In this document: positions 1 through 64,000 of the stretch, piece by piece
How positions within the stretch are numbered: the first letter of the stretch is position 1
How the letters are laid out: each line of letters opens with the position of its first letter
DNA from: an uncultured Candidatus Saccharibacteria bacterium
GTDB lineage: Bacteria; Patescibacteriota; Minisyncoccia; Phycocordibacterales; PALSA-1337
DNA length: 64,000 nucleotides
Reading direction: 5' to 3'
Assembly (NCBI GenBank): GCA_964543075.1
Contig: CAZIVT010000002.1
Coordinates: 3,089-67,088 of the forward strand
Program-made: the position numbers and the translations under genes
The notes under the pieces: model-generated
What the model was told of the DNA's origin: nothing
Databases searched by the model: none
Seen by the model: the letters and a program-made list of their open reading frames with translations, nothing else

Positions 1-204
1 GCAAATCACAACAAGTATTTCACTCTCAAAAATAAGTTCGGGAAAGTTGATGAGCAGTTCATACGGCAGAGCGTGAAGAATATGCAAGACTGTACTTGGT
101 ATATTGCTGGTCCGCCAAATATGATCGACGCTGTTCGAAATATTCTTCTTTTGCTCGGCATTAGAGCAGAATCAATCTTATATGAAGGATTTGATGGTTA
201 TTAA
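1..204 (+). CDS. C-terminal fragment of an FAD/NAD(P)-binding ferredoxin-reductase-type oxidoreductase (5' end outside window)
   Basis: Frame 1 is open from base 1 to TAA at 202-204. The tail CTWYIAGPPNMIDAVRNILLLLGIRAESILYEGFDGY resembles the NAD-binding C-terminus (G-P-P-x-M) of FNR-like reductases. Confidence 0.45.
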   Translation, partial: ANHNKYFTLKNKFGKVDEQFIRQSVKNMQDCTWYIAGPPNMIDAVRNILLLLGIRAESILYEGFDGY

Positions 205-213
205 TTTTATTAT

Positions 214-1446
214 ATGAATAAGTATTATAAGAAGACTCACAAGAAAAGGCACTGGCTATGGCTTATCTTTCCTGCTTTGCTTGGAATGGTTTTACTAGCG
301 TCAGGATTATTTACGATTACCAAGGAGATAACATATACCGACGATTCAATCGTTGCTCAATCTGAGAATTCAAAAGCAGAACAAAGAATACAGGAGTATC
401 GAGTGGAATCTGGAGACACGTTCGGAACGATACTTGGATCGTTCGGCGTGACCGGCACGGATGTCGATAGTATACTAGCCGCCTCGCAAGATGTATATGA
501 TTTCACAAAAATAAAGACCGGGCAGTTGCTTAAGGTGATTTTTGTTCAGAATGCATTTGCGGCAATGGAGTATGTTATCACCGATCACCAAGTGGTGACT
601 GTAGAAAAAAGCGGCGAAGACTTTGCGGTTGAAACATCCGATATCAAGTACGACATAACACCCGTAACAGCAGAAGCAAGTATAACTTCGTCACTATTTC
701 TTGATGCCTCGTCCGCCGGACTTGAAGATAAAACCATCATGGAGCTTGCCGAAATTTTTGGATGGGATATTGATTTCGCAACTGATATTCGCGAAGGAGA
801 TTCATTCAGAGTTCTCTACGAGAAACGATCAACTGAAGGTAAACCAGCGAAGTCAGGAAAAATACTCGCGGCTCGATTTGAAAATCAAGGCAAAACATAT
901 TGGGCAGTGGCTTATGAAGACGCTTCTGGAAACGTGAAATATTACGATCAAGACGGAAACTCTCTTGCAAGACAATTCTTAAAATCTCCATTGACCTATA
1001 AGTATATAAGCACTCAATACACGAACAGCCGTATTAATCCTGTTACAAAAACGGTAGACACGCATAAGGCGATTGACTATGCGGCTCCAGCTGGAACCCC
1101 TATTGTCGCTTCTGCTGATGGCGTAGTTGCCTACGCAGACTGGAAAGGTGGTTATGGAATAGATGTCGAGATAAATCACGAAGGGTCATACAGGACTTTG
1201 TATGCCCACCTTTCTCGTATTGCGAAGGGCATCAAAAACGGTGTCGAGGTGAAGCAAGGTCAGGTCATTGGCTATGTAGGGTCGACTGGAATCTCCACTG
1301 GACCGCATTTGCACTTTGCCATGTATAGAAATGGAAGCCCCTTGAATCCCTTGACCGCTGATCTGCCACCAGGAGAGGCAATAGGAAGTGAATCAAAAGC
1401 TGATTTTGACTCCAAAAAGGACAAGCTGATAAGTAAATGGTTTTAA
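214..1446 (+). CDS. LysM-domain M23 family metallopeptidase with N-terminal membrane anchor
   Basis: TM segment WLWLIFPALLGMVLLASGLF, LysM-like YRVESGDTFGTILGSFGV, and M23 signatures HKAIDYAAPAGTPI and GSTGISTGPHLHFAMY. Confidence 0.85.
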   Translation: MNKYYKKTHKKRHWLWLIFPALLGMVLLASGLFTITKEITYTDDSIVAQSENSKAEQRIQEYRVESGDTFGTILGSFGVTGTDVDSILAASQDVYDFTKIKTGQLLKVIFVQNAFAAMEYVITDHQVVTVEKSGEDFAVETSDIKYDITPVTAEASITSSLFLDASSAGLEDKTIMELAEIFGWDIDFATDIREGDSFRVLYEKRSTEGKPAKSGKILAARFENQGKTYWAVAYEDASGNVKYYDQDGNSLARQFLKSPLTYKYISTQYTNSRINPVTKTVDTHKAIDYAAPAGTPIVASADGVVAYADWKGGYGIDVEINHEGSYRTLYAHLSRIAKGIKNGVEVKQGQVIGYVGSTGISTGPHLHFAMYRNGSPLNPLTADLPPGEAIGSESKADFDSKKDKLISKWF

Positions 1447-1488
1447 ACTAGAAGAGTTATCCACAGTCCGATCATTTGACAAATAGGA

Positions 1489-1507
1489 TATAGGGGTATA
1501 CCCTATA
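1489..1507. promoter_or_regulatory. Putative CsoR operator
   Basis: TATAGGGGTATACCCTATA lies 35 bp upstream of the csoR ATG. The core GGGTATACCC is a perfect palindrome, resembling the G/C-tract inverted repeats bound by CsoR-family repressors. Confidence 0.4.
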
Positions 1508-1541
1508 AGCAGGTCGATAACTAATAATCTAATAAAAACAT

Positions 1542-1823
1542 ATGCACCATTCAGTTGATCAAAAAATAAAAGGCCGGGCTTTGCACCGGGCAAAGATTCT
1601 TAAAGGCCAGTTTGACGGTCTTATAAAGGCTATTGAGAAGGAAGAGTACTGCCCCACGCTCTTGGAGCAGTCACTCTCCATTCAAAGGTCGCTCAAAAGC
1701 CTTGACAGTTTTCTCTTGGAAAATCATCTCCGTTCCCATGTGAAGCATCAAATGCAGAGCAAGGGTGAAGATGAGAAAGCAGTCAAAGAATTAATCAGGA
1801 TATACAACTTATCCAATAAATAA
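1542..1823 (+). CDS. csoR: CsoR/RcnR-family metal-sensing transcriptional repressor
   Basis: 93 aa. The pattern LHRAKILKGQFDGLIKAIEKEEYCPTLLEQSLSIQRSL is typical of DUF156/CsoR four-helix repressors, with a Cys in the YC motif. It is the first gene of the copper operon. Confidence 0.85.
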   Translation: MHHSVDQKIKGRALHRAKILKGQFDGLIKAIEKEEYCPTLLEQSLSIQRSLKSLDSFLLENHLRSHVKHQMQSKGEDEKAVKELIRIYNLSNK

Positions 1824-1825
1824 TC

Positions 1826-2029
1826 ATGTCTAGCAACATCACAAAACAACTAAAAAAGGCTGGTATGCACATTGAGTTGGATCAGAAGGCGTTAGATGTT
1901 GTATGTGGTATGGAACTTGATCCTGTTCAAACAAAACTGCATGCCGAGCACAAGGGCGAAGTGTATTACTTCTGTAGTACCAATTGCAAGAATCACTTTA
2001 TTAATGATCCAACAAAGTACGTTGGCTAA
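1826..2029 (+). CDS. YHS/TRASH-domain metal-binding protein
   Basis: VVCGMELDP...GEVYYFCSTNCKNHFINDPTKYV matches the YHS-domain pattern (C-G-M ... Y-Y-F-C-S-x-x-C). It starts 2 nt after the csoR stop. Confidence 0.8.
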   Translation: MSSNITKQLKKAGMHIELDQKALDVVCGMELDPVQTKLHAEHKGEVYYFCSTNCKNHFINDPTKYVG

Positions 2030-2039
2030 AAAACCATTT

Positions 2040-3185
2040 ATGAATAAATTATACTTAACTATCGCTGTAGTGATTATCGTTGGCATTGGATTTGCGCTGT
2101 TTTCCCAATCAAGTCCCGACAAATCTGCCACAGATAATGCAAAAGTAGGCAACACTGTTTCTGGCACCCAGGAAAAAATCTATATAGCTCTCGAAGATGA
2201 AGGAAAGGTTGCGGTTATGGACCCGACGGAAAGAAAGATAATCAAGACAATTGATCTTTCCAAAGAAACCGACGGTAAAGAGGTACATTTTATGGCTCAC
2301 AATGTTCAGGTATCTCCGAACGGCCAATTTGTCGCAGTCACCGCAAATGTTGCGGAAAGCATGGATGGAATGTCTAGCGGCTCAATGGCATCTCCTGATG
2401 ACTCATCTGATGAGCTTGTTATTATCAATCCTACCACTGACCAAATCACACAACGCATCCCCATTGATATAGAAAGTCATCTCGCGCATGTTGTTGTTTC
2501 AAAAGACGGGAAAACAGCATATGTGATTTCACAGGAAAAAAGCCTAGTTTATCTTATCAATCTGGAAAGCGGCAAAATAGCAAAAAAGATCGAGCTCGGA
2601 CAAAACGCTCAACCACACGGTTTACGCCTGTCATCAGACGACTCGAAAGCCTTTATAGCTCTCATTGGCAAAGGGCTGGCAATACTAGATACGGCATCGG
2701 GAAAATTTGAGACTATTCAGTTACCCGGTGCAGGTGTCCAGACAGCAGTAACCCAAGATGGTAAATACGCTTTTGTCTCGGTATACGACACTAAACAAAT
2801 TGGCCTGCTCGATCTCAAGACAAATAAATTAAGTTTTATCAATTTACCGACTGAAGCAAAGGGGCCGGTGCAAATCTATCCGTCGCCTGACTCTAAATAT
2901 CTATATGTGGCGGATCAAGGCTATTACTTCGACCAACCGTCAAGTGACAAAGTCTATCGCATTGATATAGCGAAGAAAGAGGTAGATAAGACTGTGGATG
3001 CCGGCACTGCGCCCCACGGCATCGTTGTTAATGATTCGGGAGAGTTTGCGTTTGTTACTAACTTACTAAGCAATGACATATCAGTCATTGATCTCATGAC
3101 TGATAAGGAAGTTGCAAGAATTCCAGCAGGCAAAATGCCAAATGGCATTAGTATCTGGAACAGCGTCACGGGAGGAACGCGTTAA
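2040..3185 (+). CDS. YVTN/YncE-like beta-propeller repeat protein with signal anchor
   Basis: Start moved to the ATG at 2040 (MNKLYLTIAVVIIVGIGFALF), because the longer ORF overlaps the YHS gene. Repeated propeller blades are present, e.g. PHGLRLSSDDSKAFIA and PHGIVVNDSGEFAFVTNLLSNDISVIDL. Confidence 0.7.
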   Translation: MNKLYLTIAVVIIVGIGFALFSQSSPDKSATDNAKVGNTVSGTQEKIYIALEDEGKVAVMDPTERKIIKTIDLSKETDGKEVHFMAHNVQVSPNGQFVAVTANVAESMDGMSSGSMASPDDSSDELVIINPTTDQITQRIPIDIESHLAHVVVSKDGKTAYVISQEKSLVYLINLESGKIAKKIELGQNAQPHGLRLSSDDSKAFIALIGKGLAILDTASGKFETIQLPGAGVQTAVTQDGKYAFVSVYDTKQIGLLDLKTNKLSFINLPTEAKGPVQIYPSPDSKYLYVADQGYYFDQPSSDKVYRIDIAKKEVDKTVDAGTAPHGIVVNDSGEFAFVTNLLSNDISVIDLMTDKEVARIPAGKMPNGISIWNSVTGGTR

Positions 3186-3210
3186 TTAATCAAACTAACT
3201 AATTCAAAAT

Positions 3211-3435
3211 ATGAAACTATCGAAAATACTACATGTCGCGAGTGTCATCTCAGGAGTTTTGGGAATTCTAGGGATTCTGGGCCTCTTTGGTTTCTGGGGT
3301 GTAGGGATGATGGGAAATAATCAGGGTATGATGCCGATGTCTGTAGGCTCAATCCCGCTCCTCCTAGCCGCAATTTGGTTTCAGATTGGAGCAATTCATC
3401 ACATGATACTTGAGAGAAAGGGAGAAATTGTTTAG
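3211..3435 (+). CDS. Small Met-rich two-TM membrane protein
   Basis: 74 aa, hydrophobic, with MMGNNQGMMPM between the TM segments. It sits inside the copper operon. Confidence 0.4.
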   Translation: MKLSKILHVASVISGVLGILGILGLFGFWGVGMMGNNQGMMPMSVGSIPLLLAAIWFQIGAIHHMILERKGEIV

Positions 3436-3455
3436 TCGCTTAACTAAAAAATTAT

Positions 3456-3684
3456 ATGCATAATCATAATGACAATAATAAAGAAATAAAGACGGTGGTC
3501 ACAAAGGAATGATGTTGATGATGATCCCGTGCTTGCTCCTATTAGGATTTCTGTTTCTTGGTGGGGCAACTTATCTTCTTCTGGGTATCTCTGGCCAATT
3601 CTTATTGGCGTCTTTGTAATTGTGCATGTTTGGATGATGTTCAAGGGTCACGGCGGACACGATCACGGGTCTGATAAGAAATAA
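3456..3684 (+). pseudogene. DUF2933-like small His-rich membrane protein, apparently split across three frames
   Basis: ATG 3456 gives MHNHNDNNKEIKTVVTKE then a stop. Frame 2 (ATG 3509) gives MMLMMIPCLLLLGFLFLGGATYLLLGISGQFLLASL. Frame 1 (GTG 3529 to TAA 3682-3684) ends LWPILIGVFVIVHVWMMFKGHGGHDHGSDKK, the typical DUF2933 C-terminus. Confidence 0.3.
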
Positions 3685-3689
3685 ATACT

Positions 3690-5795
3690 ATGACTCATCA
3701 CGAACACACAAAAGATCTGTACACCTGCCCTATGCATCCAGAGGTGATGCAGGACAATCCTGGTATGTGCCCTGAATGCGGTATGCGGCTGGTGCCTACA
3801 AAGAAAAAGGGATCAGTCGGACACGAGGATCATGATAAACACGCAGGTCATTCGACCAAGATGTTTTTTAGAAAGTTTTGGATAAGCCTCATTTTAACTA
3901 TTCCAGTTGTGCTCTACGCTAAGGTCGTAGAGACTATTTTCAAGTGGTCACCGCCTACTTTTCCCGGTTCGGACTATCTCCCTTTGATCTTAGGATCGAT
4001 CGTCTTTTTCTATGGTGGCTGGGTATTCCTTGCTGGTGCATGGCGTGAAATCAAAGGACGACTGCCGGGCATGATGACCCTGATCGCTATCGCTATTTCT
4101 GCCGCTTACCTCTGGAGTGTGTATGCGGTTTTTGCAGGTGCTGAAGCTCTTTTTTGGGAGCTTACAACGCTTATCACCATTATGCTTCTTGGGCACTGGC
4201 TCGAGATGCGTGCAGTTTCCGGAGCACAAGGTGCGCTTAAGGAGCTTTCAAAGCTCCTTCCTGATACTGCAGAAGTAATCCGTAATAGTGTAACAACAAC
4301 TATTTCGCTTTCCGAGCTTCGAGAGAACGATGTTGTGCTCGTAAAACCCGGAACGAAGATTCCTGCAGACGGCTCGATCATTGATGGCGACTCTGATGTA
4401 AACGAGTCGATGGTTACAGGTGAATCAAAGCCTGTTTCTAAGAAAGAGGGTGATGCAGTCATCGCCGGCACGATAAATGGAGACGGTGCGTTGAAAATTA
4501 AAGTTTCGAATATTGGCGAGAAGACATTTCTTGCCGGTGTTATGCGTTTGGTTGCTGAAGCGCAGGCTTCTAAGTCTCGTTTACAGATTCTTTCCGACCG
4601 AGCCGCTCTTTATCTAACCATAGTCGCAGTCGGCGGAGGTATTATTACACTCGTTGCCTGGCTTCTGGCAGGCGCTGATGTCGGTTTTGCGGTGGCTCGG
4701 CTTGTAGCTGTGCTTGTGATTGCTTGTCCGCACGCGCTTGGTTTGGCAGTCCCACTTGTTGCATCAATCTCTACGACCAAAGCGGCACAGAACGGCTTTT
4801 TGGTAAAACAACGCCTTGCTCTTGAGGCCGCTCGAACTATTGATACGGTGTTATTTGATAAAACAGGAACACTCACCAAGGGAGAATTCGGAGTAGTAGA
4901 AGTTTGGAACACTAGCGGACACACCAGAGACGAGGTCATAGAATTAGCTGCTTCACTTGATGCCCTGTCGGAACATCCGATCGCTCGTGCTGTTGTCGCA
5001 AAAGCAAAAGAACAAAAGTTGTCACTCAAAGATCCTAAGAAATTTGAAGCGATCAAAGGCAAGGGCGTGAAAGCAATGATCGGCGAGCAGGAGATTATGG
5101 TTGGCGGACCGGCACTTCTTGAGGGTCTTGGACTTACCGTCCCCAATGAAATCTCCAATCAGATTCAGGATACTGGCAAAAAAGGACAGACCGTTGTCTT
5201 TACAGTAAAAGATAGAAAGCTCCTCGGTGCCATTGCTCTTGCCGACATCATCCGCGAAGAATCACGAGAAGCCATTAAATCGCTCAAAGAAAGGGGTGTG
5301 AAAACAGCAATGATCACCGGTGACTCCGAAGATGTGGCCAAGTGGGTTGCCTCCGAGCTTGGCATAGATGAATATTTCGCCAGGGTGCTCCCGTCGGAGA
5401 AATCAGAAAAGGTCAAAGCGTTGCAGGATCGTGGCTTGAAGGTCGCAATGGTTGGAGATGGTATTAATGACGCTCCGGCTTTAACACAGGCCGATCTCGG
5501 CATTGCAATAGGTGCCGGCACAAACGTCGCCATTGAGTCGGCCGGTATCATTCTCGTGCGAAACGATCCCAGAGACATCGTGAAGATTGTCCGGTTGTCT
5601 CAAATGACTTACACCAAGATGATTCAGAACCTGTTCTGGGCGACCGGATACAATGTGGTCGCGTTGCCGCTTGCCGCCGGTGCGCTTGCGTTCAAGGGAA
5701 TCATTCTTGACCCGGCAGTTGCCGCCGTTTTTATGTCGGCAAGCACGGTCATTGTTGCCATTAACGCTGTCCTTCTGCGAAGGCGCGAATTATAA
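3690..5795 (+). CDS. copB: Copper-translocating P1B-type ATPase (CPH motif, His-rich N-terminus)
   Basis: DKTGTLT, GDGINDAP and TGES motifs. TM6 carries ACPHALGLAVPL (CPH as in CopB-type pumps). The N-terminus has YTCPMHPEVMQDNPGMCPECGMRLVP plus HEDHDKHAGH. Confidence 0.93.
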   Translation: MTHHEHTKDLYTCPMHPEVMQDNPGMCPECGMRLVPTKKKGSVGHEDHDKHAGHSTKMFFRKFWISLILTIPVVLYAKVVETIFKWSPPTFPGSDYLPLILGSIVFFYGGWVFLAGAWREIKGRLPGMMTLIAIAISAAYLWSVYAVFAGAEALFWELTTLITIMLLGHWLEMRAVSGAQGALKELSKLLPDTAEVIRNSVTTTISLSELRENDVVLVKPGTKIPADGSIIDGDSDVNESMVTGESKPVSKKEGDAVIAGTINGDGALKIKVSNIGEKTFLAGVMRLVAEAQASKSRLQILSDRAALYLTIVAVGGGIITLVAWLLAGADVGFAVARLVAVLVIACPHALGLAVPLVASISTTKAAQNGFLVKQRLALEAARTIDTVLFDKTGTLTKGEFGVVEVWNTSGHTRDEVIELAASLDALSEHPIARAVVAKAKEQKLSLKDPKKFEAIKGKGVKAMIGEQEIMVGGPALLEGLGLTVPNEISNQIQDTGKKGQTVVFTVKDRKLLGAIALADIIREESREAIKSLKERGVKTAMITGDSEDVAKWVASELGIDEYFARVLPSEKSEKVKALQDRGLKVAMVGDGINDAPALTQADLGIAIGAGTNVAIESAGIILVRNDPRDIVKIVRLSQMTYTKMIQNLFWATGYNVVALPLAAGALAFKGIILDPAVAAVFMSASTVIVAINAVLLRRREL

Positions 5796-5814
5796 TTAAC
5801 CGACCAATAAATAT

Positions 5815-7419
5815 ATGAAAAATAAACTAATCATTGGAATCATCGTGGTCGTTGTCATCATTGGAGGGGTTGCCCTTTTACAGCGATCTAACACTGGCAA
5901 TATAGTGATGGCCGGCAGTTTTTCTACCGACATCACCGGTCTTGCTGAAGCCAAGCAGAGCGAGACGGTCGAACTTAAGAACGGCGATACGTACGATCTC
6001 ACCGCTTCAATCGTAAAGAAAACGATCGGCAACAGCGTGGTCAAAATGCTTGCCTATAACGGCATGATACCGGGACCCATGATCAAGGTGCAACAGGGTG
6101 CGGAAGTTACTTTGAATTTCACCAATAACACCGATGTCGATACCACGATCCATTCTCACGGTGTTCGGCTGGAGAATAAGTTTGATGGCGTACCAGACGT
6201 AACCCAGAAAGAAGTGAAGCCAGGTGAATCATTTACTTACAAAATCAAATTCCCTGACGAGGGTATGTATTGGTATCACCCTCACATTCGGGAGGACTAT
6301 GCACAAGAACTTGGTCTCTATGGAAATTATCTAGTAGTTCCAAATGATCCGAACTACTGGTCTCCAGTCAATCGTGAAGTCGCACTCTTTGTCGACGACA
6401 TTCTTATCGAGAACGGCAAGATTGCAGTATTCAGCAAAGAGTCAGCTGACCGCACCCTCATGGGCAGGTTCGGGAACACCATGCTCGTAAATGGAGAGAC
6501 CAACTATTCACTTCAAGCAAAAGCCGGAGAAGTTATTCGCTTCTACATCACCAATTCAGCAAATACCAGAACGTTTAACATATCTATCCCCGGTGCAAAA
6601 ATGAAACTAGTAGGAGCTGATGGCGGCAAATACGAACGCGAAACGTGGAGCGACAGCATACTCTTGAGTCCGTCTGAACGCGCTATTGTTGAGGTATTGT
6701 TTGCCGATGCCGGATCATACAAGATTGAGCATAAGACTCCAGAGCGTACTTATACTCTTGGAACAATTACAGTCTCTCCAGAAAAAGTAGCTACTTCATA
6801 CAGTAAAGAATTTGGCGTACTGCGTTCAAATAAAGATATTCAATCGGAGATTGATGCATTCAGATCATCATTCAATAAACCGGCCGATAAACGTCTGAAG
6901 CTCACGATTGATATGGGAATGCAAATGCAGGGCATGATGCAAAGTAACACCGGCGGACATAACATGAACATGATGGGTAATGACCAGATGATGTCCAACA
7001 ATGAAATGGTGTCAAGCGGCGATCCTATCGAGTGGGAAGAAAACAATGCGGCGATGAATACGATGTCGAATCCGGAAATGATGAAGTGGGTTATAGAAGA
7101 CGAAGATACCGGCAAGAAGAACATGGACATTGACTGGAATTTCAAAGTCGGCGACAAGGTAAAAATCAAAATTACCAACGATCCGAACTCCATGCATCCG
7201 ATGCAACACCCAATCCACTTCCACGGCCAGCGATTCTTAGTCTTGAGTACGAACGGTAAGTCGAATGATAACCTCGTCTGGAAAGATACTACGCTTATCC
7301 AAAATGGGGACACCGTTGAGATTATCGTTGAAATGACGAACCCAGGCGAATGGATGGCGCATTGTCACATTGCGGAGCATTTGGAGGCGAGCATGATGTT
7401 TGGGTTTAAGGTAGAGTAA
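5815..7419 (+). CDS. Multicopper oxidase with methionine-rich insert
   Basis: Copper ligand motifs HSHG, WYHPH, HPMQHPIHFHG and HCHIAEHLEASMM. Met-rich segment MGMQMQGMMQSNTGGHNMNMMGNDQMMSNNEM, as in CueO/PcoA-type oxidases. Confidence 0.9.
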   Translation: MKNKLIIGIIVVVVIIGGVALLQRSNTGNIVMAGSFSTDITGLAEAKQSETVELKNGDTYDLTASIVKKTIGNSVVKMLAYNGMIPGPMIKVQQGAEVTLNFTNNTDVDTTIHSHGVRLENKFDGVPDVTQKEVKPGESFTYKIKFPDEGMYWYHPHIREDYAQELGLYGNYLVVPNDPNYWSPVNREVALFVDDILIENGKIAVFSKESADRTLMGRFGNTMLVNGETNYSLQAKAGEVIRFYITNSANTRTFNISIPGAKMKLVGADGGKYERETWSDSILLSPSERAIVEVLFADAGSYKIEHKTPERTYTLGTITVSPEKVATSYSKEFGVLRSNKDIQSEIDAFRSSFNKPADKRLKLTIDMGMQMQGMMQSNTGGHNMNMMGNDQMMSNNEMVSSGDPIEWEENNAAMNTMSNPEMMKWVIEDEDTGKKNMDIDWNFKVGDKVKIKITNDPNSMHPMQHPIHFHGQRFLVLSTNGKSNDNLVWKDTTLIQNGDTVEIIVEMTNPGEWMAHCHIAEHLEASMMFGFKVE

Positions 7420-7448
7420 AAGCTCGCCATACAGGCAAACAAACAAGA

Positions 7449-7475
7449 AGGGGCTTGAAGCCTCTTTTTGTTTGT
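7449..7475 (+). terminator. Rho-independent terminator after the copper operon
   Basis: Stem AGGGGC/GCCTCT (one G-U pair), loop TTGAA, followed by TTTTGTTTGTTT. Confidence 0.5.
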
Positions 7476-7491
7476 TTCAATGAGCCACTAT

Positions 7492-7887
7492 TCAACAAAG
7501 ACATGCTATGCAGATACAAAGTGCATAAGAGCATGAAGGGATGGGGGTCAGAAAGAGAATGGGTAATTTGCCGAACTTCGGCTTTTTCTCTTTGATGTAT
7601 CTTTCGGCAGGCTTGATTGTGATCTCAATTTTTGTCCGTATTTCTATCTCAAGAAGTTTCTGACAGCTGGGACAGCGCATCGTGAATGACGCATTTGAGT
7701 TGAATGCTCCGTTCTTGAAGACAATATTCGTGCAATGAGGGCAATTGCCGATATTTAATGGTTCTTGATCCATATTCGCTGGAGGGTTTGCTGGTGCCGG
7801 CGTTGATTCCGGAGCTTCAGAAACCTTTGACATGGAATTAATTAATAATCGTTCCCGACCGGGGTCGACTACTTCCCGGTCAATCAA
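7492..7887 (-). CDS. Hypothetical zinc-ribbon protein
   Basis: Contains CPHC...CPSC (NCPHCTNIVF ... RCPSCQKLL). No recognisable family and the start is uncertain. Confidence 0.4.
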   Translation of the reverse strand: MIDREVVDPGRERLLINSMSKVSEAPESTPAPANPPANMDQEPLNIGNCPHCTNIVFKNGAFNSNASFTMRCPSCQKLLEIEIRTKIEITIKPAERYIKEKKPKFGKLPILFLTPIPSCSYALCICIACLC

Positions 7888-7894
7888 CGGGCAA

Positions 7895-8428
7895 TTAAGT
7901 GTCGTCTATTGCCTTCCTTTTTGCGCCATTCATCGACATCTTGGCGACCAGCACATCTCTCATCTCCGCTAAGTTATCCCCAGTTTTTTGATCACGTGCG
8001 TAATTCTTTTTAATAAATTCTTTTTCTTTATTCTTGTTAGTAGTTCCTGCTGACTGATCTGACCGGTCTGTATGACCGATGTGCAAGTCTGATTGACCGA
8101 TCTTGTTTGAGTTCGGTCTGTATGACCGGTCTAGTTTCAACAGGTAGTACACATTGTGGTAGCGTCGCCGGCTCTTTCGGATGATCTCAAGCTTGATAAG
8201 TTGCCGGATACCTCTTTGCACGCTCGAGATGCTTGCACCGATCTTATCGGCAATGGTCTGGTGGGACGGAAAACAAAAACCCTCCTGGTTGGCGTGCTCT
8301 GCCAGGCAGTTATAAATAGCGATGCCGATTGGACCTATCGTGCTTCCGTATTCATCGAGAAGCACCTTGCTGATCCAGTACCAGTCACCTTTGCGAAGAT
8401 CTCTGATTGTTATTTTTTCATCCGGCAT
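7895..8428 (-). CDS. Winged-helix DNA-binding protein, phage/plasmid replication-initiator-like
   Basis: Start moved to MPDEKITIRDL. The segment FCFPSHQTIADKIGASISSVQRGIRQLIKLEIIRK is a typical HTH of DnaD/replication-O-like helper proteins. Confidence 0.55.
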   Translation of the reverse strand: MPDEKITIRDLRKGDWYWISKVLLDEYGSTIGPIGIAIYNCLAEHANQEGFCFPSHQTIADKIGASISSVQRGIRQLIKLEIIRKSRRRYHNVYYLLKLDRSYRPNSNKIGQSDLHIGHTDRSDQSAGTTNKNKEKEFIKKNYARDQKTGDNLAEMRDVLVAKMSMNGAKRKAIDDT

Positions 8429-8632
8429 ACACGAGAAATAAGGGCGTGGTGAGGGTTGACCAAAACCCAGACCGCACCTTATCGCTCCTCTCAATGAGGT
8501 GGCAGACCATTGAGGGGAGAGTAAGAGGCGGTCTACCATTCCTTAGATTTTGGTAGAGCCCGATCGATGTTATCCATCGCCCGGCAGAAATCTCTTCGTG
8601 TAATTGGATTTTCAAGTTCCCGGATGTTGAAG

Positions 8633-8911
8633 TTACGCAAGAGACTCTCCCGTCTCCAAAGAAGTTCCTTCCTTGTCGGTGGCTTCCGAGTCATCCGTGT
8701 CCATATCCTCCGGATAAGTCTCTTGATCAGGATTTTCGTTCTCATGTTTTTTGATGTGATCCATGTGATCCAAAAGCATGAACGCCATACGCTTAAAGCC
8801 AGCGTGGACTTTCCAAACTTCTTGTCGGGACGGCTCTCGGCCGAGTACGTCGGCGAGTGCGTTGCGAGTGAGCTCAACGAGAGCTTCCTCATCTTTATCT
8901 GGTTTGGACAT
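8633..8911 (-). CDS. Hypothetical acidic protein
   Basis: 92-aa ORF with a plausible composition. The overlapping 131-aa ORF in another frame is Arg/Ser-rich and less protein-like. Confidence 0.4.
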   Translation of the reverse strand: MSKPDKDEEALVELTRNALADVLGREPSRQEVWKVHAGFKRMAFMLLDHMDHIKKHENENPDQETYPEDMDTDDSEATDKEGTSLETGESLA

Positions 8912-8964
8912 GCGGTGGTTTGGTTCATAGAAGTGACCTCACACTTTTATTGACCCCACCTTGC

Positions 8965-9171
8965 CTAAGGCAAGAAAACTTCCTCTACTCTGACCCCGAG
9001 AGCCAAAGCGATCCGCTGGGCTGTTTCGAGATTCGGCCGTTTCCGGCCGGTCTCGTACCTGCTGATCGCAGTGTTGTGCTTAAAACCAAGAATTCGGGCT
9101 AGTTGATATTGCGTTAGCCCTTTCTTGATTCGAAGGTCACGGAGTTTTATATTCACTGGTGATTTGTTCAT
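8965..9171 (-). CDS. XRE-family HTH regulator (Cro-like)
   Basis: LRIKKGLTQYQLARILGFKHNTAISRYETGRKRPNLETAQRIALALGV is a canonical XRE HTH. It is divergent from the CI-like gene. Confidence 0.85.
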   Translation of the reverse strand: MNKSPVNIKLRDLRIKKGLTQYQLARILGFKHNTAISRYETGRKRPNLETAQRIALALGVRVEEVFLP

Positions 9172-9201
9172 AGGTTTAACTTTTAGACCTCTATAGTCAT
9201 A

Positions 9202-9219
9202 TTAAGCAAAATTGCTTAA
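9202..9219. promoter_or_regulatory. Operator palindrome O1
   Basis: TTAAGCAAAATTGCTTAA is a perfect 18-bp palindrome in the cro/cI divergent intergenic region. Confidence 0.6.
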
Positions 9220-9243
9220 CTCGTCAATATATCAGGGTGTGGA

Positions 9244-9259
9244 TAAGCAAAGTTGCTTA
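9244..9259. promoter_or_regulatory. Operator palindrome O2
   Basis: TAAGCAAAGTTGCTTA has the same half-sites (TAAGCAA-N2-TTGCTTA) as O1 and lies 42 bp away. Confidence 0.6.
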
Positions 9260-9296
9260 ATCTTTACAATTTTGCTACGATGTACTAAACTGGTCG

Positions 9297-9316
9297 TAAG
9301 CAAGGAAATTAAGCAA
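9297..9316. promoter_or_regulatory. Two direct operator half-sites
   Basis: TAAGCAAGGAAATTAAGCAA contains two TAAGCAA half-sites in direct orientation, just upstream of the CI-like ATG at 9328. Confidence 0.4.
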
Positions 9317-9327
9317 ATTCAACAAAT

Positions 9328-10047
9328 ATGTCATTTGGTTCATATCTAAAAAATCAAAGAGAATCGAAAAGTTGGACTATAAAAGAGCTGGCCGAACGGC
9401 TCGGCTTTTCCTCGAGCTACATCAGCCAGTTGGAGAATGGGACACGCAATCCATCCCATAAACAGCTGGCCGTTCTCGCCAAGGCCTATCAGCTTCCTGA
9501 AGAGGAACTGAAGAAGCATTGGACCGAGGGGAAGATCCAAAAGGTCAGCATGGAGGGCAATTATAAATTCAACATCAGCGATGTTGGCGAGAAGCGTGTT
9601 CACGAGGCCGCAAGCAAATTAGAGCAAGGGCTTGAGGAACTACGGAATACCATCTCTGGCGATGATGCATACATCAAGACGCCAGTGATTGATGCACTCT
9701 CAGCCGATGACCTCGGCACTCGTTTGAAGGAAGCGAAGGAGTTTTTCTTTCTCCCTAAAAACAGCGTGCCGGCCGGACATCGTATGTTTGGCTTTCGGGT
9801 GGATGGTTTATCACTACCCGATGCCGGCATTCTCACCGGGGACTTCACCATCCTCGATGCAGATGCTGATCCAAAGAGTGGCGATATTGTGGTGGTCGCC
9901 ACTCCGGATGGACTGGTGATGACTTATTACCATGAGCGAGGTGACTACCTTGAGCTCAGGCCGGAGACGGAGGGCTTCAAAAAGACCTACCATCTCAAGG
10001 AGAGCAAGATAGTGGGTCGGCTCGTCTACCACGTCAAGAAGTATTAA
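9328..10047 (+). CDS. CI-like repressor: XRE HTH fused to an S24/LexA-like C-terminal domain
   Basis: N-terminal HTH WTIKELAERLGFSSSYISQLENGTRNPS. The C-terminus VDGLSLPDAGILTGDFTILDADADPKSGDIVVV...LELRPE...IVGRLVY resembles the LexA/CI autopeptidase fold. The catalytic dyad was not verified. Confidence 0.8.
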   Translation: MSFGSYLKNQRESKSWTIKELAERLGFSSSYISQLENGTRNPSHKQLAVLAKAYQLPEEELKKHWTEGKIQKVSMEGNYKFNISDVGEKRVHEAASKLEQGLEELRNTISGDDAYIKTPVIDALSADDLGTRLKEAKEFFFLPKNSVPAGHRMFGFRVDGLSLPDAGILTGDFTILDADADPKSGDIVVVATPDGLVMTYYHERGDYLELRPETEGFKKTYHLKESKIVGRLVYHVKKY

Positions 10048-10133
10048 AGAACAGGGCTCTCCGCAAGGTGAGCCCTGAAGCTATTTATAGGAGGTTGATT
10101 ATAAAAAATAAGTAAAGAATTTATCAATTAATT

Positions 10134-11717
10134 ATGAACTACTTAATCTACGGCCGTGTCTCTACATCTCGTCAGGCCGAACGAGAATTGAGTATTCCAG
10201 CGCAGGTGAAAGCATGCCAGAAGTACGGCATGGATCACGGTTGGAATCTCGCACCTGATGGCATCTATGAGGAAAAGGGTGAATCAGCTCGAACAGTTGA
10301 ACGTCCACAGCTTCAGAAAATGCTTCATCGGGCAAAGACTGATAACAAGGTCGATGCGATATTGATGCACAAACTTGATCGTATGTGTCGCAACGTTGCG
10401 GACTACGCCGCAATAAAGATGATGCTCAAAAAGCACGACGTCCGGTTGATCTCGGTGGTCGAGCAATTCGATGAGTCTTTCTCCGGAGAGCTTGTCGAGA
10501 ACATCATGTCCTCAATTGCTCAATGGACGTCCCAGAACATCAGCTGGGAGGTCAGGAAAGGCCTTAAAGAGGCCGTAGAGCGTGGCAGGTTCCCCGGATA
10601 CGCTCCAATCGGCTATATGAACGATCGGAAGACCAAATCCCTGATCGTGGATACTGTTCGAGCACCATATGTGAAGCTGGGGTTTGAGCTTTACGCGACA
10701 GGCAAATTTTCTTACTACACGCTCGGTGACGAATTGGCAAAACGAGGTCTCAAGAGCAAGGCTGGCAAACGTGTCTCAAAGAAAGGCGTTGAGCGGATGC
10801 TTCAAAATTCGATCTACTACGGTCTTATAAAAACACGATCGGCCACCAATCAGGCAAACTTTCCGTCACTCATTACCAAGAAGCTCTTTGATGATGTGCA
10901 GGAAATCATCGCACAGCACAATCACTACGCCGATCGGTCTCGCAAGCACACCTTTCCGCTTACCGGCTTCATGCGATGCGGTTACTGTGGCTCGATGTTG
11001 AGTGGTCAGGTGAAAAAGGGTCACTTGTACTATAACTGCTCTCACCGACGTGACGCCAAATGTCCGGAAAGAAAGTACACTCGATCTGAGCTTATTGAGG
11101 AGCAGGTCGTAGCGTATCTCTCACGAGTCGAGTTGCCACCTAAGTTCAAGACGGTCTTGGATGCGTACTTCCAGCACTTCGCAAAAGAGCGTATGGATCA
11201 GGAGGAAAACGAACGCAAGAGCATTAAGCACGACCTGATCAGGGTGCAACAGCAGATCCGTAATATTGTCGTGGATCGCTCAAAACGCATCATTGACGCA
11301 GAGGTTTTTATAAAGATTCAGGACGAGCTTCTCAAGGAGAAAGAGATGTATCAGGATCGCTTGGCCGAGCTCGAGGGTAAGTCAGACAAATTCGTGCAGA
11401 AATTCAATGAGCTTCTCGACTTCACGGATCACGCCGATGAGGTGTATCAAAAGAGTGGCACTAGTCAGAAGCGAACGGTACTAAAGCTTTGCATTGAGGG
11501 ATTCACAGTCAGAAATCAAAAACTGACACCGATATGGACGCCAGTTTTTGATGTTCTTATGGACTTACAATGGTCCAAGTTCGATCCCCCAAAAGTCGGC
11601 GGCAAGGGTTCTAAAACCGCCTCAAAAACCCTTGCCGTACCTAAGGTTCTAACTTGGACATCTGGCGGAGACGGAGGGATTCGAACCCTCGAGGCCCTTG
11701 CGAGCCTAACACCTTAG
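10134..11717 (+). CDS. Large serine recombinase (integrase)
   Basis: Resolvase N-domain LIYGRVSTSRQ with the catalytic Ser, a recombinase domain, the zinc ribbon CGYCGSML...YYNCSHRRDAKCPE and a coiled-coil. The last 56 nt of the ORF overlap tRNA-Ser on the other strand, so the true C-terminus is uncertain. Confidence 0.9.
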   Translation: MNYLIYGRVSTSRQAERELSIPAQVKACQKYGMDHGWNLAPDGIYEEKGESARTVERPQLQKMLHRAKTDNKVDAILMHKLDRMCRNVADYAAIKMMLKKHDVRLISVVEQFDESFSGELVENIMSSIAQWTSQNISWEVRKGLKEAVERGRFPGYAPIGYMNDRKTKSLIVDTVRAPYVKLGFELYATGKFSYYTLGDELAKRGLKSKAGKRVSKKGVERMLQNSIYYGLIKTRSATNQANFPSLITKKLFDDVQEIIAQHNHYADRSRKHTFPLTGFMRCGYCGSMLSGQVKKGHLYYNCSHRRDAKCPERKYTRSELIEEQVVAYLSRVELPPKFKTVLDAYFQHFAKERMDQEENERKSIKHDLIRVQQQIRNIVVDRSKRIIDAEVFIKIQDELLKEKEMYQDRLAELEGKSDKFVQKFNELLDFTDHADEVYQKSGTSQKRTVLKLCIEGFTVRNQKLTPIWTPVFDVLMDLQWSKFDPPKVGGKGSKTASKTLAVPKVLTWTSGGDGGIRTLEALASLTP

Positions 11718-11752
11718 CACGGTGCCGCTTTCGACCACTCAGCCACGTCTCC
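11662..11752 (-). tRNA. tRNA-Ser (GCT anticodon), CCA encoded
   Basis: Manual fold of the reverse complement: acceptor GGAGACG/CGTCTCC, anticodon arm GCACC-GTGCTAA-GGTGT, long variable arm, T arm GAGGG-TTCGAAT-CCCTC, then GCCA. Confidence 0.9.
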
Positions 11753-11992
11753 ATGTAATATTTTCTTAAAGGCAGTGCCACCTTTGTAGCTTTTGACCTT
11801 CTTCTCGAGCATACGAGCCTCTTGTTCAGTGTCGGTCTCACAGTAGCATACCAGTTTCCAAGGACCATTCAACTTGGTAAAAGCACCGCCGGTGCCGCTG
11901 TTGTGCGAGACCAGTCTCTCACTCATGTTTATGGTAGAGCCGACATAATGTTTCCCATTCTTTAGGCTCTTGAGTATATAAACATACGCCAT
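11714..11992 (-). CDS. GIY-YIG nuclease family protein (YhbQ/COG2827-like)
   Basis: MAYVYILKSLKNGKHYVGSTINMSERLVSHNSG...PWKLVCYCETDTEQEARMLEKKVKSYKG is a canonical GIY-YIG pattern. The ORF has no stop of its own, and its last 13 codons are tRNA-Ser sequence with the TAA in the anticodon loop. Confidence 0.8.
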   Translation of the reverse strand: MAYVYILKSLKNGKHYVGSTINMSERLVSHNSGTGGAFTKLNGPWKLVCYCETDTEQEARMLEKKVKSYKGGTAFKKILHGDVAEWSKAAPC

Positions 11993-12061
11993 TCACTTTC
12001 GACCATCCCGCCTTTGGCGGGATAAACTCAGCCACGACCCGCCTTGGCGGGTCACGTCTCC
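11993..12061 (-). pseudogene. Decayed copy of the tRNA-Ser 5' portion (nt 1-26) interrupted by two mini-hairpin insertions
   Basis: The reverse complement reads GGAGACG[TGACCCGCCAAGGCGGGTCG]TGGCTGAG[TTTATCCCGCCAAAGGCGGGA]TGGTCGAAAG. With the brackets removed it equals the first 25-26 nt of the intact tRNA-Ser. Confidence 0.65.
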
Positions 12062-12144
12062 ATCGGTGCGCCGAAGCTCGAAAAGCGTAGGCGACCAGTC
12101 GCCAAGCCATTCTTGCACAAAAGAGGGGAGTAATCAAAGTCATC

Positions 12145-12180
12145 GAAAACAAAAGGCCGTCCACTGAGAGAATGGACGGC
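12145..12180 (-). terminator. Rho-independent terminator of the 12201..12548 gene
   Basis: Stem GCCGTCCA/TGGACGGC (8 bp perfect), followed on the minus strand by CTTTTGTTTTC. Confidence 0.6.
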
Positions 12181-12200
12181 TTGATGAGAGATATGAGAGC

Positions 12201-12548
12201 TTATCGTACTGTCGCTATACCAGTCTGTTCATCCGTGCGAACGTGTTGTTCGGCGAGCTTCCGCGCGACAGCGTCCTCGATCTGTTCTCGAGTCAGATCT
12301 AGGTCGGATCCGGTCCCGGTGACATTAGTCGGACGGACGGTCCAAAGCGTCCCTTTGCCCGGTTCTCTACATCGTCCGATGACGATGAACCGGATGGGAA
12401 TACCTTGCTCTACTTCCCAGAGAAAGTCCTTGCCGATCAGGCTTGGCGGTGAAGCTCTTCTTGACCGCGCGGCTGCCTGACGGATATCGCTGAAGGTGAC
12501 GGTTCTTTTGTTCATTCCATTGCTCGTTTCGGTATAAGATTGTTGCAT
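12201..12548 (-). CDS. Hypothetical protein
   Basis: 115-aa ORF (alternative start MNKRTV at 12515) with a downstream terminator. The opposite-strand ORF 12172..12480 is Ser/Arg/Cys-rich and looks spurious. Confidence 0.5.
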   Translation of the reverse strand: MQQSYTETSNGMNKRTVTFSDIRQAAARSRRASPPSLIGKDFLWEVEQGIPIRFIVIGRCREPGKGTLWTVRPTNVTGTGSDLDLTREQIEDAVARKLAEQHVRTDEQTGIATVR

Positions 12549-12677
12549 AGTCCGAGAGAGATGGTATTGAAATATCTATTCATTGTCAAATCAGCCAAAG
12601 ATGGGCGACAGCTGTGAATTACTCGTCTTGTCGAGATGTCCTGTGTAACCTAGAATATCTCATGAAAGGACCTTGCC

Positions 12678-12899
12678 ATGAACGAACAACCAATGCCGCC
12701 AGTCTCTCATCGGGAAGATATGGCCTCTATGGTCGGGGAAATCCTCGATCCGTTCAATGTATGGGTTACTGGCATCGCGGTCGGACATTCTCCGACGCAC
12801 AACGAGTGCGCACAGCACTATATGACACACGGCGGCCTGGAGCGTTTCAGGCAGCTACATCCGACATTCATCGTCGATCCATTGCCGGTCGCCGCATGA
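12678..12899 (+). CDS. Hypothetical small protein
   Basis: 73-aa ORF preceded by TAGAAT and an AAGGA-like motif, and followed directly by a strong terminator. Confidence 0.45.
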   Translation: MNEQPMPPVSHREDMASMVGEILDPFNVWVTGIAVGHSPTHNECAQHYMTHGGLERFRQLHPTFIVDPLPVAA

Positions 12900-12911
12900 A
12901 AGCGCATCACA

Positions 12912-12936
12912 GGCGGACCCACCGGTCCGCCTTTTG
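12912..12936 (+). terminator. Rho-independent terminator
   Basis: GGCGGACC-CACC-GGTCCGCC followed by TTTT. Confidence 0.65.
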
Positions 12937-12955
12937 TCATGGTATACTGTGTCGC

Positions 12956-13579
12956 ATGCTTGCGGCCTTTGTGACCGGCGTCATCATCGCGTTCCTCACC
13001 TCGATACCGGTCGGGCCGGTCGGCCTCCTCTGCATATCGCGATCGATCTCCCACGGCAAGTATTCCGGGATGGTGGTCGGCCTCGGTGCCGCCGTGGTCG
13101 ACGCCTTCTTCGCCGCTGTAGCGGCTTTCAGCCTGACAGGCATCGTCCATTTCATCAAGGACTACTCCATCGCGTTCCATATCGTCAGCTTCTGCGCGCT
13201 CATCGGTGTCGCTATCTACTTCCTCCGAGCCAAGACCCATGTCGCGCACGAGCATCGCCGCGAGGTGTCGCACAGCGAGAATTTCTTCGTCTCCGCTTTC
13301 CTCAATATCACCAACCCATTCGCCATCTTCGGTTTCTTCACGCTCTTCGCACTAGCTGGCTTGGGTCGAGGCATCGGCCACGGGGAAGCGATCGCCGCGG
13401 TCGGAGGAGTCTTCGTCGGGGCGTGTCTCTGGTGGTATCTCCTAGCGGCTGTCTCCGACCGTTTCGAGTCCAAAGTCGACGATCGCATGATGACCGCGCT
13501 CAACCGCGCCTTCGGCATCCTGATCATCGCCTTCGTCGTTTTCCTCGCGTTCAAGTTCGTGCTGTCGCTTTTGCACTAG
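12956..13579 (+). CDS. LysE/RhtB-family amino-acid exporter
   Basis: Start moved to MLAAFVTGVIIAFLTSIPVGPVGLLCI (typical LysE N-terminus). About six TM segments. TATACT sits 7 nt upstream of the ATG. Confidence 0.8.
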   Translation: MLAAFVTGVIIAFLTSIPVGPVGLLCISRSISHGKYSGMVVGLGAAVVDAFFAAVAAFSLTGIVHFIKDYSIAFHIVSFCALIGVAIYFLRAKTHVAHEHRREVSHSENFFVSAFLNITNPFAIFGFFTLFALAGLGRGIGHGEAIAAVGGVFVGACLWWYLLAAVSDRFESKVDDRMMTALNRAFGILIIAFVVFLAFKFVLSLLH

Positions 13580-13635
13580 GCCGATGGCACACGACCTATT
13601 TTGAAATAGGGCATACATACGCTACTATTAGAGCC

Positions 13636-14835
13636 ATGAAGACCGTCACTGACAAAGCGCGCATCGAAGAACTCTTGGCGCGCGGCATGCTCGTCGAAGC
13701 ATATCCATCCAAAGCCGAGCTCATGGAGCGGCTCCTCTCAGGCGATCGTATCCGGATCTACTACGGCCTCGATCCGACGCATACCGCCATCCATCTCGGT
13801 CATGCCAAGAACCTTATATTCCTCGAAGAGCTCCGTCAGCTCGGCCATGAGGTCATCGTCCTCTTCGGCGATTTCACCGCCACGATCGGCGATCCGACCG
13901 ACAAGGCCGCCGCTCGTTCTCAGCTCACTGTCGAACAGGTCAAAGAGAACATGAAGACGTGGATCGAGCAGATCACGCCGCTCGTCGATTTCGATGACGC
14001 GGATAATCCCGCGCGCGTCGAGCGCAACTCCTCATGGCTCTCCAAACTCTCATTCGCCGACGTTCTCGATCTCTCTTCCAATTTCACTGTCCAGCAGATG
14101 CTCGAGCGTGATATGTTCGAGAAGCGCATGGAGACCGGTGCGCCTATCCACCTGCATGAGTTCATGTATCCGCTGATGCAGGGATACGACAGCGTGGCGA
14201 TGGATGTGGATGCTGAGCTATGTGGAACCGACCAGATCTTCAACGCTCTAGCCGGACGCACGCTCCTCAAGCGCTACAAGAACAAGGACAAGCTCATCAT
14301 CGCTCTCAACCTGATCGCTAACCCTGCAACCGGCGAGCTGATGTCCAAGTCCAACGGCACCGGCGTGTTCATCGACCAGTCGCCGGCCGATCTATTCGGT
14401 TCGATCATGGCGCTCCCTGATCCGATGATCGAGCCGCTCTTCACGCACTGCACCCGTATCCCGATGTCAGACAAGGAGGGGTTCATGGCCGCCGGGCCGA
14501 GGAAGGCCAAGGCCGCTGTGGCGCTCGATATCGTCAAGCGTCTCCATGGCGAGTCAGCGGCGCTGGCGGCAGAGCAGGCATTCGAGAATACCTTCGCCAA
14601 AGGCGGCGTGCCGGATGATGTGCAGGAGGTCTCCCTGGGAGACGGCGAGCATCTCTCTGATGCGCTCGTCAAAGCAGGCGTTATATCTTCCAAGGCCGAG
14701 TGGCGCCGGCTCATCGATGGCGGCGGCATCCGTACCGAGGACGACGAGAAGATATCCGACCCTCATTTCAAACCGGTCAAGACTGTAGTCCTCAGGGTTG
14801 GCAAACGGAGGTTTGTAAGAATAGTACCGCGCTAG
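13636..14835 (+). CDS. tyrS: Tyrosine--tRNA ligase
   Basis: HIGH motif (DPTHTAIHLGH), KMSKS variant (GELMSKSNG), TyrRS-like core and a C-terminal S4-like domain (LSDALVKAGVISSKAEWRRLIDGGGI). The upstream 234 codons of the long ORF are an Arg-rich alternative frame of lysE. Confidence 0.92.
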   Translation: MKTVTDKARIEELLARGMLVEAYPSKAELMERLLSGDRIRIYYGLDPTHTAIHLGHAKNLIFLEELRQLGHEVIVLFGDFTATIGDPTDKAAARSQLTVEQVKENMKTWIEQITPLVDFDDADNPARVERNSSWLSKLSFADVLDLSSNFTVQQMLERDMFEKRMETGAPIHLHEFMYPLMQGYDSVAMDVDAELCGTDQIFNALAGRTLLKRYKNKDKLIIALNLIANPATGELMSKSNGTGVFIDQSPADLFGSIMALPDPMIEPLFTHCTRIPMSDKEGFMAAGPRKAKAAVALDIVKRLHGESAALAAEQAFENTFAKGGVPDDVQEVSLGDGEHLSDALVKAGVISSKAEWRRLIDGGGIRTEDDEKISDPHFKPVKTVVLRVGKRRFVRIVPR

Positions 14836-14922
14836 TTCAATAGTCAAATAGTACCTAGTCCAATAGTCTCTGCTACCAAATCCAGGGGCAGGGACTATTC
14901 GACTATTGAACTATTTGACTGC
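14836..14922. repeat. Intergenic word-repeat hairpin element H1 (CTACC..GCAG core family)
   Basis: Left arm GTTCAATAGTCAAATAGT... pairs with right arm ...GACTATTGAACTATTTGACT. Central part is TCTCTGCTACCAAATCCAGGGGCAGGG. It lies between the convergent tyrS and comFC genes. Confidence 0.65.
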
Positions 14923-15618
14923 TCAATGCGCCAACGATAATCCTCTGACGTCGGTGAACCCCGCGCGTTTCAATGTCTCGATCGCTTCGTGCATCGTGCT
15001 TCCAGTGGTGATGACGTCATCTATGACGATCAATCGCCGCTTGGTGAGCTCCGGCTCCGCCTCAGTGAGCTTCTCCAGCGTCTTTTCATCTATTGCGAAT
15101 ATCCCTTTTGCATCTTCGACTCGGTGTTTGCGATCTTTCATGGTTTGTCGATCCGCATGATGTGTGCGTATCAGCAGGTTTCTGTCGAATACAAACCGAG
15201 CAGGATCTCTCTCTTGTGCCCATCGCGCTATCTCATCCATCAGTAGCTCACACTGGTTGTACCCGCGCTCGCGTCTCCGCCGCGATGTTATCGGCATAGG
15301 TAGGACGAGTATCGGACAGACGCCGGACGCGGCATCTGTAGATATCTCCTCGAGATCGGAAAATAGCGCATACCCGCCGATTTCGACAGCTTGCGTCGAG
15401 TGTTTGTATTTGATGTTCCAGATGAGCTTGGAGACACGCTCATCCTTGTAGGCGAAGATAGATCGGGTGTCAGGGAGATCCACCGCGAGGCCAGAATAGT
15501 TAGGTGCCGGAGGTAGCTTCTCCAAGGCCTCGCGTGGTGACAGCGAAAAGATCTCCTTTTCAGCAGGAGAAAGAGGGAAGAGCGCGTCGAGGATGGTTTG
15601 GTAGAGTATCTTGAGCAT
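14923..15618 (-). CDS. comFC: ComF-family phosphoribosyltransferase-like competence protein
   Basis: PRTase motif RRLIVIDDVITTGSTMHEAIETLKRAG and an N-terminal ComF-like region. Confidence 0.8.
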   Translation of the reverse strand: MLKILYQTILDALFPLSPAEKEIFSLSPREALEKLPPAPNYSGLAVDLPDTRSIFAYKDERVSKLIWNIKYKHSTQAVEIGGYALFSDLEEISTDAASGVCPILVLPMPITSRRRRERGYNQCELLMDEIARWAQERDPARFVFDRNLLIRTHHADRQTMKDRKHRVEDAKGIFAIDEKTLEKLTEAEPELTKRRLIVIDDVITTGSTMHEAIETLKRAGFTDVRGLSLAH

Positions 15619-15639
15619 GAGTTCGGCATACTATGATAC

Positions 15640-15770
15640 CTCCACAGACGCCAATTGGCCTAATCTCTGATTAACCTAGTTGGCCTAAGAAACGCTTGTG
15701 AGACTATCTAGTATAGGTAGTCAGGAGGTTTTAGGACAATTAGGAATTAGAATAATTAGGGTAATTTCGG
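15640..15770. repeat. Intergenic word-repeat hairpin element H5 (CTAATT-word family)
   Basis: CCAATTGGCCTAATCTCTGATTAACCTAGTTGGCCTAAG ... TTTTAGGACAATTAGGAATTAGAATAATTAGGGTAATT. The arms are related to those of the element at 35728..35814. Confidence 0.6.
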
Positions 15771-15783
15771 TATACTATATCCT

Positions 15784-16881
15784 ATGGCCCTCTTTTCCGG
15801 ACTTTTCAAAAAGGACTCCAGTGTGCTCGGCATAGACATCGGATCTTCCGCCATCAAGGTCATCCAGATCAAGAAGAAGCGCGGTCGCGCAGTTCTGGAG
15901 ACCTATGGTGAGCTGGCGCTCGGTCCGTACGCTGGCATCGAAGTCGGCCGCGCGGCGAGCGTGCAGGCTGACAAGATCGTCGAAGCCATCAAGGACATCC
16001 TTCGTGAGTCAAAGACCACGACCGGGCTCTGCGGCGTCGCTTTGCCGCTCTCTTCGAGCTTGATCTCATTCATCTCCGTGCCGCCTGTCCCAGAAAAGCA
16101 GATGAGCGAGGTCATCTCTCTCGAAGCCCGCAAATACATCCCAGTTCCTCTCAATGAAGTCCTGCTCGATTGGTCAGTGATCCCCAAGGAGGACTCCTAT
16201 GTCAGCGAAGACGAATCCGCCAAGCAGGAGAAGCGGGGGAGCGACGTCCTCGTGGTCGCTATCCACAATCAGTACATCAATGACTACCAGTCCATCATCG
16301 GTGGGAGCGGTCTCCAGCCGAGCTTCTACGAGATAGAGATCTTCAGTTCCATACGCGCAGTCGTCGACCAGGGTATCCAGACAGTGATGATCATCGATAT
16401 GGGAGCGCGGTCGACCAAGCTCTATATCGTCGAGCGCGGCATCTTGCGCGCGTCTCATATCATCAACAAGGGCAGCCAAGACATCACGCTGGCTCTCTCC
16501 AAGGCCATGAGCATCACAGTGACCGATGCTGAGACCATGAAGCGCACCTATGGCCTCAAAGGAGGCCCAGAATACAAAGAGCTGACCGAGATCATCACCG
16601 TCAATCTCGATTATATCTTCTATGAGGCCAACGCGACGCTCCTCAACTACCAGAAAAAGTTCAATAAGAACGTCAGTAAAGTCATCCTGACCGGAGGGGG
16701 GGTGCTCCTCAAGGGTTTCACCGATTTGGCGCGCATCGGCTTTCAGACTGAGGTAGTCTACGCGGACCCATTCAGCAAGCTCGAGACGCCAGCCTTCTTG
16801 GCTGACGAGTTCGCTCAGGCTGGGCCGGAGTTCGCGGTGGCTATCGGAGTCGCGCTCCGCAGACTCGGAGAGATGGAGTGA
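15784..16881 (+). CDS. pilM: Type IV pilus assembly protein PilM (actin-like ATPase fold)
   Basis: N-terminus VLGIDIGSSAIKVIQIKK, length and position match PilM. TATACT-N7-ATG lies upstream. Confidence 0.85.
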   Translation: MALFSGLFKKDSSVLGIDIGSSAIKVIQIKKKRGRAVLETYGELALGPYAGIEVGRAASVQADKIVEAIKDILRESKTTTGLCGVALPLSSSLISFISVPPVPEKQMSEVISLEARKYIPVPLNEVLLDWSVIPKEDSYVSEDESAKQEKRGSDVLVVAIHNQYINDYQSIIGGSGLQPSFYEIEIFSSIRAVVDQGIQTVMIIDMGARSTKLYIVERGILRASHIINKGSQDITLALSKAMSITVTDAETMKRTYGLKGGPEYKELTEIITVNLDYIFYEANATLLNYQKKFNKNVSKVILTGGGVLLKGFTDLARIGFQTEVVYADPFSKLETPAFLADEFAQAGPEFAVAIGVALRRLGEME

Positions 16882-16961
16882 CGAGTAGTCAGTCCTTCGT
16901 TATACACACCTCACACTGGCTCTACTCTGGTATAATCATATAGAAACCATCTTACGGAGAT

Positions 16962-17615
16962 ATGGAGACCAAATTCCAGACATCATTCATACCGAAGAAA
17001 CCTCTCACGCTTGCCGGAAGCGGCTTGGGAGGGATCTCTGTCCCTCAGCAGCCCAAGCGACGAGGGACGAGCGTCTTCATGTCCATCGCGGTAATCATCT
17101 TCATCATCTCTCTCGGCGCGGTTGCAGGAGTGCACTTCTGGAAGTCTGTCCTCATCTCGGCTCAGGATAGCTACAAGGTCCAGTTGGCCCAGCGGGAAAA
17201 GCAGTTCAACCTGGCACTCATCGAAGAGCTCAAGCGTCAAGATGTCAAGATCAGCTTGGCTGACCAATTGCTCCGCAATCACCTCGCCATATCCAATATC
17301 TTCGGCATCATCGGCAGCTTCACCATTGAGAACGTCAGGTATCTGTCGCTCGACTTGTCCGCTCCCGCGAACAGCACAGAAGACGTCAAGATCTCGATGA
17401 AAGGGCAGGGATCCAACTTGAGCGCTATCGCGTTCCAGTCGAAAGTCCTCGCGACGCTCGAAGAATACGGCCTCCGTACGATCGTCAGGAATCCCATCCT
17501 GTCCGATCCAGTCCTGGACGCCTCGGGCGCGGTATCGTTTGGATTCACTGCTACGATCAACTCAGGAGCGCTCTCATACGAAAAGAGCGTGACTTCGAGC
17601 GAGTCCGCACCATAG
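16962..17615 (+). CDS. PilN-like bitopic pilus assembly protein
   Basis: Single TM (SVFMSIAVIIFIISLGAVAGV) followed by a coiled-coil and a periplasmic-type domain, directly after pilM. The GGAG 4 nt upstream is a rare SD-like motif in this window. Confidence 0.5.
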   Translation: METKFQTSFIPKKPLTLAGSGLGGISVPQQPKRRGTSVFMSIAVIIFIISLGAVAGVHFWKSVLISAQDSYKVQLAQREKQFNLALIEELKRQDVKISLADQLLRNHLAISNIFGIIGSFTIENVRYLSLDLSAPANSTEDVKISMKGQGSNLSAIAFQSKVLATLEEYGLRTIVRNPILSDPVLDASGAVSFGFTATINSGALSYEKSVTSSESAP

Positions 17616-17622
17616 CAATCCC

Positions 17623-18195
17623 ATGAACAAGAACATCACCGCACTCATCCTGATCATATTGGCCGCTGGCGTGTACTTCACGTATACGCAGGGCAAGCTC
17701 GATGAGCTCAAGTCCATCCGAGAGGTCAACAGCGAGTACTCATCAGCTATCGCCAATGCCGATCAGCTCATCAAGGATCGCGATCGTGTCCTCACTCAGT
17801 ACAATGACATCGCCGCTGATGATCGCGACAGGCTCGACAAGATGATCCCTGACACAGTCGACAACATACGTCTGATCATCGACCTCAATAGCGTCGCTTT
17901 GGATCATGGATTCTCTCTCCGCAACATCAAAGCCGCGGCATCGAGCGACAAGGAGGGAGCTCCGCCGCGCCAGGTACAGTCTGGTTCGCGCGACATAGTC
18001 ATAGCCAATCCTACCCTCGACACGGTGACGGTCACGTTCAGCGTGACCGCGCCATACCAGCAGTTCATCGAGTTCATGCGTTCTCTGGAAGCCAACTTGC
18101 GCGTGATGGATCTGACGCATCTGACCATAGCGGCCAACAGCTCAGGGACGTATGACTTTGGCGTCGAGTTCAAGACCTATTGGCTCCGCGAATAA
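17623..18195 (+). CDS. PilO-like bitopic pilus assembly protein
   Basis: N-terminal TM, coiled-coil (GKLDELKSIREVNSEY...) and a C-terminal alpha/beta domain. Position after pilM/pilN-like. Confidence 0.5.
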   Translation: MNKNITALILIILAAGVYFTYTQGKLDELKSIREVNSEYSSAIANADQLIKDRDRVLTQYNDIAADDRDRLDKMIPDTVDNIRLIIDLNSVALDHGFSLRNIKAAASSDKEGAPPRQVQSGSRDIVIANPTLDTVTVTFSVTAPYQQFIEFMRSLEANLRVMDLTHLTIAANSSGTYDFGVEFKTYWLRE

Positions 18196-18199
18196 CATC

Positions 18200-18532
18200 A
18201 TGAAGAACAAAACCTCATCAAAGAAGACCCTCGTGAGCTCGGTTATCATCATCGTCGCTGTGGCGATCGCGTATTTCTTCTATATGGGCAACAAGGCCCC
18301 CTCCGGACAGTCTCTACTCGAGACGCAGGTGACGCCTGAGGCCAACGCGGCCAGCTCGCGCATACTGGCTCTGCTCAATCAGATCAGATCGCTCAAGATA
18401 GACACGGAGATATTCGATGATCCGGTATATCAGACGCTCATCGATTATTCGGTCGCCATACCAGATGTCCCTGTCGGCAGGCTCAATCCGTTCGCTCCTA
18501 TACCAGGAGTGCCGATAGAAGGGTCAAATTGA
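18200..18532 (+). CDS. Small membrane-anchored protein of the pilus operon
   Basis: Start moved to MKNKTSSKKTLVSSVIIIVAVAIAYFF. No recognisable family. Confidence 0.4.
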   Translation: MKNKTSSKKTLVSSVIIIVAVAIAYFFYMGNKAPSGQSLLETQVTPEANAASSRILALLNQIRSLKIDTEIFDDPVYQTLIDYSVAIPDVPVGRLNPFAPIPGVPIEGSN

Positions 18533-18616
18533 ACGTTGAAAATTGAACGTTGAAGATTAATCCCTCGGGACTAATAGCCGGAATTTTCAATTTTCAATTT
18601 TCAATTTTCAATGCAA
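18527..18616. repeat. Intergenic word-repeat hairpin element H8
   Basis: Left arm is (AATTGAACGTTGAA)x2 and right arm is (ATTTTCA)x4. They are partly complementary (TTGAAAATTGAA versus TTCAATTTTCAA). Confidence 0.6.
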
Positions 18617-18617
18617 C

Positions 18618-20360
18618 ATGTCTGTCCTCGATATCCTACTCCAGAAGAATATCATCACCAAAGATGACGTCCGCGACATCCGCAAGGCGACATCCGCAGG
18701 CAGTCCGCTCGAGGACGCGCTGATCGCCCGTGGGGTCAAACCAGAAGACGTCATCGCGGCCCGCGGTGAATTCCTCAATATGCCCGTCCGTGCGGTAGCC
18801 GAGCAATCGGTCCCTTTTGAAGTGCTCGAGTACATCCCCGAGGAGTCGGCCGTCCACTACAAGTTCGCGCCGCTCGGTCTCGTCGACGGGACGCTCGAAG
18901 TCGGCATCGTCGATCCTGACAACATGGAGGCACGCGACGCGCTGACCTTCTTGGTGGCGAAAAAGAACATCCCATACAAGCTATTCCTCATCACTATCGA
19001 TGACTTCAAGAAAGTGATCGAGATGTACAAAGGCATCACCGGAGAGGTGTCCAAAGCGCTCTCGGAGCTCGAGAGCGAGCTCTCTGTCGATATCTCTGAT
19101 GGCATCAAGAAAGAGGACCTCGCGTCAGAGAAAGGTGGCGGCAAAGGCTCGAGCAAAGCCGAGGATGAGACGCTGATCATCGAGGATGCTCCTGTGGTCA
19201 AGATCGTCGCTACTATCGTCCGGTATGCCGTCGAAGGGGAGGCCTCAGACGTCCACATCGAGCATATGCGCGACAAGATCCGCGTGCGCTTCCGCGTCGA
19301 TGGTGTGCTCAATACGTCGCTCATCTTGCCGCCGCAGGTGCACTCGGCTGTCGTGGCTCGCATCAAAGTCCTCTCCAACATGCGCCTCGACGAGAAGCGC
19401 AAGCCTCAGGACGGACGCTTCTCGGCACGCATAGACGGACGTCGTGTCGATTTTCGTGTCTCTACATTCCCTTCGTATTATGGCGAGAAAGTCGAGATGC
19501 GTATCCTCGACCAAGCAAAGGGTATCCGTACTCTCGACGATATGGGCATGTCCGACAAGAATCTCTCTATGCTCCGTGAGGCGATCAACAAGCCATACGG
19601 CATGATCCTCATCACGGGCCCGACCGGTTCTGGAAAATCCACTACGCTCTACTCTATCCTCGGCGAGGTCGACCGTGAGAGCTACAACGTCCTATCGCTC
19701 GAAGATCCGGTCGAATATCAGATGGAAGGCGTCAGCCAATCGCAGGTTCGTCCGGAGATCGGATATGATTTCAGCTCTGGATTGCGCACGACGCTCCGTC
19801 AGGACCCCGATATCATCATGGTCGGTGAGATCCGCGACAAAGAGACCGCCCAGCTGGCGGTGCAGGCGGCTCTGACCGGTCACTTGGTCTTCTCGACTCT
19901 GCACACCAATGACGCCGCCGGCGTCATACCGCGTCTCATCGATATGGGTGTCGACCCGTATCTGATCGCGCCGACGCTCATCCTAGCAGTCGCGCAACGC
20001 CTCGTAGGACTCTTGCCAAAGGGCGGGGGAGAGCCCATGGCGGTCGATGGCAGTCTCAAAGCGATGATAGACAAGCAGTTCGCTGATCTTCCTGAACAAT
20101 ACAGGCAGGACATCCCATTCACAGATACTGTCAACAAGATCAAACCTACTCCCGAGTGTCCCAAAGGGACGAGGGGCCGTATGGCAGTCTTCGAGATGTT
20201 CACTATGGACAAGGATATCGAGAAAGTCATCCTGACCAATCCGACCGAGACAGAGATCTTCAAGATCGCGCGCGCAAAAGGCATGACTACCCTCAAGGAA
20301 GATGCCATCATCAAGGCGTTCGGCAAAGTGATACCGATAGAGGAGGTCAATAAGCTGTGA
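18618..20360 (+). CDS. pilB: Type IV pilus assembly ATPase PilB (GspE family)
   Basis: T2SSE N-domain, Walker A GPTGSGKST, Asp box, Walker B and His box (LVFSTLHTN). Confidence 0.92.
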   Translation: MSVLDILLQKNIITKDDVRDIRKATSAGSPLEDALIARGVKPEDVIAARGEFLNMPVRAVAEQSVPFEVLEYIPEESAVHYKFAPLGLVDGTLEVGIVDPDNMEARDALTFLVAKKNIPYKLFLITIDDFKKVIEMYKGITGEVSKALSELESELSVDISDGIKKEDLASEKGGGKGSSKAEDETLIIEDAPVVKIVATIVRYAVEGEASDVHIEHMRDKIRVRFRVDGVLNTSLILPPQVHSAVVARIKVLSNMRLDEKRKPQDGRFSARIDGRRVDFRVSTFPSYYGEKVEMRILDQAKGIRTLDDMGMSDKNLSMLREAINKPYGMILITGPTGSGKSTTLYSILGEVDRESYNVLSLEDPVEYQMEGVSQSQVRPEIGYDFSSGLRTTLRQDPDIIMVGEIRDKETAQLAVQAALTGHLVFSTLHTNDAAGVIPRLIDMGVDPYLIAPTLILAVAQRLVGLLPKGGGEPMAVDGSLKAMIDKQFADLPEQYRQDIPFTDTVNKIKPTPECPKGTRGRMAVFEMFTMDKDIEKVILTNPTETEIFKIARAKGMTTLKEDAIIKAFGKVIPIEEVNKL

Positions 20361-20373
20361 TATAATAATACCC

Positions 20374-20799
20374 ATGACTGAACAAACCGTAACCACTGCT
20401 TCCTCTGCGCCGGCTTCGGATGCAAAGAAAGTCCTCCTCGTCGATGACGACAAGTTCCTGCTCGATATGTATGCCATCAAGTTCAGCAAGGCTGGCTACG
20501 AAGTCAAGACGGCAGATGCCACGGACGCGGCCCTCAAGATGCTCCGCGACGGATATATCCCCGATGTGATGCTCGCTGACATCGTCATGCCTGGTCTCGA
20601 TGGTCTCGAGCTGGTCGCAAGTGTCAAGAAGGAGAACTTGATCCCCCAAGCCAAGGTCATCATGTTGACCAATCAGGGCTCTTCCGATGACGTCTCCCGA
20701 GCCAAGAAGCTCAACGTGGATGGCTATATCGTCAAAGCGACGACCATACCGTCGGAGGTGCTCGGTGAAGTGGAGAAGATTATCAGCAGTAAACCGTAA
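20374..20799 (+). CDS. Stand-alone response-regulator receiver protein
   Basis: VLLVDDD...DVMLADIVMPGLDG...VIMLTNQG...GYIVKA are CheY-like receiver residues. It lies between pilB and pilT. Confidence 0.85.
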   Translation: MTEQTVTTASSAPASDAKKVLLVDDDKFLLDMYAIKFSKAGYEVKTADATDAALKMLRDGYIPDVMLADIVMPGLDGLELVASVKKENLIPQAKVIMLTNQGSSDDVSRAKKLNVDGYIVKATTIPSEVLGEVEKIISSKP

Positions 20800-20810
20800 A
20801 GTCAGCCGCG

Positions 20811-20880
20811 TGGTACCTAGTTAGTTCTCGCTACTAGATGCAGAAACTATGTAACTAGGTGCTATGCAACTAAGTAACTA
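20811..20880. repeat. Intergenic word-repeat hairpin element H2 (TCGCTACTAGAT..GCAGAAACTATGTAACT family)
   Basis: The core at 20828..20873 is about 90 percent identical by eye to 33190..33240. Arms GTACCTAGTTAG / CTAACTAGGTGC pair. Confidence 0.7.
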
Positions 20881-20886
20881 CCGTAT

Positions 20887-21945
20887 ATGGACTATAAACA
20901 AGAAATCCAAGAACTCGTCGACCTGGTCTTCAAGGAAGGCGCATCAGACCTGCATCTCTCGACTGGCCGCACGCCGATCATCCGCGTCTCCAGCAATCTG
21001 ATACCGCTCGTCAAGAAACCCACGCTATCTGACGCAGATATGAAGGGCTTCCTCAAGGTATTCCTCAACGAAGAGAGCATCGAGATCTTCCACAGAGAGA
21101 AAGATGTCGACTTTTCATACGGCCTAGACCAGGCGCGTTTCCGTGGCAATGCCTACTATCGTCAAGGCGCTATCTCCATCGCGCTTCGTCTCATCCCCAA
21201 GGCCATACGGACGCTTTCGGAGCTCAACCTGCCTCCTATCCTCGAGACATTCACGAGGAAGCCCCAGGGATTCTTCCTCGTGGTAGGACCGATCGGCCAA
21301 GGCAAGACCACTACGCTGGCTACGCTGGTCGAGATCATCAATCAGACGAGGTCAGAGCACATCATGACCATCGAGGATCCCATCGAGTATCTTTTTGATT
21401 CCAAGAAGTCCATCATCGATCAGCGCGAGGTGCGTTTCGATACGCCTGATTTCCAGACAGCTCTGGTGGCCATGTTCCGTCAGGATATCGATGTCTGTAT
21501 GGTGGGCGAGATGCGAGACAATACCACTGTCGCTACCGCCGTGACCGCCGCTGAGACAGGTCACCTGATCTTCTCGACACTGCATACCAACAATGCCGCC
21601 CAGACGATCAACCGCATCATCGACTCGTTCCCGCCGAGCCAGCAGGATCAGATCCGTATCCAGCTGGCAGGATCCCTGTCAGGCATATTCTCTCAGCGCC
21701 TCATCCCGCGCATCTCTGGCGGACAGATCCCGGCGTATGAGCTTCTCATCAACAACACCGCCGTCGCCAACCTGATTCGCGAGAAGCGCATCCATGAGAT
21801 CAATACCGTCATCGAGACGAGCTCACAGGAGGGGATGATCGACATGAACCGCTCGCTCGCCGAGCTCGCGCGATCCGGAGAGATCACCGTCGAGAACGCG
21901 TATCTCAATTCGCTCAATCCCAAGACGCTCGAACGCATGATGTGA
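20887..21945 (+). CDS. pilT: Twitching-motility retraction ATPase PilT
   Basis: Walker A GPIGQGKTT, and IFSTLHTNNAAQTINRIID is typical of PilT. 352 aa. Confidence 0.92.
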   Translation: MDYKQEIQELVDLVFKEGASDLHLSTGRTPIIRVSSNLIPLVKKPTLSDADMKGFLKVFLNEESIEIFHREKDVDFSYGLDQARFRGNAYYRQGAISIALRLIPKAIRTLSELNLPPILETFTRKPQGFFLVVGPIGQGKTTTLATLVEIINQTRSEHIMTIEDPIEYLFDSKKSIIDQREVRFDTPDFQTALVAMFRQDIDVCMVGEMRDNTTVATAVTAAETGHLIFSTLHTNNAAQTINRIIDSFPPSQQDQIRIQLAGSLSGIFSQRLIPRISGGQIPAYELLINNTAVANLIREKRIHEINTVIETSSQEGMIDMNRSLAELARSGEITVENAYLNSLNPKTLERMM

Positions 21946-21946
21946 T

Positions 21947-22037
21947 GTCAGTCAGATAGTCCATCGGTACATCGTCCAGTAGTCCTCGCTACCGGAATCA
22001 GCAGTAGAGATTATTCGACTGGGAACTATTGAACTGT
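21947..22037. repeat. Intergenic word-repeat hairpin element H3
   Basis: TCCTCGCTACCGGAATCAGCAGTAGAGATTATTCGACTGGGAACTATTGAAC is related to the H1 core (GCTACC..AATC.AG..GCAG..ATTCGACT..GAACTATT). Confidence 0.6.
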
Positions 22038-22065
22038 GATACATGCTCGCGCTATAATTACTCTC

Positions 22066-23277
22066 ATGCTTTTCAACTATGAAGCCATAGACGCGACCGG
22101 AGGCAAGAAGAACGGCTCTATAGATGCCATCAATCTAGACATCGCCATCGCTTCGCTCCAGCGACGCGGGCTCGTACTCACCAATATCAAAGAGGCCGAT
22201 GCCCCGAGCGGCATCCTCTCCGCCAATATCTCCTGGTTCGACCGTGTCTCAGTCAAGGACGTTGTCATCCTGTCCCGCCAGCTGGCGACTCTCTTTGAGG
22301 CGCAGGTGTCGGCGCTCCGCATCTTCCGCTTGCTCGGATCAGAGTCTGAAAATCACGTGCTAGCCAAGAAGCTCACCGAGATCGCCGATGATCTCCAAGC
22401 GGGAAGCTCGATATCCACAGCCCTCTCCAAACATCCCAAGGTATTCAGCGATTTCTATGTCAGCATGGTCAAAGCAGGTGAGGAATCAGGCAAGCTCGAC
22501 GACACCTTCCAGTATCTGGCCGACTATCTCGATCGCACCTATGAGCTCACGTCTCGCGTCCGCGGAGCGCTCATCTATCCGGCGTTCGTGGTCGTGACCT
22601 TCGTCGTGGTCATGATCCTCATGTTCACCATGGTCATCCCCAAGATCAGTGGCATCCTCGTCGATTCGGGCGTGGAGATACCGGTCTACACGCGCGTGAT
22701 CCTCGGACTCAGCAATTTCCTCGTAGAATACGGCTTCATCATCCTCGGCGTCGTCCTCATCGGCGGCTTTTTCCTCATCAGATTCATCCGCACGCCGGTG
22801 GGCAAGGCCGCGTTCGATCGATTCAAGCTCAATATCCCATATGTCAGCGGACTCTATCGCAAGCTCTACCTCTCGCGCATGGCCGACAACATGGCGACCA
22901 TGCTCGGTTCAGGTATCCCGATGGTCCGCGCGCTCGAGCTCACGTCCAATGTCATCAACAACAGCATCTACCAAGGCATCCTGACGGGGTCAGTGGAGAT
23001 GGTCAAGGGTGGTAAGACGCTCTCCGAGTCGCTCTCCGTCGATCCTGACGCTATCCCCGGTATCATGACGCAGATGATGAAGGTGGGTGAGGAGTCCGGC
23101 GAGCTCGGCAGTATCCTCAAGACCGTGGCCAAGTTCTACAGCCGCGAAGTGACCACAGCCGTCGACTCGCTCGTCTCGCTCATCGAGCCGCTCATGATCG
23201 TGCTCCTCGGCGGGGGAGTCGCCGTCCTTCTGGCGTCGGTGCTCATCCCGATCTACAACATCGCCAGCGCGCAGTAG
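22066..23277 (+). CDS. pilC: Type IV pilus platform protein PilC (GspF family)
   Basis: Start moved to MLFNYEAIDATGGKK (TATAAT-N7-ATG). Two GspF repeats and three TM segments. Confidence 0.9.
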   Translation: MLFNYEAIDATGGKKNGSIDAINLDIAIASLQRRGLVLTNIKEADAPSGILSANISWFDRVSVKDVVILSRQLATLFEAQVSALRIFRLLGSESENHVLAKKLTEIADDLQAGSSISTALSKHPKVFSDFYVSMVKAGEESGKLDDTFQYLADYLDRTYELTSRVRGALIYPAFVVVTFVVVMILMFTMVIPKISGILVDSGVEIPVYTRVILGLSNFLVEYGFIILGVVLIGGFFLIRFIRTPVGKAAFDRFKLNIPYVSGLYRKLYLSRMADNMATMLGSGIPMVRALELTSNVINNSIYQGILTGSVEMVKGGKTLSESLSVDPDAIPGIMTQMMKVGEESGELGSILKTVAKFYSREVTTAVDSLVSLIEPLMIVLLGGGVAVLLASVLIPIYNIASAQ

Positions 23278-23281
23278 CAGG

Positions 23282-23325
23282 AACACGCAGGGTAGACCTG
23301 CGTACGCAGGTCTACCCTGCGTGTT
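23282..23325. repeat. REP element copy 1 (44-bp perfect palindrome)
   Basis: AACACGCAGGGTAGACCTGCGTACGCAGGTCTACCCTGCGTGTT, 4 nt after the pilC stop. Confidence 0.9.
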
Positions 23326-23447
23326 ATCCACACCCCTATATTGTGCCGGTTTTGCGGATGGTATAATTATCCCTAACAAACCTTAATTTGAGAAAGGGAT
23401 GTTGTTACATATAAATTATCAATAGTTATCACGTAAATTTCATAATC

Positions 23448-23975
23448 ATGAAAAAGTTTACACAGAAAGGCTTCACCCTCATCGAACTCCTCGTGGTGAT
23501 CGCCATTATCGGTATCTTGTCGTCTGTTGTGTTGGTCTCCCTCAATAGTGCTAGGAGCAAGGGTGGGGATGCAGCTATACAAGGGAATTTGAATGCAATT
23601 AGAACTCAAGCTGAACTCTGGGCAAATAATCAGTCGACACCAACATATGCTACAACGGCTTTTGCGGCGGCGGCATGTCCAGGTACTACACAAACAGGAA
23701 ATATTCTTAATGATTCAACCATAATAAGCGCGATTAATGGTGCAAGTACTCAGGCAGGGGGTAGTGATAACAGTGACACCCGTTGCGCGGTCCGTTCAAA
23801 TGGATGGGCAATAGCCTCTCAACTTAAATCAGGTGGTACTGCAGGAGACTCAACACCAGATGCATGGTGTGTGGATAGCAGCGGAATCGCGAAACCCTAC
23901 ACGTATACATCTGGACAGACGATTGCGAATACGATCACTGATAACTCTTCTGGAAATACAGCATCCTGTAATTAG
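23448..23975 (+). CDS. pilA: Type IV major pilin
   Basis: Prepilin leader MKKFTQKG followed by FTLIELLVVIAIIGIL, and C-terminal Cys residues. Confidence 0.85.
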   Translation: MKKFTQKGFTLIELLVVIAIIGILSSVVLVSLNSARSKGGDAAIQGNLNAIRTQAELWANNQSTPTYATTAFAAAACPGTTQTGNILNDSTIISAINGASTQAGGSDNSDTRCAVRSNGWAIASQLKSGGTAGDSTPDAWCVDSSGIAKPYTYTSGQTIANTITDNSSGNTASCN

Positions 23976-24003
23976 TTGAGATTGTTCAATTTATCGAAAC
24001 TTC

Positions 24004-24030
24004 CCACCCCGCCCCAAGCGGGGTGGTTTC
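24004..24030 (+). terminator. Hairpin terminator after pilA
   Basis: CCACCCCGC-CCCAA-GCGGGGTGG followed by TTT. Confidence 0.55.
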
Positions 24031-24044
24031 GCGTTATGCATGAT

Positions 24045-24082
24045 CCGCAGGGTAGACCTGCGTACGCAGGTCTACCCTGCGG
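24045..24082. repeat. REP element copy 2 (38-bp perfect palindrome)
   Basis: CCGCAGGGTAGACCTGCGTACGCAGGTCTACCCTGCGG. It overlaps the last codons and the stop of the RAYT ORF. Confidence 0.9.
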
Positions 24083-24659
24083 GGACTGCGAGGATTCGAT
24101 AGGTGATGATGCTTGTTTGACTTCGGGACTCCCCCAAGTAGTCCTTGAAACTCGAGTACTCATATGATTTTGAATACTCTATAGCCTCGCCCAAATACTC
24201 CGTTTTGGCAGTTTTCGTCATGTCTGGTTGGTCTATTCCATATGGATTGAGATGAACGTATTGGACCAGATATCGCAGATACTCATCGGAGTCTACATGT
24301 TTTGATCTATACTGGCCTTGGAATATAGTGCCCGAATGGTCGTATTTCTTGTTGTAGTACATGGCATATGAGGTGCAGAGCCTCTGCATGAACTTTTCCA
24401 CCCCTCTTTCTGTCGTCTCGCGCATTCCGATATGAAAATGATTGGGCATGAGGCAGTAGCAGAATATATCCGTGAGCGTATCACGTTCAAACCGAAACAT
24501 ATCTGTCGGCTTTATTGTACGCAGGTCTACCCTGCGGGTGTGGTTATTCATGACGTACAGTAGTTGCAAAAACCTCATATAATCGGATGTGTCATGGAAA
24601 ATAGGCGCTTTGTGAGCACCTCGGTTATATACATGGTAGTGTTCTCCGATGATATGCAT
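24072..24659 (-). CDS. REP-associated tyrosine transposase (RAYT, IS200/IS605 Y1 TnpA-like)
   Basis: YHVYNRG, HUH motif CLMPNHFHI, and catalytic-Tyr region YLRYLVQYVHLNP. It is flanked by REP palindromes. Confidence 0.85.
   Translation of the reverse strand: MHIIGEHYHVYNRGAHKAPIFHDTSDYMRFLQLLYVMNNHTRRVDLRTIKPTDMFRFERDTLTDIFCYCLMPNHFHIGMRETTERGVEKFMQRLCTSYAMYYNKKYDHSGTIFQGQYRSKHVDSDEYLRYLVQYVHLNPYGIDQPDMTKTAKTEYLGEAIEYSKSYEYSSFKDYLGESRSQTSIITYRILAVPAG
24518..24537. repeat. Half REP inside the RAYT coding sequence
   Basis: TACGCAGGTCTACCCTGCGG, translated on the minus strand as TRRVDLRT. Confidence 0.7.
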
Positions 24660-24668
24660 GATCTGCAG

Positions 24669-24690
24669 TCCGCAGGGTAGACCTGCGTAC
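24669..24690. repeat. Half REP upstream of the RAYT start
   Basis: TCCGCAGGGTAGACCTGCGTAC is the left half only, 10 nt upstream of the RAYT ATG. Confidence 0.75.
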
Positions 24691-24801
24691 AGTACGATAT
24701 CAAAAGCAGATAAAATCCAGATAAAATAAGTATAAAGTTTTACTAAAGTTTTCCCCCTATATCTGATGATTGCTTGTCATACGTCGTGGTATAATTCATT
24801 T

Positions 24802-25347
24802 ATGAATAAAAATTCCCTCCGCAGGGTAGACCTGCGTACGCAGGTCTACCCTGCGGAAAAAGCTTTTACTATCATCGAGCTTCTCGTCGTGATCGCCATC
24901 ATCGCGCTCTTGACCGGTATCATCATGACCAACCTGACTTCCGCGAAGTCTCGTGCCAGGGATGCCAAGAGGATATCGGATATGGGGCAGATCGCTCTGG
25001 CGCTCGAGCTTTTCTATGATAGGTGTGGATCGTATCCTATAGCAGAGGGGTATCTTAGTCTTTCAGAAGACGCCAATGGATATTGCCCTAGTGGTGTGAC
25101 ATTTGAAGATTTTATGTCTGTTATTCCTTCCAATCCAGCTCCATATGATCTACCATATTACTACTATAATGCCCCTAGTGATGAGGTTGATTTCAAGGCA
25201 AAGAAATACCTGCTACGTGTCACCTTAGAAGGGAGCAACTCGGTATTGGATGATGATGTCGATAGTATACCAATAGCGGATTGGCCTGATATAGCCAGTA
25301 ACTTTTGTTCTGATGCCTCGAACGCCTACTGCATAATCGGAAATTAG
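24802..25347 (+). CDS. Type IV pilin-like protein with a REP-encoded leader segment
   Basis: MNKNSLRRVDLRTQVYPAEKA then FTIIELLVVIAIIALL. TATAAT-N6-ATG at 24790-24804. There is no alternative start between the REP and the FTIIE motif. Confidence 0.8.
   Translation: MNKNSLRRVDLRTQVYPAEKAFTIIELLVVIAIIALLTGIIMTNLTSAKSRARDAKRISDMGQIALALELFYDRCGSYPIAEGYLSLSEDANGYCPSGVTFEDFMSVIPSNPAPYDLPYYYYNAPSDEVDFKAKKYLLRVTLEGSNSVLDDDVDSIPIADWPDIASNFCSDASNAYCIIGN
24818..24857. repeat. REP element copy 3 (40-bp perfect palindrome) inside a prepilin leader
   Basis: TCCGCAGGGTAGACCTGCGTACGCAGGTCTACCCTGCGGA. Confidence 0.9.
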
Positions 25348-25348
25348 C

Positions 25349-26155
25349 TTGACTACTGTAACTTATCTCCTCCTCCCGTTCATATTCGGTGCCATAGTCG
25401 GCAGTTTTCTCAATGTCGTTGCCTTACGATTCGGGACCGGAAAAGGGATCGGAGGACGTTCGGGTTGTATGAATTGCGGCAAGAAGCTCGGTTGGCGCGA
25501 GCTGATACCGATCGTGAGCTTCTTTTTTCAGAAGGGTCGATGCAGGGAGTGCGGGAGCAAGATATCGTGGCAGTATCCGCTGGTAGAATTCATGACGGGC
25601 GCTATGTTCGCCTTGATCTTCTTGACCTTCCCGCCGTTCGATGTCGTGTCATCGGTGATGACGGTACTCCATATCATTGCGGCTTGTCTGCTGCTGGTTA
25701 TCTGTGTCTATGACATCAAGCACAAGATCATACCCGACGTGTTCTCATATGCTTTTTCTGGTATCGCACTCATCTCTCTCTTCGTCGGCGGATGGTCCTG
25801 GTGGCATGTTCCGAGCTGGTGGCAGATCATCGCCGGACCGCTCGCCGCTGTGCCGTTTGCGCTGATCTGGCTCGTCTCTCGTGGCAGATGGATGGGCCTC
25901 GGCGACGCCAAGCTGATGCTCGGCATCGGCTGGTTCCTCGGGATATCAGGGGCTGTCAATGCCATCATCTTGGCTTTCTGGATAGCCGCCGCAGTCAGCA
26001 TCATATGGATGCTCGTCACCTATAGGCGCTTCAAACGGGGAATGGAGATACCGTTCGGTCCCTACCTCATCGTGGGTATGTACGCCGTGCTCTTATTCGG
26101 GATCCAGGCGATAGATACGGGGATGCTCATGGAGCTTTTTACTTGGTATAATTGA
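25349..26155 (+). CDS. pilD: Prepilin peptidase / N-methyltransferase (A24 family)
   Basis: TTG start. LNVVALRF, Cys-pair zinc motif CMNCGKKL...CRECGSKI, and DVFSY / GLGDAKLM aspartyl motifs. Confidence 0.9.
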   Translation: MTTVTYLLLPFIFGAIVGSFLNVVALRFGTGKGIGGRSGCMNCGKKLGWRELIPIVSFFFQKGRCRECGSKISWQYPLVEFMTGAMFALIFLTFPPFDVVSSVMTVLHIIAACLLLVICVYDIKHKIIPDVFSYAFSGIALISLFVGGWSWWHVPSWWQIIAGPLAAVPFALIWLVSRGRWMGLGDAKLMLGIGWFLGISGAVNAIILAFWIAAAVSIIWMLVTYRRFKRGMEIPFGPYLIVGMYAVLLFGIQAIDTGMLMELFTWYN

Positions 26156-26159
26156 CCAT

Positions 26160-26765
26160 ATGCATAGTCCAAAAGAACAGCATGCTTTGAGATCAGTACA
26201 GTGTCCTCGACATGAACAGAAGAGTCGCGCGGGATTCACACTGGTCGAGCTCATAGTATCCGTGGCGATATTTGCCGTGATGACGGCCTTGGTAGTGGCG
26301 AAATATGGCAACTTCAATAACAACATACTGTTCACCAATCTCGCGTATGACGTCGCTGGCATCATCAGGACCGCCCAGTCATATGGACTGAGCGTGAGGA
26401 GCGCGGACGATGTGGGCAATTTCCAATCCGCCTACGGTGTGCATATATCTACCGACCAGCCCAAGACCATCATCTTCTTCGCTGATACGGATGAGGACGG
26501 CATCTATGGCGGCTCGAGCGAGGACATCAGCTTTTATGCGCTCAAGCAAGGGGCATATATCGTCGGATATTGCTTTGTGCCCTCATGTCAGGGATATGCC
26601 AATGGAGACCTCAATATCACGTTCAAGAGGCCTGATCCGGATGCGAGGTTGTATGATAGCGAGTTCCTCATCGGGAATTATGCCGAGATAGTCATCCAGT
26701 CACCCCAAGGAGATACGCGCGCGATAGTCGTCCGTGGCAACGGACAGATATCGATCAAAGACTAG
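26160..26765 (+). CDS. Minor pilin / pseudopilin (FimT/GspH-like)
   Basis: Long leader ending SRAG, then FTLVELIVSVAIFAVM. TATAAT-N7-ATG. Confidence 0.75.
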   Translation: MHSPKEQHALRSVQCPRHEQKSRAGFTLVELIVSVAIFAVMTALVVAKYGNFNNNILFTNLAYDVAGIIRTAQSYGLSVRSADDVGNFQSAYGVHISTDQPKTIIFFADTDEDGIYGGSSEDISFYALKQGAYIVGYCFVPSCQGYANGDLNITFKRPDPDARLYDSEFLIGNYAEIVIQSPQGDTRAIVVRGNGQISIKD

Positions 26766-26830
26766 CGAAGTGACCGAGAGGCCGCTGTGATGTTAGGCGT
26801 TCGGGATAGTTACTTGGTATAATCATGACG

Positions 26831-27484
26831 ATGAATCATCCCCAGAGATCGAACACGATAGGCGCGCAAGGATGTCGCGAGCGCGGCTTCACACTCGTCG
26901 AGATGATCGTGGCGCTCGCCATCTTCTCCATCGTCTCCGTGGTGGCGCTCGGCGCGTTGGTCAAGATCGTCTCCGCCAACAAAAAGGCCCAGAGCCTCCA
27001 GTCGTCGATCAGCAACTTGAGCTTCGCGCTCGATGCCATGTCTCGCGAGCTGCGTACCGGCAAGAATTATCATTGCGAGAGCAATGATGGTAGTCCGAAC
27101 TATACAGGAGAAGACATAGACTTATTGGGATGTCCGTCTGGATTGAGCGATCGAGAGACTGCCACGTTGCTCGGGTTCGCTTCGGCCAAGCGCATACCGG
27201 ATAGTAGTGGCACCTGCGCCGCTGCCTATGCGTATCGGTTCCGTCCCGAGGGGAGCGTGTATGTCCTGGAGAAAGCTGTTCAGACAGACTGCGATGAAGG
27301 CATCAGCTCTACCGACTTCGAGAATATCATCGACGAGAACGTCGAGATCACTGGGTATTTTCTCTCCGTCCAAGAAGACGAGTATCCTCGAGTGACCGTA
27401 CGCATCTCCGGGTATTCTGGCGTGAGGGAGAGGGAGAAGACCTACTTTGACGTGCAGACGACGATATCGCAACGCGTCCCATAA
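26831..27484 (+). CDS. Minor pilin / pseudopilin (PilW/GspJ-like)
   Basis: ...CRERG then FTLVEMIVALAIFSIV. Start set at the second ATG (26831), which is 7 nt after TATAAT. ATG 26825 is the alternative. Confidence 0.75.
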   Translation: MNHPQRSNTIGAQGCRERGFTLVEMIVALAIFSIVSVVALGALVKIVSANKKAQSLQSSISNLSFALDAMSRELRTGKNYHCESNDGSPNYTGEDIDLLGCPSGLSDRETATLLGFASAKRIPDSSGTCAAAYAYRFRPEGSVYVLEKAVQTDCDEGISSTDFENIIDENVEITGYFLSVQEDEYPRVTVRISGYSGVREREKTYFDVQTTISQRVP

Positions 27485-27488
27485 TCTC

Positions 27489-28067
27489 ATGACTATCTTC
27501 AACCACCAATCTTCAACCGTCGATTCCCGCAGGGTAGACCTGCGTACGCAGGTCTACCCTGCGGGGGCGAGTTCCGGCTTTACCATCATCGAGACGTTGG
27601 TGGCGATAACTGTGCTGATGATCGCTATCGCCGGGCCGCTGGTCGTAGCGACCAAGGGTCTCGCCGCGGCGCAGACTTCCAAGAATCAGATGATCGCCAC
27701 CTATCTCGCGCAAGAGACCATGGAGATCGCCAAGAATACCAAAGACAATAACATCGCCTCAGGTGCGGCATGGGATGAGCTGCTCAACGAATGCTCGGAG
27801 AGCTCGCCGTGCGATATGAGCCCGTTCGACGATTATATATTATGCCCGGAATCCCAGTACCAAGGCCAGGGATGCAGGATCTATTTCACTCCGGAGTTCG
27901 GGTATGTCAATTCTGCCACCGGAGATTCGACCCCGTTCTACCGCAAGTTCTATATCGAGCCGATCGGCAGCAGTGAGATATCCGTCAACGTCATGGTCAA
28001 TTGGAGGGAAGGGGCTCTTCCATATCAGGTTCATATTACCAATCAAATGCTCAATACTACCCGATGA
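27489..28067 (+). CDS. Minor pilin / pseudopilin (PilV/GspI-like) with a REP-encoded leader segment
   Basis: MTIFNHQSSTVDSRRVDLRTQVYPAGASSG then FTIIETLVAITVLMIAI. Start moved to the first ATG after the upstream stop. Confidence 0.75.
   Translation: MTIFNHQSSTVDSRRVDLRTQVYPAGASSGFTIIETLVAITVLMIAIAGPLVVATKGLAAAQTSKNQMIATYLAQETMEIAKNTKDNNIASGAAWDELLNECSESSPCDMSPFDDYILCPESQYQGQGCRIYFTPEFGYVNSATGDSTPFYRKFYIEPIGSSEISVNVMVNWREGALPYQVHITNQMLNTTR
27526..27565. repeat. REP element copy 4 (40-bp perfect palindrome) inside a prepilin leader
   Basis: CCCGCAGGGTAGACCTGCGTACGCAGGTCTACCCTGCGGG. Confidence 0.9.
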
Positions 28068-28558
28068 TGAAACGAGGCTACACACTCCTGTTCGCGGTGA
28101 TCACAGCGGCCTTGGTGCTCGGTGTGGCGGTGTTCATCATCTCGGTCAGCAAGAAGCAGTATGATCTCTCGATCTCTGCCCGCGATTCTATCTACGCGCT
28201 CTACGCCGCCGACAGTGGCATCGAATGCGCGGCCTTCGCTCTCGAGGGCGGCCAGCTCGAGCTCGACGGGACGCCGATCGTAGAATGCAATAATGAGTTT
28301 GCTTCAGGCGCATTTCAGAATATAGGCAATCCCGATGACACGATCTGGAACAGCGATACCGTCGATGAGGCGTCCGATCTGTACATTCCGTTCGAAGATG
28401 GCCGATGCGCTCTCATCACGGTCACGTACGGTCTCAACAAGGACGACGTCCCGGTCGTTCGTATCGTCTCTCGAGGTTATAACCAATGCGATAGCTCCGG
28501 CCCTAGGCCGAGCGCCCGCACTGTCGAGCGCGCGTTCCGTCTGACCAAGACTATTTGA
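28064..28558 (+). CDS. PilX-like minor pilus protein
   Basis: Start MMKRGYTLLFAVITAALVLGVAVFII overlaps the upstream stop (ATGATGA). Its N-terminal hydrophobic segment lacks the G/F cleavage motif, as in PilX-N proteins. Confidence 0.5.
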   Translation: MMKRGYTLLFAVITAALVLGVAVFIISVSKKQYDLSISARDSIYALYAADSGIECAAFALEGGQLELDGTPIVECNNEFASGAFQNIGNPDDTIWNSDTVDEASDLYIPFEDGRCALITVTYGLNKDDVPVVRIVSRGYNQCDSSGPRPSARTVERAFRLTKTI

Positions 28559-28563
28559 CGCAG

Positions 28564-28590
28564 GACGCAGGTCTACCCTGCGTACGCAGG
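28564..28590. repeat. Partial/permuted REP
   Basis: ACGCAGGTCTACCCTGCGTACGCAGGT is the right REP half followed by the start of another right half, 6 nt after the pilX-like stop. Confidence 0.7.
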
Positions 28591-28605
28591 TTCTGCTATC
28601 CTTAG

Positions 28606-30879
<2,274 letters not shown>

Positions 30880-31282
30880 CAAGAAAGTTGTCACTTTTTT
30901 GATGTCGTGGTAGTAGAGCATGGGGAGCTCCCTGTCGCCGTATTCATCGCAACAAAAAAAGATACGGTTTGCTCCTGCCCCACCATCCCGCCACCCAAAA
31001 ATCCTCACCTTGCCGTCGTTCGGTCATCCATCGCAACAAAAAAGATACGACCGGCTCCGCCCCGCCACTCTCGGCCGCCTCCCCACAGTGATCTCCATTC
31101 CCGCCGAGATTTTCATGTACATTTGATGAGATATGTGTTTTGATATCTCAGCCTTTTAAGCCACACCCCGCCACGGTGGGGTGAATGCCACAAGTCAAAA
31201 GTGAAAATAGCGACTAAGATTTTTGACAGAATTATCGCCGACTTATTTGTTGCTATGCTTTTCGCATGGTACACTCACAACC

Positions 31283-31573
31283 ATGATAACCACCCAAGAG
31301 GTCGAGAAATTGGCGGCGCTGGCTCGCATCAAGCTCTCCGATGCCGACAAGGCATCGCTGACGGATGAGTTCGGCTCCATCCTCGCCTATGTCGATCAGC
31401 TCAAGAAGGCCGATGTATCTCTCGACGCCGAGGGTCGCGTCGGCGCGGTCAGGAATGTCATGCGTGCCGATGAGTCCGCCCCGATTTCTTCTGGAGATCG
31501 AGAGGCGCTTCTCGCTGAAGCTCCGGACAGAGAAGGCGATCATATCGCGGTCAAGAAGATCATAGCGCAGTAG
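31283..31573 (+). CDS. gatC: Glutamyl/aspartyl-tRNA amidotransferase subunit C
   Basis: Start moved to MITTQEVEKLAALARIKLSDAD (TACACT-N7-ATG). Typical GatC sequence (ILAYVDQL). Confidence 0.85.
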   Translation: MITTQEVEKLAALARIKLSDADKASLTDEFGSILAYVDQLKKADVSLDAEGRVGAVRNVMRADESAPISSGDREALLAEAPDREGDHIAVKKIIAQ

Positions 31574-31609
31574 CGATACGAATACTACGAATAATGCGAA
31601 TAACGACGA

Positions 31610-33163
31610 ATGCCAATAGACTTACAAAATCTGACGATCGTGAAAGCGCATGAAGCGCTCAAGAAGGGCGAATTCACTTCGGTCGAATTGACGCAGGCGT
31701 ATCTGGATCAAATTGCCGCACGCAACGGCGACATCTACGCATATCTGGAGGTCTTCGAAGACGCGATAGATCAGGCCAAGGAGGCGGATAAGAAAATACA
31801 AGGATTGATCTCGCCAACGGCGGGGTTGACCCCGCCTGTGGCGGGGTTGAAAGAAGGAAAGATTGAAAGATTGAAAGATTCGGATACAGCCGCGGATTTC
31901 CCGATGTTGCTGGGCATCCCGTGCGCGATCAAAGATAATATCCTCATCAAGGGCCACATCGCCAGTTCAGCGTCCAAGATATTGGAGCGATATCATGCGA
32001 CCTACGATGCCACGGTCATCCGCAAGCTCAAGGAGGCCGGCGCGGTCTTCCTCGGACGCACCAATATGGACGAATTCGCTATGGGCGGCTCGACCGAGAA
32101 CTCCGCCTATGGTCCGACTAGGAATCCGCACGATCTCGAACGCGTTCCAGGCGGGACCTCGGGAGGATCGGCAGCTGTCGTAGCGGCGGACATGGCATTG
32201 TTTGCGCTCGGCTCGGATACAGGAGGATCGATCAGACAACCTTCGAGCTTTTGTGGTGTGGTAGGGATCAAACCGACATACGGCAATGTATCACGATATG
32301 GTCTGATGGCGGCTGTTTCGTCATTTGACCAGATTGGTCCGATAGTCAAGACGGTCGAAGATGCCGAAATAGTATTTGATGTGATCAAAGGGAAGGATGA
32401 GAAGGATGGAACAAGTCAAAATTCTCCCGCCTCCGCTCCACTCCGCGAAGCTTCGGCGGGCAAGCAATTCCCAATTCCCAATTCCCAATTCCAACACAGG
32501 CAAGATCGATTGCGTATAGGTATTCCGAAACACTTCTTGAAAGGAGATGGCATCGATCCGGCGGTCGTGAAGGCGTTCGAATCTTCGGTGGAAGCGCTTA
32601 AAGCTAAGGGATATGAGGTGATCGATATCGAGTTACCGAATATCTCGTATTCATTACCTGCATATTATATTCTGAACTTTGCGGAAATATCGTCCAACAT
32701 GGCGCGCTATGATGGTATGAGATTCGGTCTCCATGTAGATGGCGCGGACGGCATCGGCGACTATTTCGAGACGCGCAAGGCGGGCTTAGGCAAGGAGGTC
32801 ATCCGCCGCATCTTGCTCGGCACCTATGTACTCTCGTCAGGATACTACGACGCCTATTACAATCGCGCCAATGCCGTGCGCCGGATGATCACCGAGGACT
32901 TCACCAAAGCATTTCAGTCAGTCGACGTCATCGCCACGCCGACCACGCCATCTCCTGCGTTCAAACTCGGCGAGAAGACGAGCGATCCGGTGGCGATGTA
33001 TCTGGAAGATATATTCACCGTGACGGCAAACCTGACGGGCATGCCGGCCATCTCCGTGCCGATGAAGACCGACGGATTGCCCGTAGGCATCCAGTTCACC
33101 GCGCCACAGGGAGGGGAGAGCGCTCTATTTGAGATCGGAAAAGAGACGGAGATAGTCGAGTAG
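31610..33163 (+). CDS. gatA: Glutamyl/aspartyl-tRNA amidotransferase subunit A with two extra in-frame segments
   Basis: Amidase signature GGSSGGSAA-like GGTSGGSAAVVAA, GSDTGGSIRQP and KDNI. Confidence 0.95.
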   Translation: MPIDLQNLTIVKAHEALKKGEFTSVELTQAYLDQIAARNGDIYAYLEVFEDAIDQAKEADKKIQGLISPTAGLTPPVAGLKEGKIERLKDSDTAADFPMLLGIPCAIKDNILIKGHIASSASKILERYHATYDATVIRKLKEAGAVFLGRTNMDEFAMGGSTENSAYGPTRNPHDLERVPGGTSGGSAAVVAADMALFALGSDTGGSIRQPSSFCGVVGIKPTYGNVSRYGLMAAVSSFDQIGPIVKTVEDAEIVFDVIKGKDEKDGTSQNSPASAPLREASAGKQFPIPNSQFQHRQDRLRIGIPKHFLKGDGIDPAVVKAFESSVEALKAKGYEVIDIELPNISYSLPAYYILNFAEISSNMARYDGMRFGLHVDGADGIGDYFETRKAGLGKEVIRRILLGTYVLSSGYYDAYYNRANAVRRMITEDFTKAFQSVDVIATPTTPSPAFKLGEKTSDPVAMYLEDIFTVTANLTGMPAISVPMKTDGLPVGIQFTAPQGGESALFEIGKETEIVE

Positions 33164-33250
33164 TACTTAGCTACTTGGGTACATAGTTTTCGCTACTAGA
33201 TCTAGATGCAGAAACTATGTAACTGGGTACTATGTAACTATGTAACTATT
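33164..33250. repeat. Intergenic word-repeat hairpin element H4 (same family as H2)
   Basis: TCGCTACTAGATCTAGATGCAGAAACTATGTAACTGGGTACTATGTAACTA. It differs from H2 mainly by a CTAGAT duplication. Confidence 0.7.
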
Positions 33251-33267
33251 TTATATAATATACCCAT

Positions 33268-33882
33268 ATGCCTCCTTCGGAGTTCACAGACCCGTCTCCC
33301 CATATATCGATCGGCCCACCACAGGTCGACATCATGTCGTCTCTAGATACGGCGTATCAAGCTTTTCTCGCGTGGTTGCCGGCGCTGACGTCGATCCTCA
33401 AGTCAGCGTTCGGTGTCTTGGTGGGCCTCTCATTCCCGATATCGCTCTTTTTCCTGATCGTCATCATCTACTGCGTGGAACAGCTCAAGTATATCCGTAA
33501 GAGGGAGGAGCTCATATACGACACGCGGACCGAACCCGCGTATCAGGAACAAGAGGGAGGAGATCCAAAGCTCGCGCATCAGTGGTCGAGCGTGATACGG
33601 CACATCGAGTCTCCCAACGAGAACGATTGGAAGCAGGCGATCCTTGAGGCAGATATGATCCTCGGTGACATCCTGACTGCCATGGGCTATAGGGGAGAGA
33701 GCATCGGGGAGAAGCTCAAGCGGGTCAGTCTCGGCGATATGAAGTCTCTCGACGATGCCTGGGAGGCGCACAAAGTCCGCAATGACATCGCGCATCGACC
33801 TGGTTTCTCCATCAACCAGTATGATGCCCGACAGGTCATCGCTCGATACCGCAAGGTCTTCGAGGAGTTCTACTACATTTGA
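33268..33882 (+). CDS. Hypothetical membrane protein
   Basis: 204 aa with two N-terminal TM segments and a soluble helical C-domain. TATAAT-N8-ATG. Confidence 0.5.
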   Translation: MPPSEFTDPSPHISIGPPQVDIMSSLDTAYQAFLAWLPALTSILKSAFGVLVGLSFPISLFFLIVIIYCVEQLKYIRKREELIYDTRTEPAYQEQEGGDPKLAHQWSSVIRHIESPNENDWKQAILEADMILGDILTAMGYRGESIGEKLKRVSLGDMKSLDDAWEAHKVRNDIAHRPGFSINQYDARQVIARYRKVFEEFYYI

Positions 33883-33885
33883 TAC

Positions 33886-33988
33886 AGATATACGAATGCA
33901 TGCAAATCTACGAATAACTACGAATAGCGCAATCGCCATTCGCAGTTATTCGCATCATTCGAATAATTCGTATATTCGTATCGTGCGT
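33886..33988. repeat. Intergenic word-repeat hairpin element H9 (CGAATA-word family)
   Basis: Long imperfect inverted repeat ...CTACGAATAACTACGAATAGCGC AATC GCCATTCGCAGTTATTCGCATC.... A single-arm relative lies at 31574..31609. Confidence 0.6.
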
Positions 33989-33992
33989 ACGT

Positions 33993-34064
33993 GTTGCGGG
34001 GGCCGGAATCGAACCGGCAATTTTCAGGTTATGAGCCTGACGGGTTACCGTTACCCTACCCCGC
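33993..34064 (-). tRNA. tRNA-Met (CAT); the C1-A72 mismatch suggests an initiator
   Basis: Manual fold: CGCGGGG acceptor with C1 opposite A72, D arm GGGT/ACCC, anticodon arm TCAGG-CTCATAA-CCTGA, T arm GCCGG-TTCGATT-CCGGC. Ends are +/- 1 nt. Confidence 0.8.
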
Positions 34065-34179
34065 GATGTGAGGGCTCATTGTGTCATATTATAGCGTCTG
34101 ATGCAAGACCACGGATCGCGCCTCGAGGTGCGACCTTGATTTGCGCAAAGCCGTTTTTTCATCTATTGTATCTCCATCT

Positions 34180-34253
34180 GTCGGCGTAGCTCAGTTGGTT
34201 AGAGCGTGGGACTCATAAGCCCAAGGTCGGAGGTTCGATCCCTCCCGCCGACA
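34180..34253 (+). tRNA. tRNA with CAT anticodon (elongator Met or lysidine-modified Ile2)
   Basis: Acceptor GTCGGCG/CGCCGAC, anticodon loop CTCATAA, T arm GGAGG-TTCGATC-CCTCC. Confidence 0.8.
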
Positions 34254-34324
34254 CATCATGTTTTCTTGTGTTTTCCGCTCTTTTTGTTACACTAGGTCAC
34301 GTTCGTGCTTTGTATAGGGAATAT

Positions 34325-34399
34325 GCAGCTGTAGCTCAATCTGGTTAGAGCACTCCCCTGTCACGGGAGAGGTTGCGGGTTCGAGCCCCGTCAGCTGCG
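34325..34399 (+). tRNA. tRNA-Asp (GTC)
   Basis: Acceptor GCAGCTG/CAGCTGC, anticodon arm CTCCC-CTGTCAC-GGGAG, T arm GCGGG-TTCGAGC-CCCGT. Confidence 0.88.
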
Positions 34400-34484
34400 C
34401 ACTGCTCCGCTCTGCATACGCAGAGCTTCGCAGCGCAAGCATTGTGCTTGCCCTGCGAAGCTCGACGAAGTCGAGCGGATCAGG

Positions 34485-34560
34485 GCCGATGTAGCTCAGC
34501 TGGTAGAGCATTCCCATGGTAAGGGAAAGGTCTCCGGTTCAATCCCGGACATCGGCTCCA
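34485..34560 (+). tRNA. tRNA-Thr (GGT), CCA encoded
   Basis: Acceptor GCCGATG/CATCGGC, anticodon arm TTCCC-ATGGTAA-GGGAA, T arm TCCGG-TTCAATC-CCGGA, then TCCA. Confidence 0.88.
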
Positions 34561-34656
34561 CTGTTCCGATCCTCACGAGCTCGGAGTTTCGCAGTGCGGG
34601 CAACATATATGTGCCTGCTCTGCGAAGTCCCGAACGAGAGTGAGGGGCGGATCAGG

Positions 34657-34729
34657 GCCGAAGTAGCTCAGTTGGTAGAGCACTCGCTTCGTAAGCGAGT
34701 TGTCGCGAGTTCGATCCTCGCCTTCGGCT
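34657..34729 (+). tRNA. tRNA-Thr (CGT)
   Basis: Acceptor GCCGAAG/CTTCGGC, anticodon arm CTCGC-TTCGTAA-GCGAG, T arm GCGAG-TTCGATC-CTCGC. Confidence 0.88.
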
Positions 34730-34833
34730 CAAGAGAAATTCAAAAATTAAATTTATCCCGCCTTGGCGGGACAGGCAAAAATCAAAAGTGAAAGCGCAAC
34801 GACAGATATTTTCACTATCAGTATACCCTGACT

Positions 34834-35727
34834 ATGACAACAGGAAATCACAAAGAAGAGCTTGAGAAGAAGATAGCCGACCTCGAGACCGCTATGGGCG
34901 CCGCTGATTTTTGGGCGGACAAAGGGCGGGCGCAGGCCTCGATCAAGGAGCTCCAGCGACTCAAGGATGAGCTCGAGGGCGTGGGCAAATACGACCGTGG
35001 CGACGCCATCCTGAGCATCCTGTCGGGAGCGGGTGGAGACGACTCCGAGGATTTCTCATCGATCCTGTTCAAGATGTATCGCAAATATGCTGAGAGCAAG
35101 GGTTGGGGCTGGTCAGTCATCCACTCCAACGAGAATGACCACGGCGGTTATCGCAACATCACCGTGGAGATATCCGGAAAGGGTGTCTATGGCTCGCTCA
35201 AGAACGAGTCCGGCGTCCATCGCCTCGTGCGCATCTCGCCGTTCAACGCCAATCAAAAGCGCCACACGTCCTTCTCTATGGTCGAAGTCATTCCCCGATT
35301 CGAGAAAGCCTCGGCCGCCGATCTCGTCATACCCGATGCTGATATCGAGATATCCATCGCCAAATCCGGCGGTCCGGGCGGCCAGAACGTCAACAAGCGC
35401 GAGACCGCCGTGCGCCTCCTGCACAAGCCGACCAATATATCCATCCACGTGACCTCGGAGCGCTCGCAGGCGCAGAACAAGGAGAAGGCCATGGACATCC
35501 TCCGCGCCAAGCTCTGGAAGCGGATCGAGGATGAGCGCATGGCTCGGGAGAAGGGCATGCAGATATCCTCAACGACCTCTATCGAGTGGGGCAATCAGAT
35601 CCGTTCGTATGTGCTACATCCGTACAAGATGGTGAAGGATCATCGCACGGAGATGGAGACGAGTCAGGTAGACAAGGTGCTCGAGGGAGAGTTGGATGAG
35701 TTCATAGAGGCGGAGAAGGAGCTGTAG
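34834..35727 (+). CDS. prfB: Peptide chain release factor 2 (short form, no frameshift site)
   Basis: SPF tripeptide (RISPFNA), GGQ ([11 protein letters not shown]) and the RF2-like C-terminus. 297 aa in a single frame. Confidence 0.9.
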
Positions 35728-35814
35728 AATTACCCTAATTTCTAATTGATCTAATTTCTAAACAATGACCAATTGTAGGTTACTCAGAAATTAGGCCAAT
35801 TAGGTCAATTCTTG
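35728..35814. repeat. Intergenic word-repeat hairpin element H6 (CTAATT-word family)
   Basis: CTAATTGATCTAATTTCTA pairs with CAGAAATTAGGCCAATTAG. The left arm GAATTACCCTAATTTCTAATT matches the reverse complement of the H5 right arm. Confidence 0.65.
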
Positions 35815-35827
35815 TATAATGACCTCC

Positions 35828-36508
35828 ATGATCTATTACGATAAAGTCACCAAGATATACCCTGATAAGTCGGTAGGCCTCGAAGAGGTCAGCTTCGCCA
35901 TCGAACCAAAGGAGTTCGTAACCATCGTAGGCCATTCCGGCGCGGGCAAGACCACGCTCATGAAGATGCTCATCGCCGAGGATCGGCCGACAGCAGGATC
36001 GGTGTTCTTCGAGTCATCTGACATTCACAGGCTCAACAAGCGTGATGTCAGCAAGCTGCGCAGGCGCATCGGCACGGTGTTCCAGGACTTCCGCCTCATC
36101 CCCGGCAAGACTGTCTATGAGAATATCGCCTTCGCTATGGAGGCGGCCGGCCGTTCTGACGCCGAGATTGCCTCGGATGTCCCGCACGTGCTCGAGCTCG
36201 TGGATGTCGGTCACAAGATCTGGAATTTCCCGCGCGAGCTCTCCGGCGGCGAGCGCCAGCGCGTAGCCATCGCTCGTGCCATCGTCACCCAGCCGGATAT
36301 CGTCATCGCTGATGAGCCGACAGGCAACCTCGATCCAGTCAATGCCTATGAGATCATCCGCATCCTGCAGAAGATCAACGAGCTCGGCACGACAGTCCTC
36401 CTCACAACGCACAACAAAGGCGTCGTCGATGAGGTCAAGGGCCGTGTCATCACCATGGAAAAAGGCAAGATCGCGCGAGATGATCGGGAGGGGAAATACG
36501 TCTTATAA
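35828..36508 (+). CDS. ftsE: Cell-division ABC transporter ATPase FtsE
   Basis: Start set at [11 protein letters not shown] (TATAAT-N7-ATG). Walker [10 protein letters not shown], signature LSGGERQR and Walker B IVIADEP. Confidence 0.9.
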
Positions 36509-36510
36509 AT

Positions 36511-36598
36511 AACTCAAAACTCAAAGCTCAAAAGTCAAAAATAGACCAAATCGAAAAATCAGCGTTAGTTTTGCGTTTTGATTTTTGAGCTTTGAGTT
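36511..36598. repeat. Intergenic word-repeat hairpin element H7 (AAACTC/TCAAAA-word family)
   Basis: Left arm AACTCAAAGCTCAAAAGTCAAAA (36518..36540) pairs with right arm GTTTTGATTTTTGAGCTTTGAGTT (36575..36598). Confidence 0.7.
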
Positions 36599-36606
36599 GT
36601 CATTCT

Positions 36607-37563
36607 ATGATCTTCACCACCTTCAAGAGAATAGCCCGTACCGGATTCGTGAGCTTTTGGCGCAACGGCTTCCTGTCCTTTGCCGCGGTGGTAGTCATCA
36701 CGCTATCGCTCATGGCTATCGGCAGTCTGATCTTTGCGAGCGCGTTCGGCAAGACGCTGATCGCCGACGTCAAGGAGAAGGTGGACATCAACGTCTACTT
36801 CACGCTGGATGCCGAGGAAGATTCGATCACGGATCTCAAAGCCTCGATCGAGAAGCTGCCCGAGGTCGCGCGCGTCGAGTATGTCTCGCGGGATGAGGCG
36901 CTGGAACAGTTCAAGGAACGCTGGCAGGACAACGCGCTCATCATGCAGGGCCTGGATGAGATCGGTTCCAATCCATTCCCCGCCTCGCTCAACATCAAAG
37001 CCCACGATCCGGGTCAGTACGCGAGCATCGCCTCGTATCTGGAGGACAAGGGTCCGGTCTCCGGCGGGGGAGAGTCCATCATAGAGAAGGTCAACTATCA
37101 GCAGAACAAGCTAGTCATCGATCGTCTCGGCAGGATCATCCCGGTGGTGGAACAATCTGGCCTCGCGCTGGCACTGATCTTGGCGCTGGTAGCGATCATC
37201 GTGGTCTGGAATACGATCCGATTGATCGTCTTCACCATGAAGGAGGAGATCTCAGTCATGAAGCTGGTCGGCGCGAGCAACGTCTACGTGCGCGGACCTC
37301 TGGTCGTCTCAGGCATCATGTATGGAGTCGTCTCTGGCGTCCTGACGCTGGTGCTGATGGCGGCGTTCGCCTACTGGAGCGATGCGGTGGTTCTGCGCTT
37401 GGCTGGCGTCCAGGTGGCGGCTGATTTCGAGCTCGCGGTCAACGTCCTCTCGCGCTATTTCACGCAGAATTTCGGTCAGATCTTCATCCTGATCCTCGGA
37501 GCAGGCATCATCCTCGGTGGTGTTTCGAGCTATATCGCCGCGCGGAGGTATCTCAAGGTGTAG
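36607..37563 (+). CDS. ftsX: Cell-division permease-like protein FtsX
   Basis: Start moved to MIFTTFKRIARTGFVSFWRNG. Four TM segments with a large first extracytoplasmic loop, directly after ftsE. Confidence 0.85.
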   Translation: MIFTTFKRIARTGFVSFWRNGFLSFAAVVVITLSLMAIGSLIFASAFGKTLIADVKEKVDINVYFTLDAEEDSITDLKASIEKLPEVARVEYVSRDEALEQFKERWQDNALIMQGLDEIGSNPFPASLNIKAHDPGQYASIASYLEDKGPVSGGGESIIEKVNYQQNKLVIDRLGRIIPVVEQSGLALALILALVAIIVVWNTIRLIVFTMKEEISVMKLVGASNVYVRGPLVVSGIMYGVVSGVLTLVLMAAFAYWSDAVVLRLAGVQVAADFELAVNVLSRYFTQNFGQIFILILGAGIILGGVSSYIAARRYLKV

Positions 37564-37604
37564 GGATGTCGGTGTAGCCATGTAGGTCCCAATATATGTG
37601 GATA

Positions 37605-37632
37605 AAACCGTTCCGAAAAGGACGGTTTTTTT
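37605..37632 (+). terminator. Rho-independent terminator after ftsX
   Basis: AACCGTTCC-GAAAA-GGACGGTT followed by TTTTTT. Confidence 0.6.
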
Positions 37633-37657
37633 TGGTACAATTACCTGTGTCCGAATC

Positions 37658-40162
37658 ATGCCTGAATCACCTATCATACGCGCATCAAAACACATCGGCA
37701 TGGCGCTCATCATAGCGGCCCTGCTTTATGGCGGGTTGGAGATCGCGCGCGCCGCCGCGCGGAGCTCGCCCTTCTCGATCGGTCAGACGACGGATCCTGG
37801 CGCCGACGCCGAACCCTGCGGCCCGCTGGACGCCAACTGCTTCCCAGCGGTCTATGGCGTCTCCACCACGACGGCCAATACCTGGTCGGCTCTGCAGACC
37901 TTCGGCAACAATGCCTCTCTCGGAGGCGCCACCTTCAATGTCTCATCTCTCGGGACAGGTCAGCTCCTGCAGTACGACGGGACCAACTGGGTCAACACGG
38001 CGACGTCGTCCCTCGGCCTGCCGACGTTCAGCGACCTCTCGTCATATTCGAACTTCGGATACCTCTTTCCCTCCAACGCCACCTCCACCGCGCTCTCATT
38101 CACCGGTGGCCTGACCTCATATGCCTCCACCACCATCGGTGATGGAAGTACCACCGGAGGTCTCACCATCTCGGGTAATGCGACGACGACGGGGGCAGTA
38201 TCACTAGGTTCAACTTTGTCAATTGGAAATGGTTCTGGAGGGTCAGTTCCATCTTTTTCGCCAGGTTCGTTTTCTAGATTGACACTTGGTTCTTCTAAAT
38301 TGCAGGTCGGCGGAGACTATAATGTCCTTTCCCTTAGTTCGGCTATGAGGTTGGCTTGGGGCAGTGCTTCAACTGCTGACCCTACATACAATGATACGTA
38401 TCTTGTTCGTAACTCTGCTGGAGTTGTTGAGATTAATAATGGAACCACTGGGCAATACCGTGATTTACAGATTAGATCGCTTAATCCAACATCAGGCAAC
38501 GTCGGGATAGGGACGACAAATCCAGGAGTATTGCTTAGTATTTCAGGTGCGCATGTTTCAGGACAAGGAATGTTTAGGTTGGATGGCACTACACATGCCT
38601 ATGCAACTTACAATGCGGCAGGGACAAACGATTCGGGATTTTTCTTTAATAGGGGTGGCGCTACAAAATGGTACACAAATAATACAGGAACTACAGATGC
38701 ATTTAATATCGCAAGTCGTGATCCATCGGATAATATTCGATTCACCATACTTCAAAATGGCAACGTCGGCATCTCCACCACCTCACCCTTCGCCAAGCTC
38801 TCAGTCACCGGCTCGGGCACAGGCACCGGCACTGCATTCCAGGTAGCTGACTCGACGAATGCACCGAAGTTCACGGTGTTGGACAATGGGAATGTGGGCA
38901 TCGGAACGACGAGTCCATACACACAACTGGCACTCCAAGAAGGAGCAGGAACAGGTATTAATCTTTCGCCTTCCAACAGGTATATCTCGATTGAAAGTTC
39001 GACGAGTAATTCAGAAATTCGTTTCCTGAGAGACGGTGGGTTGAATGCTCGTGTGCAGTCGTCAGCAGGTACGTCATTAAATATGTCGACGCTCTGGGGG
39101 GGTAATGAGGTGTCAAAGATTGATCTGCAGCGTGGGAGTAACGCTGGCTACATCACCTTATCGACCGGAAGTTCGGGTGTGACAGAGCGTGTGCGCATTG
39201 ATAGCTTAGGTAACGTCGGCATCGGCACTACCACCCCCTGGCGCAAGCTCGCGGTCACGGGTACGGTTGGCTTCGATGGCTTGACGAACGACGGCACAGG
39301 CAACTACCTCTGTCTGACGGGCAATAACGAGGTTACATACAGCGCCACTGCCTGTACCGGCGTGTCGTCGCGTGAGTTCAAACATGCCATAGAGGACATC
39401 GTTGGCGGATTGGACACAGTGCTCGCTTTGAGGCCGGTGTCGTTCGTCTACAACGACGACGTATCACCCAACGATCAATCGACCCATCTCGGATTTGTGG
39501 CTGAAGAGGTGGATGAGATCGACCCGAATCTGGCCGCGTATGATAGTGCCGGCAAGGTGCGTTCGGTGAAGTATCTGGAGTTCATTCCGGTGATCATCAA
39601 AGCGTTGCAGGAATTGAGCGCGCGTATCGATCAGCTGGCGCAGGTGGGCATCGCGGGAATTAAACATATATTCGCCGAAAAGGTGACCACCGACGAACTG
39701 TGCGTCGGAGAGACCTGTGTCACGGAGGATGAGCTCAAAGCCCTGCTCCTGAACGCCGATATCGCTCCCGTCGATCATTCATCCGGCGGATCACAGCAAG
39801 AAGAGCAGAGCGAAGATCAGGAATCTCTCGATGAACAAGAAGATGTTCAGAATGAGGATACCGGATCCGACCAGGAAGTGGATGGAGAGGTCATAGATAC
39901 TGATACCACCGATGGAGAACCTGTTTCCGAACCAGTCGCGGAAGAGCCCGCGGATGAGCTTCAGGGAGATGATGAGAGTCAGGTGGATGACGAACCGGTC
40001 GAGAATGATCCTTTGGAAGATGAGACTACGGATGAGGGTATTCAAGCGGATGAAACGATAGACGAGGAACAGGATGCCGCAACGGATGAGGGCGACGGGG
40101 TGGATCAGGAGATATCGGATCAGCCCGTATCCGACCCCGCGCCGACCGAAGAGACTCTGTGA
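37658..40162 (+). CDS. Tail-fibre-like surface protein with an S74 intramolecular-chaperone domain and an acidic C-terminal tail
   Basis: Signal anchor MALIIAALLYGG. Repeated GNVGIGTT(N/S/T)P motifs. SSREFKHAIEDIVGGLDTVLALRPVSFVYN...HLGFVAEEV...VKYLEFIPVIIKALQEL matches the peptidase S74 autoprocessing domain. The last ~130 aa are D/E/Q-rich. Confidence 0.75.
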   Translation: MPESPIIRASKHIGMALIIAALLYGGLEIARAAARSSPFSIGQTTDPGADAEPCGPLDANCFPAVYGVSTTTANTWSALQTFGNNASLGGATFNVSSLGTGQLLQYDGTNWVNTATSSLGLPTFSDLSSYSNFGYLFPSNATSTALSFTGGLTSYASTTIGDGSTTGGLTISGNATTTGAVSLGSTLSIGNGSGGSVPSFSPGSFSRLTLGSSKLQVGGDYNVLSLSSAMRLAWGSASTADPTYNDTYLVRNSAGVVEINNGTTGQYRDLQIRSLNPTSGNVGIGTTNPGVLLSISGAHVSGQGMFRLDGTTHAYATYNAAGTNDSGFFFNRGGATKWYTNNTGTTDAFNIASRDPSDNIRFTILQNGNVGISTTSPFAKLSVTGSGTGTGTAFQVADSTNAPKFTVLDNGNVGIGTTSPYTQLALQEGAGTGINLSPSNRYISIESSTSNSEIRFLRDGGLNARVQSSAGTSLNMSTLWGGNEVSKIDLQRGSNAGYITLSTGSSGVTERVRIDSLGNVGIGTTTPWRKLAVTGTVGFDGLTNDGTGNYLCLTGNNEVTYSATACTGVSSREFKHAIEDIVGGLDTVLALRPVSFVYNDDVSPNDQSTHLGFVAEEVDEIDPNLAAYDSAGKVRSVKYLEFIPVIIKALQELSARIDQLAQVGIAGIKHIFAEKVTTDELCVGETCVTEDELKALLLNADIAPVDHSSGGSQQEEQSEDQESLDEQEDVQNEDTGSDQEVDGEVIDTDTTDGEPVSEPVAEEPADELQGDDESQVDDEPVENDPLEDETTDEGIQADETIDEEQDAATDEGDGVDQEISDQPVSDPAPTEETL

Positions 40163-40167
40163 ATATC

Positions 40168-41985
40168 ATGAAAGCGATACGCATACAGTTCGTCATGTAC
40201 GCGCTCGCCGCGCTCATCCTCGCCGGATTTGCCGGCGAGGCTTTGGCATCAGAGACGAGTGGTACGATCATCTCTGGTTCGTCATCGACCAGGATCTGCA
40301 AGGATGAGAGCTGTTCGTCATACAGCACCGTCAACTGGAAGCCGACACTCAACGCCAACACTACCGGCGCGACGGCTGTAGCTGTCACCGATAGCGGCGT
40401 TACCGGCTGGCTCTGGGGAGACGCCGTCGGCTGGGTCAACATGCAGCCCACCGGCGCGGGAGTGACCATCGATCCAAACACGGGAGCACTGTCTGGTCAC
40501 GCGTATGCCAATACCGGCTCATGGATTAATTTCAGCCCCACGACTGTCTCCGGCGGAACGCAGGTAGGAGTTACCATCACGTCAGCAGGGGAATTATCCG
40601 GTTGGGCGTATGTCTCCGGAGCCAACGGCGGCTGGATGAAGTTCGACTGCACAGCCGTGGCGACGTGTATCAAGACAGACTGGAGGCCCGTGAGTGCGCG
40701 GTCTTTCGGCGGATCAAGTGAACAGCCTTCTTCTGGCGGAGGCGGATCAGGATCCGTAGCTCGGACCACTACGACCTCGTGGTGGACGTGGCTCATTTCT
40801 CCTCTAGTCCCTCAGTCTCCGACTCTCGTCGTCGATCAGAACGCTCTCATAGCCGCTCCCATCGTACAGCCACAGAACCCCCTCGTGCGCACCATCGACG
40901 CCATCATTCCCGGGCTGATCCCGCAGACGCCTGTCCCGAGCCTGCCCGCACCCGTTATCTCAGCGGAGACACCGCTGTCATTGGCGGCCACATGGAACTT
41001 GGTCCCTGAGAAGCCCATCGCCGACTTCGTGATCGGTCCGCTCCCCGCGGAGATACGCATGCTGGCGATCAAATTCCCCGAGCTGGGAGAGACGTTCCGC
41101 GAGCTCGGCATCGCGCGGGTGAGCGATCTCGACAGGTTGAAGACGGCGCGCTTCGTCCTGCCGGGGCTCGATCAGGTCGAGGAGATACCGACGGACATCG
41201 TCTTCGCCAAGTCCGGCGATCTCATCAACTACAGCCCGTCACTGACTATCGCTGATGACGGTACGCCCGAGCAGCTCGTCAGTACCATCGTCGGCAAGCG
41301 GCTCGACCTGGTGATCAAGCCGGATCATCCGGTCGCGTCCATCGACGGGTATCTTCTGGTCAAGGACCTCGATCGCGTGCAGGCGCGCAAGGCGGTCCCG
41401 GAGACCTCGATACTGGCGTCGGCGCTGACCGCGGCTCTGGCCCTCATCAATCGGCCGACCGAGGCGCCGGCCGCACCGCCGGAAGAGAAGCTCGTGCTGG
41501 AGCGCTTCTCCTATAGCGACCCTGATGGGGATGGCATCTATACTGCCTCCATCCAGGCCCCGCTCGTGCATGGCGAGTACGAGGTCGTATCAGTCGTAGA
41601 ATACGAGGATGTCGCTCTGGGATCCAAGGAGTTCCGCTTGATAGCCGTCGTCGATCCGGAGGGGTATGTCTATCGTCGCAGTGGTGCGGACGAGGCGCGC
41701 ATCGGCGATGCGGTGGTCACGCTGTATCACAAGGATCCGGCCACGGGGACGTTCCTATCATGGGATGCCGGCAAATACCAACAGGTCAATCCGCAACGTA
41801 CCGACAAGAGCGGCACGTACTCGTTCCTCGTGCCGGAGGGGACATACCGGCTCGGCGTGACTGCGTCCGGATATGGCGAGTTCACCGGCCAGGAGTTCGA
41901 GGTGAGGCAGGGTAGGGGCGTCCATGAGAACATTGAGCTCAAGCCGGAGGGGTTCTTCAGGAGATTGTTCGGGATATTCAGGTAG
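40168..41985 (+). CDS. Secreted protein with GW-type repeats and a carboxypeptidase-regulatory-like C-terminal domain
   Basis: Signal peptide. Three repeats of the type GWLWGDAVGWVNMQP / GSWINFSP / GWAYVSGANGGWMKFD. C-terminus TDKSGTYSFLVPEGTYRLGVTASGY. Confidence 0.6.
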   Translation: MKAIRIQFVMYALAALILAGFAGEALASETSGTIISGSSSTRICKDESCSSYSTVNWKPTLNANTTGATAVAVTDSGVTGWLWGDAVGWVNMQPTGAGVTIDPNTGALSGHAYANTGSWINFSPTTVSGGTQVGVTITSAGELSGWAYVSGANGGWMKFDCTAVATCIKTDWRPVSARSFGGSSEQPSSGGGGSGSVARTTTTSWWTWLISPLVPQSPTLVVDQNALIAAPIVQPQNPLVRTIDAIIPGLIPQTPVPSLPAPVISAETPLSLAATWNLVPEKPIADFVIGPLPAEIRMLAIKFPELGETFRELGIARVSDLDRLKTARFVLPGLDQVEEIPTDIVFAKSGDLINYSPSLTIADDGTPEQLVSTIVGKRLDLVIKPDHPVASIDGYLLVKDLDRVQARKAVPETSILASALTAALALINRPTEAPAAPPEEKLVLERFSYSDPDGDGIYTASIQAPLVHGEYEVVSVVEYEDVALGSKEFRLIAVVDPEGYVYRRSGADEARIGDAVVTLYHKDPATGTFLSWDAGKYQQVNPQRTDKSGTYSFLVPEGTYRLGVTASGYGEFTGQEFEVRQGRGVHENIELKPEGFFRRLFGIFR

Positions 41986-42012
41986 TTTACAGTTTACAAT
42001 TAAAAATTTTTA

Positions 42013-42381
42013 GTGAAAGACGCAATCAGTATCATGAATAAAGCATCCACCATCGTCATAGTCGCGCTCATCCTCATCTCAGCATTCCTTGTCGTGCGCA
42101 TATCGAGCATCTCGGCTGAGCTCGCATCAGCCCGCGCCGAGATCGCCGAGCATACCACCGATAGGCAAGTGGTCGCCTTCCTCGGACTTTTCATAGATCG
42201 GGTTCTCCAGAGCGATGAGCCGGTGGATTTCGATACCAGACTCAAGCTGGAGAATGACGTCCGTGCCATGAATGATCCGAGCATCTTGGCCCAATGGAAC
42301 GCGTTCACCGCGAGCAAGAGCGAGGCCGAGGCCCAAGAAGCGGTCAAAGACCTGCTCGATATGTTGGTCGAGAGGATCTAG
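42013..42381 (+). CDS. Hypothetical membrane-anchored protein
   Basis: 122-aa ORF with one TM segment. Start uncertain (GTG 42013 or ATG 42034). Confidence 0.4.
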   Translation: MKDAISIMNKASTIVIVALILISAFLVVRISSISAELASARAEIAEHTTDRQVVAFLGLFIDRVLQSDEPVDFDTRLKLENDVRAMNDPSILAQWNAFTASKSEAEAQEAVKDLLDMLVERI

Positions 42382-42513
42382 GTATCTGTGGCGTGTCTCG
42401 AGCCATATCACGGAGGAAGTATCTCAAGATGCGAGTATGGCATGCACGCGGCACTATTTGGTATACTTAGAGGCGTCATACAGTACGCTACCCGGCTCGC
42501 TCGGGGGATATTT

Positions 42514-43332
42514 ATGTACATGAAGCACCATACATCTATCCTGCTCGTCTTCATCTGCGCGATTGCCATCATATCGTGGTCGCTTCATGCTACGCATATC
42601 GTCTATGGCGCCGATGAAGTCGTCGATTCTCTCGAGGAGAGAGATACAGGGACAGTCCTCGGTACGAGCACTCCTCCCGTGGAGACAGAGATCATCCAGC
42701 CAGCGACCGTAGTAGATCCCTCAGCGACCAGCACGGAGGCTATAGTAGAGACGGGAGAGACATCAGAGCCACAAGAAGTCCTCGTGGATGACGTTGATAC
42801 TGGTGTCACAGGAGAAGCTACAGATGGATCTGTTCCCGAAGAGTCAGTCGATGATGGGTCAGAAGAGGTCGCTGATGAGGCATCTGACGAAGAGATGGTA
42901 GAGGAAACAGACGAAGAAGCCTATCTAGATCATCCCGGTCTTCCAACTGTCATGACTGTGCTCCCTAAGCCGAGAATATTCACTAAGAGCTTTGTCCTCG
43001 ATCGGGCGGCAGAGCATACGTGCAAAGCCCGCACGTTCAGAGTCGATATTTCAGGAGATGATTTCTCCTGGGTAGATGTCGCTTTTGAGGGTGCAGAAGA
43101 CGCGCTCTATCGCGCCGAGATCGGAGGTCTGCCGCGGGGCATAGAGGTGAGGTTCGTATCGACCGGCGACTATGCTACCGAGGTCAGCGCAGGCTATCAA
43201 GTCATCGATCTAGATATACACAGCGACCCTGGATCACAAAAAGGCAATTTTGACATACCGATCATATTCACCGCCTTGCGAGAAGAGGGGCCATCGTCTG
43301 TGTCATGTCAGTTCAACCTCGTCAACCTATGA
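42514..43332 (+). CDS. Secreted acidic hypothetical protein
   Basis: Start moved to MYMKHHTSILLVFICAIAIISWSLHA (signal peptide). Acidic low-complexity linker followed by a C-terminal globular part. Confidence 0.5.
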   Translation: MYMKHHTSILLVFICAIAIISWSLHATHIVYGADEVVDSLEERDTGTVLGTSTPPVETEIIQPATVVDPSATSTEAIVETGETSEPQEVLVDDVDTGVTGEATDGSVPEESVDDGSEEVADEASDEEMVEETDEEAYLDHPGLPTVMTVLPKPRIFTKSFVLDRAAEHTCKARTFRVDISGDDFSWVDVAFEGAEDALYRAEIGGLPRGIEVRFVSTGDYATEVSAGYQVIDLDIHSDPGSQKGNFDIPIIFTALREEGPSSVSCQFNLVNL

Positions 43333-44318
43333 AGAATCCTGATGCCGCAGCTCCTCGGATCGTTTGGCTGGTCGTCGCGATCTGCTTTTTTGCGACGGCT
43401 AGCGTCGTCCTAGGTTCTCTGCTTTTCGTCAAGACGCGCCCGGACGCTCTGCGTAAGGCCAGCAATCCGTATCCGCTCATCGATTTCGCACGGAGCTTCA
43501 TAGGACAGGAGCACTATCTGACGACTATCCAGCCGCTCCGTGCGCGCATCAAGGAGATGGCCGATGAATTCGAATCCGGATCGGTCTCTGTATATATAGA
43601 GTATCTCAATACGGGCGCGAACATCTCCATCAACCCGGAGCTCTATATATGGCCGGCGAGCTTGACCAAGGTCCCGCTTGCCATGGCCGTCATGAAGAAG
43701 ATCGAGAGAGGGGAATGGAAGCTCAGTAACGAGCTCGTCCTCATGCGTGGTGATGGCGACGACAAGTCCGGGGATAGCGAGAACCCGCTTTCGGAATACC
43801 CGATCGGCACCAGGTTCACCATCGAGAAGCTGCTCGAAGAGCTCCTCATCAACTCTGACAACACTGCTTATTTCATATTCTTACGCAATCTTCACCAGGA
43901 TGATCTCAAGAATGTCATCCAGTCGCTGGGCATGGAGGCCCTATTCACCGAAGAGGGGAAGATCTCGGCCAAAGAATATTCCCGCGTCCTACGGGCGCTG
44001 TATACCGCGAGCTTCCTCTCCAGAGAGCATTCGCAATACATGCTCGAACTGCTCGACAGGGCGACGTTCGACAAATTCATCTCTGGGGCAGTACCTGCAG
44101 AAGTTCCATTTCCTCATAAATATGGCGAGAACAAGCCGCTCGCCGCGTATTCTGATTCGGGTATAGCGTATGTTCCCGATAGGCCGTATATCATATCCGT
44201 CATGGTCCAGGGAGATCCACAGGCTCCTCATGACGTCGAAGCTGAGCGCGTCGCCGCGTTCATGAAAATGCTCTCCAAGGAGGCGTATGACTATTTCAGG
44301 ACCGAGATAAACCGATGA
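43329..44318 (+). CDS. Class-A beta-lactamase-like serine hydrolase with membrane anchor
   Basis: ATGA start/stop overlap with the upstream gene. S-x-x-K (PASLTKV), SDN (INSDNTAY) and a K-x-G-like motif (HKYGEN). Confidence 0.6.
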   Translation: MKNPDAAAPRIVWLVVAICFFATASVVLGSLLFVKTRPDALRKASNPYPLIDFARSFIGQEHYLTTIQPLRARIKEMADEFESGSVSVYIEYLNTGANISINPELYIWPASLTKVPLAMAVMKKIERGEWKLSNELVLMRGDGDDKSGDSENPLSEYPIGTRFTIEKLLEELLINSDNTAYFIFLRNLHQDDLKNVIQSLGMEALFTEEGKISAKEYSRVLRALYTASFLSREHSQYMLELLDRATFDKFISGAVPAEVPFPHKYGENKPLAAYSDSGIAYVPDRPYIISVMVQGDPQAPHDVEAERVAAFMKMLSKEAYDYFRTEINR

Positions 44319-44331
44319 TCCAGAATGAGCC

Positions 44332-47300
44332 ATGAAGCATATATGTATCAGTAGCTCGATTGTGGCACGTCTGACCAGGATATCTACCGGGTTCGTGCTC
44401 ATGCTGGCCATGGTTCTGACCAATATCCCCCTCGGATTCATCGTGACGATCGCGAAGAAATTCGATGACCGCAATGTTGTCGACTTGATGTGGCAGGCCC
44501 AGCGCGACTCGTCGGTCGTGGACTCGTTCGGCGTCGAGCAGGCTCATGCATCGGCAGAGAATACGGTCGATGTCACCATACTGGACGCTACCGACGAGTT
44601 CGGACCCTCTCCATCGGTCGTCTTCACGAGCGACCAAGTGGGATATGTTTTCTACATCGATGCGACTGCGCAGGATCTCGCCTACAGCAAGACCACCAAT
44701 GGCGGCACCAACTGGAGCGCGGCTGTCGTCATCGATACCGCCATCACCGGCTGGACCACCCTCGCCGTCTGGTATGACCAGTGGACGCCAGGAGACACCA
44801 CCGGCACGCGCATCCATATCGCCGCCGCGGACGATGCCGCTGACGACATCTACTACACATATCTCGATACCAACGGCGATACCCTCAAGGGCAGTGTGGT
44901 CGCGGCAGTCCCCGGATCGACTACCTTCACCGAAGCGAGCGATGGTCCCCCGAGCATCACCAAGGGAGCAGGAGGAGCACTCTTCATCTCCGGCAACTTC
45001 ACGAACACCGCCGGTGGCAAAGTCTACAAATCGACCGACGGAGCCGGAAACACATGGTCGGATGCCACGCCGACGAGCTGGAGCACAGTGGCGATCGATC
45101 AGATCCAGCTCTTACCTCTCCTCACCGACAACGACATCATCGCCATCAAGGCCCAGACGGCAGACAACACCATCAGATATCGCATATATGACGAGGTCGG
45201 CGACACCTGGGACGGAGCCTGGTCCGCGAGCATCGCCTCGCTCACCGAGAACACCACCTACGACCAGTGGTTCTCGGCCACCATCAGGAAGTCTACCGGA
45301 GACGTGTACCTCGCCTTCGCCAATCAGACCAACAATGCCGCCAACGATATCGCGTTCTGGAGCTTCGACGAGAGCGCTCGTTCGGGCTTCTCCCAAGGAG
45401 CGGATCTCTTCACCAACGATATCAGCGTGATGATGCCCGCTCCGCTCGTCGACGAGAACACGGGAGACATCTACGTCTCCTACCTCCGCGGCACGCTCAA
45501 CTCCGCCATGAATGTCTACTACAAGAAGTCGACTGATGGGGGCGCGAGTTGGGGCGATGAATCCGCGAAGCTCAACGAATTCGCCGATGACCACAAAGGC
45601 GTGCGTACCAATCTCCTCAGCGGGAGTAGGCTCTACGTCGTCTGGTACAACGACGACCTCAACGACATATATGGAAGTACCATCATGGATGGCGCAGAAG
45701 TGTCGATAGACAACGCCTTGACTGATGGTACCGACGAGTTCGGGCCGTCGCCATCATCGGTATTCATCTCTGATCAAGAAGGCTATGTCTTCTACATCGA
45801 TGCGGGTAACGACCTTGTCTATAGGAAGACCGTCGATGGAGGCAAGAACTGGCTCAATCCGGTGATCGTGAACAATGTCATCACCGGCTGGACCACCCTC
45901 GCCGTCTGGTATGACCAGTGGACGCCAGGAGACACCACCGGCACGCGCATCCATATCGCCGCCGCGGACGATGCCGCTGACGACATCTACTACACATATC
46001 TCGATACCAACGGCGATACCCTCAAGGGCAGTGTGGTCGCGGCAGTCCCCGGATCGACTACCTTCACCGAAGCGAGCGATGGTCCCCCGAGCATCACCAA
46101 GGGAGCAGGAGGAGCACTCTTCATCTCCGGCAACTTCACGAACACCGCCGGTGGCAAAGTCTACAAATCGACCGACGGAGCCGGAAACACATGGTCGGAT
46201 GCCACGCCGACGAGCTGGAGCACAGTGGCGATCGATCAGATCCAGCTCTTACCTCTCCTCACCGACAACGACATCATCGCCATCAAGGCCCAGACGGCAG
46301 ACAACACCATCAGATATCGCATATATGACGAGGTCGGCGACACCTGGGACGGAGCCTGGTCCGCGAGCATCGCCTCGCTCACCGAGAACACCACCTACGA
46401 CCAGTGGTTCTCGGCCACCATCAGGAAGTCTACCGGAGACGTGTACCTCGCCTTCGCCAATCAGACCAACAATGCCGCCAACGATATCGCGTTCTGGAGC
46501 TTCGACGAGAGCGCTCGTTCGGGCTTCTCCCAAGGAGCGGATCTCTTCACCAACGATATCAGCGTGATGATGCCCGCTCCGCTCGTCGACGAGAACACGG
46601 GAGACATCTACGTCTCCTACCTCCGCGGCACGCTCAACTCCGCCATGAACGTCTACTACAAGAAGTCGACTGATGGGGGTGCGAGTTGGGGAAGCGAATC
46701 GGAGAACTTGAACAAGGGCGTCGTCGATGACTTCAAGACTCTACGCGGGAACCTCCTGAGCGAAGATCGTCTCTATGCGGTCTGGTACAACGACGACCTC
46801 AACGACATATATGGAAGTACAGTAAACGACGTCTACGCATGGGAGCAGGCCGCGTATAGATTCTTCAACAGCGCCGCCTCCACCGATGTGGGGTCGGCTT
46901 TGGCGAATCAGGATATTCCGGGAGTCTTGGCGAGCGGCGGAGATACGTTCCGTCTGCGCATGCTTCTGCACAATACGGGACAGGCTCCGATCAATAGTGC
47001 CTCCATGAAGCTTCAGTATGCTGAGAAGTCAGGCACATGCGATACGGCTTTTTCGGGCGAGAGCTATGTCGATGTCACTTCATCGACTGATATAGCCTAT
47101 GATGTGGCCAACTCTCCGGCTGACGGAGATGCTTTGACATCCAACGCCTCAGACCCGACGCTCGGCAACAGTGTCGTCAATCAGACCTATGAAGAAGCCA
47201 ATCCCTTTACCAATACACAGGCCATAGTGCCATCGGGACAGGATGGTAAGTGGGATTTCGCGCTGATCGACAACGGCGCGCCGCCCGGTACGAGCTATTG

Positions 47301-48162
47301 TTTCCGTATCGTCTATACTGATGGCAATCTCATCAATCAGTATAGCGTCATCCCTGAGGTCTCTACCGCCTCCGGAGGCAATTCTCCACCCGTCGCTTCG
47401 GATGTCTCCATCGATTCTGATGCGGCCTCAGTGACGCTCATAGAAAGCACGACCAAGGACGTGGTCTGTGTCGCTACAGTCACTGATACGGATGGGTATA
47501 CAGATATTTCATCGGTCACGGCGGATCTCTTTCGGACATCACAGACTGTCAGTTCCGGACTCGATGACAACGATCACTATCAACTCTCAGGGGATAGTCA
47601 ATGCGTGCCTTCCGGTGGAGCGGGGAACAGTGAGACGTATACATGCACGTTCGCGGTCCAGTACTTCGCCGATGCTACGGATACTGGTTCGCCCAATGCG
47701 GCCGATGATTGGACGTGTCGAGTCATGCCCAGCGATTCAGCAGGAGAAGGGACGAGCGCGAGCGATACGATAGAAGTCGACTCACTGTTCGCATTGGAAG
47801 TCACGGCATCCATCGACTACGGGTCTCTCGATCCTGATAGCGATACGGGCTCGACCAATCAACAGGTGACGGTGACTAACACTGGCAATCGCGATATGGA
47901 TCCGCAGGTATCCGGAGGAGATATGGTTTCCGGCATCAATTCTATAGCCGTAGGACAACAAAAATACGCGTCTGCAGGATTCACCTATACGAGCGGTGGA
48001 ACGACGCTCTCCACGACACCGGCGACGCTCGACCTGGCCCTTCCTCAGCGCACCGCCGCGGTCGTCGACGCGCTCGTGTACTGGGGTATCGGCATACTGG
48101 ATGGGACTCCGGGAGGCGGATATGCCGGAACCAACACATTCACCGCTACGTCAGGTATATAA
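44332..48162 (+). CDS. Giant surface protein: two BNR/Asp-box beta-propeller units plus a C-terminal adhesin-like module
   Basis: Asp-box motifs (SKTTNGGTNWS, YKSTDGAGNTWS, KKSTDGGASWG) repeat in two ~379-aa units. The C-terminal ~300 aa are paralogous to the product of 48295..49209. Confidence 0.8.
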   Translation: MKHICISSSIVARLTRISTGFVLMLAMVLTNIPLGFIVTIAKKFDDRNVVDLMWQAQRDSSVVDSFGVEQAHASAENTVDVTILDATDEFGPSPSVVFTSDQVGYVFYIDATAQDLAYSKTTNGGTNWSAAVVIDTAITGWTTLAVWYDQWTPGDTTGTRIHIAAADDAADDIYYTYLDTNGDTLKGSVVAAVPGSTTFTEASDGPPSITKGAGGALFISGNFTNTAGGKVYKSTDGAGNTWSDATPTSWSTVAIDQIQLLPLLTDNDIIAIKAQTADNTIRYRIYDEVGDTWDGAWSASIASLTENTTYDQWFSATIRKSTGDVYLAFANQTNNAANDIAFWSFDESARSGFSQGADLFTNDISVMMPAPLVDENTGDIYVSYLRGTLNSAMNVYYKKSTDGGASWGDESAKLNEFADDHKGVRTNLLSGSRLYVVWYNDDLNDIYGSTIMDGAEVSIDNALTDGTDEFGPSPSSVFISDQEGYVFYIDAGNDLVYRKTVDGGKNWLNPVIVNNVITGWTTLAVWYDQWTPGDTTGTRIHIAAADDAADDIYYTYLDTNGDTLKGSVVAAVPGSTTFTEASDGPPSITKGAGGALFISGNFTNTAGGKVYKSTDGAGNTWSDATPTSWSTVAIDQIQLLPLLTDNDIIAIKAQTADNTIRYRIYDEVGDTWDGAWSASIASLTENTTYDQWFSATIRKSTGDVYLAFANQTNNAANDIAFWSFDESARSGFSQGADLFTNDISVMMPAPLVDENTGDIYVSYLRGTLNSAMNVYYKKSTDGGASWGSESENLNKGVVDDFKTLRGNLLSEDRLYAVWYNDDLNDIYGSTVNDVYAWEQAAYRFFNSAASTDVGSALANQDIPGVLASGGDTFRLRMLLHNTGQAPINSASMKLQYAEKSGTCDTAFSGESYVDVTSSTDIAYDVANSPADGDALTSNASDPTLGNSVVNQTYEEANPFTNTQAIVPSGQDGKWDFALIDNGAPPGTSYCFRIVYTDGNLINQYSVIPEVSTASGGNSPPVASDVSIDSDAASVTLIESTTKDVVCVATVTDTDGYTDISSVTADLFRTSQTVSSGLDDNDHYQLSGDSQCVPSGGAGNSETYTCTFAVQYFADATDTGSPNAADDWTCRVMPSDSAGEGTSASDTIEVDSLFALEVTASIDYGSLDPDSDTGSTNQQVTVTNTGNRDMDPQVSGGDMVSGINSIAVGQQKYASAGFTYTSGGTTLSTTPATLDLALPQRTAAVVDALVYWGIGILDGTPGGGYAGTNTFTATSGI
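44742..45512 (+). repeat. Internal tandem repeat, copy A (identical core)
   Basis: By eye, base-for-base identical to 45879..46649 (offset 1137 bp = 379 codons). The first mismatch is at 45513 (T versus C). Confidence 0.85.
45879..46649 (+). repeat. Internal tandem repeat, copy B (identical core)
   Basis: See copy A. The flanks of the two units are clearly diverged. Confidence 0.85.
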
Positions 48163-48294
48163 TCTCTCGTGCGGGTCGGATGGATCGAGGTGCTGTGGAT
48201 AATCAACTCGTCCCAAGAAAAAGCGCATGATATACTATGTGCGCATTTCGAGAGAGATACTCATAGTGCACCCTTTTTAAACACTCCGTATTTT

Positions 48295-49209
48295 ATGAAA
48301 ACAAAAAAAGAGACTATCCATTCGATCGTCGCGTCAGGCGTGAGCGCCATCATGATACTATCGGCAGTCATCGTCCATGCCGATACGACGAGTACCTCTG
48401 TCACCGTGGGCAACGCCGCGCCTTCTATATCAGCCACGACCTTCAATAGCGGCTCAGCGATCGTGCTCACTGAGAACACCACGACGGCTGTATACGCGAC
48501 CACGACAGTCACAGATAGCAACGGATGTGGGAGTATCTACGGAGTCACCGCCAACATTCGCCGATCCGGCGTCGCCGCGGCGAGCTGTGACCAGGTCGGA
48601 GAAGCAGACAACAACAGTTGCTATCCGGTCCTCACGTGTACTGTAGAAGCAGGAACATGTACGGGGGGATCTGATACAGCGGCCAACTACGTATGTTCGA
48701 CATCGCTCCAGTTCTACGCTGATCCGACAGACTCAGGTAGCTTCAGTGCCCAAAACTGGACTGTCGACCTGATAGCCGGAGACGGGGTCGCTACGACTAC
48801 TGAGGCTGCCAACGCGAGCGTCGAGCTCAACTCTCTCGCGGCGCTCAATGTCGATGCTTCATTGGCATACGGCACGATCGCTGCCAATACCGATACAGGA
48901 GCTCTCAACTCGACTACCACGGTCACCAATACCGGCAATACCAACATAGACCCCGATATTTCAGGGACCAATATGACCTCAGGAGGAGATACGATAGCGG
49001 TAGGGAACCAGGAGTACAGCAGTTCGATATTCACGTACGGATCAGGTACGGACCTCTCGACTTCGCCCACGAGTCTCGACCTGACATTGGCCAAACCTAC
49101 ATCAGCGAGTGCGGTGACCGACGATGTTTCCTGGGGTATAGCCATACCGGGCGGAACTCCTCCGGGAAACTATACAGGCACCAACACATTCACGGCTGTT
49201 GCAAACTAG
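48295..49209 (+). CDS. Secreted two-domain adhesin/fibre-subunit-like protein
   Basis: Start moved to MKTKKETIHSIVASGVSAIMILSAVIVHA. It aligns by eye with the C-terminus of the giant protein (…SLQFYADPTDSGS…, …LNVDASLAYGTI…, …WGIAIPGGTPPGNYTGTNTFTAV). Confidence 0.65.
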   Translation: MKTKKETIHSIVASGVSAIMILSAVIVHADTTSTSVTVGNAAPSISATTFNSGSAIVLTENTTTAVYATTTVTDSNGCGSIYGVTANIRRSGVAAASCDQVGEADNNSCYPVLTCTVEAGTCTGGSDTAANYVCSTSLQFYADPTDSGSFSAQNWTVDLIAGDGVATTTEAANASVELNSLAALNVDASLAYGTIAANTDTGALNSTTTVTNTGNTNIDPDISGTNMTSGGDTIAVGNQEYSSSIFTYGSGTDLSTSPTSLDLTLAKPTSASAVTDDVSWGIAIPGGTPPGNYTGTNTFTAVAN

Positions 49210-49248
49210 CCCTGATTCGGGTAGCCTTGCGATGTTAGGATCACGCTC

Positions 49249-50121
49249 GTGAATCTATCACGTCTCATCATCGGCATAGCCATAGTATCAGCATCCGTCG
49301 TGGGATGGGCGTCTTCCACGTATGCAGGGTTTGGTGTATCTCCAGGTCAGATCCAGGAGGACAAGCTCGTCCCTGGGGCGCTCATGGAAAAGACCATATA
49401 TCTAGTCCAAGGGACCCCTACTGAGGATTTGCCGATACGCGTATCAGTAGAATCTCCCAATATCCAAGATTGGATCACTATCCCGGATGGGCCGGATCAG
49501 GTCATCCCCGCGGGGCAACAGCAGTTCCCGGTTAGACTATCGATCCATGTTCCAGAGGATGCTTCGCTCGGGATATATCGCGCGTTCGTCAGAGTGACGA
49601 CGATCCCGCCCAAGGCCGAAGGGTCGCAGATCACCATCGCGCTCGGCGCCAAGGTGACCGTGGATCTCACTGTCGGCGATGATGTCGTATCAGAGTTCTC
49701 GGTCAAATCTATCAAGATCCAAGACATACATGAACGCCAAGATCCGCGCGTATCAGTGACGATCGTCAATACAGGCAACGTGCCTGCCGCTCCTGAGAAT
49801 GCCTCGTTCGAGCTATTCAACAAGTATGGTCAGATACGTCTCGCATACGCCGAGAACGATGATTTCGAAGAGACTCCGCCATTCCAGGAACGGACGATAG
49901 ATCTCCGATTCCCCCTCGATGTCCGGCTTGGTATCGGCGAGTACTGGGGCCATGTTAAAATCTATGATGATGGAATCGTCGTCAAAGAGCTCAAAACAAT
50001 CTTCAATGTCACCGAACGGACATGGTTGGAGCGCTACATGTATGCGCTCATCGGATCCGGCATCGGCATCATCATCTTGCTCCTCATCATCGTGGGGTAT
50101 CTCGCTCGCAAACGTGCGTAG
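49249..50121 (+). CDS. Cell-surface protein with two beta-sandwich-like halves and a C-terminal TM anchor (DUF916/DUF3324-like architecture)
   Basis: GTG start, signal peptide, GFGVSPGQIQEDKLVPGALMEKTIYLV, a second half VSVTIVNTGNVPAAPENASFELF, and a C-terminal TM plus basic tail LARKRA. Confidence 0.55.
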   Translation: MNLSRLIIGIAIVSASVVGWASSTYAGFGVSPGQIQEDKLVPGALMEKTIYLVQGTPTEDLPIRVSVESPNIQDWITIPDGPDQVIPAGQQQFPVRLSIHVPEDASLGIYRAFVRVTTIPPKAEGSQITIALGAKVTVDLTVGDDVVSEFSVKSIKIQDIHERQDPRVSVTIVNTGNVPAAPENASFELFNKYGQIRLAYAENDDFEETPPFQERTIDLRFPLDVRLGIGEYWGHVKIYDDGIVVKELKTIFNVTERTWLERYMYALIGSGIGIIILLLIIVGYLARKRA

Positions 50122-51229
50122 CATCCTCGCATCTATTCTCATAGCGGCGTCCCTCGTGTCTCTATGTCCCGCGCAGTATCTCTATGCCGCGACGTCAGAG
50201 GTCACGGTGACCGTCATTGTGGCAGAGTGTTCTGATGGCATAGACAACGATGGCAATAGCCTCATCGACTATCCGGATGATCCAGGATGTACGTCAGCAC
50301 TAGATCTATACGAGGATACGATCGCAGCATGTGCGGATGGTATAGACAACGATAGCGATGGATCGACCGACTTCCCGGCGGATATCGGATGTGATTCTGC
50401 GGGAGACGATGATGAGTACAACGCTCCCTCGACCCCTCCGAGCGGGGGATCGGGAGGGAGTAGTGGTGGAGGCAGTAGAGGCGACGACACACCTCCTCCA
50501 TCCTCCCAATCTAGCGTGATCATCAAGGGTGTCGCCTATCCAGGTAGCGATGTCCATGTGCTCAAGGATGGACAGTCTGTCGCTATTTCGCCGGCAGGTC
50601 CAGATGCCAAGTTCGAGATACAAGTCTCAGGTCTGGGACCGGGTACCTATACGTTCAGCGTGTGGGCTTCCGATTCCAATGGAGTCCGTTCGACGCTCTA
50701 TCCCTTCACGGTGACGCTCTCACCCAGTATAACCGCCGTCGTGAGCGGTGTATACTTGCCGCCTACCTTGAGCATCGGCTTTTCCTCCGTACGGCGTGGC
50801 GATCCACTGACGATCATCGGGCAGACCAGGCCGTCAGCTAGCGTCTCAGTCGTGACGCACTCTGAGAGTGAGGTCATCGGACAGGCCGTCGCCGATGCTC
50901 AGGGTCTCTGGAGCTACGTGCTCGATACGCTTCAGCTCGAGTATGGCGATCATATGACCCAGGCGCGCTCCAAGGCGGGTGCCGAGATCAGCATGATGTC
51001 GAAGTCCCTCATCTTCAAAGTTGCGTCACAATCCATCCCGCTTACCTCCGCAGAGGGTCTCATGGGCGACTTCAATCATGACAACAGGGTCAATCTAGCC
51101 GACTTCAGCATCATGTTATATTGGCATGGTCGTCCGCTCACGGCTTCATCCCCCGGAGTCGATCTCAATGGTGACGGCAAACTCGATCTGACCGATTTCA
51201 GCATATTCGCCTATCATTGGACGGGATAG
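50114..51229 (+). CDS. Secreted protein with Cys/Asp calcium-binding-type repeats, an Ig-like region and a C-terminal dockerin
   Basis: GTG start overlapping the upstream stop. CSDGIDNDGNSLIDYPDDPGC and CADGIDNDSDGSTDFPADIGC repeats. Dockerin pair DFNHDNRVNLADFSIM and DLNGDGKLDLTDFSIF. Confidence 0.7.
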   Translation: MRSILASILIAASLVSLCPAQYLYAATSEVTVTVIVAECSDGIDNDGNSLIDYPDDPGCTSALDLYEDTIAACADGIDNDSDGSTDFPADIGCDSAGDDDEYNAPSTPPSGGSGGSSGGGSRGDDTPPPSSQSSVIIKGVAYPGSDVHVLKDGQSVAISPAGPDAKFEIQVSGLGPGTYTFSVWASDSNGVRSTLYPFTVTLSPSITAVVSGVYLPPTLSIGFSSVRRGDPLTIIGQTRPSASVSVVTHSESEVIGQAVADAQGLWSYVLDTLQLEYGDHMTQARSKAGAEISMMSKSLIFKVASQSIPLTSAEGLMGDFNHDNRVNLADFSIMLYWHGRPLTASSPGVDLNGDGKLDLTDFSIFAYHWTG

Positions 51230-51252
51230 GTTCTACGATATCTCACATCATC

Positions 51253-52179
51253 ATGAATACCAGAACACCAAACTCGTATAGATCTACCGTGACAGCTTTC
51301 ATGCTCGTCGCGCTCTATGTTCTCATCCCCGCTCCTGCTGACGCGGCCGAATCATGGTTCGTATCGGATATGATCGAGGTCGGATCTGAGTCTCACATCT
51401 TCGTCATGATGAGTTCGGACGATCCGATCAATGCTGTCGAGATGTCTATACACGCGCCAGATGGTCTGCGCATAGTGGATGCGTCAGACGGAGATTCGGT
51501 CGTCAATTTCTGGGTCGAACGGCCGATGGTCTCAGAGGACATGAGGTCAGTCAGGTTCGCAGGCATCATCCCAGGAGGGTTCAGCGGCGCAGAAGGGAAG
51601 GTCATCGACCTGAGCGTCATAGCCGATCGGCCAGGGCAATACACGATGTCGTTCGATGCATCTTCCAAGCTCTATATGAATGATCCGACAGCGGCAGGGA
51701 TCGAGATCCAGGTCCGACCTTCTCGAATCATCGCGAGCGTCGATGTGGCCACGTCATCGGCCGCGATACAGTCTGACACAGACGTCGATCCTCCCGAGCC
51801 GTTCACTCCGGTCTATGCGCGCATCTCCGATGGGGATGAGGATTTCTGGGTGGTCTCATTCGAGACGCAAGACAAAGGATCAGGAGTCTATCTCTACCAG
51901 GTCGCCGAGACGCGCAGGCCAGTAGATATGGATGATCGTTTCGCGCTCGCGCGGCTCACGTGGACGACGACGTGGTCGCCGTATCGACTATCGGACCAGG
52001 AGACTGTTTCGCATATCTATGTCAAAGCCGTCGATCGCAAGGGCAATGTCCGATTCGGTCATCTCGATCCACTGCGACATATCCCATGGTATCGAGGCCC
52101 GATCCAGTATATACTTATCCTGACGGTATCAATCGCGCTCCTTGTCTTCCTGTGGTCGCGTCGGAGAGCGGTGCGGTGA
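51253..52179 (+). CDS. Membrane-anchored cohesin-like domain protein
   Basis: Signal peptide, a domain aligning with the cohesin-like N-domain of the next gene (…INAVEMSIHAPDGLRIVDASDGDSVVNFWV…), and a C-terminal TM YILILTVSIALLVFLW. Confidence 0.55.
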   Translation: MNTRTPNSYRSTVTAFMLVALYVLIPAPADAAESWFVSDMIEVGSESHIFVMMSSDDPINAVEMSIHAPDGLRIVDASDGDSVVNFWVERPMVSEDMRSVRFAGIIPGGFSGAEGKVIDLSVIADRPGQYTMSFDASSKLYMNDPTAAGIEIQVRPSRIIASVDVATSSAAIQSDTDVDPPEPFTPVYARISDGDEDFWVVSFETQDKGSGVYLYQVAETRRPVDMDDRFALARLTWTTTWSPYRLSDQETVSHIYVKAVDRKGNVRFGHLDPLRHIPWYRGPIQYILILTVSIALLVFLWSRRRAVR

Positions 52180-52192
52180 CGTCCATATCTCT

Positions 52193-53956
52193 ATGCTGAG
52201 AGCGATTCTTGCGTATACCAGATCTACTAGCCGACATACGTCGCGTATGGCGGCTGTCGTAGCGCTCATGGCGCTCGTCTCTATCGGCTATGTCTCTCCA
52301 TCTCGAGCCGAGGCCGCGGTGCTGTCTATCGCTCCGTCAGACGCATCGGCGACATATACGGTGGGTCAGGTATTCTCTGTACCAGTCCTCGTCTCGACAG
52401 TGAGCGGCATCCCAGTCAATGCCGTATCAGGCACGATCTCATTCCCGACCAATTCTCTCCAAGTCGTCTCGCTCGATACGTCCGGAACATTCGTGGATTT
52501 CTGGATAAGCAAGCCCGTGTTCTCCAATAGCGAGGGGACTATCAATTTCGAAGGAGGCTCCTACAATCCAGGATTCCTCGGTTCGGGAGGGAAGATAGTC
52601 AATATCCTATTCAAAGCAAAGGCTGTCGGTCCGGCGACGGTCTCATTTTTGAGCTCAGCAGCTCTGGCCAATGACGGGCGGGGAACCAACATCCTCATCA
52701 AGGCCAATCCGGCAACGCTCAATATCGTCCCTTCTTCTGCTCTCGTTCCTGATGTAGCCAATACAGTCGAAAGCCAAGCACTCTCTGCGTATTCGCCGAC
52801 TCACCCTGATCAGACCAAGTGGTACAATCTGACCACGGCAAAAGTCGCTTGGCGTCTCCCGACAGGGACAACTGCCGTGAGGACGCGCCTCGACAGGAGT
52901 CCGTCGACCATACCGTCGATCATGTACTCTCCTCCGATCTCTGAGAAAGAGGTAGAAATATCCTCTGACGGTGTCTGGTATTTCCATGTACAAGCTCGCA
53001 ATGACAGCGCGTGGGGTCCAGTCACTCACTACAAGTTGCAGATCGATACGACATCCCCCGATCCATTTTCCATCGAATTCCCCCATGGTTCCACATCTGA
53101 TGATCCGCGCCCCGTCATACTCTTCAATACCACCGATGGACTCTCTGGCATGAGTCACTACGATGTAGTGATCGGTGATTTGGATCTGGTACACGTAGAT
53201 TACAAATCTGTCGATAGCAATCCATATGCCATACCTGATCAGGATCCTGGAGATCAGGTAATCAAAGTAGTCGCGTATGATGTCGCAGGCAATGCCGCGA
53301 TCGCCACGAGCACGTTCACTATCACCGGTCTCAAGCAGCCTGAGTTCGACGCGTTCCCCGAGATCCTCACAGAAGGAGACAGCCTCCAATTTCTCGGTAC
53401 CACGTATCCATACGCGACCTTGGTGGTCACCATCACAGATAGCGTCGGGCAACCTGTCACACAAGAAGCAGTGGCGAACTCAGCTGGCAGATTCATCATG
53501 ATATGGCAGAAATATCTCAACAAAGGCCTGTATACAATGACGTCACATGTCGTCGATGAACGGGGAGCCAAGAGCGTTTCTATCGACGAACGACTGATCA
53601 CTGTCAGGCCACCTGCGCTCACGCGCATTGGCGTGCCGATACTCAACTACATGACGTTCCTCGCCATCGTCATCGGTGGCATCGCGGCGATCGTTCTCTG
53701 GTCCTGGTACCTGCTCTATCATGTGCGCAAATTGAATCGCAAGCTCTCTAGCCGTCTTCGCGCCGCTGATGAAAGCGTCCATACTCAGTTCAAGAAGCTG
53801 CAAAGATCGGTCAGCCAACAGGTCAAGGCGCTCGAAGCCGCTTCCGAGCGCCGGACGCTGACCCCCGAGGAATCTCGACTGATCGACGGGCTCCGCGATG
53901 CCATAGACGAGGCGGAAGAAGTTGTGGAACGAGAAGTCAAAGACATCGGGAAGTAG
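52193..53956 (+). CDS. Cohesin-domain surface protein with Ig-like repeats, a TM anchor and a cytoplasmic coiled coil
   Basis: VLSIAPSDASATYTVGQVFSVPVLVST...VNAVSGTISFPTNSLQVVSLD...GTINFEGG is a cohesin-like pattern. TM segment FLAIVIGGIAAIVLWSWYLLY. Confidence 0.65.
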   Translation: MLRAILAYTRSTSRHTSRMAAVVALMALVSIGYVSPSRAEAAVLSIAPSDASATYTVGQVFSVPVLVSTVSGIPVNAVSGTISFPTNSLQVVSLDTSGTFVDFWISKPVFSNSEGTINFEGGSYNPGFLGSGGKIVNILFKAKAVGPATVSFLSSAALANDGRGTNILIKANPATLNIVPSSALVPDVANTVESQALSAYSPTHPDQTKWYNLTTAKVAWRLPTGTTAVRTRLDRSPSTIPSIMYSPPISEKEVEISSDGVWYFHVQARNDSAWGPVTHYKLQIDTTSPDPFSIEFPHGSTSDDPRPVILFNTTDGLSGMSHYDVVIGDLDLVHVDYKSVDSNPYAIPDQDPGDQVIKVVAYDVAGNAAIATSTFTITGLKQPEFDAFPEILTEGDSLQFLGTTYPYATLVVTITDSVGQPVTQEAVANSAGRFIMIWQKYLNKGLYTMTSHVVDERGAKSVSIDERLITVRPPALTRIGVPILNYMTFLAIVIGGIAAIVLWSWYLLYHVRKLNRKLSSRLRAADESVHTQFKKLQRSVSQQVKALEAASERRTLTPEESRLIDGLRDAIDEAEEVVEREVKDIGK

Positions 53957-53995
53957 GCCTCTTGGAATTTCCGTCATTTGGTGTATACTCCACCC

Positions 53996-55873
53996 ATGCG
54001 ACGGAAGAAGCGCCCGAATGGCCGGAATAGCGTGAAGAAAAGTTCAGCGAAAAGCCATTCGCGGGGCGCTTCAAAGCCCTCTCGTCCGAGACATGCTCAC
54101 AAGTACATCTTCGTCATCGGCGGCGTGATGTCCGGCGTCGGCAAGGGTATCGCCACCTCTTCCATAGGCACGCTGCTCGCCGCCAAGGGCTGGACGGTCA
54201 ATCTGGCCAAGGTCGACCCCTATCTCAATGTCGATGCTGGCACCATGAATCCCACTGAGCATGGGGAAGTCTTCGTGCTCGATAGCGGCCTGGAGACCGA
54301 TCAGGACATGGGGAACTATGAGCGCTTCCTCAACCGCGACCTCACGGCCGATGACTATATCACGAGCGGCATGGTCTATCGCCACGTCATCGAGAAGGAG
54401 CGCGCGCTCGGCTACGGCGGCAAGTGCGTCGAGGCCATCCCGCATATCCGCGACGAGATCGTGCGACGCTTCGAGCATAGCGCCAAGGTCAACAAGTCCG
54501 ACATCTCGATCATCGAGATCGGCGGCACCGTCGGCGACTATCAGAACATCATGTTCATCGAAGCGGCTCGTGTGCTCAAGATCCGCCATCCGCAGGATGT
54601 CATCTTCATCATGGTGTCGTATCTGCCGGTGCCGGGCGCGCTCGGCGAGATGAAGACGAGGCCGACCCAGAACGCCGTGCACCAGCTGGCCTCATACGGA
54701 GTGACCGCCGATATCATCATCGCGCGCGCCAGCATCCCGCTCGACGAGCGCCGCAAGGAGAAGATCGCTACCGCTTGCAACTTGCCGGCCACACGGGTGG
54801 TTTCTGCTCCGGATATCAGGAGCATCTATGACGTCCCGGGCAATTTCGAGCATGACCGTCTCGCCGATACTGTGCTCGAAGCGCTCCATGTGCCCGCGGG
54901 CGAGCGATCGGGTCCGCTCATCGATGACCCACTCATCTCCATGAAGTCGTGGAAGAAGATGGCCGCCGGCGTCGGCCGACCGCTCGATGAGGGCGAGCGT
55001 CCGCTCAATATCGCTATCGTCGGCAAATATTTCAATACGGGGGATTTCGTCCTCACGGATGCATATTTATCGGTGCTCGAAGCGATCAAATTCTCTGGTC
55101 ATGAGGTCAAGGTCAAGCCGATCATACATACGATCAATGCGAGAGACTTCGAAGAGAAAACTCAAAACTCAAAACTCAAAAGTCAAAAATCCGGTGCAGA
55201 TTCGGACCCTGGTCTTTTTCCGTATGCCCAACTCGACGAGATGGACGGCGTGATCGTGCCCGGCGGGTTCGGCGAGAGCGGTATCGAGGGCAAGCTCAAC
55301 GTCATCAGGTATTGCCGCGAGAATGGCATCCCGTACTTCGGCCTCTGCTACGGCATGCAGCTCATGACCATCGAGTACGCGCGCAATGTCCTCGGTCTCT
55401 CCGGCGCGCAGACGGCCGAGATCGATCCGGCCGCGCCGCATCTCATCATCGATATCATGCCCGATCAGAAGAAGAAGCTCCAGGACGCCGACTATGGCGG
55501 CTCGATGCGCCTCGGTCTCTATCCGGCCAAATTGCTCAAAGGATCGATCGCTCAAGAGGCTTATTCGCAGTTCGCCGGCAAGCCTCTGCCCAAACCGACG
55601 ACCATGATCAAGGAGCGCCACCGCCATCGCTACGAGGTCAATCCCAAATATGTCGAGCGGCTAGAAAAAGGCGGCCTCGTTTTTTCTGGAAAATCACCCG
55701 ACGGTCGTCTATGCGAGATCGCAGAATTGCCGCGAGATCGACATCCCTTTTTCCTCGGTACGCAGTTCCATCCGGAGTTCCTGGCGCGTCCGCTCCTGCC
55801 GCATCCGCTCTTCACCGAGTTCCTCAGGGCGGCAAAATGGAGGAAAAGATCTCAAATAGAGAAAGGGAATTAA
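53996..55873 (+). CDS. pyrG: CTP synthase with a basic N-terminal extension and one extra in-frame segment
   Basis: KYIFVIGGVMSGVGKG, a GATase domain with GLCYGMQ and HRHRYEVN. Start set at the ATG 6 nt after TATACT. Confidence 0.93.
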   Translation: MRRKKRPNGRNSVKKSSAKSHSRGASKPSRPRHAHKYIFVIGGVMSGVGKGIATSSIGTLLAAKGWTVNLAKVDPYLNVDAGTMNPTEHGEVFVLDSGLETDQDMGNYERFLNRDLTADDYITSGMVYRHVIEKERALGYGGKCVEAIPHIRDEIVRRFEHSAKVNKSDISIIEIGGTVGDYQNIMFIEAARVLKIRHPQDVIFIMVSYLPVPGALGEMKTRPTQNAVHQLASYGVTADIIIARASIPLDERRKEKIATACNLPATRVVSAPDIRSIYDVPGNFEHDRLADTVLEALHVPAGERSGPLIDDPLISMKSWKKMAAGVGRPLDEGERPLNIAIVGKYFNTGDFVLTDAYLSVLEAIKFSGHEVKVKPIIHTINARDFEEKTQNSKLKSQKSGADSDPGLFPYAQLDEMDGVIVPGGFGESGIEGKLNVIRYCRENGIPYFGLCYGMQLMTIEYARNVLGLSGAQTAEIDPAAPHLIIDIMPDQKKKLQDADYGGSMRLGLYPAKLLKGSIAQEAYSQFAGKPLPKPTTMIKERHRHRYEVNPKYVERLEKGGLVFSGKSPDGRLCEIAELPRDRHPFFLGTQFHPEFLARPLLPHPLFTEFLRAAKWRKRSQIEKGN

Positions 55874-55874
55874 A

Positions 55875-55933
55875 AAACCGGGCCAAGAGATTCCTCAAAT
55901 AAGGAGGTATCTCTTGGCAGCCGGTGGTTTTTC
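55875..55933 (+). terminator. Long-stem terminator after pyrG
   Basis: GCCAAGAGAT ... ATCTCTTGGC (10 bp), extended by AACCGG/CCGGTGGTT, then TTTTT. Confidence 0.6.
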
Positions 55934-56190
55934 ATGGACGTAAGCCCCCAAAGAGGCAGTCCTAGACCCTAGTGGATCTGATATGACGAGGTCATGTTGA
56001 TCGGAGCTCAATTTACATTCGTCTATTCATTCGGTTCAATAGGCGCTTGTTTGTCGAGTGATCTACGCTGCTTCCATGGGCTTATTCAGCACGTCATGGA
56101 TTCAGCCACAAGTGTATCATATCGGCATATAAAAGTCAAGCCCCTCTTATAGGGCTCAAATGAGGTTTGGGATCCTCGTTTATCCATAAG

Positions 56191-56218
56191 AAAACCCGCT
56201 GGTAAGAGCGGGTTTTGT
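56191..56218 (-). terminator. Terminator of the 56236..56868 gene
   Basis: AACCCGCT-GGTAAG-AGCGGGTT flanked by A/T runs on both sides. Confidence 0.55.
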
Positions 56219-56235
56219 GTAGTCAGTCGAGCTGA

Positions 56236-56868
56236 TCAGTCAGTCGCGTCAGGTTCTCTCCACATGAAGCAGATCGTGCGGCCATTGTCTCGGCTCACGT
56301 ACTTGGTGTGATAGAGATCCGACCCTATCGTACAGGTGAGGAATCTGCGATGGTACGTATCGAATGCTCCTGGATAGAAGTTGGAAGGTCGCGGTCCCTC
56401 GACCGCGTAATTGTCCAACCACAGGCTGTATCGCGATGGGTCGGAGAACCCGGGCTCTGTGGGAGCGAGCTCTTCCTCGAGGCCTCGTCGCGCGGCGTCT
56501 TGTGCAGACTCTCCGTGGAGCATCTTCTCCCCGAGACTGCCGCTATAAGGCCTGCGCGTACCGTTGCGGAATTCCCGCAGGACGAGCTCTCGGCCGGTGT
56601 GGTGGCAGATCACGGTGATGACGGCGACATTGATGTGGATGATCAGGATCCGATCGGGGTGATCCTCCAGCCACGCCTCTCCGGAATGGATCCATTCGAT
56701 GAGGGTCTCGAGGTCGTTGGCTTCGGGATCATCCTCCCACTTCCTCCAATCGATCTCATGCTTGCGCAGCAGGCTGATGACCCGGTCGCGGGTCGGGTAG
56801 GTATCTATGTAGATGAGTCCGACACAGCAGAATGAGGCGATGATGAGCATCGCGTCGGTGAATGTCAT
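56236..56868 (-). CDS. Hypothetical protein with a degenerate Nudix-like box and an N-terminal TM segment
   Basis: GEKMLHGESAQDAARRGLEEEL loosely resembles the Nudix box (G-x5-E-x7-R-E-x2-E-E). It is not a clean match. Confidence 0.35.
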   Translation of the reverse strand: MTFTDAMLIIASFCCVGLIYIDTYPTRDRVISLLRKHEIDWRKWEDDPEANDLETLIEWIHSGEAWLEDHPDRILIIHINVAVITVICHHTGRELVLREFRNGTRRPYSGSLGEKMLHGESAQDAARRGLEEELAPTEPGFSDPSRYSLWLDNYAVEGPRPSNFYPGAFDTYHRRFLTCTIGSDLYHTKYVSRDNGRTICFMWREPDATD

Positions 56869-57016
56869 GGTGCGTCCTTTGGTTGACGTTGGTTTTTTCT
56901 GCCTTGTTTTATACTCCTTTTTACGCTATCCTGCAAGGCACACGTTTTCTTCCTGCGTTCGTATACATGCTATTGCTTGCACTGCGTAGCTCGTAGCGAA
57001 GCGGAGAGCGAAGCAG

Positions 57017-57076
57017 TGCGGGATCGTCCTTCGTCGCTCCTCGCACGCTCGGAGCTTCTCAGGACAGGTCTAATGG
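57017..57076 (+). pseudogene. tRNA-Gln 5' fragment interrupted by a ~39-nt insertion
   Basis: TGCGGGATCGTC[CTTCGTCGCTCCTCGCACGCTCGGAGCTTCTCAGGACAG]GTCTAATGG. With the bracket and one GTC copy removed it equals the first 18 nt of the intact tRNA-Gln 100 bp downstream. Confidence 0.55.
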
Positions 57077-57175
57077 CCCTCCCTCTGCTCCTCGCATGCT
57101 CGGAGCTTCGGAAGGACGAGAAGCGATTTCGATAGAGCATGAGGCACGTCGTATATTCGATCAGTATATTTACAT

Positions 57176-57246
57176 TGCGGGATCGTCTAATGGTAGGACA
57201 CAGCTCTCTGAAAGCTGGTATCTTGGTTCGAGTCCAAGTCCCGCAG
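57176..57246 (+). tRNA. tRNA-Gln (CTG)
   Basis: Acceptor TGCGGGA/TCCCGCA (U1-A72 as in tRNA-Gln), anticodon arm CAGCT-CTCTGAA-AGCTG, T arm CTTGG-TTCGAGT-CCAAG. Confidence 0.85.
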
Positions 57247-57329
57247 CACTTCGGCTCGCCGCGCTCGCCTTAGCACCTCAACCTACAACGTCATTTCGAG
57301 CCCCACAGGCTTTTGCTATAATCATACCC

Positions 57330-57704
57330 ATGAAACCTACAAGCGAAGCGACGCTCAAGCGCGTGCATGCAATGAGCTTTGCAAAGGTATATCCGATGTA
57401 CATCGCTAAGGCTGAAAAGAAAGGCCGCACCAAGGGAGAGGTCGACGAAGTCATTCGCTGGCTCACTGGATACGCGCAAAGCGAATTGGATGCGCAGATC
57501 AAAAGGGAGGTGAGCTTCGAGACCTTCTTCGAAGAAGCTCCTAGGCTCAATCCTTCACGCGAGCTCATCACGGGGACGATCTGTGGTGTGCGGGTAGAGG
57601 AGATAGGAGATGAGATCATGCGTGAAGTCCGCTATCTCGACAAGTTGGTCGATGAGCTCGCACAAGGGAGGCCGGTGGAGAAGATCCTGCGGAAGGTCGC
57701 ATAG
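57330..57704 (+). CDS. DUF2200-family protein
   Basis: Start moved to [48 protein letters not shown], typical of DUF2200. TATAAT-N7-ATG. The longer ORF runs through tRNA-Gln. Confidence 0.7.
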
Positions 57705-57728
57705 TTTCGTCATGCTATACTTATCCGT

Positions 57729-58307
57729 ATGAGACCTATAACTCTATGGATCATGTTGTGCATGATCGTCACACTCGTGATCGGTGCGATCGCGACCATG
57801 GTGACTCAAAGCATCCGCATGGCCGGAGATGATCCGCAAGTCCAGATGGCGCGCGACGCGGCGAGGATGATAGGTGAAGGGTCTCCGCCGCTGGATGTGA
57901 TACCACAGGGATCCATAGACCCTTCCGTGAGTCCCGCGTCATTTGTCGTCGTCTATGACAGTAAAGGTCAGGCGCTGGCGTCATCATTGCAGATAGGTGG
58001 TCTCGTACCGAGTCCCTCTGTCAATGTGTTCGATCAGGCATGGAATCAAGGAGAATATCGGCTGGTATGGCAGCCGACCGAGGATGCACGTGTCGCCGTC
58101 GTCATCGTACCTGTTCTTGGACAGCCGGTCTTCGTGCTCGCAGGACGTTCGACAGGGGAGACAGAGGACAGAGTAGCTACCATACGCTGGACCGCATTCT
58201 TGTCATGGTGCGTGACTGTCGTCATGGTTACCTGTGTGATGGGAATCATAGCCATCGCGAGTCGTCGTGATGGGGATGGTGGAAGGTCGATCAGTGACGT
58301 CGTTTGA
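57729..58307 (+). CDS. Hypothetical bitopic membrane protein
   Basis: 192 aa with N- and C-terminal TM segments around a soluble domain. Confidence 0.45.
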   Translation: MRPITLWIMLCMIVTLVIGAIATMVTQSIRMAGDDPQVQMARDAARMIGEGSPPLDVIPQGSIDPSVSPASFVVVYDSKGQALASSLQIGGLVPSPSVNVFDQAWNQGEYRLVWQPTEDARVAVVIVPVLGQPVFVLAGRSTGETEDRVATIRWTAFLSWCVTVVMVTCVMGIIAIASRRDGDGGRSISDVV

Positions 58308-58740
58308 TCGGGTGTAGATGTGCGGCGATGACGATCGCGGCCGCGACGATGAGGATGTTCTTGATGATGTACTGACCCTCTAGGGTGGGGACCATGAATC
58401 CCGACCAGCTCGAGGTTGTCAGGAAGAAGAGTGGCATGATCGTCGTGATCAGGTGGATGATGAGAAGCGGTATGACGATCCTCTCGGTTCCACGGATGAG
58501 GAAGAGGATACCGATCAGACACTCAAAGATGCCGAAGGCGATCATGAACGTCGAGAAGGGCATGTCGATGGGGAAGGTTCGTTCGAAGAGAGCTTGCACG
58601 AGCGGGCTGGCAGGGGAGAGGCCGAAGACCTTGAGGATGCCGAACCAGAAGAAGACGACGAATAGTCCGCCGCGCGCGACGGGAATGCTGAGCTTGCGGA
58701 AGACATGGATGAGCTCGATGTCGAGGGTGCGTAGGGTCAT
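58291..58740 (-). CDS. Four-TM membrane protein (DoxX/DUF417-like)
   Basis: 149 aa, hydrophobic, with GGLFVVFFWFGILKVFG and IIHLITTIMPLFFL. Family assignment is tentative. Confidence 0.4.
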   Translation of the reverse strand: MTLRTLDIELIHVFRKLSIPVARGGLFVVFFWFGILKVFGLSPASPLVQALFERTFPIDMPFSTFMIAFGIFECLIGILFLIRGTERIVIPLLIIHLITTIMPLFFLTTSSWSGFMVPTLEGQYIIKNILIVAAAIVIAAHLHPIKRRH

Positions 58741-58836
58741 GGGACTAGTATAGCATTTTCGGATCCGCAGCTTCTACAAAAATCCCCACACACCGACAAT
58801 GGCGTGTGGGGTGACAGTCGATTCAACAATGAGGAT

Positions 58837-59229
58837 CTAGCAGTCGGAAAATGCGATTGGTCCTGCTTGACACTGAATCTGGATCCGCATCGGATCATCG
58901 GGCTGTGTGCCAACGATCCCTTTACAACAGTTAAAGAAGCTGAGCCGCATACCGTGGCAGAAGTGTTTTGATGCTAGGCCACGAAGCACATCTCCTGCAT
59001 GGATGCGCGTGAGCATCTTGCCGATCGGGGATTTTGGATCCTCTTGCCAATCGGCAGATCCGCCACGGCTTCGTGCTTCATGAGCCTTTTTGTGGAGCAG
59101 TTCGAGAGCAGGGCCCAAATCTCGACGCATGGCCTCGACAAGCAAAGCCTCGTTCTGTTCGGGCGTTGTTGGTCTATCGAGGTTGATGCCCATATCATTG
59201 GCGATAGAGGTTATCGATGGTAGTGACAT
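58837..59229 (-). CDS. Hypothetical Cys-rich protein
   Basis: 130-aa ORF with no recognisable motifs. Confidence 0.35.
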   Translation of the reverse strand: MSLPSITSIANDMGINLDRPTTPEQNEALLVEAMRRDLGPALELLHKKAHEARSRGGSADWQEDPKSPIGKMLTRIHAGDVLRGLASKHFCHGMRLSFFNCCKGIVGTQPDDPMRIQIQCQAGPIAFSDC

Positions 59230-59322
59230 ACTATTAAGGAACTCTTTCTTGGTTATATCGGTCGCACTATGCGATCGATATCGAAACTCGAATAGATTCG
59301 AGGATCGATATCGCCCACAAGC

Positions 59323-59997
59323 CTACTTTCGATATGATTGAATTGTAGCTATCATGGCGGCCGTATCGGTTTCAATCCCGGATATCTTATTGTCTATGAT
59401 GACGTAGGGAATGCCTGCGAGCGACAGCTCGTATCGTATCTGTTCGGCGACCCTACCACTGTTCACGGTTGCTTCACGTACGATCACCACCAGATCTACG
59501 CCGGATAATATGCCTGTAGCTATCGGATCCGTACCGGCTCGCTCATCTATCACAACTTCATCATTCCGATCTAGATGCAAGAGAGGCAAATAAACTTTGA
59601 GTGGCGCGGCGAGAGAATGACTGCATGATTCTTGAGATCGTACCCGGTCGGTATGCGGCCCCGCTACCATGAGACGGAGACCCGGCTCAAGTTCGATCGA
59701 TACTTCGGCAGTGTACCTATCCGCAGGAAATGTCTTGAATGCCATGCCTATCGAGCGGCCGAGTTCAAGCGTGGCTTGGTAAGTATCCTCTCGATTCGAT
59801 CCCATGTATTCTTTGATCCGATCAGGATCAGTGCCTAAGAATACGCGAGGGTCTGCACCGAGATTATAGGAAAGGTCCATATTGTGATCTGCATCAATGG
59901 CAAGTACGCGCTTGTTGCGGTTGCGGAAATCACGCACCAAGGCAGTCGCCATAGTCGATTTTCCCGAACCGCCTTTTCCGGTGAACGCGATCTTCAT
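59323..59997 (-). CDS. CooC/MinD-type P-loop NTPase (candidate metallochaperone)
   Basis: Start moved to MKIAFTGKGGSGKST (deviant Walker A). VLAIDADHN. ESCSHS sits where CooC carries its C-x-C metal site. It is divergent from the Fur-family gene and shares its palindromic boxes. Confidence 0.7.
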   Translation of the reverse strand: MKIAFTGKGGSGKSTMATALVRDFRNRNKRVLAIDADHNMDLSYNLGADPRVFLGTDPDRIKEYMGSNREDTYQATLELGRSIGMAFKTFPADRYTAEVSIELEPGLRLMVAGPHTDRVRSQESCSHSLAAPLKVYLPLLHLDRNDEVVIDERAGTDPIATGILSGVDLVVIVREATVNSGRVAEQIRYELSLAGIPYVIIDNKISGIETDTAAMIATIQSYRK

Positions 59998-60039
59998 ATA
60001 GAAACCATGGGGGATCATGTATCTAGCTGGCTGGTTTTT

Positions 60040-60064
60040 GTAATTGAAAAAGTTTTTCAATTAC
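60040..60064. promoter_or_regulatory. Putative Zur/Fur box 1
   Basis: GTAATTGAAAAAGTTTTTCAATTAC is a perfect 25-bp palindrome, 43 bp upstream of the CooC-like start. Confidence 0.6.
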
Positions 60065-60093
60065 CTACGGAGGAATATAGCTTATCTTCCTTC

Positions 60094-60115
60094 TAATTGC
60101 AAATCTTTTTCAATT
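60094..60115. promoter_or_regulatory. Putative Zur/Fur box 2
   Basis: TAATTGCAAATCTTTTTCAATT matches box 1 at 19 of 25 positions. It is immediately upstream of TATATT and the Fur-family ATG. Confidence 0.5.
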
Positions 60116-60138
60116 GGGTTATATTGTAGACTATCAAC

Positions 60139-60645
60139 ATGTCCACCTACCGCAGCCGTCACAACCATCGATCTCGTGGAGAAGATGGATCCCTAGATGA
60201 GGATATCGATGAAGAATATATCGATGAAGAAGCGCGATACCTTTTGTGGTCGATGCGCGTCAAGATCACGAAGCCGCGCATGGCCATAGTCACGCTGTTA
60301 TTGAAAGAAAAGAAGCCTCTATCTATATCTCAGATCTCCGAGAAGATCCCGGACTATAGCCAGACGTCGCTCTATCGTACATTGGAGATCTTGACCGCGC
60401 ATGATATCGCGCAAAAGATCAATGCAGAGAAGACGCATGCCCGATACGAGATAGCATTTGGTCGTAAGCACCATCACCATCTGATCTGTACCGGCTGTGG
60501 AGACATAGAAGATGTCTCTCACTGTCTGCCGCAAAGCATCGAACAGGCGATCCTTATGGACTCAAAGCATTTCGCGTCGCTATCGAGGCATTCGCTGGAA
60601 TTCTTCGGTATCTGCAAGAGATGCGCCGGTTCCATTAATAAATAA
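60139..60645 (+). CDS. Fur-family metalloregulator (probably Zur)
   Basis: Winged helix (LSISQISEKIPDYSQTSLYRTLEIL), HHHHLIC, and CxxC pairs CTGCG and CKRCAG. An acidic N-terminal extension is present. A ZIP transporter follows. Confidence 0.8.
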   Translation: MSTYRSRHNHRSRGEDGSLDEDIDEEYIDEEARYLLWSMRVKITKPRMAIVTLLLKEKKPLSISQISEKIPDYSQTSLYRTLEILTAHDIAQKINAEKTHARYEIAFGRKHHHHLICTGCGDIEDVSHCLPQSIEQAILMDSKHFASLSRHSLEFFGICKRCAGSINK

Positions 60646-60656
60646 AAAAATCAATC

Positions 60657-61409
60657 ATGACCATACTCATCGCTATCATCGCTTCGCTCGCCGCTTTCAT
60701 CGGCGGGGCCATCGCGCTCCGATTCAAAGACAAGCTCCACATCATCCTCGGTCTGTCGGCCGGAGCCGTCATCGGCGCGGCGCTCTTCGACCTCATTCCT
60801 GAAGCCATCGAGCTTGGCGAGTCTATCTCAGTGCATGCCGAACATCTGACCGCGCTCACTGCCGTCGGATTCCTCGCGTACCTGATCCTCGACCGCGTAT
60901 TCTCATTCCACCCGCACCCTCACGGTAGCCCCGACCAGGGCCGACCAACCGATAACGTATCCGAGTATAGCCATCACGGTGGTTCGCTCGGCGGCGCCAG
61001 CTTCACACTGCACAGCCTGATCGACGGCATCGCTATCGGCCTCGCGTTCCAAGCCGGTTCAACCATCGGCGCTATCGTAGCTATCGCTGTCATCGCGCAC
61101 AGATTCTCCGACGGCATCAACACGGTCGGCGTCATCCTCAAACATCGTGGGGCACACTCGCACGCATGGGGCTGGCTCATCGCAGTTGCTCTCGCGCCAA
61201 TCATCGGCGCTGCTTCGACATATCTCTTCTCCGTATCGGACCGCTCCCTTGCTACCATCCTAGCCGTATTCGCCGGATTCTTCCTCTATATCGGCGCGAG
61301 CGATCTCATCCCCGAGGGACATCACAGTCATGCCAAAGGCTTGACCACTGCGATGACTATCGTCGGCGCCGCCGCGCTCTATCTCATCGTCTCGTTCGCT
61401 CACGCCTGA
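60657..61409 (+). CDS. zupT: ZIP-family zinc transporter (ZupT-like)
   Basis: HSLIDGIAIGLAF and IAHRFSDGINT motifs, a His-rich loop HPHPHGSPD, and eight predicted TM segments. Confidence 0.85.
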   Translation: MTILIAIIASLAAFIGGAIALRFKDKLHIILGLSAGAVIGAALFDLIPEAIELGESISVHAEHLTALTAVGFLAYLILDRVFSFHPHPHGSPDQGRPTDNVSEYSHHGGSLGGASFTLHSLIDGIAIGLAFQAGSTIGAIVAIAVIAHRFSDGINTVGVILKHRGAHSHAWGWLIAVALAPIIGAASTYLFSVSDRSLATILAVFAGFFLYIGASDLIPEGHHSHAKGLTTAMTIVGAAALYLIVSFAHA

Positions 61410-61428
61410 TGCGTGATACAATGGCCGC

Positions 61429-62634
61429 ATGAGCAGGAAAATTCCGATCCCGATCCCGATCTCGACCATAGTGTTTGTCGCCATAGTCACGGCATGCGTG
61501 TTCGTATCGACGCTGACGTCGATAGGGCATGAGGCGCAAGCACAGGAATTGGTGCGAGACACGATATCTATCTTCAAGGCGCGCGTCATCGAAGTGCTCG
61601 AACAAGAGGAGCGCCAAGTCCTCGGGACCGATGTCGGAGGTATATTCCAAAAGCTCTCGGTAGAGATCCTCGAGGGTCCTCAGGAGGGGGAGCGGGTCAT
61701 TGTCGAGAATGATTATCTCAATCTACAGGATGGAGAGATGTTCTATCTCCGACATGTAATCAACGATGTAGACGGCATCGATTATTATTCGGTGGCTGAC
61801 CCATATCGCCTACCGGTCATCTATATCCTCATCGGCGCATTCGTCGTGCTCGTGATCGTATTCGGGGGCAAACAGGGAGCTCGCGGCATCGTCGCGCTGG
61901 CTATCAGTTTCGTATTCATCATCTATCTGCTGTTCCCGGGAGTCCTCCACGGATACTCTCCCGTCTGGGTGAGCATGGGCGTCGCGTCGCTCATCGTCGT
62001 GCTCGGTTCATATATCACGCACGGATTCAACAGAGTCACATCATCGGCCGTTTTGGGCATGATAGCGACTATCCTGATCACGGGCGCTCTCGCCTATGTG
62101 AGCATCCACTATGGTCGTCTGACAGGGTTTGACTCAGAAGAGGCCGTCTTCCTCAATCTGCAGACACGAGGTGCGATAGATTTTGCCGGCCTCTTGCTCG
62201 GGGGTATGCTCATCGGCTTGCTCGGCGTGCTCTATGATGCGGCTATCGGTCAAGCAGTCGCAGTCGACGAATTGCACCATGTCGGCCCGCACTTGGAACG
62301 ATCGGTCATCTTCCGTCGAGCCATCCGGATCGGTAGAGAGCATATCGGCGCGCTGGTCAATACGCTCGCCATCGCCTATGTCGGCGCGTCTCTCCCGCTA
62401 CTCCTGCTTTTCTATCATTCTACAGCCGGTACAGACATACTCATAAATCAGGAGATATTCGCCGCGGAGATCGTCCGCGCGCTGGTCGGATCCATCGGCC
62501 TTGTCCTGGCAGTCCCTATCACTACCGCGATCGCTGTCTCCATGCTCGTACACCCGAGAGACAGATCTCTGACTAGTCCGGCATCTATCGCGACGGAACG
62601 AGAGCAGGTCGAGCATGCCGGACATGCTCACTGA
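61429..62634 (+). CDS. YibE/F-family membrane protein
   Basis: N-terminal extracytoplasmic domain followed by a multi-TM YibE/F-like core (GGKQGARGIVALAISFVFIIYLLFPG...). Confidence 0.7.
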   Translation: MSRKIPIPIPISTIVFVAIVTACVFVSTLTSIGHEAQAQELVRDTISIFKARVIEVLEQEERQVLGTDVGGIFQKLSVEILEGPQEGERVIVENDYLNLQDGEMFYLRHVINDVDGIDYYSVADPYRLPVIYILIGAFVVLVIVFGGKQGARGIVALAISFVFIIYLLFPGVLHGYSPVWVSMGVASLIVVLGSYITHGFNRVTSSAVLGMIATILITGALAYVSIHYGRLTGFDSEEAVFLNLQTRGAIDFAGLLLGGMLIGLLGVLYDAAIGQAVAVDELHHVGPHLERSVIFRRAIRIGREHIGALVNTLAIAYVGASLPLLLLFYHSTAGTDILINQEIFAAEIVRALVGSIGLVLAVPITTAIAVSMLVHPRDRSLTSPASIATEREQVEHAGHAH

Positions 62635-62679
62635 CGATCAGTCTCCCGCGAGTGTTGTATCCATGGTACAATTCACCAC

Positions 62680-63987
62680 ATGTCGAAGCCGCACATCGTC
62701 ATACTCGGCGCAGGGTTCGGAGGTACCTATGTGGCACAGAAGCTCGTCCCGTATGCAAAGAAGGGGATGATCGAGCTTACGATCGTCAATCGCACCAACT
62801 ACTTCCTCTTCACGCCACTCCTTCACGAAGTCGCCACGGGCGCGCTATCTCCGACATCGGTCGCCGAGCCGCTTCGAGAGATATTCGCGGGTACGGGAGT
62901 CCATATCGTCCAGGGTACAGTCGAATCTATCGACCGTACCGCTCGCGTGGTGGAGATCGGAGGCCATTTGAGCATGAGACCCATCTCCTATGACTACCTA
63001 GTCATAGCTACCGGTTCGCAGACCAACTATTTCGGCGTTCCTGGCGCAGACCGATATTCATATCCACTCAAAGATCTCTCTGATGCCGCACGCATCCGTT
63101 CGCAAGTCATAGATTCGTTCGAGCAGGCGATCCTCGTCGATGATCCGTCCGAACGTGCCCGTCTGCTATCTTTTGCAGTCGTCGGTGGAGGGGCTACCGG
63201 CGTAGAGACAGCAGCCGAGCTGGCCGAGCTCGTGCATTCTATGGTCCATAGATATTACGGCGCTACGGCAGGATGTCATCCGGGAGATCCGCGCACATGC
63301 CGTCCCGAAGAGCCGTTCGTCACGCTCATCCACATGGGTTCACACGTGTTAGAGATGTTCTCGCCTCCGCTCAGATCTGCCGCTGAGCGCCGCCTGCGCC
63401 AGGCGGGCGTCGACCTTCAGCTTGAGAGCATCGTCTCTGAAGTCTCTCCTGCAGGACTTCTCCTCAAATCAGGATCTAGGATCCCTGCCGCTACCGTCAT
63501 CTGGACTGCTGGTGTCAAGCCGGTCATCCCTCGATTCCGAAATGAGACCCCCACACTGGTCGCGGGTCGTCTCGTCGTCGATGGGCAGTTCCGTGTTGCC
63601 GGCGATGCGTGCGTCTTCGCTCTCGGCGATGTTGCAGGATATATAGATCCTGACCGTCTCCAAGCGGATCCCGCCGCTCGTCCTGTTCCGATGCTCGCGC
63701 AGGTCGCGAGCGCTCAATCGGCCATAGTCGCACGCAACCTGATCGCCTCGATCCGAGGTATTGAGCTGACCACGTTCCATTATCATTCCAAAGGGAGCAT
63801 GGTGTCGGTGGGGCAGTGGTTCGCATTAGGAGAGATCTTCTCTCTCAACATAGCCGGTCGCTTGACATGGTGGCTCTGGCGCACGCTCTATCTTTTCAAA
63901 TTCGCTTCATGGAAGAAGCGTTTCCGCATCGCTTTCGAATGGGCTCTCGAGCTCGTCTCCCCGCGTGATATCACCAAGCTGACATGA
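62680..63987 (+). CDS. ndh: Type II NADH dehydrogenase (NDH-2)
   Basis: IVILGAGFGGTY (first GxGxxG), FTPLLHEVATG, and a second dinucleotide fold VVGGGATGVE. TACAAT-N7-ATG. Confidence 0.88.
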   Translation: MSKPHIVILGAGFGGTYVAQKLVPYAKKGMIELTIVNRTNYFLFTPLLHEVATGALSPTSVAEPLREIFAGTGVHIVQGTVESIDRTARVVEIGGHLSMRPISYDYLVIATGSQTNYFGVPGADRYSYPLKDLSDAARIRSQVIDSFEQAILVDDPSERARLLSFAVVGGGATGVETAAELAELVHSMVHRYYGATAGCHPGDPRTCRPEEPFVTLIHMGSHVLEMFSPPLRSAAERRLRQAGVDLQLESIVSEVSPAGLLLKSGSRIPAATVIWTAGVKPVIPRFRNETPTLVAGRLVVDGQFRVAGDACVFALGDVAGYIDPDRLQADPAARPVPMLAQVASAQSAIVARNLIASIRGIELTTFHYHSKGSMVSVGQWFALGEIFSLNIAGRLTWWLWRTLYLFKFASWKKRFRIAFEWALELVSPRDITKLT

Positions 63988-64000
63988 CCGTCTTCTCGAC

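Follow-up and report, generated by a model that had tools for sequence, protein, structure and literature searches.

Hairpin-forming heptamer repeats in the spacers and surface loops of a Patescibacteria genome

What are the short AT-rich words that stand in tandem upstream of pilB and face their own complement, and how did they come to be there? We analysed a 64-kb stretch of a Patescibacteria metagenome-assembled genome (the window), which the names of its nearest proteins and genomes place in the Parcubacteria (Paceibacterota). A first-pass annotation had described three such sites, here H7, H8 and H9, as different words in one architecture, each placed between a stop codon and the next start, and had proposed that they were generated by slippage or templated synthesis rather than by simple copying. 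Our analysis shows that H7, H8 and H9 are hairpin-forming heptameric long simple-sequence repeats, a fast-evolving form of that class and not a new kind of element.

Architecture and enrichment of the arrays

The arms of the three hairpins and a single arm elsewhere in the window are as follows.

18526..18558, plus strand: H7 left arm, (AAATTGAACGTTGA)x2.4, which is TTGAACG and TTGAAAA words in alternation
18559..18581, plus strand: H7 loop, 23 nt, G+C about half
18582..18612, plus strand: H7 right arm, (AATTTTC)x4.4, perfect, ending 5 nt short of the pilB ATG at 18618
36511..36543, plus strand: H8 left arm, AACTCAA words (AAAACTC, AAAGCTC, AAAAGTC)
36566..36598, plus strand: H8 right arm, AGTTTTG words, ending 8 nt short of the ftsX ATG at 36607
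33881..33929, plus strand: H9 left arm, ACGAATA-type words, overlapping the stop TGA (33880-33882) of a 204-aa gene
33934..33982, plus strand: H9 right arm, ATTCGTATA words, ending some 10 nt short of the tRNA-Met 3' end
31574..31611, plus strand: gatC-gatA single arm, TACGAATAC words, occupying the whole spacer

H7 lies in a pilus operon. TRF resolved it into two arrays, one at 18526-18558 (period 14, 2.4 copies, 94% matches) and one at 18582-18612 (AATTTTC x4.4, 100% matches). The paired arms (18528-18558 and 18582-18612) are 31 nt each and 84% complementary, and the fold has an energy of -30.3 kcal/mol (z -5.3 against 200 dinucleotide shuffles). GCAAC follows the stem directly. The facing arrays were thus described correctly, but the stop-to-start placement does not hold in detail, because the TGA of the upstream 126-aa gene (18530-18532) lies inside the left arm. 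Compared with four relatives, the array stands in place of the last codons and the stop of that gene.

H8 separates ftsE from ftsX, its left arm beginning 2 nt past the ftsE stop (36506-36508). TRF found AACTCAA x4.3 at 36511-36540 and AGTTTTG x4.6 at 36567-36598. The 33-nt arms are 82% complementary with a 23-nt core at 96%; the 22 of 23 paired positions in this core come close to the 22 of 24 noted earlier. The variant word AAAGCTC is common to both arms at mirrored positions within the 22/23 match. H8 folds at -31.4 kcal/mol (z -6.8, 200 dinucleotide shuffles), and its stem is followed by GTCATTCT.

The H9 arms are 49 nt each and 73% complementary. The left arm overlaps the stop of the 204-aa gene, while the right arm approaches a tRNA-Met gene that runs towards it (33993-34065, minus strand) and so presents its 3' end; the stop-to-next-start rule fails for H9. 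The fold energy is -37.7 kcal/mol on the plus strand (z -6.7) and -52.8 on the minus strand (z -9.1; 200 dinucleotide shuffles). The lone arm of H9-type words reported between gatC and gatA is indeed present (TACGAATAC x3.8 by TRF at 31577-31611), and both genes were confirmed by Pfam. This arm lacks an inverted partner and does not fold (z +0.5). The claim of different words in one architecture is borne out, as all three sites consist of tandem words facing their complement, with z from -5 to -9.

At least six further spacers in the window are built to the same plan, and similar arrays stand in frame within genes.

14833..14922, no strand assigned: convergent spacer of tyrS and a phosphoribosyltransferase gene, AATAGTCA words facing GACTATTC words
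15650..15783, plus strand: divergent spacer upstream of pilM, CCTAAT and AATTAGG words
20800..20886, plus strand: hairpin between a response-regulator gene and pilT, AACTATGT and AACTAGGT words, homologous to 33164-33267
21946..22035, plus strand: pilT-pilC hairpin, degenerate words
33164..33267, plus strand: hairpin between gatA and the 204-aa gene, AACTATGT x4.8, then TATAAT
35728..35818, plus strand: prfB-ftsE hairpin, right arm the conserved ftsE promoter block, left arm its inverted copy
29391..29463, plus strand: LigA in-frame insertion, AAAACTC words interrupted by two GC mini-hairpin copies (CCCGCC..GGCGGG)
30416..30459, plus strand: LigA loop in-frame array, (AAATCCG)x5-6, with AAAGTCG words at the same site in relative L085
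31805..31880, plus strand: GatA in-frame insertion, two GC mini-hairpins, then (TTGAAAGA)x4
32465..32492, plus strand: GatA in-frame array, (CAATTCC)x4
55157..55190, plus strand: PyrG in-frame array, (AAAACTC)x4.6 in a hypervariable loop

The convergent hairpin at 14833..14922 folds at -40.9 kcal/mol (z -8.3), and the right part of 15650..15783 repeats the ftsE-type promoter block. Hairpins between convergent genes comprise H9, 14833-14922 and, among the metagenome matches, those in L104 and L147.

Long simple-sequence repeats are head-to-tail arrays of 5-11-nt units that exceed chance length, are dispersed and mainly intergenic, favour period 7 over neighbouring periods, and vary in length and sequence at the same locus among relatives. 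In the window, 14 arrays have a period of 7-10 and 2.8 copies or more, against 0.68 +/- 0.75 (maximum 3) in 40 locally shuffled windows, an excess of about 20-fold that bears out the expected enrichment over shuffled controls. Copy numbers of these TRF arrays range from 2.8 to 5.3 and are typically about 4. Ten of the 14 are intergenic, though intergenic DNA makes up 7.6% of the window, and eight have period 7. The preference for heptamers recurs in viral contigs, in which the H7 word had 21 matches and two heptamers of matched composition 30 and 33, whereas a hexamer pattern gave 7 and an octamer 8 (same length and composition), i.e. 3-4 times fewer. Variation at the same locus was found in the LigA loops, in the spacer upstream of ftsE and in the gatC-gatA spacer of L093. 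A strict custom array finder overlooked most arrays. Raw TRF density over all loci was dropped as a discriminator because high-GC genomes are rich in period-6 and period-9 coding repeats.

Self-complementarity is likewise concentrated between genes. The median fold z of the 29 spacers is -3.0, with nine at or below -4; for coding controls matched in length it is +0.5, and not one reaches -4 (Mann-Whitney p = 4e-8). An automated counter of facing pairs returned two pairs in the window, which is an undercount. An Rfam scan of the whole window at the gathering score gave seven tRNAs and nothing else.

Turnover among related genomes

The nearest relatives have PilB proteins 85-87% identical and FtsX proteins 75-81% identical to those of the window, and nothing in the protein collection was closer than the best of these (87% and 81%). 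The closest GTDB genomes by GatA (L001-L004, 61-65% identity) proved too distant for the comparison; of these, only L001 has arrays, and few of them. No relative has H7, H8 or H9 in the orthologous spacer; these spacers measure 12-18, 2-19 and about 8-10 nt, respectively, or otherwise hold unrelated sequence. None of the three hairpins is therefore essential. Some orthologous spacers carry long palindromes without words, and FtsX is 318 aa long in all relatives. H7, H8 and H9 thus fail the refutation test set in the first-pass annotation, which asked for the inverted symmetry at orthologous spacers.

The spacer upstream of ftsE behaves otherwise. An AT-rich word hairpin occupies it in six of the eight related genomes, with different words in most, even where FtsX is 84-86% identical. 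In the window, the right arm of this prfB-ftsE hairpin is the ftsE promoter block (AATTAGNNN repeats plus TTGTATAAT), which is conserved in L090, L214 and L216, and the left arm is the reverse complement of that block. In L091 and L215 a canonical terminator with a GC stem and T7 lies just upstream of ftsE, behind an inserted extra gene. The gatC-gatA spacer of L093 has a single array of other words. Three loops of LigA hold heptamer arrays both in the window and in L085, made of different words in the two genomes, whereas LigA of L086 has none. The word hairpins in the ftsE slot and the LigA loop arrays with changed words point to repeats that arise and turn over in place. A generative process, as first suggested, fits these three loci.

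The phrase "rather than simple copying" claimed too much. Over 32 nt the H8 left arm matches the in-frame pyrG array (55159-55190) at 97% identity, two hairpins (20800-20886 and 33164-33267) match each other at 91% over 47 nt, and a GC mini-hairpin of 31 nt occurs as identical copies at two sites. Because arrays and hairpins have been duplicated at second sites, some mechanism of dispersal also exists.

Relation to known repeat systems

Heptameric repeats are in excess among published long simple-sequence repeats (Mrazek 2007, as summarised in PMC4692102 and PMC4679880). The cyanobacterial STRR are, in the same summaries, tandem 7-nt units of few copies, dispersed and mainly intergenic (Mazel 1990, cited in PMC4692102 and PMC4679880), and an STRR hairpin is possible between the co-transcribed genes hupS and hupL (PMC2670836). 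Proposals for their role include an effect on transcript stability and translational coupling. The window arrays share all these traits: tandem 7-nt units in few copies, dispersed, mainly intergenic and hairpin-forming. Named STRR units are CCCCAGT, TTGGTCA and CAACAGT. Vioque (1997, listed among the references of PMC4046671) reportedly described an STRR within a structural RNA gene, that of RNase P RNA. The window differs in its host, a Patescibacteria MAG and not a heterocystous cyanobacterium; in its AT-rich words, of which there are many per genome against three named families; in the presence of 8-10-nt periods; and in that most intergenic arrays are facing pairs. STRR in the strict sense (Calothrix, Anabaena, Nostoc) were rejected on account of the host and the different, AT-rich words.

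Similar to the window arrays, the GGGAATC repeats of Xanthomonas and the GGGGAYT repeats of Nostoc have a modal number of about four units, are mostly intergenic and include some inverted pairs capable of a stem-loop; in Xanthomonas most GGGAATC arrays have four units. Both lie between the same genes in related species with differing length and sequence (PMC4692102). They are G-rich, were studied as quadruplex formers and have one dominant word per genome (PMC4692102), whereas the window arrays are AT-rich, incapable of quadruplexes and made of many words. The TAACTGA repeats of Beggiatoaceae, cyanobacteria and Bacteroidetes are also heptamers, lie a few bases upstream of starts where Shine-Dalgarno sequences are rare, seldom fall in ORFs, and show one word across unrelated phyla (PMC4679880). 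They consist of a single word, with 169 direct sets against one inverted (PMC4679880), while inverted pairing is the rule and words vary in the window.

REP, BIME and REPIN elements of proteobacteria resemble the hairpins as short, strain-variable extragenic palindromes in intercistronic or convergent spacers that form transcript hairpins, but their conserved sequence of 20-40 nt is multiplied by a RAYT transposase and does not consist of tandem words (PMC3116915). The window also has a separate REP-like family (CCGCAGGGTAGACCTGCGT), which fits the REP description better than the word hairpins do. The in-frame word repeats in housekeeping genes (the ligA, gatA and pyrG arrays) recall the Rickettsia palindromic elements. 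According to Ogata et al. (2000), these are said to be conserved mobile palindromes of 100-150 bp, reportedly tolerated in frame in housekeeping proteins. The arrays within window genes are instead short single-arm tandem heptamers in hypervariable loops.

Like rho-independent terminators, the hairpins follow a stop, separate convergent genes or immediately precede the next promoter, and the canonical terminators of L091 and L215 occupy the same position upstream of ftsE after the extra gene. The window stems differ in being 23-33 bp at about 30% GC with no unpaired U-tract after the stem. A terminator consensus scan of 14000-24000 reported none at H7, and terminators by the usual definition were rejected on these grounds. 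CRISPR arrays are long, with 25-40-nt repeat-spacer units adjoining a Cas gene. With 7-10-nt units in about four copies, flanked by pilB, ftsE/ftsX, gatA and tRNA genes, the window arrays are neither CRISPR nor TIGR, the latter being a long array of 36-nt units adjoining a Tas gene (PMC12045711).

These comparisons extend hairpin-forming heptamer repeats from cyanobacteria and Xanthomonas to the Candidate Phyla Radiation (CPR). They also offer a comparative system in which one operon slot retains a hairpin while its words are replaced, and show the housekeeping proteins LigA, GatA and PyrG acquiring loop insertions by the same process. In practice, such arrays break short-read assemblies, make the spacers and proteins of CPR genomes longer, and could pass for mobile elements or regulatory RNAs.

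Origin, possible role and alternatives

Our preferred reading combines the heptameric repeat class, an origin by slippage in place and a role as a transcript stem-loop; as a whole we give it a probability of about 0.6. AT-rich words of 7-10 nt would multiply in tandem through replication slippage, and each arm would be homogenised independently of its partner. The two-armed form would result from inverted copying, with the other arm or nearby sequence as the source of one arm, the pairing being kept in part afterwards. Arrays would be gained, reworded and lost within the divergence of genomes whose proteins are 75-87% identical, would persist only at sites of low harm (spacers, 3' ends of genes and, for stop-free words, protein surface loops), and in certain cases an array or an entire hairpin would additionally be copied to a second site. 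The steps of slippage, inverted copying and turnover are for the most part shown. Slippage accounts for the tandem arrays but not by itself for the facing pairs, and inverted copying was shown for one hairpin only, that between prfB and ftsE. Judged from their sequences, the arms appear to be true inverted copies that evolve separately; those of H7 are out of step, the left with period 14 and the right with period 7.

The most likely role, as far as sequence can indicate it, would be that of a transcribed hairpin that folds into a stem-loop in the RNA, at the upstream gene's 3' end. Such a structure could reduce read-through, shield the 3' end, or serve as an insulator between the upstream gene and the promoter of the next. 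The canonical terminators upstream of ftsE in L091 and L215 and the hairpins between convergent genes speak for a role at the transcript level. Where the arms of a hairpin differ, the changes tend to leave G.U pairs on the sense strand in the window (15 vs. 4), and in H9 on the tRNA strand (6 vs. 1). With relatives added the bias is 21 vs. 11 (P = 0.11), and transcription-linked C-to-T mutation could produce it without selection. Fold energies lean weakly and non-significantly to the sense strand. The divergent-spacer hairpin at 15650-15783 has no 3' end to serve and counts against a 3'-end role, as do the AT-rich stems that no U-tract follows.

Among the alternatives, we considered whether the hairpins are small non-autonomous mobile elements (MITE, REPIN or Correia type) that inserted into spacers, with one family per word set and with half elements as the arrays in genes. 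Presence and absence differ among close relatives, with short "empty" sites; the duplications listed above (20800-20886 with 33164-33267, the H8 left arm with pyrG, the GC mini-hairpin) would be expected; and other small mobile palindromes are clearly present, including REP-like doublets at 23.3-28.6 kb and an 80-nt core common to L091 and L085. A weak match to Y1_Tnp was found in the relative L088 (window ORFs were scanned in part). But no second full-length H7, H8 or H9 was found in the 64-kb window or in the fetched relatives, and the junction of H7 compared with four relatives revealed no target-site duplication. In other contigs, hairpins built from the H7 word enclose loops that are unrelated, arrays stay at orthologous sites while their words change, and one right arm is conserved local promoter sequence and not foreign DNA. 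We consider mobile elements unlikely.

Somewhat less probable is a structure-only intergenic signal, in which the word hairpins would serve as terminators or insulators in small genomes with leaderless promoters. The stem alone would be selected, slippage would rewrite its sequence, and quasipalindrome copying would re-match the arms. Selection on structure only would account for the ftsE slot keeping its hairpin while the words change. If this were true, the function of heptamer repeat hairpins, a question since 1990, would become directly addressable.

It is rather doubtful that the tandem words, and not the hairpin, are functional as sites for a nucleic-acid-binding protein (RNA polymerase alpha on an UP element, a transcription factor, or a Csp-, S1- or CsrA-like RNA binder). 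Several observations suit such sites. Four genomes share the AATTAGNNN repeats that directly precede the -10 box of ftsE, and the repeats are found again ahead of pilM; right arms adjoin the next start or a -10 box (5 nt before the ATG in H7), and the final word at 21946-22035 supplies a TTGAAC -35 hexamer 18 nt ahead of a TATAAT box. A promoter consensus scan of 14-24 kb gave a single strong promoter-like match, which uses this last word of the pilT-pilC hairpin. TAACTGA repeats just upstream of starts were proposed as regulator sites in Beggiatoaceae (PMC4679880). However, the words vary between spacers and between orthologous spacers, so that no single binder fits; H7, H8 and H9 are absent from close relatives; arrays of this kind also form in-frame parts of proteins and, in other contigs, lie within rRNA genes; and binding leaves the inverted partner unexplained.

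Dedicated templated synthesis, in which a telomerase-like enzyme, reverse transcriptase or primase would extend both ends of a break into facing arrays, is very improbable and finds no support here. The H7 word occurs in L011, L001 and at least 120 metagenome contigs, and L104, L133, L155 and L158 (contigs of 57-68% GC) carry perfect (TTGAAAA)4 ... (TTTTCAA)4 hairpins whose loops are GC-rich and unrelated, an arrangement that two extended 3' ends would leave. The word is not privileged, however, as the two composition-matched heptamers of the viral contigs were as common or commoner, and a word-specific system with a "vocabulary" shared across phyla was rejected on the same counts. Many different words occur within one genome, arms differ in period and variant words and are homogenised separately, single arms are common, and no candidate enzyme was identified.

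Chance or assembly artefact can be practically dismissed: the sequence comes from a metagenome-assembled genome and the short-read graph assemblies L081 and L082 (Logan) both begin at 18583, broken within the H7 right arm, but these two independent assemblies reproduce bases 18583-23312 and 18583-23044 without mismatch (4.5-4.7 kb, including the last 30 nt of that arm and two adjacent hairpins), the fold and array excesses given above are far from chance, and the same architecture recurs in many unrelated contigs. Incidental loci with such hairpin repeats were also seen in Acidobacteria.

Word hairpins in the window

The window is dense in genes, with a G+C content of 53% and the + strand predominant. 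A type IV pilus operon is present (pilM; a pair of genes in the pilN/pilO position, with a weak PilO match for the second alone; a 126-aa gene; pilB; a response regulator gene; pilT; and pilC), as are ligA, gatC, gatA, a tRNA cluster, prfB, ftsE, ftsX and pyrG. The nearest proteins and genomes bear the names Patescibacteria, Parcubacteria, Paceibacterota or Candidatus Taylorbacteria, and the top matches outside the window genome are 87% identical for PilB, 81% for FtsX and 65% for GatA (GTDB).

The first-pass annotation described three intergenic hairpins (H7, H8 and H9) as tandem arrays of short words facing their complement, with a lone arm of the H9 words between gatC and gatA. The array, pairing and fold data bear out the description of the three hairpins, and the lone arm is real. 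Six further spacers of the window have the same design.

Word hairpins and single arm (z, predicted fold energy against dinucleotide shuffles)
H7, 126-aa gene to pilB: 18526-18558, period 14 x2.4, and 18582-18612, AATTTTC x4.4; arms 31 nt, 84% paired; + strand -30.3 kcal/mol, z -5.3
H8, ftsE to ftsX: AACTCAA x4.3 and AGTTTTG x4.6; arms 33 nt, 82% paired, core 22/23; + strand -31.4 kcal/mol, z -6.8
H9, 204-aa gene to tRNA-Met: ACGAATA-type words; arms 49 nt, 73% paired; + strand -37.7 kcal/mol, z -6.7
31577-31611: single arm in the gatC-gatA spacer, TACGAATAC x3.8
14833-14922: word hairpin between convergent genes
15650-15783: word hairpin between divergent genes
20800-20886, 21946-22035, 33164-33267 and 35728-35818: word hairpins

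All three had been placed between a stop codon and the next start. This is wrong for H9, which runs from a stop codon to the 3' end of the convergent tRNA-Met gene; its minus-strand fold is the stronger one (-52.8 kcal/mol, z -9.1). The left arm of H7 contains the stop codon of the upstream 126-aa gene, whose product has a shorter and altered C-terminus compared to four relatives. Single arrays also lie in frame inside pyrG and at two sites each in ligA and gatA. These in-gene words are free of stop codons in all frames; stops do occur in several of the intergenic words.

The window has 14 arrays of period 7-10, compared with 0.68 +/- 0.75 in forty shuffles preserving local composition, and 10 of them are intergenic, though intergenic DNA makes up only 7.6% of the window. 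Among the 29 spacers measuring 60-230 nt the median fold z is -3.0, and nine reach -4 or below; for matched coding controls the median is +0.5, with no value at or below -4 (p = 4e-8). Within the window the pattern is enriched over shuffled controls, and the word-hairpin arrays are a real, non-random feature far above chance.

Orthologous sites in related genomes

Syntenic regions from eleven related contigs were compared.

Spacers orthologous to those of H7, H8 and H9
H7: window 85 nt, hairpin; L084 12 nt; L085 18 nt; L086 100 nt without words; L088 60 nt with a single arm of ATTCGTA words
H8: window 98 nt, hairpin; L092 and L216 2-3 nt; L090 and L215 18-19 nt; L091, L093 and L214 perfect non-word palindromes, 130-140 nt, then a -10 box
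H9: window about 110 nt, hairpin; L092 and L216 about 8-10 nt

The first-pass annotation had proposed orthologous spacers as its own test. All three hairpins are missing from them (0/3 conserved), and by that test the idea of a conserved element at the H7, H8 and H9 sites is refuted.

Some other sites retain arrays while the words change. An AT-rich word hairpin lies 5' of ftsE in the window, L090, L092, L093, L214 and L216. Its words are common to L214 and L216 only, and those of L093 are unlike them despite 84-86% FtsX identity. In L091 and L215, which lack this hairpin, an extra gene is inserted, with a canonical terminator (GC stem plus T7) after it. The gatC-gatA spacer of L093 holds a 38-nt single array of different A-rich heptamers. 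In LigA, the same three loops carry insertions in the window and in L085, and L086 has none; two of the window insertions and all three of those in L085 are encoded by heptamer words, which are not the same in the two genomes. The PyrG array sits in a loop that is hypervariable across all four genomes compared.

In the same intercistronic slots, relatives also carry perfect non-repetitive palindromes of 26-41 bp, each followed by a -10 box (L084:13214-13340, L085:13218-13345, L090:3430-3550, L093:9859-9975, L214:2553-2660 and L214:3642-3780). The pilT-pilC palindromes of L084 and L085 are orthologous and differ in sequence, with near-perfect pairing in each. The long ftsE-ftsX palindrome of L091 has an 80-nt core (L091:4324-4403) 98.75% identical to L085:983-1062 in the recG region, which looks like a small mobile element common to the two genomes. 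TATAAT-like -10 boxes lie 6-10 nt 5' of start codons in many spacers of the window (e.g. 26810-26824, 33245-33267 and 62660-62679) and the relatives (e.g. L084:13340-13362), and no Shine-Dalgarno motifs are visible at these spacers. The two observations suggest that leaderless mRNAs are the norm for this clade.

Expansion and copying of the words

A generative mechanism, by slippage or templated synthesis, had been proposed rather than simple copying. Slippage-type generation of the arrays in place is supported and templated synthesis is unsupported. The exclusion of copying does not hold, because duplicates occur at second sites; "generative plus some copying" is the better wording. The H8 left arm matches the pyrG array at 31/32 bases, variant tail CTCAAAAGTCAAAAAT included. 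Over 47 nt, the hairpin at 20800-20886 has 91% identity to the one at 33164-33267. A GC mini-hairpin of 31 nt (AAATTTATCCCGCCTTGGCGGGACAGGCAAA) recurs unchanged at 29405-29435, in the ligA reading frame, and 34749-34779, 3' of tRNA-Thr. Related copies lie at 12007, 12038, 24008, 31810 and 31831. Inside ligA the mini-hairpin interrupts an AAAACTC heptamer array, recalling the small dispersed repeats reported within cyanobacterial heptamer arrays.

The two arms of a hairpin are genuine inverted copies. In H8 the variant word AAAGCTC has its mirror image in the opposite arm. Each arm has nonetheless been homogenised separately (H7 left period 14, right period 7). In the prfB-ftsE hairpin, the right arm is a promoter block of AATTAGNNN repeats and TTGTATAAT, the latter about 8 nt 5' of the ftsE ATG, and the left arm carries that block in reverse complement. 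The block is conserved in L090 (1705-1747), L214 (1830-1871) and L216 (5275-5316), and occurs in the window at 35784-35827 and 15735-15783. This hairpin is an inverted duplication of local sequence and not an insertion of foreign DNA. A second copy of the block lies 5' of pilM in the window and not in the relatives, suggesting that the promoter was copied to a new gene. Quasipalindrome correction is an established mutational mechanism, and such hairpin-templated copying may have acted here, as the simplest route by which the arms are kept matched.

Perfect palindrome doublets of a REP/REPIN-like family (CCGCAGGGTAGACCTGCGT|ACGCAGGTCTACCCTGCGG) are grouped around the pilin genes (23282-23325, 24045-24082, 24819-24856 and 27526-27565; half copies at 24517-24537, 24670-24690 and 28565-28591). 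L088 has a related core, GCGTCTACCCTACGC, at about 14520.

The H7 word is also found in L001, in the distant Patescibacteria genome L011, where arrays start pilin-like ORFs, and in at least 120 metagenome contigs of 24-68% GC. Some of these contigs, L104, L155 and L158 among them, have perfect (TTGAAAA)4 ... (TTTTCAA)4 hairpins with unrelated, GC-rich loops. A word vocabulary shared across genomes was rejected: in viral contigs, two control heptamers matched in composition had 30 and 33 hits, compared with 21 for the H7 word. The counts were 7 for a hexamer and 8 for an octamer with equal total length. Ready expansion is therefore general among AT-rich heptamers, and since few such words are available, recurrence between genomes is expected. 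An excess of heptamers has already been published and attributed to the DNA length held by polymerase (Mrazek 2007, as summarised in PMC4692102 and PMC4679880).

In metagenome contigs, (ATTTTCA)n arrays adjoin conserved 16S and 23S rRNA gene sequence, probably as part of insertions in these genes, or lie in frame in FolD, TsaD, TpiA and PilD (prepilin peptidase), encoding FSIFNFQ-type peptides (rRNA or in-frame: L094:416-550, L169:972-1106, L120, L128, L144, L162 and L167). Two Acidobacteria MAGs, found through gatA only, have heptamer-word hairpins of the same kind in spacers (L046:1155-1250 and 2070-2215; L039:4280-4360 and 9445-9540); one orthologous spacer has GACAGAA words in one genome and AAACGGA/TTTTACC in the other.

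Relation to known repeats and probable role

The word hairpins belong to a known kind of repeat, the closest being the heptameric long simple-sequence repeats. The cyanobacterial STRR are 7-bp repeats which can form a hairpin between hupS and hupL and whose function is not known (PMC2670836). The GGGAATC repeats of Xanthomonas mostly have four units, form inverted pairs in some cases, and differ at the same loci from one related species to another (PMC4692102). The TAACTGA repeats of Beggiatoaceae lie immediately 5' of start codons and recur across phyla (PMC4679880). Unlike these, the window arrays are in a different host phylum, use many AT-rich words within one genome, and are prevailingly in facing pairs. 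By the strict definition they are not STRR, since both the host and the words differ, and no terminator, MITE/REPIN, TIGR/CRISPR or Rfam membership was established for the window word hairpins.

The hairpins lie 3' of stop codons, between convergent genes, or immediately 5' of the next gene's -10 box. Their predicted stems are strong, and canonical terminators occupy the equivalent position in two relatives. The AT-rich stems, the absence of a U-tract after the stem, and one hairpin in a divergent spacer speak against a classical terminator. Arm differences able to pair as G.U favour the sense strand in the window (15 vs. 4), and in H9 the tRNA-gene strand (6 vs. 1); with relatives included the count is 21 vs. 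11 (p = 0.11). This bias is suggestive of a transcript-level role, and transcription-linked mutation bias could explain it equally. Our best reading is that the word hairpins are transcript stem-loops of modest effect, dispensable at any single site, which may act in attenuation, 3'-end protection or insulation.

Between convergent genes at 7437-7477 is a canonical-looking bidirectional terminator (z -6.2), with AAACAAAC and GTTTGTTT words flanking its GC core; it may represent a step between an ordinary terminator and a word hairpin. The inter-tRNA-gene spacers 34401-34484 (z -6.7) and 34561-34656 (z -6.3) owe their strong structure to GC-rich palindromes, e.g. GAGCTTCGCAGCGCAAGCA / TGCTTGCCCTGCGAAGCTC. 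The tyrS ORF (12934-14835) encodes 633 aa, compared with 399-417 aa in relatives, and its Pfam match begins at residue 271; the ORF is probably over-extended at its listed TTG start, or else there is an N-terminal addition. The 1276-aa ORF at 44332-48162 contains a perfect direct repeat of 771 bp (44742-45512 and 45879-46649) plus further matching segments, a recent internal duplication in a large surface-type protein.

Follow-up and report, generated by a model that had tools for sequence, protein, structure and literature searches.

What is a Y1/HUH transposase gene, surrounded by regular palindromes, doing in the type IV pilus operon of a CPR-like genome? We examined this question in a 64-kb window, which is the whole stretch of DNA that was analyzed, and in related lineages. 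The first-pass annotation had proposed a RAYT-type Y1/HUH gene with cognate palindromes, that is, a REPtron-like system. This reading held up: hairpin-gene covariation, a Y---NP motif and a structural match to 4ER8 all agree with it, the protein is unlike IS200 proteins, and the palindrome goes with the gene while also turning up away from it. We consider it quite probable that the locus is a lineage-specific REP/RAYT module, in which a single-copy class-2 Y1/HUH enzyme and its cognate 17-nt hairpin have been inherited vertically in a type IV pilus operon of Paceibacterota. It would be a known kind of REP/RAYT system, but one with an unusual host and an unusually local, low-copy layout.

The hairpin unit (CGCAGG-GTAGA-CCTGCG, 17 nt) occurs in 11 exact copies in the window, all inside positions 23286-28582 and within 5.3 kb, against about 0.1-0.2 copies expected by chance. 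The 15-mer GCAGGGTAGACCTGC gave 11 exact matches against 0.10 expected, a count reached in none of 100 shuffles. A search with the 17-mer CGCAGGGTAGACCTGCG allowing up to 3 mismatches returned the same 11 sites, all exact, and no further site in the remaining 58.7 kb of the window. The unit has a 6-bp stem and a 5-nt loop with GTAG inside the loop, and the 11 units form four palindromic doublets plus three single or partial copies around the Y1 gene (Table 1). Each doublet consists of a unit, TA and an inverted unit, is a perfect palindrome of 36 bp, and is open in two of its three reading frames. Predicted DNA folding energies were -20.2 kcal/mol for the doublet and -7.9 kcal/mol for the single unit, and the doublet transcribed into RNA forms a perfect hairpin of 18-20 bp. 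The coordinates given earlier all match the sequence and the full palindromes are present as described; the spans given for them were slightly wider and took in palindromic flanks. The statement that all seven copies lie at gene boundaries was wrong for three of them: two lie in the leader-coding sequence of pilins and one is native transposase coding sequence.

Table 1. Features of the Y1 locus and positions of the hairpin units in the window
Feature	Position	Strand	Description
Y1/HUH tyrosine transposase gene, RAYT-like	24072..24659	-	intact ORF, 195 aa
Promoter-like block	24695..24717	-	GGATTTTATCTGCTTTTGATATCG, extended -10-like TGATAT
Second pilin gene	24802-25347	+	holds doublet 24820-24855 in leader
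pilV-like minor pilin gene	27489-28067	+	holds doublet 27528-27563 in leader
Doublet	23286-23321		dispersed, pilC-pilA intergenic, 8 nt past pilC stop; 44-nt perfect palindrome with flanks
Doublet, 3' side of probable REPtron	24046..24081		covers last Y1 codons, 70 nt past pilA stop
Single unit	24520..24536	-	within Y1 coding sequence, codons 42-47 (RRVDLR)
Proximal 5' unit	24671..24687	-	11 nt upstream of Y1 ATG
Doublet, distal 5' side of probable REPtron	24820..24855		in frame within second-pilin leader peptide
Dispersed doublet	27528..27563		in frame within leader peptide of pilV-like minor pilin
Complete unit flanked on either side by partial copies in direct, not inverted, orientation	28565..28591		between pilX-like stop and ligA start

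The Y1 protein carries an HUH motif of the form NHFH (H74, H76) and the Y motif YVHLNP (Y134), and H74, H76, Y134, N138 and P139 are invariant in 77 homologues. We found 532 homologues, and those with names belong to Paceibacterota or Patescibacteria. Pfam finds only Y1_Tnp in the 195-aa protein (32.6 bits, cut-off 23). The NCBIfam RAYT equivalog, REP_Tyr_transpos, scored 35.9 bits, under its cut-off of 80, which counts against a REPtron; no other NCBIfam family was matched at E up to 0.01, and so no IS200-type model matches. The protein has the Y---NP signature of class 2 (TnpA-REP), whereas IS200 has Y---Q (PMC6006769). An AlphaFold2 model (pLDDT 91.9) was searched with Foldseek, and the best match was 4ER8, E. 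coli TnpA-REP bound to REP (E 1.2e-6), over 189 alignment columns versus ~137 for the IS608 and ISDra2 transposases. The match takes in the C-terminal part of the protein, although the two are very distant in sequence (E about 0.1 in a profile comparison).

Some units overlap the gene itself. The TAG stop codon of Y1 comes from the GTAG of a unit in the 24046-24081 doublet. The proximal 5' unit, which probably lies in the Y1 5' UTR, has the opposite orientation to the internal unit and to those at the stop codon. In the AlphaFold2 model the internal unit falls in the loop between helix A and strand 2; the RRVDLR that it encodes is conserved in close homologues, and comparison of homologues shows that it fills a loop of constant length and adds no residues. 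The internal unit is native coding sequence and not an insertion. The promoter-like block is conserved upstream of Y1 in an alignment of 11 upstream regions, and GATTTTATC is found once in the window, at this block, which may act as a promoter. In IS200, a hairpin upstream of the start codon limits translation. By analogy, this locus probably makes little transposase, owing to the hairpin that precedes the ATG and to the promoter-like block.

Y1 homologues in most of ten related lineages have a lineage-specific hairpin of their own, a short distance before the ATG and also over the stop codon. The hairpin sequence varies among lineages and always matches within one locus: the window and L002 share one unit type, and L003, L006, L008, L010 and L011 each have their own, at matching gene-relative positions, with a second type in L002 besides the window-type unit. 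The gene is bracketed at three conserved places: ~100-160 nt upstream, 6-25 nt before the ATG, and across the stop codon. The first holds a unit or doublet in other lineages as well; the second holds a unit in L002, L006, L010 and L011 and a degenerate one in L009 and L013; and the third holds a unit or doublet at codons 188-194 of the homologues. The hairpin of L009 has a different geometry at the same positions relative to the gene, where L012 and L013 also have inverted repeats. In five lineages the coding sequence itself contains a unit: at codon 41-42 in L002, L003 and L006, as in the window's subclade, and at codons 46 and 58 in L008; in these four genomes the internal units match that genome's flanking unit. 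In L006, two synonymous changes that compensate each other (CGC..CTG to CGT..CTA) set the internal unit apart from that of the window, and the flanking units of L006 share them. Over the seven unit types, pairing holds in 100% of stem cells, three of the six pairs change on both sides, and none of 500 shuffles reached the observed covariation score. The 17-mer is 100% identical in L002 (37% GC) and the window (53% GC), although their Y1 proteins are only 71% identical. This identity despite divergence in GC and protein suggests that the hairpin unit is under selection.

Doublets that do not flank Y1 occupy other sites in the window than in L002. L008 has a doublet of its own type in the same pilC-pilA intergenic region, and L002 has none there. 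Elsewhere, doublets adjoin recJ/HIT and nusA/PPase or, in L008, lie inside ligA. A direct tandem similar to that at 28565-28591 is found on another contig of a related MAG (L001). In the window, the doublets at 24820 and 27528 are each translated as 12 extra amino acids in a pilin leader, both read in the same frame and encoding RRVDLRTQVYPA. The 12-aa insert is missing from the short leaders of the second-pilin orthologues in L002 and L008, and the pilV-like orthologue in L002, with the leader MKQISNRKNNVRG/F, lacks it as well. From the sequence, there is no in-frame start between the 24820-24855 doublet and the A/FTIIE cleavage site, and the RNA of this doublet would form an 18-bp hairpin that begins 16 nt after the A of the AUG. 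The differing sites and the insert-free orthologous leaders suggest that the doublets are mobile or turning over.

If the REP/RAYT reading is correct, the biochemistry of IS200/IS605 and TnpA-REP offers a mechanism. The enzyme would bind the folded hairpin on single-stranded DNA and would cut and rejoin beside it by means of Y134 and an HUH-bound metal, so that doublets could be excised and reinserted without target duplication. The enzyme may act preferentially close to its own gene, which would explain why all extra copies lie within 4 kb. With a length of 36 nt and two of three frames open, doublets would survive in the cleaved-off leaders of two minor pilins.

Alternatively, the locus could be an autonomous minimal insertion sequence of the IS200/IS605 type, in which Y1 and its end hairpins move together, the doublets are MITE-like and the whole is selfish, not domesticated. 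With IS200, IS608 and ISDra2 it shares the HUH/Y1 fold and subterminal hairpins adjoining the gene, and with IS200 the hairpin just before the start codon; hairpins right at the ATG and the stop make a compact element of ~650 bp. The unit upstream of Y1 runs in the same direction as the outer arm of the 3' doublet, a geometry compatible with IS608-like whole-gene movement that speaks against a REPtron. Homologues ~70% identical lie in unrelated contexts in L003 and L006, so the Y1 gene has moved at some point; others at this level of identity have unrelated contexts in L011 and L012, and L001 has a solo copy of the 5' flank (units and promoter-like block) without the Y1 gene. Moreover, among RAYT groups 1-5, Bertels Group 1 resembles insertion sequences most (PMC5581495). 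However, in five lineages Y1 has pilA on one side and the second pilin on the other (the window, L002/L007, the P0016 locus, L008 and the P0056 locus), with proteins 60-71% identical to that of the window, a conserved position across diverged genomes that was absent from the first-pass annotation and is unlike IS200/IS605 elements. In L002 and L008, Y1 identity (66-71%) resembles that of neighbouring housekeeping genes (pilD 64-65%, ligA 54-65%, pilC 77-82%). There is one Y1 copy per locus of 20-64 kb, with no multicopy identical elements seen in these loci and no tnpB present. The Y motif, the lack of an IS200-type NCBIfam match and the TnpA-REP fold with its extra C-terminal region also argue against this explanation, which we regard as unlikely. 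The shared operon position and a divergence in the range of neighbouring genes instead suggest that the Y1 gene has been domesticated.

Domestication could also have served another end, with Y1 as a recombinase for pilin variation and the doublets as recombination sites, placed around the major pilin gene and at pilin 5' ends, for excising, inverting or exchanging pilin cassettes, in the manner of attC sites with IntI or of Piv-type switches. Counting three more lineages in which it adjoins pilus genes, Y1 has such neighbours in 8 of 12 lineages, in at least four arrangements, in a sample that is small and not phylogenetically independent. Doublets 23286-23321 and 24046-24081 bracket pilA (23448-23975), and a different unit does so in L008; in the P0056 and L013 loci, Y1 faces the other way with respect to the pilins. 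The pilA and second-pilin genes are far more diverged (38-51%) than the flanking genes, and Y1 and the second pilin group with L002, whereas the housekeeping genes group with L008. But no alternative pilin cassettes, silent copies or inversion variants were seen, the upstream pilA bracket is absent from L002, four lineages have Y1 without a pilus neighbour, doublets occur at unrelated genes too, and fast pilin divergence is expected regardless. We find this explanation more doubtful still. Least credible is that the palindromes are host regulatory elements (attenuators, mRNA-stabilising hairpins or operators) selected through pilin expression, with Y1 incidental: copies do lie in the pilC-pilA and pilX-ligA intergenic regions and at two pilin 5' ends, their RNA hairpins fall near start codons, one doublet scores as terminator-like on the minus strand, and REPs elsewhere influence mRNA stability and termination (PMC3733652), but the hairpin sequence follows Y1 (at its ATG, its stop and in five lineages within it) and not the pilus genes, does so even outside pilus operons (L006, L011), occurs as doublets beside recJ/HIT and nusA/PPase and within ligA, shifts position in the operon between the window and L002, and has no T-run after the doublets on the sense strand.

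Compared with known systems, the probable REP/RAYT module resembles the REPtrons of E. coli and Pseudomonas (Quentin subclasses 2.2 and 2.5, Bertels groups 2 and 3) in having a single-copy Y1/HUH Y---NP gene flanked by its own inverted hairpins, often paired as inverted doublets (REPINs), in the co-evolution of gene and hairpin, in vertical inheritance and, for E. coli, in the closest solved fold. It differs from them in its reduced CPR host, in its very distant protein and in its copy number: a handful of copies were seen, within ~4-7 kb of the gene and all local in the 64-kb window, whereas classical REPs/REPINs are dispersed in tens to hundreds, which counts against a REPtron. The unit is also a short hairpin, and its GTAG lies in the loop and not at the 5' foot, which again counts against a REPtron; GTAG takes the foot position only if one treats the doublet as a 'double-foot' REP.

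Such double-foot REPs (GTAG...CTAC) are found in subclass 2.4 of Quentin et al. 2018 (Bertels group 4, Cyanobacteria and Bacteroidetes), and the inner doublet here reads GTAG-ACCTGCGTACGCAGGT-CTAC. Subclass 2.4 also has REP sequences in frame within the tnpA-REP gene and proteins of similar length (about 194 aa). It has WQ and YIxNNP, however, where the window protein has FQ and YVHLNP, and in contrast to that subclass the unit here lies before HUH and occupies a constant-length loop rather than adding residues. By motifs alone, the protein would be assigned to subclass 2.1 (Bertels group 1, TIRYTs included), with which it shares NH[YF]H / FQ / Y[IV]HLNP and an 'SS' motif in the proximal tail (YEYSSFKDYLG). 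Proteins of subclass 2.1 are longer (median 238 aa) and have a distal HTH-like C-terminal domain that Pfam did not find here. They are reported without REPs or with terminal inverted repeats, which is a further point against a REPtron, whereas the window has clear hairpin repeats.

Short palindromes inserted in frame into coding genes, frequently at N-termini and in genes for replication or repair, are known as intragenic REPs (PMC3733652). The in-frame insertions in two prepilin leaders, and in ligA of L008, resemble these and Rickettsia palindromic elements. Unlike them, the inserts in the window lie in signal-like leader peptides removed by prepilin peptidase, so the mature protein need not retain them.

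Reading of nucleotides 23000-29000 bore out all of the coordinates that the first-pass annotation had given for the palindrome. We searched the whole 64-kb window with the 15-mer GCAGGGTAGACCTGC and found 11 exact matches against 0.10 expected, a result reached in 0 of 100 shuffles. The 17-mer unit CGCAGGGTAGACCTGCG, with up to 3 mismatches allowed, returned the identical 11 sites, every one of them exact, and nothing beyond them in the window. This unit is a hairpin in which CGCAGG pairs with CCTGCG (6-bp stem) around a loop of 5 nt (GTAGA), and at four places it is joined through TA to an inverted unit to form what we call a doublet. Folding as single-stranded DNA gave -20.2 kcal/mol for the doublet and -7.9 kcal/mol for a 19-nt unit, both far below shuffled controls. 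GTAG lies in the loop of the 17-nt unit; a foot position arises only when the doublet is read as 'double-foot', in its inner hairpin. The TAG stop codon of Y1, the RAYT-like transposase gene, is supplied by the 24046 doublet, from the GTAG of the unit, and the unit upstream of the Y1 ATG is inverted relative to this stop-codon unit (24065-24081). No target duplication was seen at the four doublet sites. The three copies dispersed outside the flanks of Y1 (23286, 27528 and 28565) all lie less than 4 kb from it, with none in the other ~56-59 kb of the window; by hand calculation, and assuming uniform placement, the chance of three copies falling so close is (8/64)^3, or ~0.002.

Coordinates of the pilus genes, Y1 and the hairpin copies in the window, and the hairpin units at loci of relatives (L numbers)
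Feature	Position	Remark
pilB	18618-20360	type IV pilus operon
response regulator	20374-20799	type IV pilus operon
pilT	20887-21945	type IV pilus operon
pilC	22036-23277	type IV pilus operon
pilA	23448-23975	type IV pilus operon
Y1 ORF	24072-24659	minus strand; 195 aa, full length
second pilin	24802-25347	type IV pilus operon
prepilin peptidase	25349-26155	type IV pilus operon
four minor-pilin-like genes	up to 28558	type IV pilus operon
ligA	28609-30879	type IV pilus operon
doublet, 36-bp perfect palindrome, unit-TA-inverted unit	23286-23321	
doublet, same structure	24046-24081	overlaps end of Y1 ORF
doublet, same structure	24820-24855	in second-pilin leader
doublet, same structure	27528-27563	in pilV-like leader
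single copy	24520-24536	inside Y1 gene
single copy	24671-24687	11 nt upstream of Y1 ATG
full unit with partial direct copies on each side	28565-28591	not an inverted pair
L002/L007 unit, identical 17-mer	8 nt before ATG; codon 42; doublet over stop	GCA_041671485.1; 37% GC vs 53% in the window; Y1 71% identical
L002/L007 extra doublets	gatC/ligA; minor pilin-pilD gap; upstream of pilM	6-11 nt spacers
L006 unit, GCGTAGG-GTAGA-CCTACGC	before ATG; codon 41; stop	
L003 unit	codon 41 (RRCDLR); stop	loop changed to TGCGA
L008 unit, CCGAGG-TGGAA-CCTCGG	codons 46 and 58; stop; upstream	doublets inside ligA and in pilC-pilA spacer
L010 unit, CACCGG-TCCGA-CCGGTG	flanks of Y1 and nearby sites	
L011 unit, CCGGAGG-TTACA-CCTCCGG	flanks of Y1 and nearby sites	
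L009 unit, GTCAAGAT-GAC-ATCTTGAC	flanks of Y1	
L012 and L013 inverted repeats	flanks of Y1	

Other roles for the palindromes were considered. A CRISPR array was ruled out by the absence of regular spacers. A terminator role was likewise ruled out, since the sense strand carries no T-run after the doublets and the sole doublet that scored was 24820, on the minus strand. Rfam at the gathering threshold matched tRNAs alone in the window; the palindromes had no matching family.

Y1 had been called a Y1/HUH transposase of the RAYT type, and this assignment was upheld by a Pfam match, by its YVHLNP motif and by its best fold match. The protein passed Pfam Y1_Tnp with 32.6 bits against a cut-off of 23 and contained no other Pfam domain. 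In NCBIfam, REP_Tyr_transpos (NF047646) was the only family to match at E up to 0.01, and its 35.9 bits fall well short of the 80 required of an equivalog; a sequence-profile search of the PDB gave marginal matches only (E ~0.1). On these scores, Y1 is not an equivalog of the characterised proteobacterial RAYTs and belongs to a distant clade. The AlphaFold2 model (pLDDT 91.9) matched 4ER8, 2XM3 and 2A6M. The best of the solved structures was 4ER8, E. coli TnpA-REP with REP (E 1.2e-6, 189 columns), and the IS608 and ISDra2 transposases ranked after it with only ~137 aligned columns. We collected 532 homologues, most of them ~190 aa long, 50-73% identical and with ~95% query coverage. All those bearing organism names are from Paceibacterota or Patescibacteria, and some had been labelled 'REP element-mobilizing transposase RayT' by JGI. 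Residues H74 and H76 (NHFH) and Y134, H136, N138 and P139 (YVHLNP, residues 134-139) were invariant in 77 homologues.

According to Quentin et al. 2018 (PMC6006769), a Y---NP motif marks class 2 (TnpA-REP-like) and Y---Q marks IS200, and the YVHLNP of Y1 is of the Y---NP type. Y1 differs from the IS200/IS605 TnpA of subclass 1.1 (Y---Q, ~150 aa, core only) in its motif, its length of 195 aa and its C-terminal extension. By motifs alone, it matches the signature of subclass 2.1/TIRYT (NH[YF]H, FQ, Y[IV]HLNP) with NHFH, IFQG and YVHLNP, and it also has the 'SS' motif of the subclass 2.1 tail, whereas the distal C-terminal HTH-like domain of that subclass is absent from Y1, in which Pfam recognised Y1_Tnp only. 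Moreover, subclass 2.1 was reported without REPs near the gene, whereas Y1 is flanked by clear hairpin repeats. Two features were presented as unique to subclass 2.4 (PMC6006769): REPs in frame within the gene of the transposase, and REPs of the 'double-foot' type (GTAG...CTAC). The in-frame REPs of subclass 2.4 lie at another position, in proteins with other motifs than Y1. Intragenic REPs, often N-terminal or in repair genes, were already known (PMC3733652).

The first-pass annotation had placed every copy at a gene boundary. This did not hold for the doublets at 24820 and 27528, which lie inside pilin leader-coding sequence, or for the 24520 unit, which lies inside Y1. The latter encodes RRVDLR; the alignment shows RRVDLR.IKP kept in the closest homologues, and the AlphaFold2 model places RRVDLR in a predicted loop that links helix A to strand 2 and does not vary in length. 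We rejected the internal half copy as an insertion, and Y1 as a disrupted pseudogene, because the ORF is full length, homologue coverage is 95% and RRVDLR is native. As judged from these comparisons, the internal unit of Y1 is native coding sequence.

We then compared the hairpins across relatives, using DNA fetched around eleven Y1 homologues, which represented ten distinct lineages. Inverted hairpins on both sides of Y1, as in the window, were found in L002, L006, L010 and L011, and variant or degenerate forms were found in L008, L009, L012 and L013. The layout relative to Y1 was kept across lineages: a unit or doublet ~100-160 nt upstream, a promoter-like block TTTATC..ATTTTATCAGGATTTTATCTC..TGATAT upstream, a unit 6-25 nt ahead of the ATG and another over the stop. 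The 24820 doublet of the window corresponds to this distal upstream element, which in this lineage falls in the leader-coding sequence of the second pilin. GTAG was present in the units of the window, L002 and L006 and in the repeats of L013, and TGGA, TCCG and TGTA in L008, L010 and L011, respectively. When seven unit types, picked as palindromes, were aligned, 42 of 42 stem cells paired and three of the six pairs had changed on both sides; the covariation score for these palindrome-selected units was reached by 0 of 500 shuffles. Between the internal units of the window and L006, there are two synonymous differences, each restoring the stem pairing that the other would break (CGC..CTG in the window, CGT..CTA in L006). 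The covariation of hairpin and gene across lineages is the key evidence for cognate pairing. We conclude that the system in the window is a genuine REP/RAYT-type module and that it works like a REPtron, a REP/RAYT gene with its flanking hairpins, showing most of the structural features of REP/RAYT.

Dispersed copies were also present in L002, at three sites, and L001, a second contig from its MAG, has one more; the dispersed doublets of L002 occupy sites different from those of the window. Our scan of genome contigs used a 19-mer including three TA-type spacer bases, which the L002 units escape by their other spacers, and it found only L001. A scan of JGI metagenomes for exact doublets with a 0-30 nt spacer found one contig, L007, which matches L002 without a difference over their 11,688-bp overlap and thus adds no population variation.

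Three repeats in the MAG of L001 and L002 were noted. At 7455-7640 of L001 (JBAZBL010000007.1), past a response-regulator gene, two units stand in direct tandem ahead of a closely similar version of the promoter-like block seen upstream of Y1 genes, with no Y1 ORF; this arrangement may represent a solo 5' flank or what is left of a second REPtron. L002 has at 9868-9906, the distal upstream position of Y1, a second palindrome type (CCGAGGGTAGGCCTC/GAGGCCTACCCTCGG) that combines the stem of the L008 unit with a GTAG-type loop and may be an intermediate between unit types. In the L002 doublet at 17449-17488, symmetric outer changes (CACAGG...CCTGTG) keep the long doublet hairpin and break the small unit hairpin, hinting that the doublet, rather than the unit, is the entity copied or selected.

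The position of Y1 between pilA and the second pilin is shared by the window, L002/L007, L008 and two further loci known from gene maps without DNA (P0016 and P0056), with reversed orientation in P0056. The identity of Y1 between the window and L002 (71%) or L008 (66%) is within the range of the core genes (pilD 64-65%, ligA 54-65%, pilC 77-82%), which fits vertical inheritance under purifying selection, the mode described for RAYTs (PMC5581495). There was one Y1 copy per locus, with no second copy in the 64 kb or in any 20-kb locus. Elsewhere, Y1 adjoins pilB (L010), is one gene away from a LamG-type pilin (L009) or, in surroundings that are otherwise unrelated, precedes a pilA-like gene by 27 nt (L013, L014); the L003, L006, L011 and L012 loci showed no pilus neighbours of Y1. 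Y1 was therefore pilus-adjacent in 8 of 12 sampled lineages, a small sample of lineages that are not independent, in at least four arrangements, and by gene order the adjacency looks non-random.

Several other features of these loci were recorded. The pilB, pilT, pilC, response-regulator and ligA genes of the window are closer to those of L008, and its Y1, second pilin and hairpin unit are closer or identical to those of L002; this gene-wise incongruence suggests recombination within the operon or a specificity switch in the L008 lineage. At 10712-10788 of L008, a (TAGAC)15 pentanucleotide microsatellite abuts the pilA stop, before the 3' doublet of Y1. L009 contains at 16960-18872 a reverse transcriptase gene (RVT_1) beside a bAvd-like gene, resembling a diversity-generating retroelement, ~6 kb from Y1 and near LamG-type pilin-like genes.

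The two doublets in pilin genes begin 18 nt past the ATG of the second pilin (24820) and 39 nt past that of the pilV-like gene (27528). Both are in frame, share one common frame and encode RRVDLRTQVYPA in the leader, ahead of the A/G|FTIIE cleavage motif. Neither pilin has an in-frame start codon between doublet and cleavage site; any production of these pilins therefore entails translation of the doublets. Pilin orthologues in two related genomes have short, insert-free leaders (MKKSG|F, MKKYSPKVRG|F and MKQISNRKNNVRG|F), and prepilin leader peptides appear to tolerate the 12-aa palindrome-encoded insert. In RNA, the doublets are predicted to form hairpins of 18-20 bp close to the start codons of the two pilin mRNAs.

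From the biochemistry of IS200/IS605 and TnpA-REP, we infer that the Y1 enzyme would recognise the folded unit on single-stranded DNA, cut and rejoin beside it by means of Y134 and an HUH-bound metal, and move doublets without target duplication. Y1 may prefer to act in cis, from which the local cluster of copies would follow. In IS200, a hairpin beside the start codon limits translation, and by analogy the hairpin beside the Y1 ATG probably does the same. A translational lock through long-range pairing of the upstream and internal units was also considered and found no support over the local hairpins.

We also considered whether Y1 and its doublets could be a domesticated single-stranded DNA recombination system dedicated to pilin genes in Paceibacterota, which we regard as improbable. 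Under such a scheme, doublets would sit on either side of the major pilin gene and serve as marks at the 5' ends of other pilins, allowing pilin cassettes to be cut out, flipped or exchanged, or to have their expression switched; if this is true, episymbiotic CPR bacteria would have a novel way of varying their surface. In CPR bacteria, pili are considered key to attaching to the host and taking up DNA, and the recurrent pilin adjacency raises the question of whether Y1-type enzymes contribute to pilus gene turnover in CPR.

As a REP/RAYT-type module, the system is out of the ordinary in its CPR host, its local low-copy layout, its intragenic hairpin with synonymous compensation and its recurrent link to pilins. 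Nearly all characterised REP/RAYT systems come from Proteobacteria, Cyanobacteria and Bacteroidetes, and the present one extends the range to a minimal, gene-dense CPR genome; a full-text literature search found no description of REP/RAYT in CPR, and CPR phyla are unmentioned by Quentin et al. (PMC6006769). The subclass nearest to the Y1 protein clade among those described had been reported to be REP-less. The module offers a compact model of co-evolution, in which the enzyme of each sampled lineage has its own hairpin at fixed positions and synonymous compensatory changes within the Y1 coding sequence preserve protein and stem together.

The window also contains a second palindromic repeat family, TTTATCCCGCCTTGGCGGGACAGGCAAA with the core CCCGCCTTGGCGGG, unrelated to the unit. 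It occurs at 12038-12051, 29392-29463 and 34736-34779, with a degenerate copy at 31167-31180 (10 matches in the window where 0.43 would be expected, with up to 2 mismatches allowed). Its copies are spread more widely than those of the Y1 unit, and no transposase adjoins them in the window. Two of its copies lie in frame inside ligA. The family provides the window's version (29380-29470) of an insert in a LigA surface loop after FVYDIDEI, where three genomes each carry an insert of their own: in L008 (7790-7828) it is the cognate Y1 doublet of that locus, SPRFHLGTEVEPR, and in L002 yet another sequence. This loop looks like a permissive hotspot. At 44584-46820, there is a ~1.1 kb tandem duplication (period 1137-1140 bp, 75-91% identity); the two segments appear to be coding and paralogous. 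Finally, short AT-rich tandem motifs (TTTTCAA, CAATTCC, AAACTCA) at 18528-18612, 32465-32492 and 55157-55180, and a 55-nt repeat (CTAGATGCAGAAACTATGTAACTA...) at 20834-20888 and 33202-33256, one copy of which is directly upstream of pilT, may be shared regulatory sequences.

Follow-up and report, generated by a model that had tools for sequence, protein, structure and literature searches.

REP doublets of a RAYT-linked family in the predicted leader-coding parts of two type IV prepilin genes

Intragenic REPs of the GTAG and CGTC superfamilies have been catalogued, including in-frame dimers encoding 20–30 aa, N-terminal cases and a DNA ligase host (PMC3733652). These REPs are short, GC-rich palindromic GTAG units that often form inverted dimers. 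A tyrosine transposase gene is flanked by its own units, and a minority of the units lie in frame in ORFs (Di Nocera et al. 2013, PMC3733652). In REPIN/RAYT systems, a single-copy RAYT gene is flanked by REPs, and inverted doublets are presumed to be mobilized by RAYT (Bertels and Rainey 2011; PMC5581495, PMC3337134). Classical REPINs have a spacer, occur in tens to hundreds of copies and are extragenic (PMC5581495, PMC3337134). Rickettsia RPEs are palindromic mobile repeats found in frame in functional genes at permissive sites (Ogata et al. 2000, as presented in PMC3733652 and PMC10969869). As far as those two sources present them, RPE-1 is ~150 bp long and adds ~45–50 aa that stay in the mature protein, without a RAYT, and RPE families are ~100–150 bp long. 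Full-text literature searches returned no paper that deals with REPs in prepilin leaders, and none on RAYTs of Patescibacteria.

We analyzed a 64-kb stretch of DNA (64,000 nt; hereafter the window). A preliminary description of it had proposed that REP palindromes are translated as part of two prepilin leaders. The novelty is lower than that description implied, since in-frame intragenic cases are in the published catalog (PMC3733652). The repeats in the window are likewise short palindromic GTAG units next to a transposase gene, and two of the doublets lie in prepilin leaders that are predicted to be cleaved.

A REP family around a RAYT-like gene

The REPs are located in a type IV pilus cluster. 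The closest proteins and the related MAG carry source names of Patescibacteria (Paceibacterota). GspE-like ATPase, PilT-like ATPase and PilC-like ORFs (18618–23277) were identified by eye from ORF translations. The other genes of interest and the two leader-coding parts are as follows; a slash marks the cleavage site.

23448..23975, plus strand: pilin with a canonical short leader (MKKFTQKG/FTLIELLVV) and no REP, used as an internal control
24072..24659, minus strand: RAYT-like HUH/Y1 transposase gene (IS200-like); PF01797, 32.6 bits vs a cut-off of 23
24802..25347, plus strand: pilin 1, GspG-like prepilin of 181 aa (PF07963, TIGR02532 and family alignment)
24802..24864, plus strand: leader-coding part of pilin 1, 21 codons, MNKNSL-RRVDLRTQVYPA-EKA; cleavage predicted before F22 (TTT at 24865)
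25349..26155, plus strand: prepilin peptidase of the PilD/A24 family (PF06750, 2.6e-30; PF01478, 1.9e-12)
27489..28067, plus strand: pilin 2, PilV-like minor prepilin of 192 aa
27489..27578, plus strand: leader-coding part of pilin 2, 30 codons, MTIFNHQSSTVDS-RRVDLRTQVYPA-GASSG; cleavage predicted before F31 (TTT at 27579)

The palindrome in both leaders is the 38-mer CCGCAGGGTAGACCTGCGTACGCAGGTCTACCCTGCGG, which is its own reverse complement. It was found with 0 mismatches at 24045, 24819 and 27527, and shuffled sequence gave a chance expectation of none. The palindrome at 23285 stretches to 44 nt (23282–23325), in the interval that separates the PilC-like gene from the first pilin gene. The core common to the four long copies is 36 nt (CGCAGG-GTAGA-CCTGCG-TA-CGCAGG-TCTAC-CCTGCG). 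It consists of two inverted 18-nt REP units placed head to head as a spacer-less doublet, and it makes exactly 12 codons. A single REP unit folds into a 6-bp stem with a 5-nt GTAGA loop (−10.1 kcal/mol). The REP sites of the window are listed below.

23285..23322, no strand: REP doublet with 2 mismatches (outermost bases A/T vs C/G)
24045..24082, no strand: perfect REP doublet overlapping the RAYT 3′ end; the TAG in the REP is the RAYT stop (...VPAG-stop)
24518..24535, minus strand: lone REP unit within the coding sequence of RAYT, translated as RRVDLR
24672..24689, plus strand: lone REP unit, 13 nt ahead of the RAYT start codon and opposite in orientation to the internal unit
24819..24856, no strand: perfect REP doublet in the pilin 1 leader; 36-nt core at 24820–24855
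27527..27564, no strand: perfect REP doublet in the pilin 2 leader; core at 27528–27563, palindrome extending to 40 nt
28564..28581, minus strand: REP unit with 1 mismatch plus an incomplete tandem copy, in the stretch that separates ligA from the last pseudopilin gene

The window contains four doublets and three single units, giving 11 units in total. The pattern GCAGG-N5-CCTGC was observed in these 11 units across the 64 kb, against 0.02 expected by chance. All 11 were within 23287–28581, i.e., 5.3 kb around the RAYT gene, and three of the seven REP sites were intragenic. The GTAG tag, GGGTAGACCT, was present in 11 of 11 units; in the single-unit fold, GTAG is found in the loop, whereas the E. 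coli tag precedes the stem on its 5′ side, so that the tag here is a putative functional equivalent. Because the three perfect copies are identical, the insertions are recent.

Searching genome and metagenome contigs with the 18-nt unit returned one related MAG and its JGI counterpart; the rest were chance matches in unrelated taxa. This sister MAG (JBAZBL01, containing locus L004) had REP units on at least four contigs. The unit and its arrangement with RAYT recurred in the same form in JBAZBL01, an independent MAG, and in the JGI metagenome. An Rfam search of the hairpins gave only sub-threshold matches to miRNA precursors. The palindromes are REPIN-like REP doublets, members of a small family of REPs associated with the nearby RAYT-like gene. 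Their A/T-rich flanks are weakly complementary (31-nt arms, 84%); an inverted duplication that took in pilin sequence was considered as the cause of this and was rejected, as AAAGCTTTTAC (K-A-F-T) is native to the pilin family.

The RAYT-like gene is ~150 nt from pilin 1 and bears REP units at its 5′ side (24672), internally (24518) and at its 3′ end (the doublet at 24045–24082). Its protein matched the NCBIfam equivalog model NF047646 (REP_Tyr_transpos) with E = 6e-9, but the score of 35.9 bits was below the curated cut-off of 80; it is a divergent relative. Some JGI homologs are labeled "REP element-mobilizing transposase RayT" by their source. The HUH motif (H74-F-H76) was invariant in 28 homologs. 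Tyr117, which we take to be the putative catalytic tyrosine by motif similarity with the E. coli one, was present in the window protein and in 21 of the 28 homologs. PDB sequence searches with the RAYT protein alone and with a 28-sequence profile returned nothing meaningful and no solved relative.

The arrangement of a RAYT gene with flanking and internal units was repeated in L004, L027, L028, and L029. At least four related loci, namely those of the window, L004, L021, and L023, have RAYT adjoining the pilin 1 gene. Judged from translation alone, a RAYT homolog is beside pilin 1 in L024 and L026 too.

Several side observations concern the REP unit that RAYT itself contains. In the ~20 closest RAYT homologs, the motif [RH]R[VCI]DLR takes up a segment of fixed length. 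In other genomes the hairpin of the internal unit is kept, and its DNA changes together with the flanking REPs of the same genome. In L027, CGCAGG-TGCGA-CCTGCG is found inside RAYT and an identical variant at the RAYT 3′ end. In L028, the internal CGTAGG-GTAGA-CCTACG is still read RRVDLR via synonymous, compensatory changes, and the flanking REPs have the stem CGTAGG/CCTACG as in the internal unit. The phase in which the REP is read in the pilin leaders (RRVDLR...) is the phase used by RAYT itself, a coincidence with a chance of 1/9 for two leaders only. Across genomes, the REP unit within the RAYT gene is evidently no accident of the window genome and co-varies with each genome's REPs.

Leaders, start codons and mRNA folds of the two prepilin genes

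Codon-by-codon reading confirmed the claim of the preliminary description that, in both prepilin genes, the full REP separates the start codon from the cleavage motif. Pilin 1 reads MNKNSL-RRVDLRTQVYPA-EKA/FTIIELLVV from ATG 24802, and pilin 2 reads MTIFNHQSSTVDS-RRVDLRTQVYPA-GASSG/FTIIETLVA from ATG 27489. The REP is in identical codon phase in both genes, ahead of the A/FTIIE or G/FTIIE motif. The further claim of a perfect palindrome with a stop-free peptide in the same frame and a TAG in one other frame also held: of the three frames of the self-complementary 38-mer, PQGRPAYAGLPC and RRVDLRTQVYPA are open, and the third reads AG followed by a stop (TAG). As two of the three frames are open, both inserts would be in frame and open by chance at ~4/9, which is not statistically remarkable alone. 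The RRVDLRTQVYPA phase has a net charge of +2. Without its REP, the pilin 2 leader lacks positive residues altogether, an unusual state for its family.

Both proteins have the prepilin motif, A/FTIIELLVVIAII in pilin 1 and G/FTIIETLVAITVL in pilin 2. For PF07963 (prepilin N-methylation motif, cut-off 21.2), pilin 1 scored 25.3 bits and pilin 2 scored 20.4 bits, just below the cut-off. Pilin 1 also scored 21.6 bits for TIGR02532 (cut-off 16.3). Ala at −1 is common in the pilin 1 family, and the cleavage motif is common to ~119–120 homologs of pilin 2 among the matches listed. The family alignment indicated that the pilin 1 protein keeps every family-invariant residue. The pilin 2 ORF is full length and keeps the conserved N-terminal helix, and the other genes of the pilus cluster are intact. 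These features contradict the possibility, raised in the preliminary description, that the two genes are pseudogenes. Since the insertions are recent, gene integrity is weak evidence of continued function.

Orthologous pilins were compared for the presence of the REP. L004, a locus on contig JBAZBL010000006.1 of another Paceibacterota MAG, shares the REP unit with the window. Synteny between the two extends over a pilin, RAYT (minus strand), the pilin 1 ortholog, the peptidase, two pseudopilins, the pilin 2 ortholog, a pseudopilin, and ligA. Both L004 leaders are short and REP-free, MKKSG/FTLIE (5 aa) and MKQISNRKNNVRG/FTIVETLVAIT (13 aa), and the REP units near its pilins are in intergenic spacers. 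Leader lengths were then taken from the listed homologs with a recognizable cleavage motif (119 for pilin 1 and 120 for pilin 2). Among these matches, the pilin 1 family had a median leader of 10 aa with the typical start MK(K/N)xL, and the pilin 2 family had a median near 13 aa. Leaders of both families ranged from 4 to 41 aa as called. Minus the 12 REP codons, the pilin 1 leader is 9 aa and the pilin 2 leader is 18 aa, both within what is usual for their families. P0122 from the syntenic locus L021, the closest pilin 2 homolog among the matches listed, has an 18-aa leader, the same length as that of pilin 2 without its REP. The comparison with REP-free orthologs, which had been suggested as a check, supports the view that the REPs in the pilin leaders are insertions and not ancestral sequence.

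The start codons had been described as the only ones available. This stood for the downstream side: in neither pilin gene did the stretch from the REP to the cleavage motif contain an ATG, GTG or TTG, and the comparative evidence below also argues against a start downstream of the REP. It did not stand for the upstream side, where in-frame starts are present at ATG 24766 (pilin 1) and TTG 27447 (pilin 2); their use would translate the REP too. The NCBI protein P0001 starts at ATG 24766 (193-aa form). A promoter element was found by eye and by conservation.

24787..24795, plus strand: extended −10 element TGgTATAAT, 6 nt upstream of ATG 24802

At pilin 1, a −10 box set exactly 6 nt before the ATG is conserved in five loci, namely the window (TGgTATAAT), L004 (TATAAT), L021 (TGgTATAAT), L024 (TATAAT), and L023 (TACAAT). 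This conservation supports ATG 24802 as the 5′ end and start of a leaderless pilin 1 mRNA, in agreement with the leaderless transcript proposed earlier. A generic two-hexamer promoter scan, which requires a −35 hexamer, did not list the pilin 1 promoter. As ATG 24766 is upstream of the −10 box, the P0001 start is probably miscalled. In addition, MNKNSL aligns with the family start MK(K/N)xL. All comparative tests that were run agree, supporting the location of the REPs in the translated leader-coding parts of two intact prepilin genes.

The 38-nt palindrome folds into a hairpin of −36.9 kcal/mol, in line with the strong 5′ hairpin that had been anticipated. Compared with shuffles, the leader-coding RNA folds gave z = −8.3 for pilin 1 and z = −7.1 for pilin 2. 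The hairpin spans +18 to +55 of the pilin 1 transcript, taken as leaderless, and +39 to +76 of pilin 2. In the pilin 1 mRNA, the first 17 nt are unpaired ahead of the hairpin. We conjecture that the hairpin probably lowers or modulates translation without abolishing it.

Leaders as probable landing sites and the proposed origin of the inserts

DNA was fetched for ten long leaders (≥17 aa), the window's two included, and their folds were compared with shuffles. Six of the ten folded significantly better than shuffles, owing to palindromic repeats.

Window pilin 1 leader: z = −8.3, REP doublet
Window pilin 2 leader: z = −7.1, REP doublet
L020 PilV-like leader: z = −6.1, inverted repeat of AGGGTAC heptamers spanning 70 nt, which the ligA of that genome contains three times as well
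L025 PilV-like leader: z = −4.5, GAAATCC / GAATTTC inverted repeat
L021 pilin 1 ortholog leader: z = −3.3, 28-nt palindrome CGATGTCGCACCTCGAGGCGCGACATCG
L026 pilin 1 ortholog leader: z = −2.1, palindrome related to units repeated in its RAYT–pilin spacer

The L024 leader contains a single REP-like unit, CGCAGGTTGGTCCTGCA, read RRLVLH, and its fold was not significant. Among the ten leaders examined, the long leaders of L023, L030, and L031 had no trace of a palindrome. Seven repeat-free leader stretches (three of the window, two of L004, and those at 26160 and 26825 of the window) gave z values from −0.1 to +0.9. The last two are long leaders, which were checked for hidden palindromes; none was found (z = +0.9 and +0.7, respectively).

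Judged by these comparisons, repeats unrelated in sequence have entered prepilin leaders repeatedly and persist in intact genes. The genome-specific palindromes in six of the ten long leaders fit the earlier suggestion that the leader is a tolerant landing site. Since four of the ten lack a palindrome (L023, L030, L031 and, by fold, L024), long leaders also arise in other ways than palindrome insertion.

Repeats were also seen in other genes of the window. A second palindrome family (GGCGGGG..CCCCGCC) is in frame inside ligA and gatA, in keeping with a more general tendency of this genome, and ligA has three hypervariable insertion sites common to five genomes.

We consider it likely that REP doublets of the RAYT-linked family landed in the two prepilin leaders and were tolerated since the frame was kept, the inserts were stop-free and the leader is removed. 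RAYT, or whatever process spreads REPs, would have seeded copies locally in the type IV pilus cluster, and two copies would have landed in the leader-coding stretches of two prepilin genes. The 36-nt core would add 12 codons, so that the downstream frame would be kept. The phase used would be the stop-free, net positive RRVDLRTQVYPA, whose charge would fit the cytoplasm-facing side of class III signal peptides. The adjacent PilD-like peptidase would then remove the leader, leaving the mature pilin unchanged, and a very stable mRNA hairpin near the pilin 5′ ends would be a side effect. PilD-family enzymes mainly need Gly (or Ala) at −1, a hydrophobic N-terminus and Glu at +5, and type IVb pilin leaders of ~15–30 aa are processed by PilD-family peptidases. 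Removal of the extended leaders is therefore plausible. As the leader would be cut off before pilus assembly, the genes probably tolerate the inserts.

The insertions could instead be recent and deleterious or disabling, with the hairpin or the altered leader blocking translation, membrane insertion or cleavage and the genes becoming pseudogenes, in which case no functional prepilin would ever contain the REP peptide. We regard this as unlikely, though as a serious alternative. The copies are 100% identical, indicating young events, and a leaderless mRNA would form a hairpin of about −37 kcal/mol from +18 on. Two inserts that are both open and in frame have the ~4/9 chance given above, and the REP units of the sister MAG are all outside genes, RAYT excepted. 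However, both ORFs are full length with family-invariant residues kept. The pilus cluster is otherwise intact, and PilV-like minor pilins are normally needed for assembly. Older, diverged palindromes persist in the leaders of intact orthologs (L021, L024, L026, L020, and L025), and family leaders reach 41 aa.

Another explanation, which we hold to be rather improbable, is that the leader REPs were co-opted as regulators, the hairpin or RAYT binding/excision causing translational attenuation or RAYT-dependent phase variation. Every REP copy of the 64 kb is in the pilus cluster, two of them at pilin mRNA 5′ ends and one ~25 nt ahead of the −10-like box that precedes the first pilin. The palindromes start at ~+18 to +23 in the pilin 1 orthologs of four genomes, and RAYT is beside pilin 1 in at least four related loci. 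However, neither leader of L004, the nearest relative that shares the REP, contains a palindrome, and four of the ten long leaders are also without one. The palindromes vary both in sequence and in length, which is expected if the repeats of each genome inserted independently. The REP units of the sister MAG are also beside unrelated genes, and local transposition is a simpler account of the clustering near RAYT.

A related and similarly doubtful idea is that the REP lineage is "coding-competent" by origin. The retention of a unit in the RAYT ORF that co-varies with the extragenic copies could mean that the element was shaped to be translatable in the RRxDLR phase. It might then colonize permissive coding sites, prepilin leaders among them, and the hairpin at the start of leaderless pilin mRNAs together with RAYT-mediated gain and loss might act as a pilus switch. 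If true, this would be a switch of pilus expression in host-dependent bacteria.

Alternatively, the REPs might be untranslated, with a non-canonical start downstream, e.g., the CTG inside the REP, and the REP serving as 5′ UTR. Many REPs annotated in ORF N-termini are probably extragenic (PMC3733652), and an in-frame CTG does exist inside the REP. This CTG start was rejected because it is buried in the stem, while MNKNSL, upstream of the REP, is homologous to the family leader start and begins exactly 6 nt from the conserved −10 box. ATG, GTG and TTG are absent between the REP and the cleavage site, and the leader of any prepilin has to end in G or A ahead of F+1. We judge an untranslated REP to be very improbable. 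Lastly, inverted chimeras can arise in amplified DNA and the source is a MAG contig, but an assembly or amplification artifact is hardly credible, as the 38-mer is at four separate sites with the frame preserved at both leader sites, the unit is also in an independent MAG and in JGI contigs, and 38 nt is shorter than the repeats that confuse assemblers.

If tolerated insertion into cleaved leaders is the right explanation, the two genes are an ortholog-supported case of a mobile REP in a translated region whose extra peptide would be discardable by the cell. This would help to explain where mobile elements survive in tiny, gene-dense genomes, and would point to RAYT/REP systems that are active in Patescibacteria. 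Together with three LigA loops and two GatA loops, prepilin leaders would be recurrent permissive sites of repeat insertion. Gene callers and surveys of pilin leader length should allow for repeat insertions in leaders. Type IV pili play a central part in the epibiotic life of Patescibacteria, which makes the strong 5′ hairpin of leaderless pilin mRNAs a candidate modulator of pilus expression.

Comparison with known systems

Long leaders are known from type IVb pilins and other class III signal peptides. The extended leaders are like these in length and in their expected processing by PilD-family peptidases; unlike those native leaders, they contain a recent mobile palindrome.

The repeats resemble REPIN/RAYT systems in that a single-copy RAYT is flanked by REPs and in that REPs form inverted doublets, presumably mobilized by RAYT (Bertels and Rainey 2011; PMC5581495, PMC3337134). 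Unlike classical REPINs, there are 11 units in 64 kb, within 5.3 kb of RAYT, the doublets have no spacer, and three sites are in coding sequence.

The likeness to Rickettsia RPEs, so far as PMC3733652 and PMC10969869 present them, is functional only. The host is different, and the insert here is 36 nt, is linked to a RAYT and is expected to be removed with the leader, whereas the RPE-1 peptide stays in the mature protein.

The closest likeness in form is to the intragenic GTAG-tagged REPs (Di Nocera et al. 2013, PMC3733652), which share the short GC-rich palindromic units, the inverted dimers, the tyrosine transposase gene flanked by its own units and the minority of copies in frame in ORFs. 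The present case differs from them in its Patescibacteria host and in its spacer-less, perfect 38-nt dimer encoding 12 aa, and one of its units is inside the RAYT coding sequence. A downstream start is suspected for many N-terminal cases in PMC3733652, whereas the upstream start here is backed by orthologs and by a conserved promoter. The site is also different, being a class III signal leader predicted to be cleaved, so that the mature protein would be undecorated. In-frame intragenic REPs and RPEs are already known; the location in a cleaved leader is a new twist and not a new kind of system.

REP units and doublets around the RAYT gene

The 11 REP units counted over the 64-kb window are all confined to 5.3 kb (23287-28581) around the gene of the RAYT-like HUH/Y1 transposase (RAYT). 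In the sister MAG JBAZBL01, REP units were found on at least four contigs. Base pairing at the four doublets (23285, 24045, 24819 and 27527) extended past the 36-nt core by 4, 1, 2 and 2 bp, respectively. Extended palindromes were as follows:

23282-23325, doublet at 23285
24818-24857, doublet in the leader of pilin 1
27526-27565, doublet in the leader of pilin 2

The outermost pair of the doublets co-varied, being A-T at 23285 and C-G at the others. Either the REP element is 38 nt long with a variable outer pair, or the doublets were derived from single units by fold-back copying that takes in flanking bases.

RAYT genes of the window's clade adjoin the pilin 1 gene divergently in at least four related loci (the window, the syntenic sister-MAG contig L004, L021 and L023) and have unrelated neighbours at three others (L027, L028 and L029). 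Thus, the position of RAYT is not strictly fixed.

REP units within coding sequences

The RAYT stop codon was a TAG within a REP unit (GCAGGGTAG) in both the window (after ...VPAG) and L004 (after ...VYAG). A REP unit likewise includes the RAYT stop (GCG TAG) of L027 and that of L028. The overlaps were:

24072-24082, window
about 758-771, L004
6577-6588, L027
6559-6570, L028

The ligA stop of L004 (after ...LCAG, about 7257-7265) is apparently also provided by a REP-unit TAG.

Another REP unit lies inside the RAYT coding sequence and is read as RRVDLR:

24518-24535, minus strand, window
1189-1206, L004
about 6120-6137, L027
within the RAYT genes of L028 and L029

Sequence comparison indicated that RRVDLR was kept across the closest RAYT homologues, about 20 in number. 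In L027 and L028, the stem or loop of this internal hairpin co-varied with the flanking REPs of the same genome. The L028 unit had a CGTAGG/CCTACG stem via synonymous, compensatory changes.

Promoters and start codons of the pilin genes

Several pilin and pseudopilin genes carried TGnTATAAT followed, after 6-7 nt, by ATG:

24787-24804, window
26144-26162, window
2845-2861, L004

These genes appear to have leaderless mRNAs and their own promoters within the cluster. The start codons of P0001 (the NCBI protein of pilin 1; window 24766-24801) and its homologue P0007 (L021, 720-733) are likely miscalled in the public annotation. The NCBI start of P0001 is the ATG at 24766, upstream of the -10 box, and the Logan gene call for P0007 uses an internal ATG, though MKNIL starts 6 nt past the -10 box.

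The REP hairpin of the pilin 1 leader (24816-24859) precedes a T-run on the minus strand and was flagged as terminator-like in that orientation. It could halt antisense transcripts short of the RAYT promoter. This terminator-like feature is probably incidental, reflecting AAAAATT in Lys and Asn codons.

Other repeats and inserts in LigA and GatA

AT-rich inverted or tandem repeats were present in intergenic spacers:

18526-18612
33881-33982
36518-36598

They comprise ATTGAACGTTGAAAATT..., upstream of the GspE-like gene, and long imperfect palindromes near the tRNA cluster.

A second palindromic family, GGCGGGG..CCCCGCC, had four exact CCCGCCWWGGCGGG copies in the window, two intergenic and two in ligA:

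12038, 29413, 29441 and 34757, family copies
about 31821-31850, related hairpin in gatA

Compared with its L004 counterpart, the window LigA (ligA 28609-30879) had three in-frame inserts, each at a site that was hypervariable in five genomes:

near 29115-29190
near 29390-29460
near 30370-30470

One insert contains twin hairpins (CCCGCCTTGGCGGG and CCCGCCAAGGCGGG) and another contains short GAAATCC-type tandem repeats. In L020 ligA, inverted repeats of the AGGGTAC heptamer occupied all three insert sites. GatA contained a 24-aa insert, composed of the family-related hairpin and three GAAAGATT repeats, and a second insert of 19 aa (…KQFPIPNSQFQ…) similar to peptides in the leaders of the proteins P0171, P0178 and P0224.
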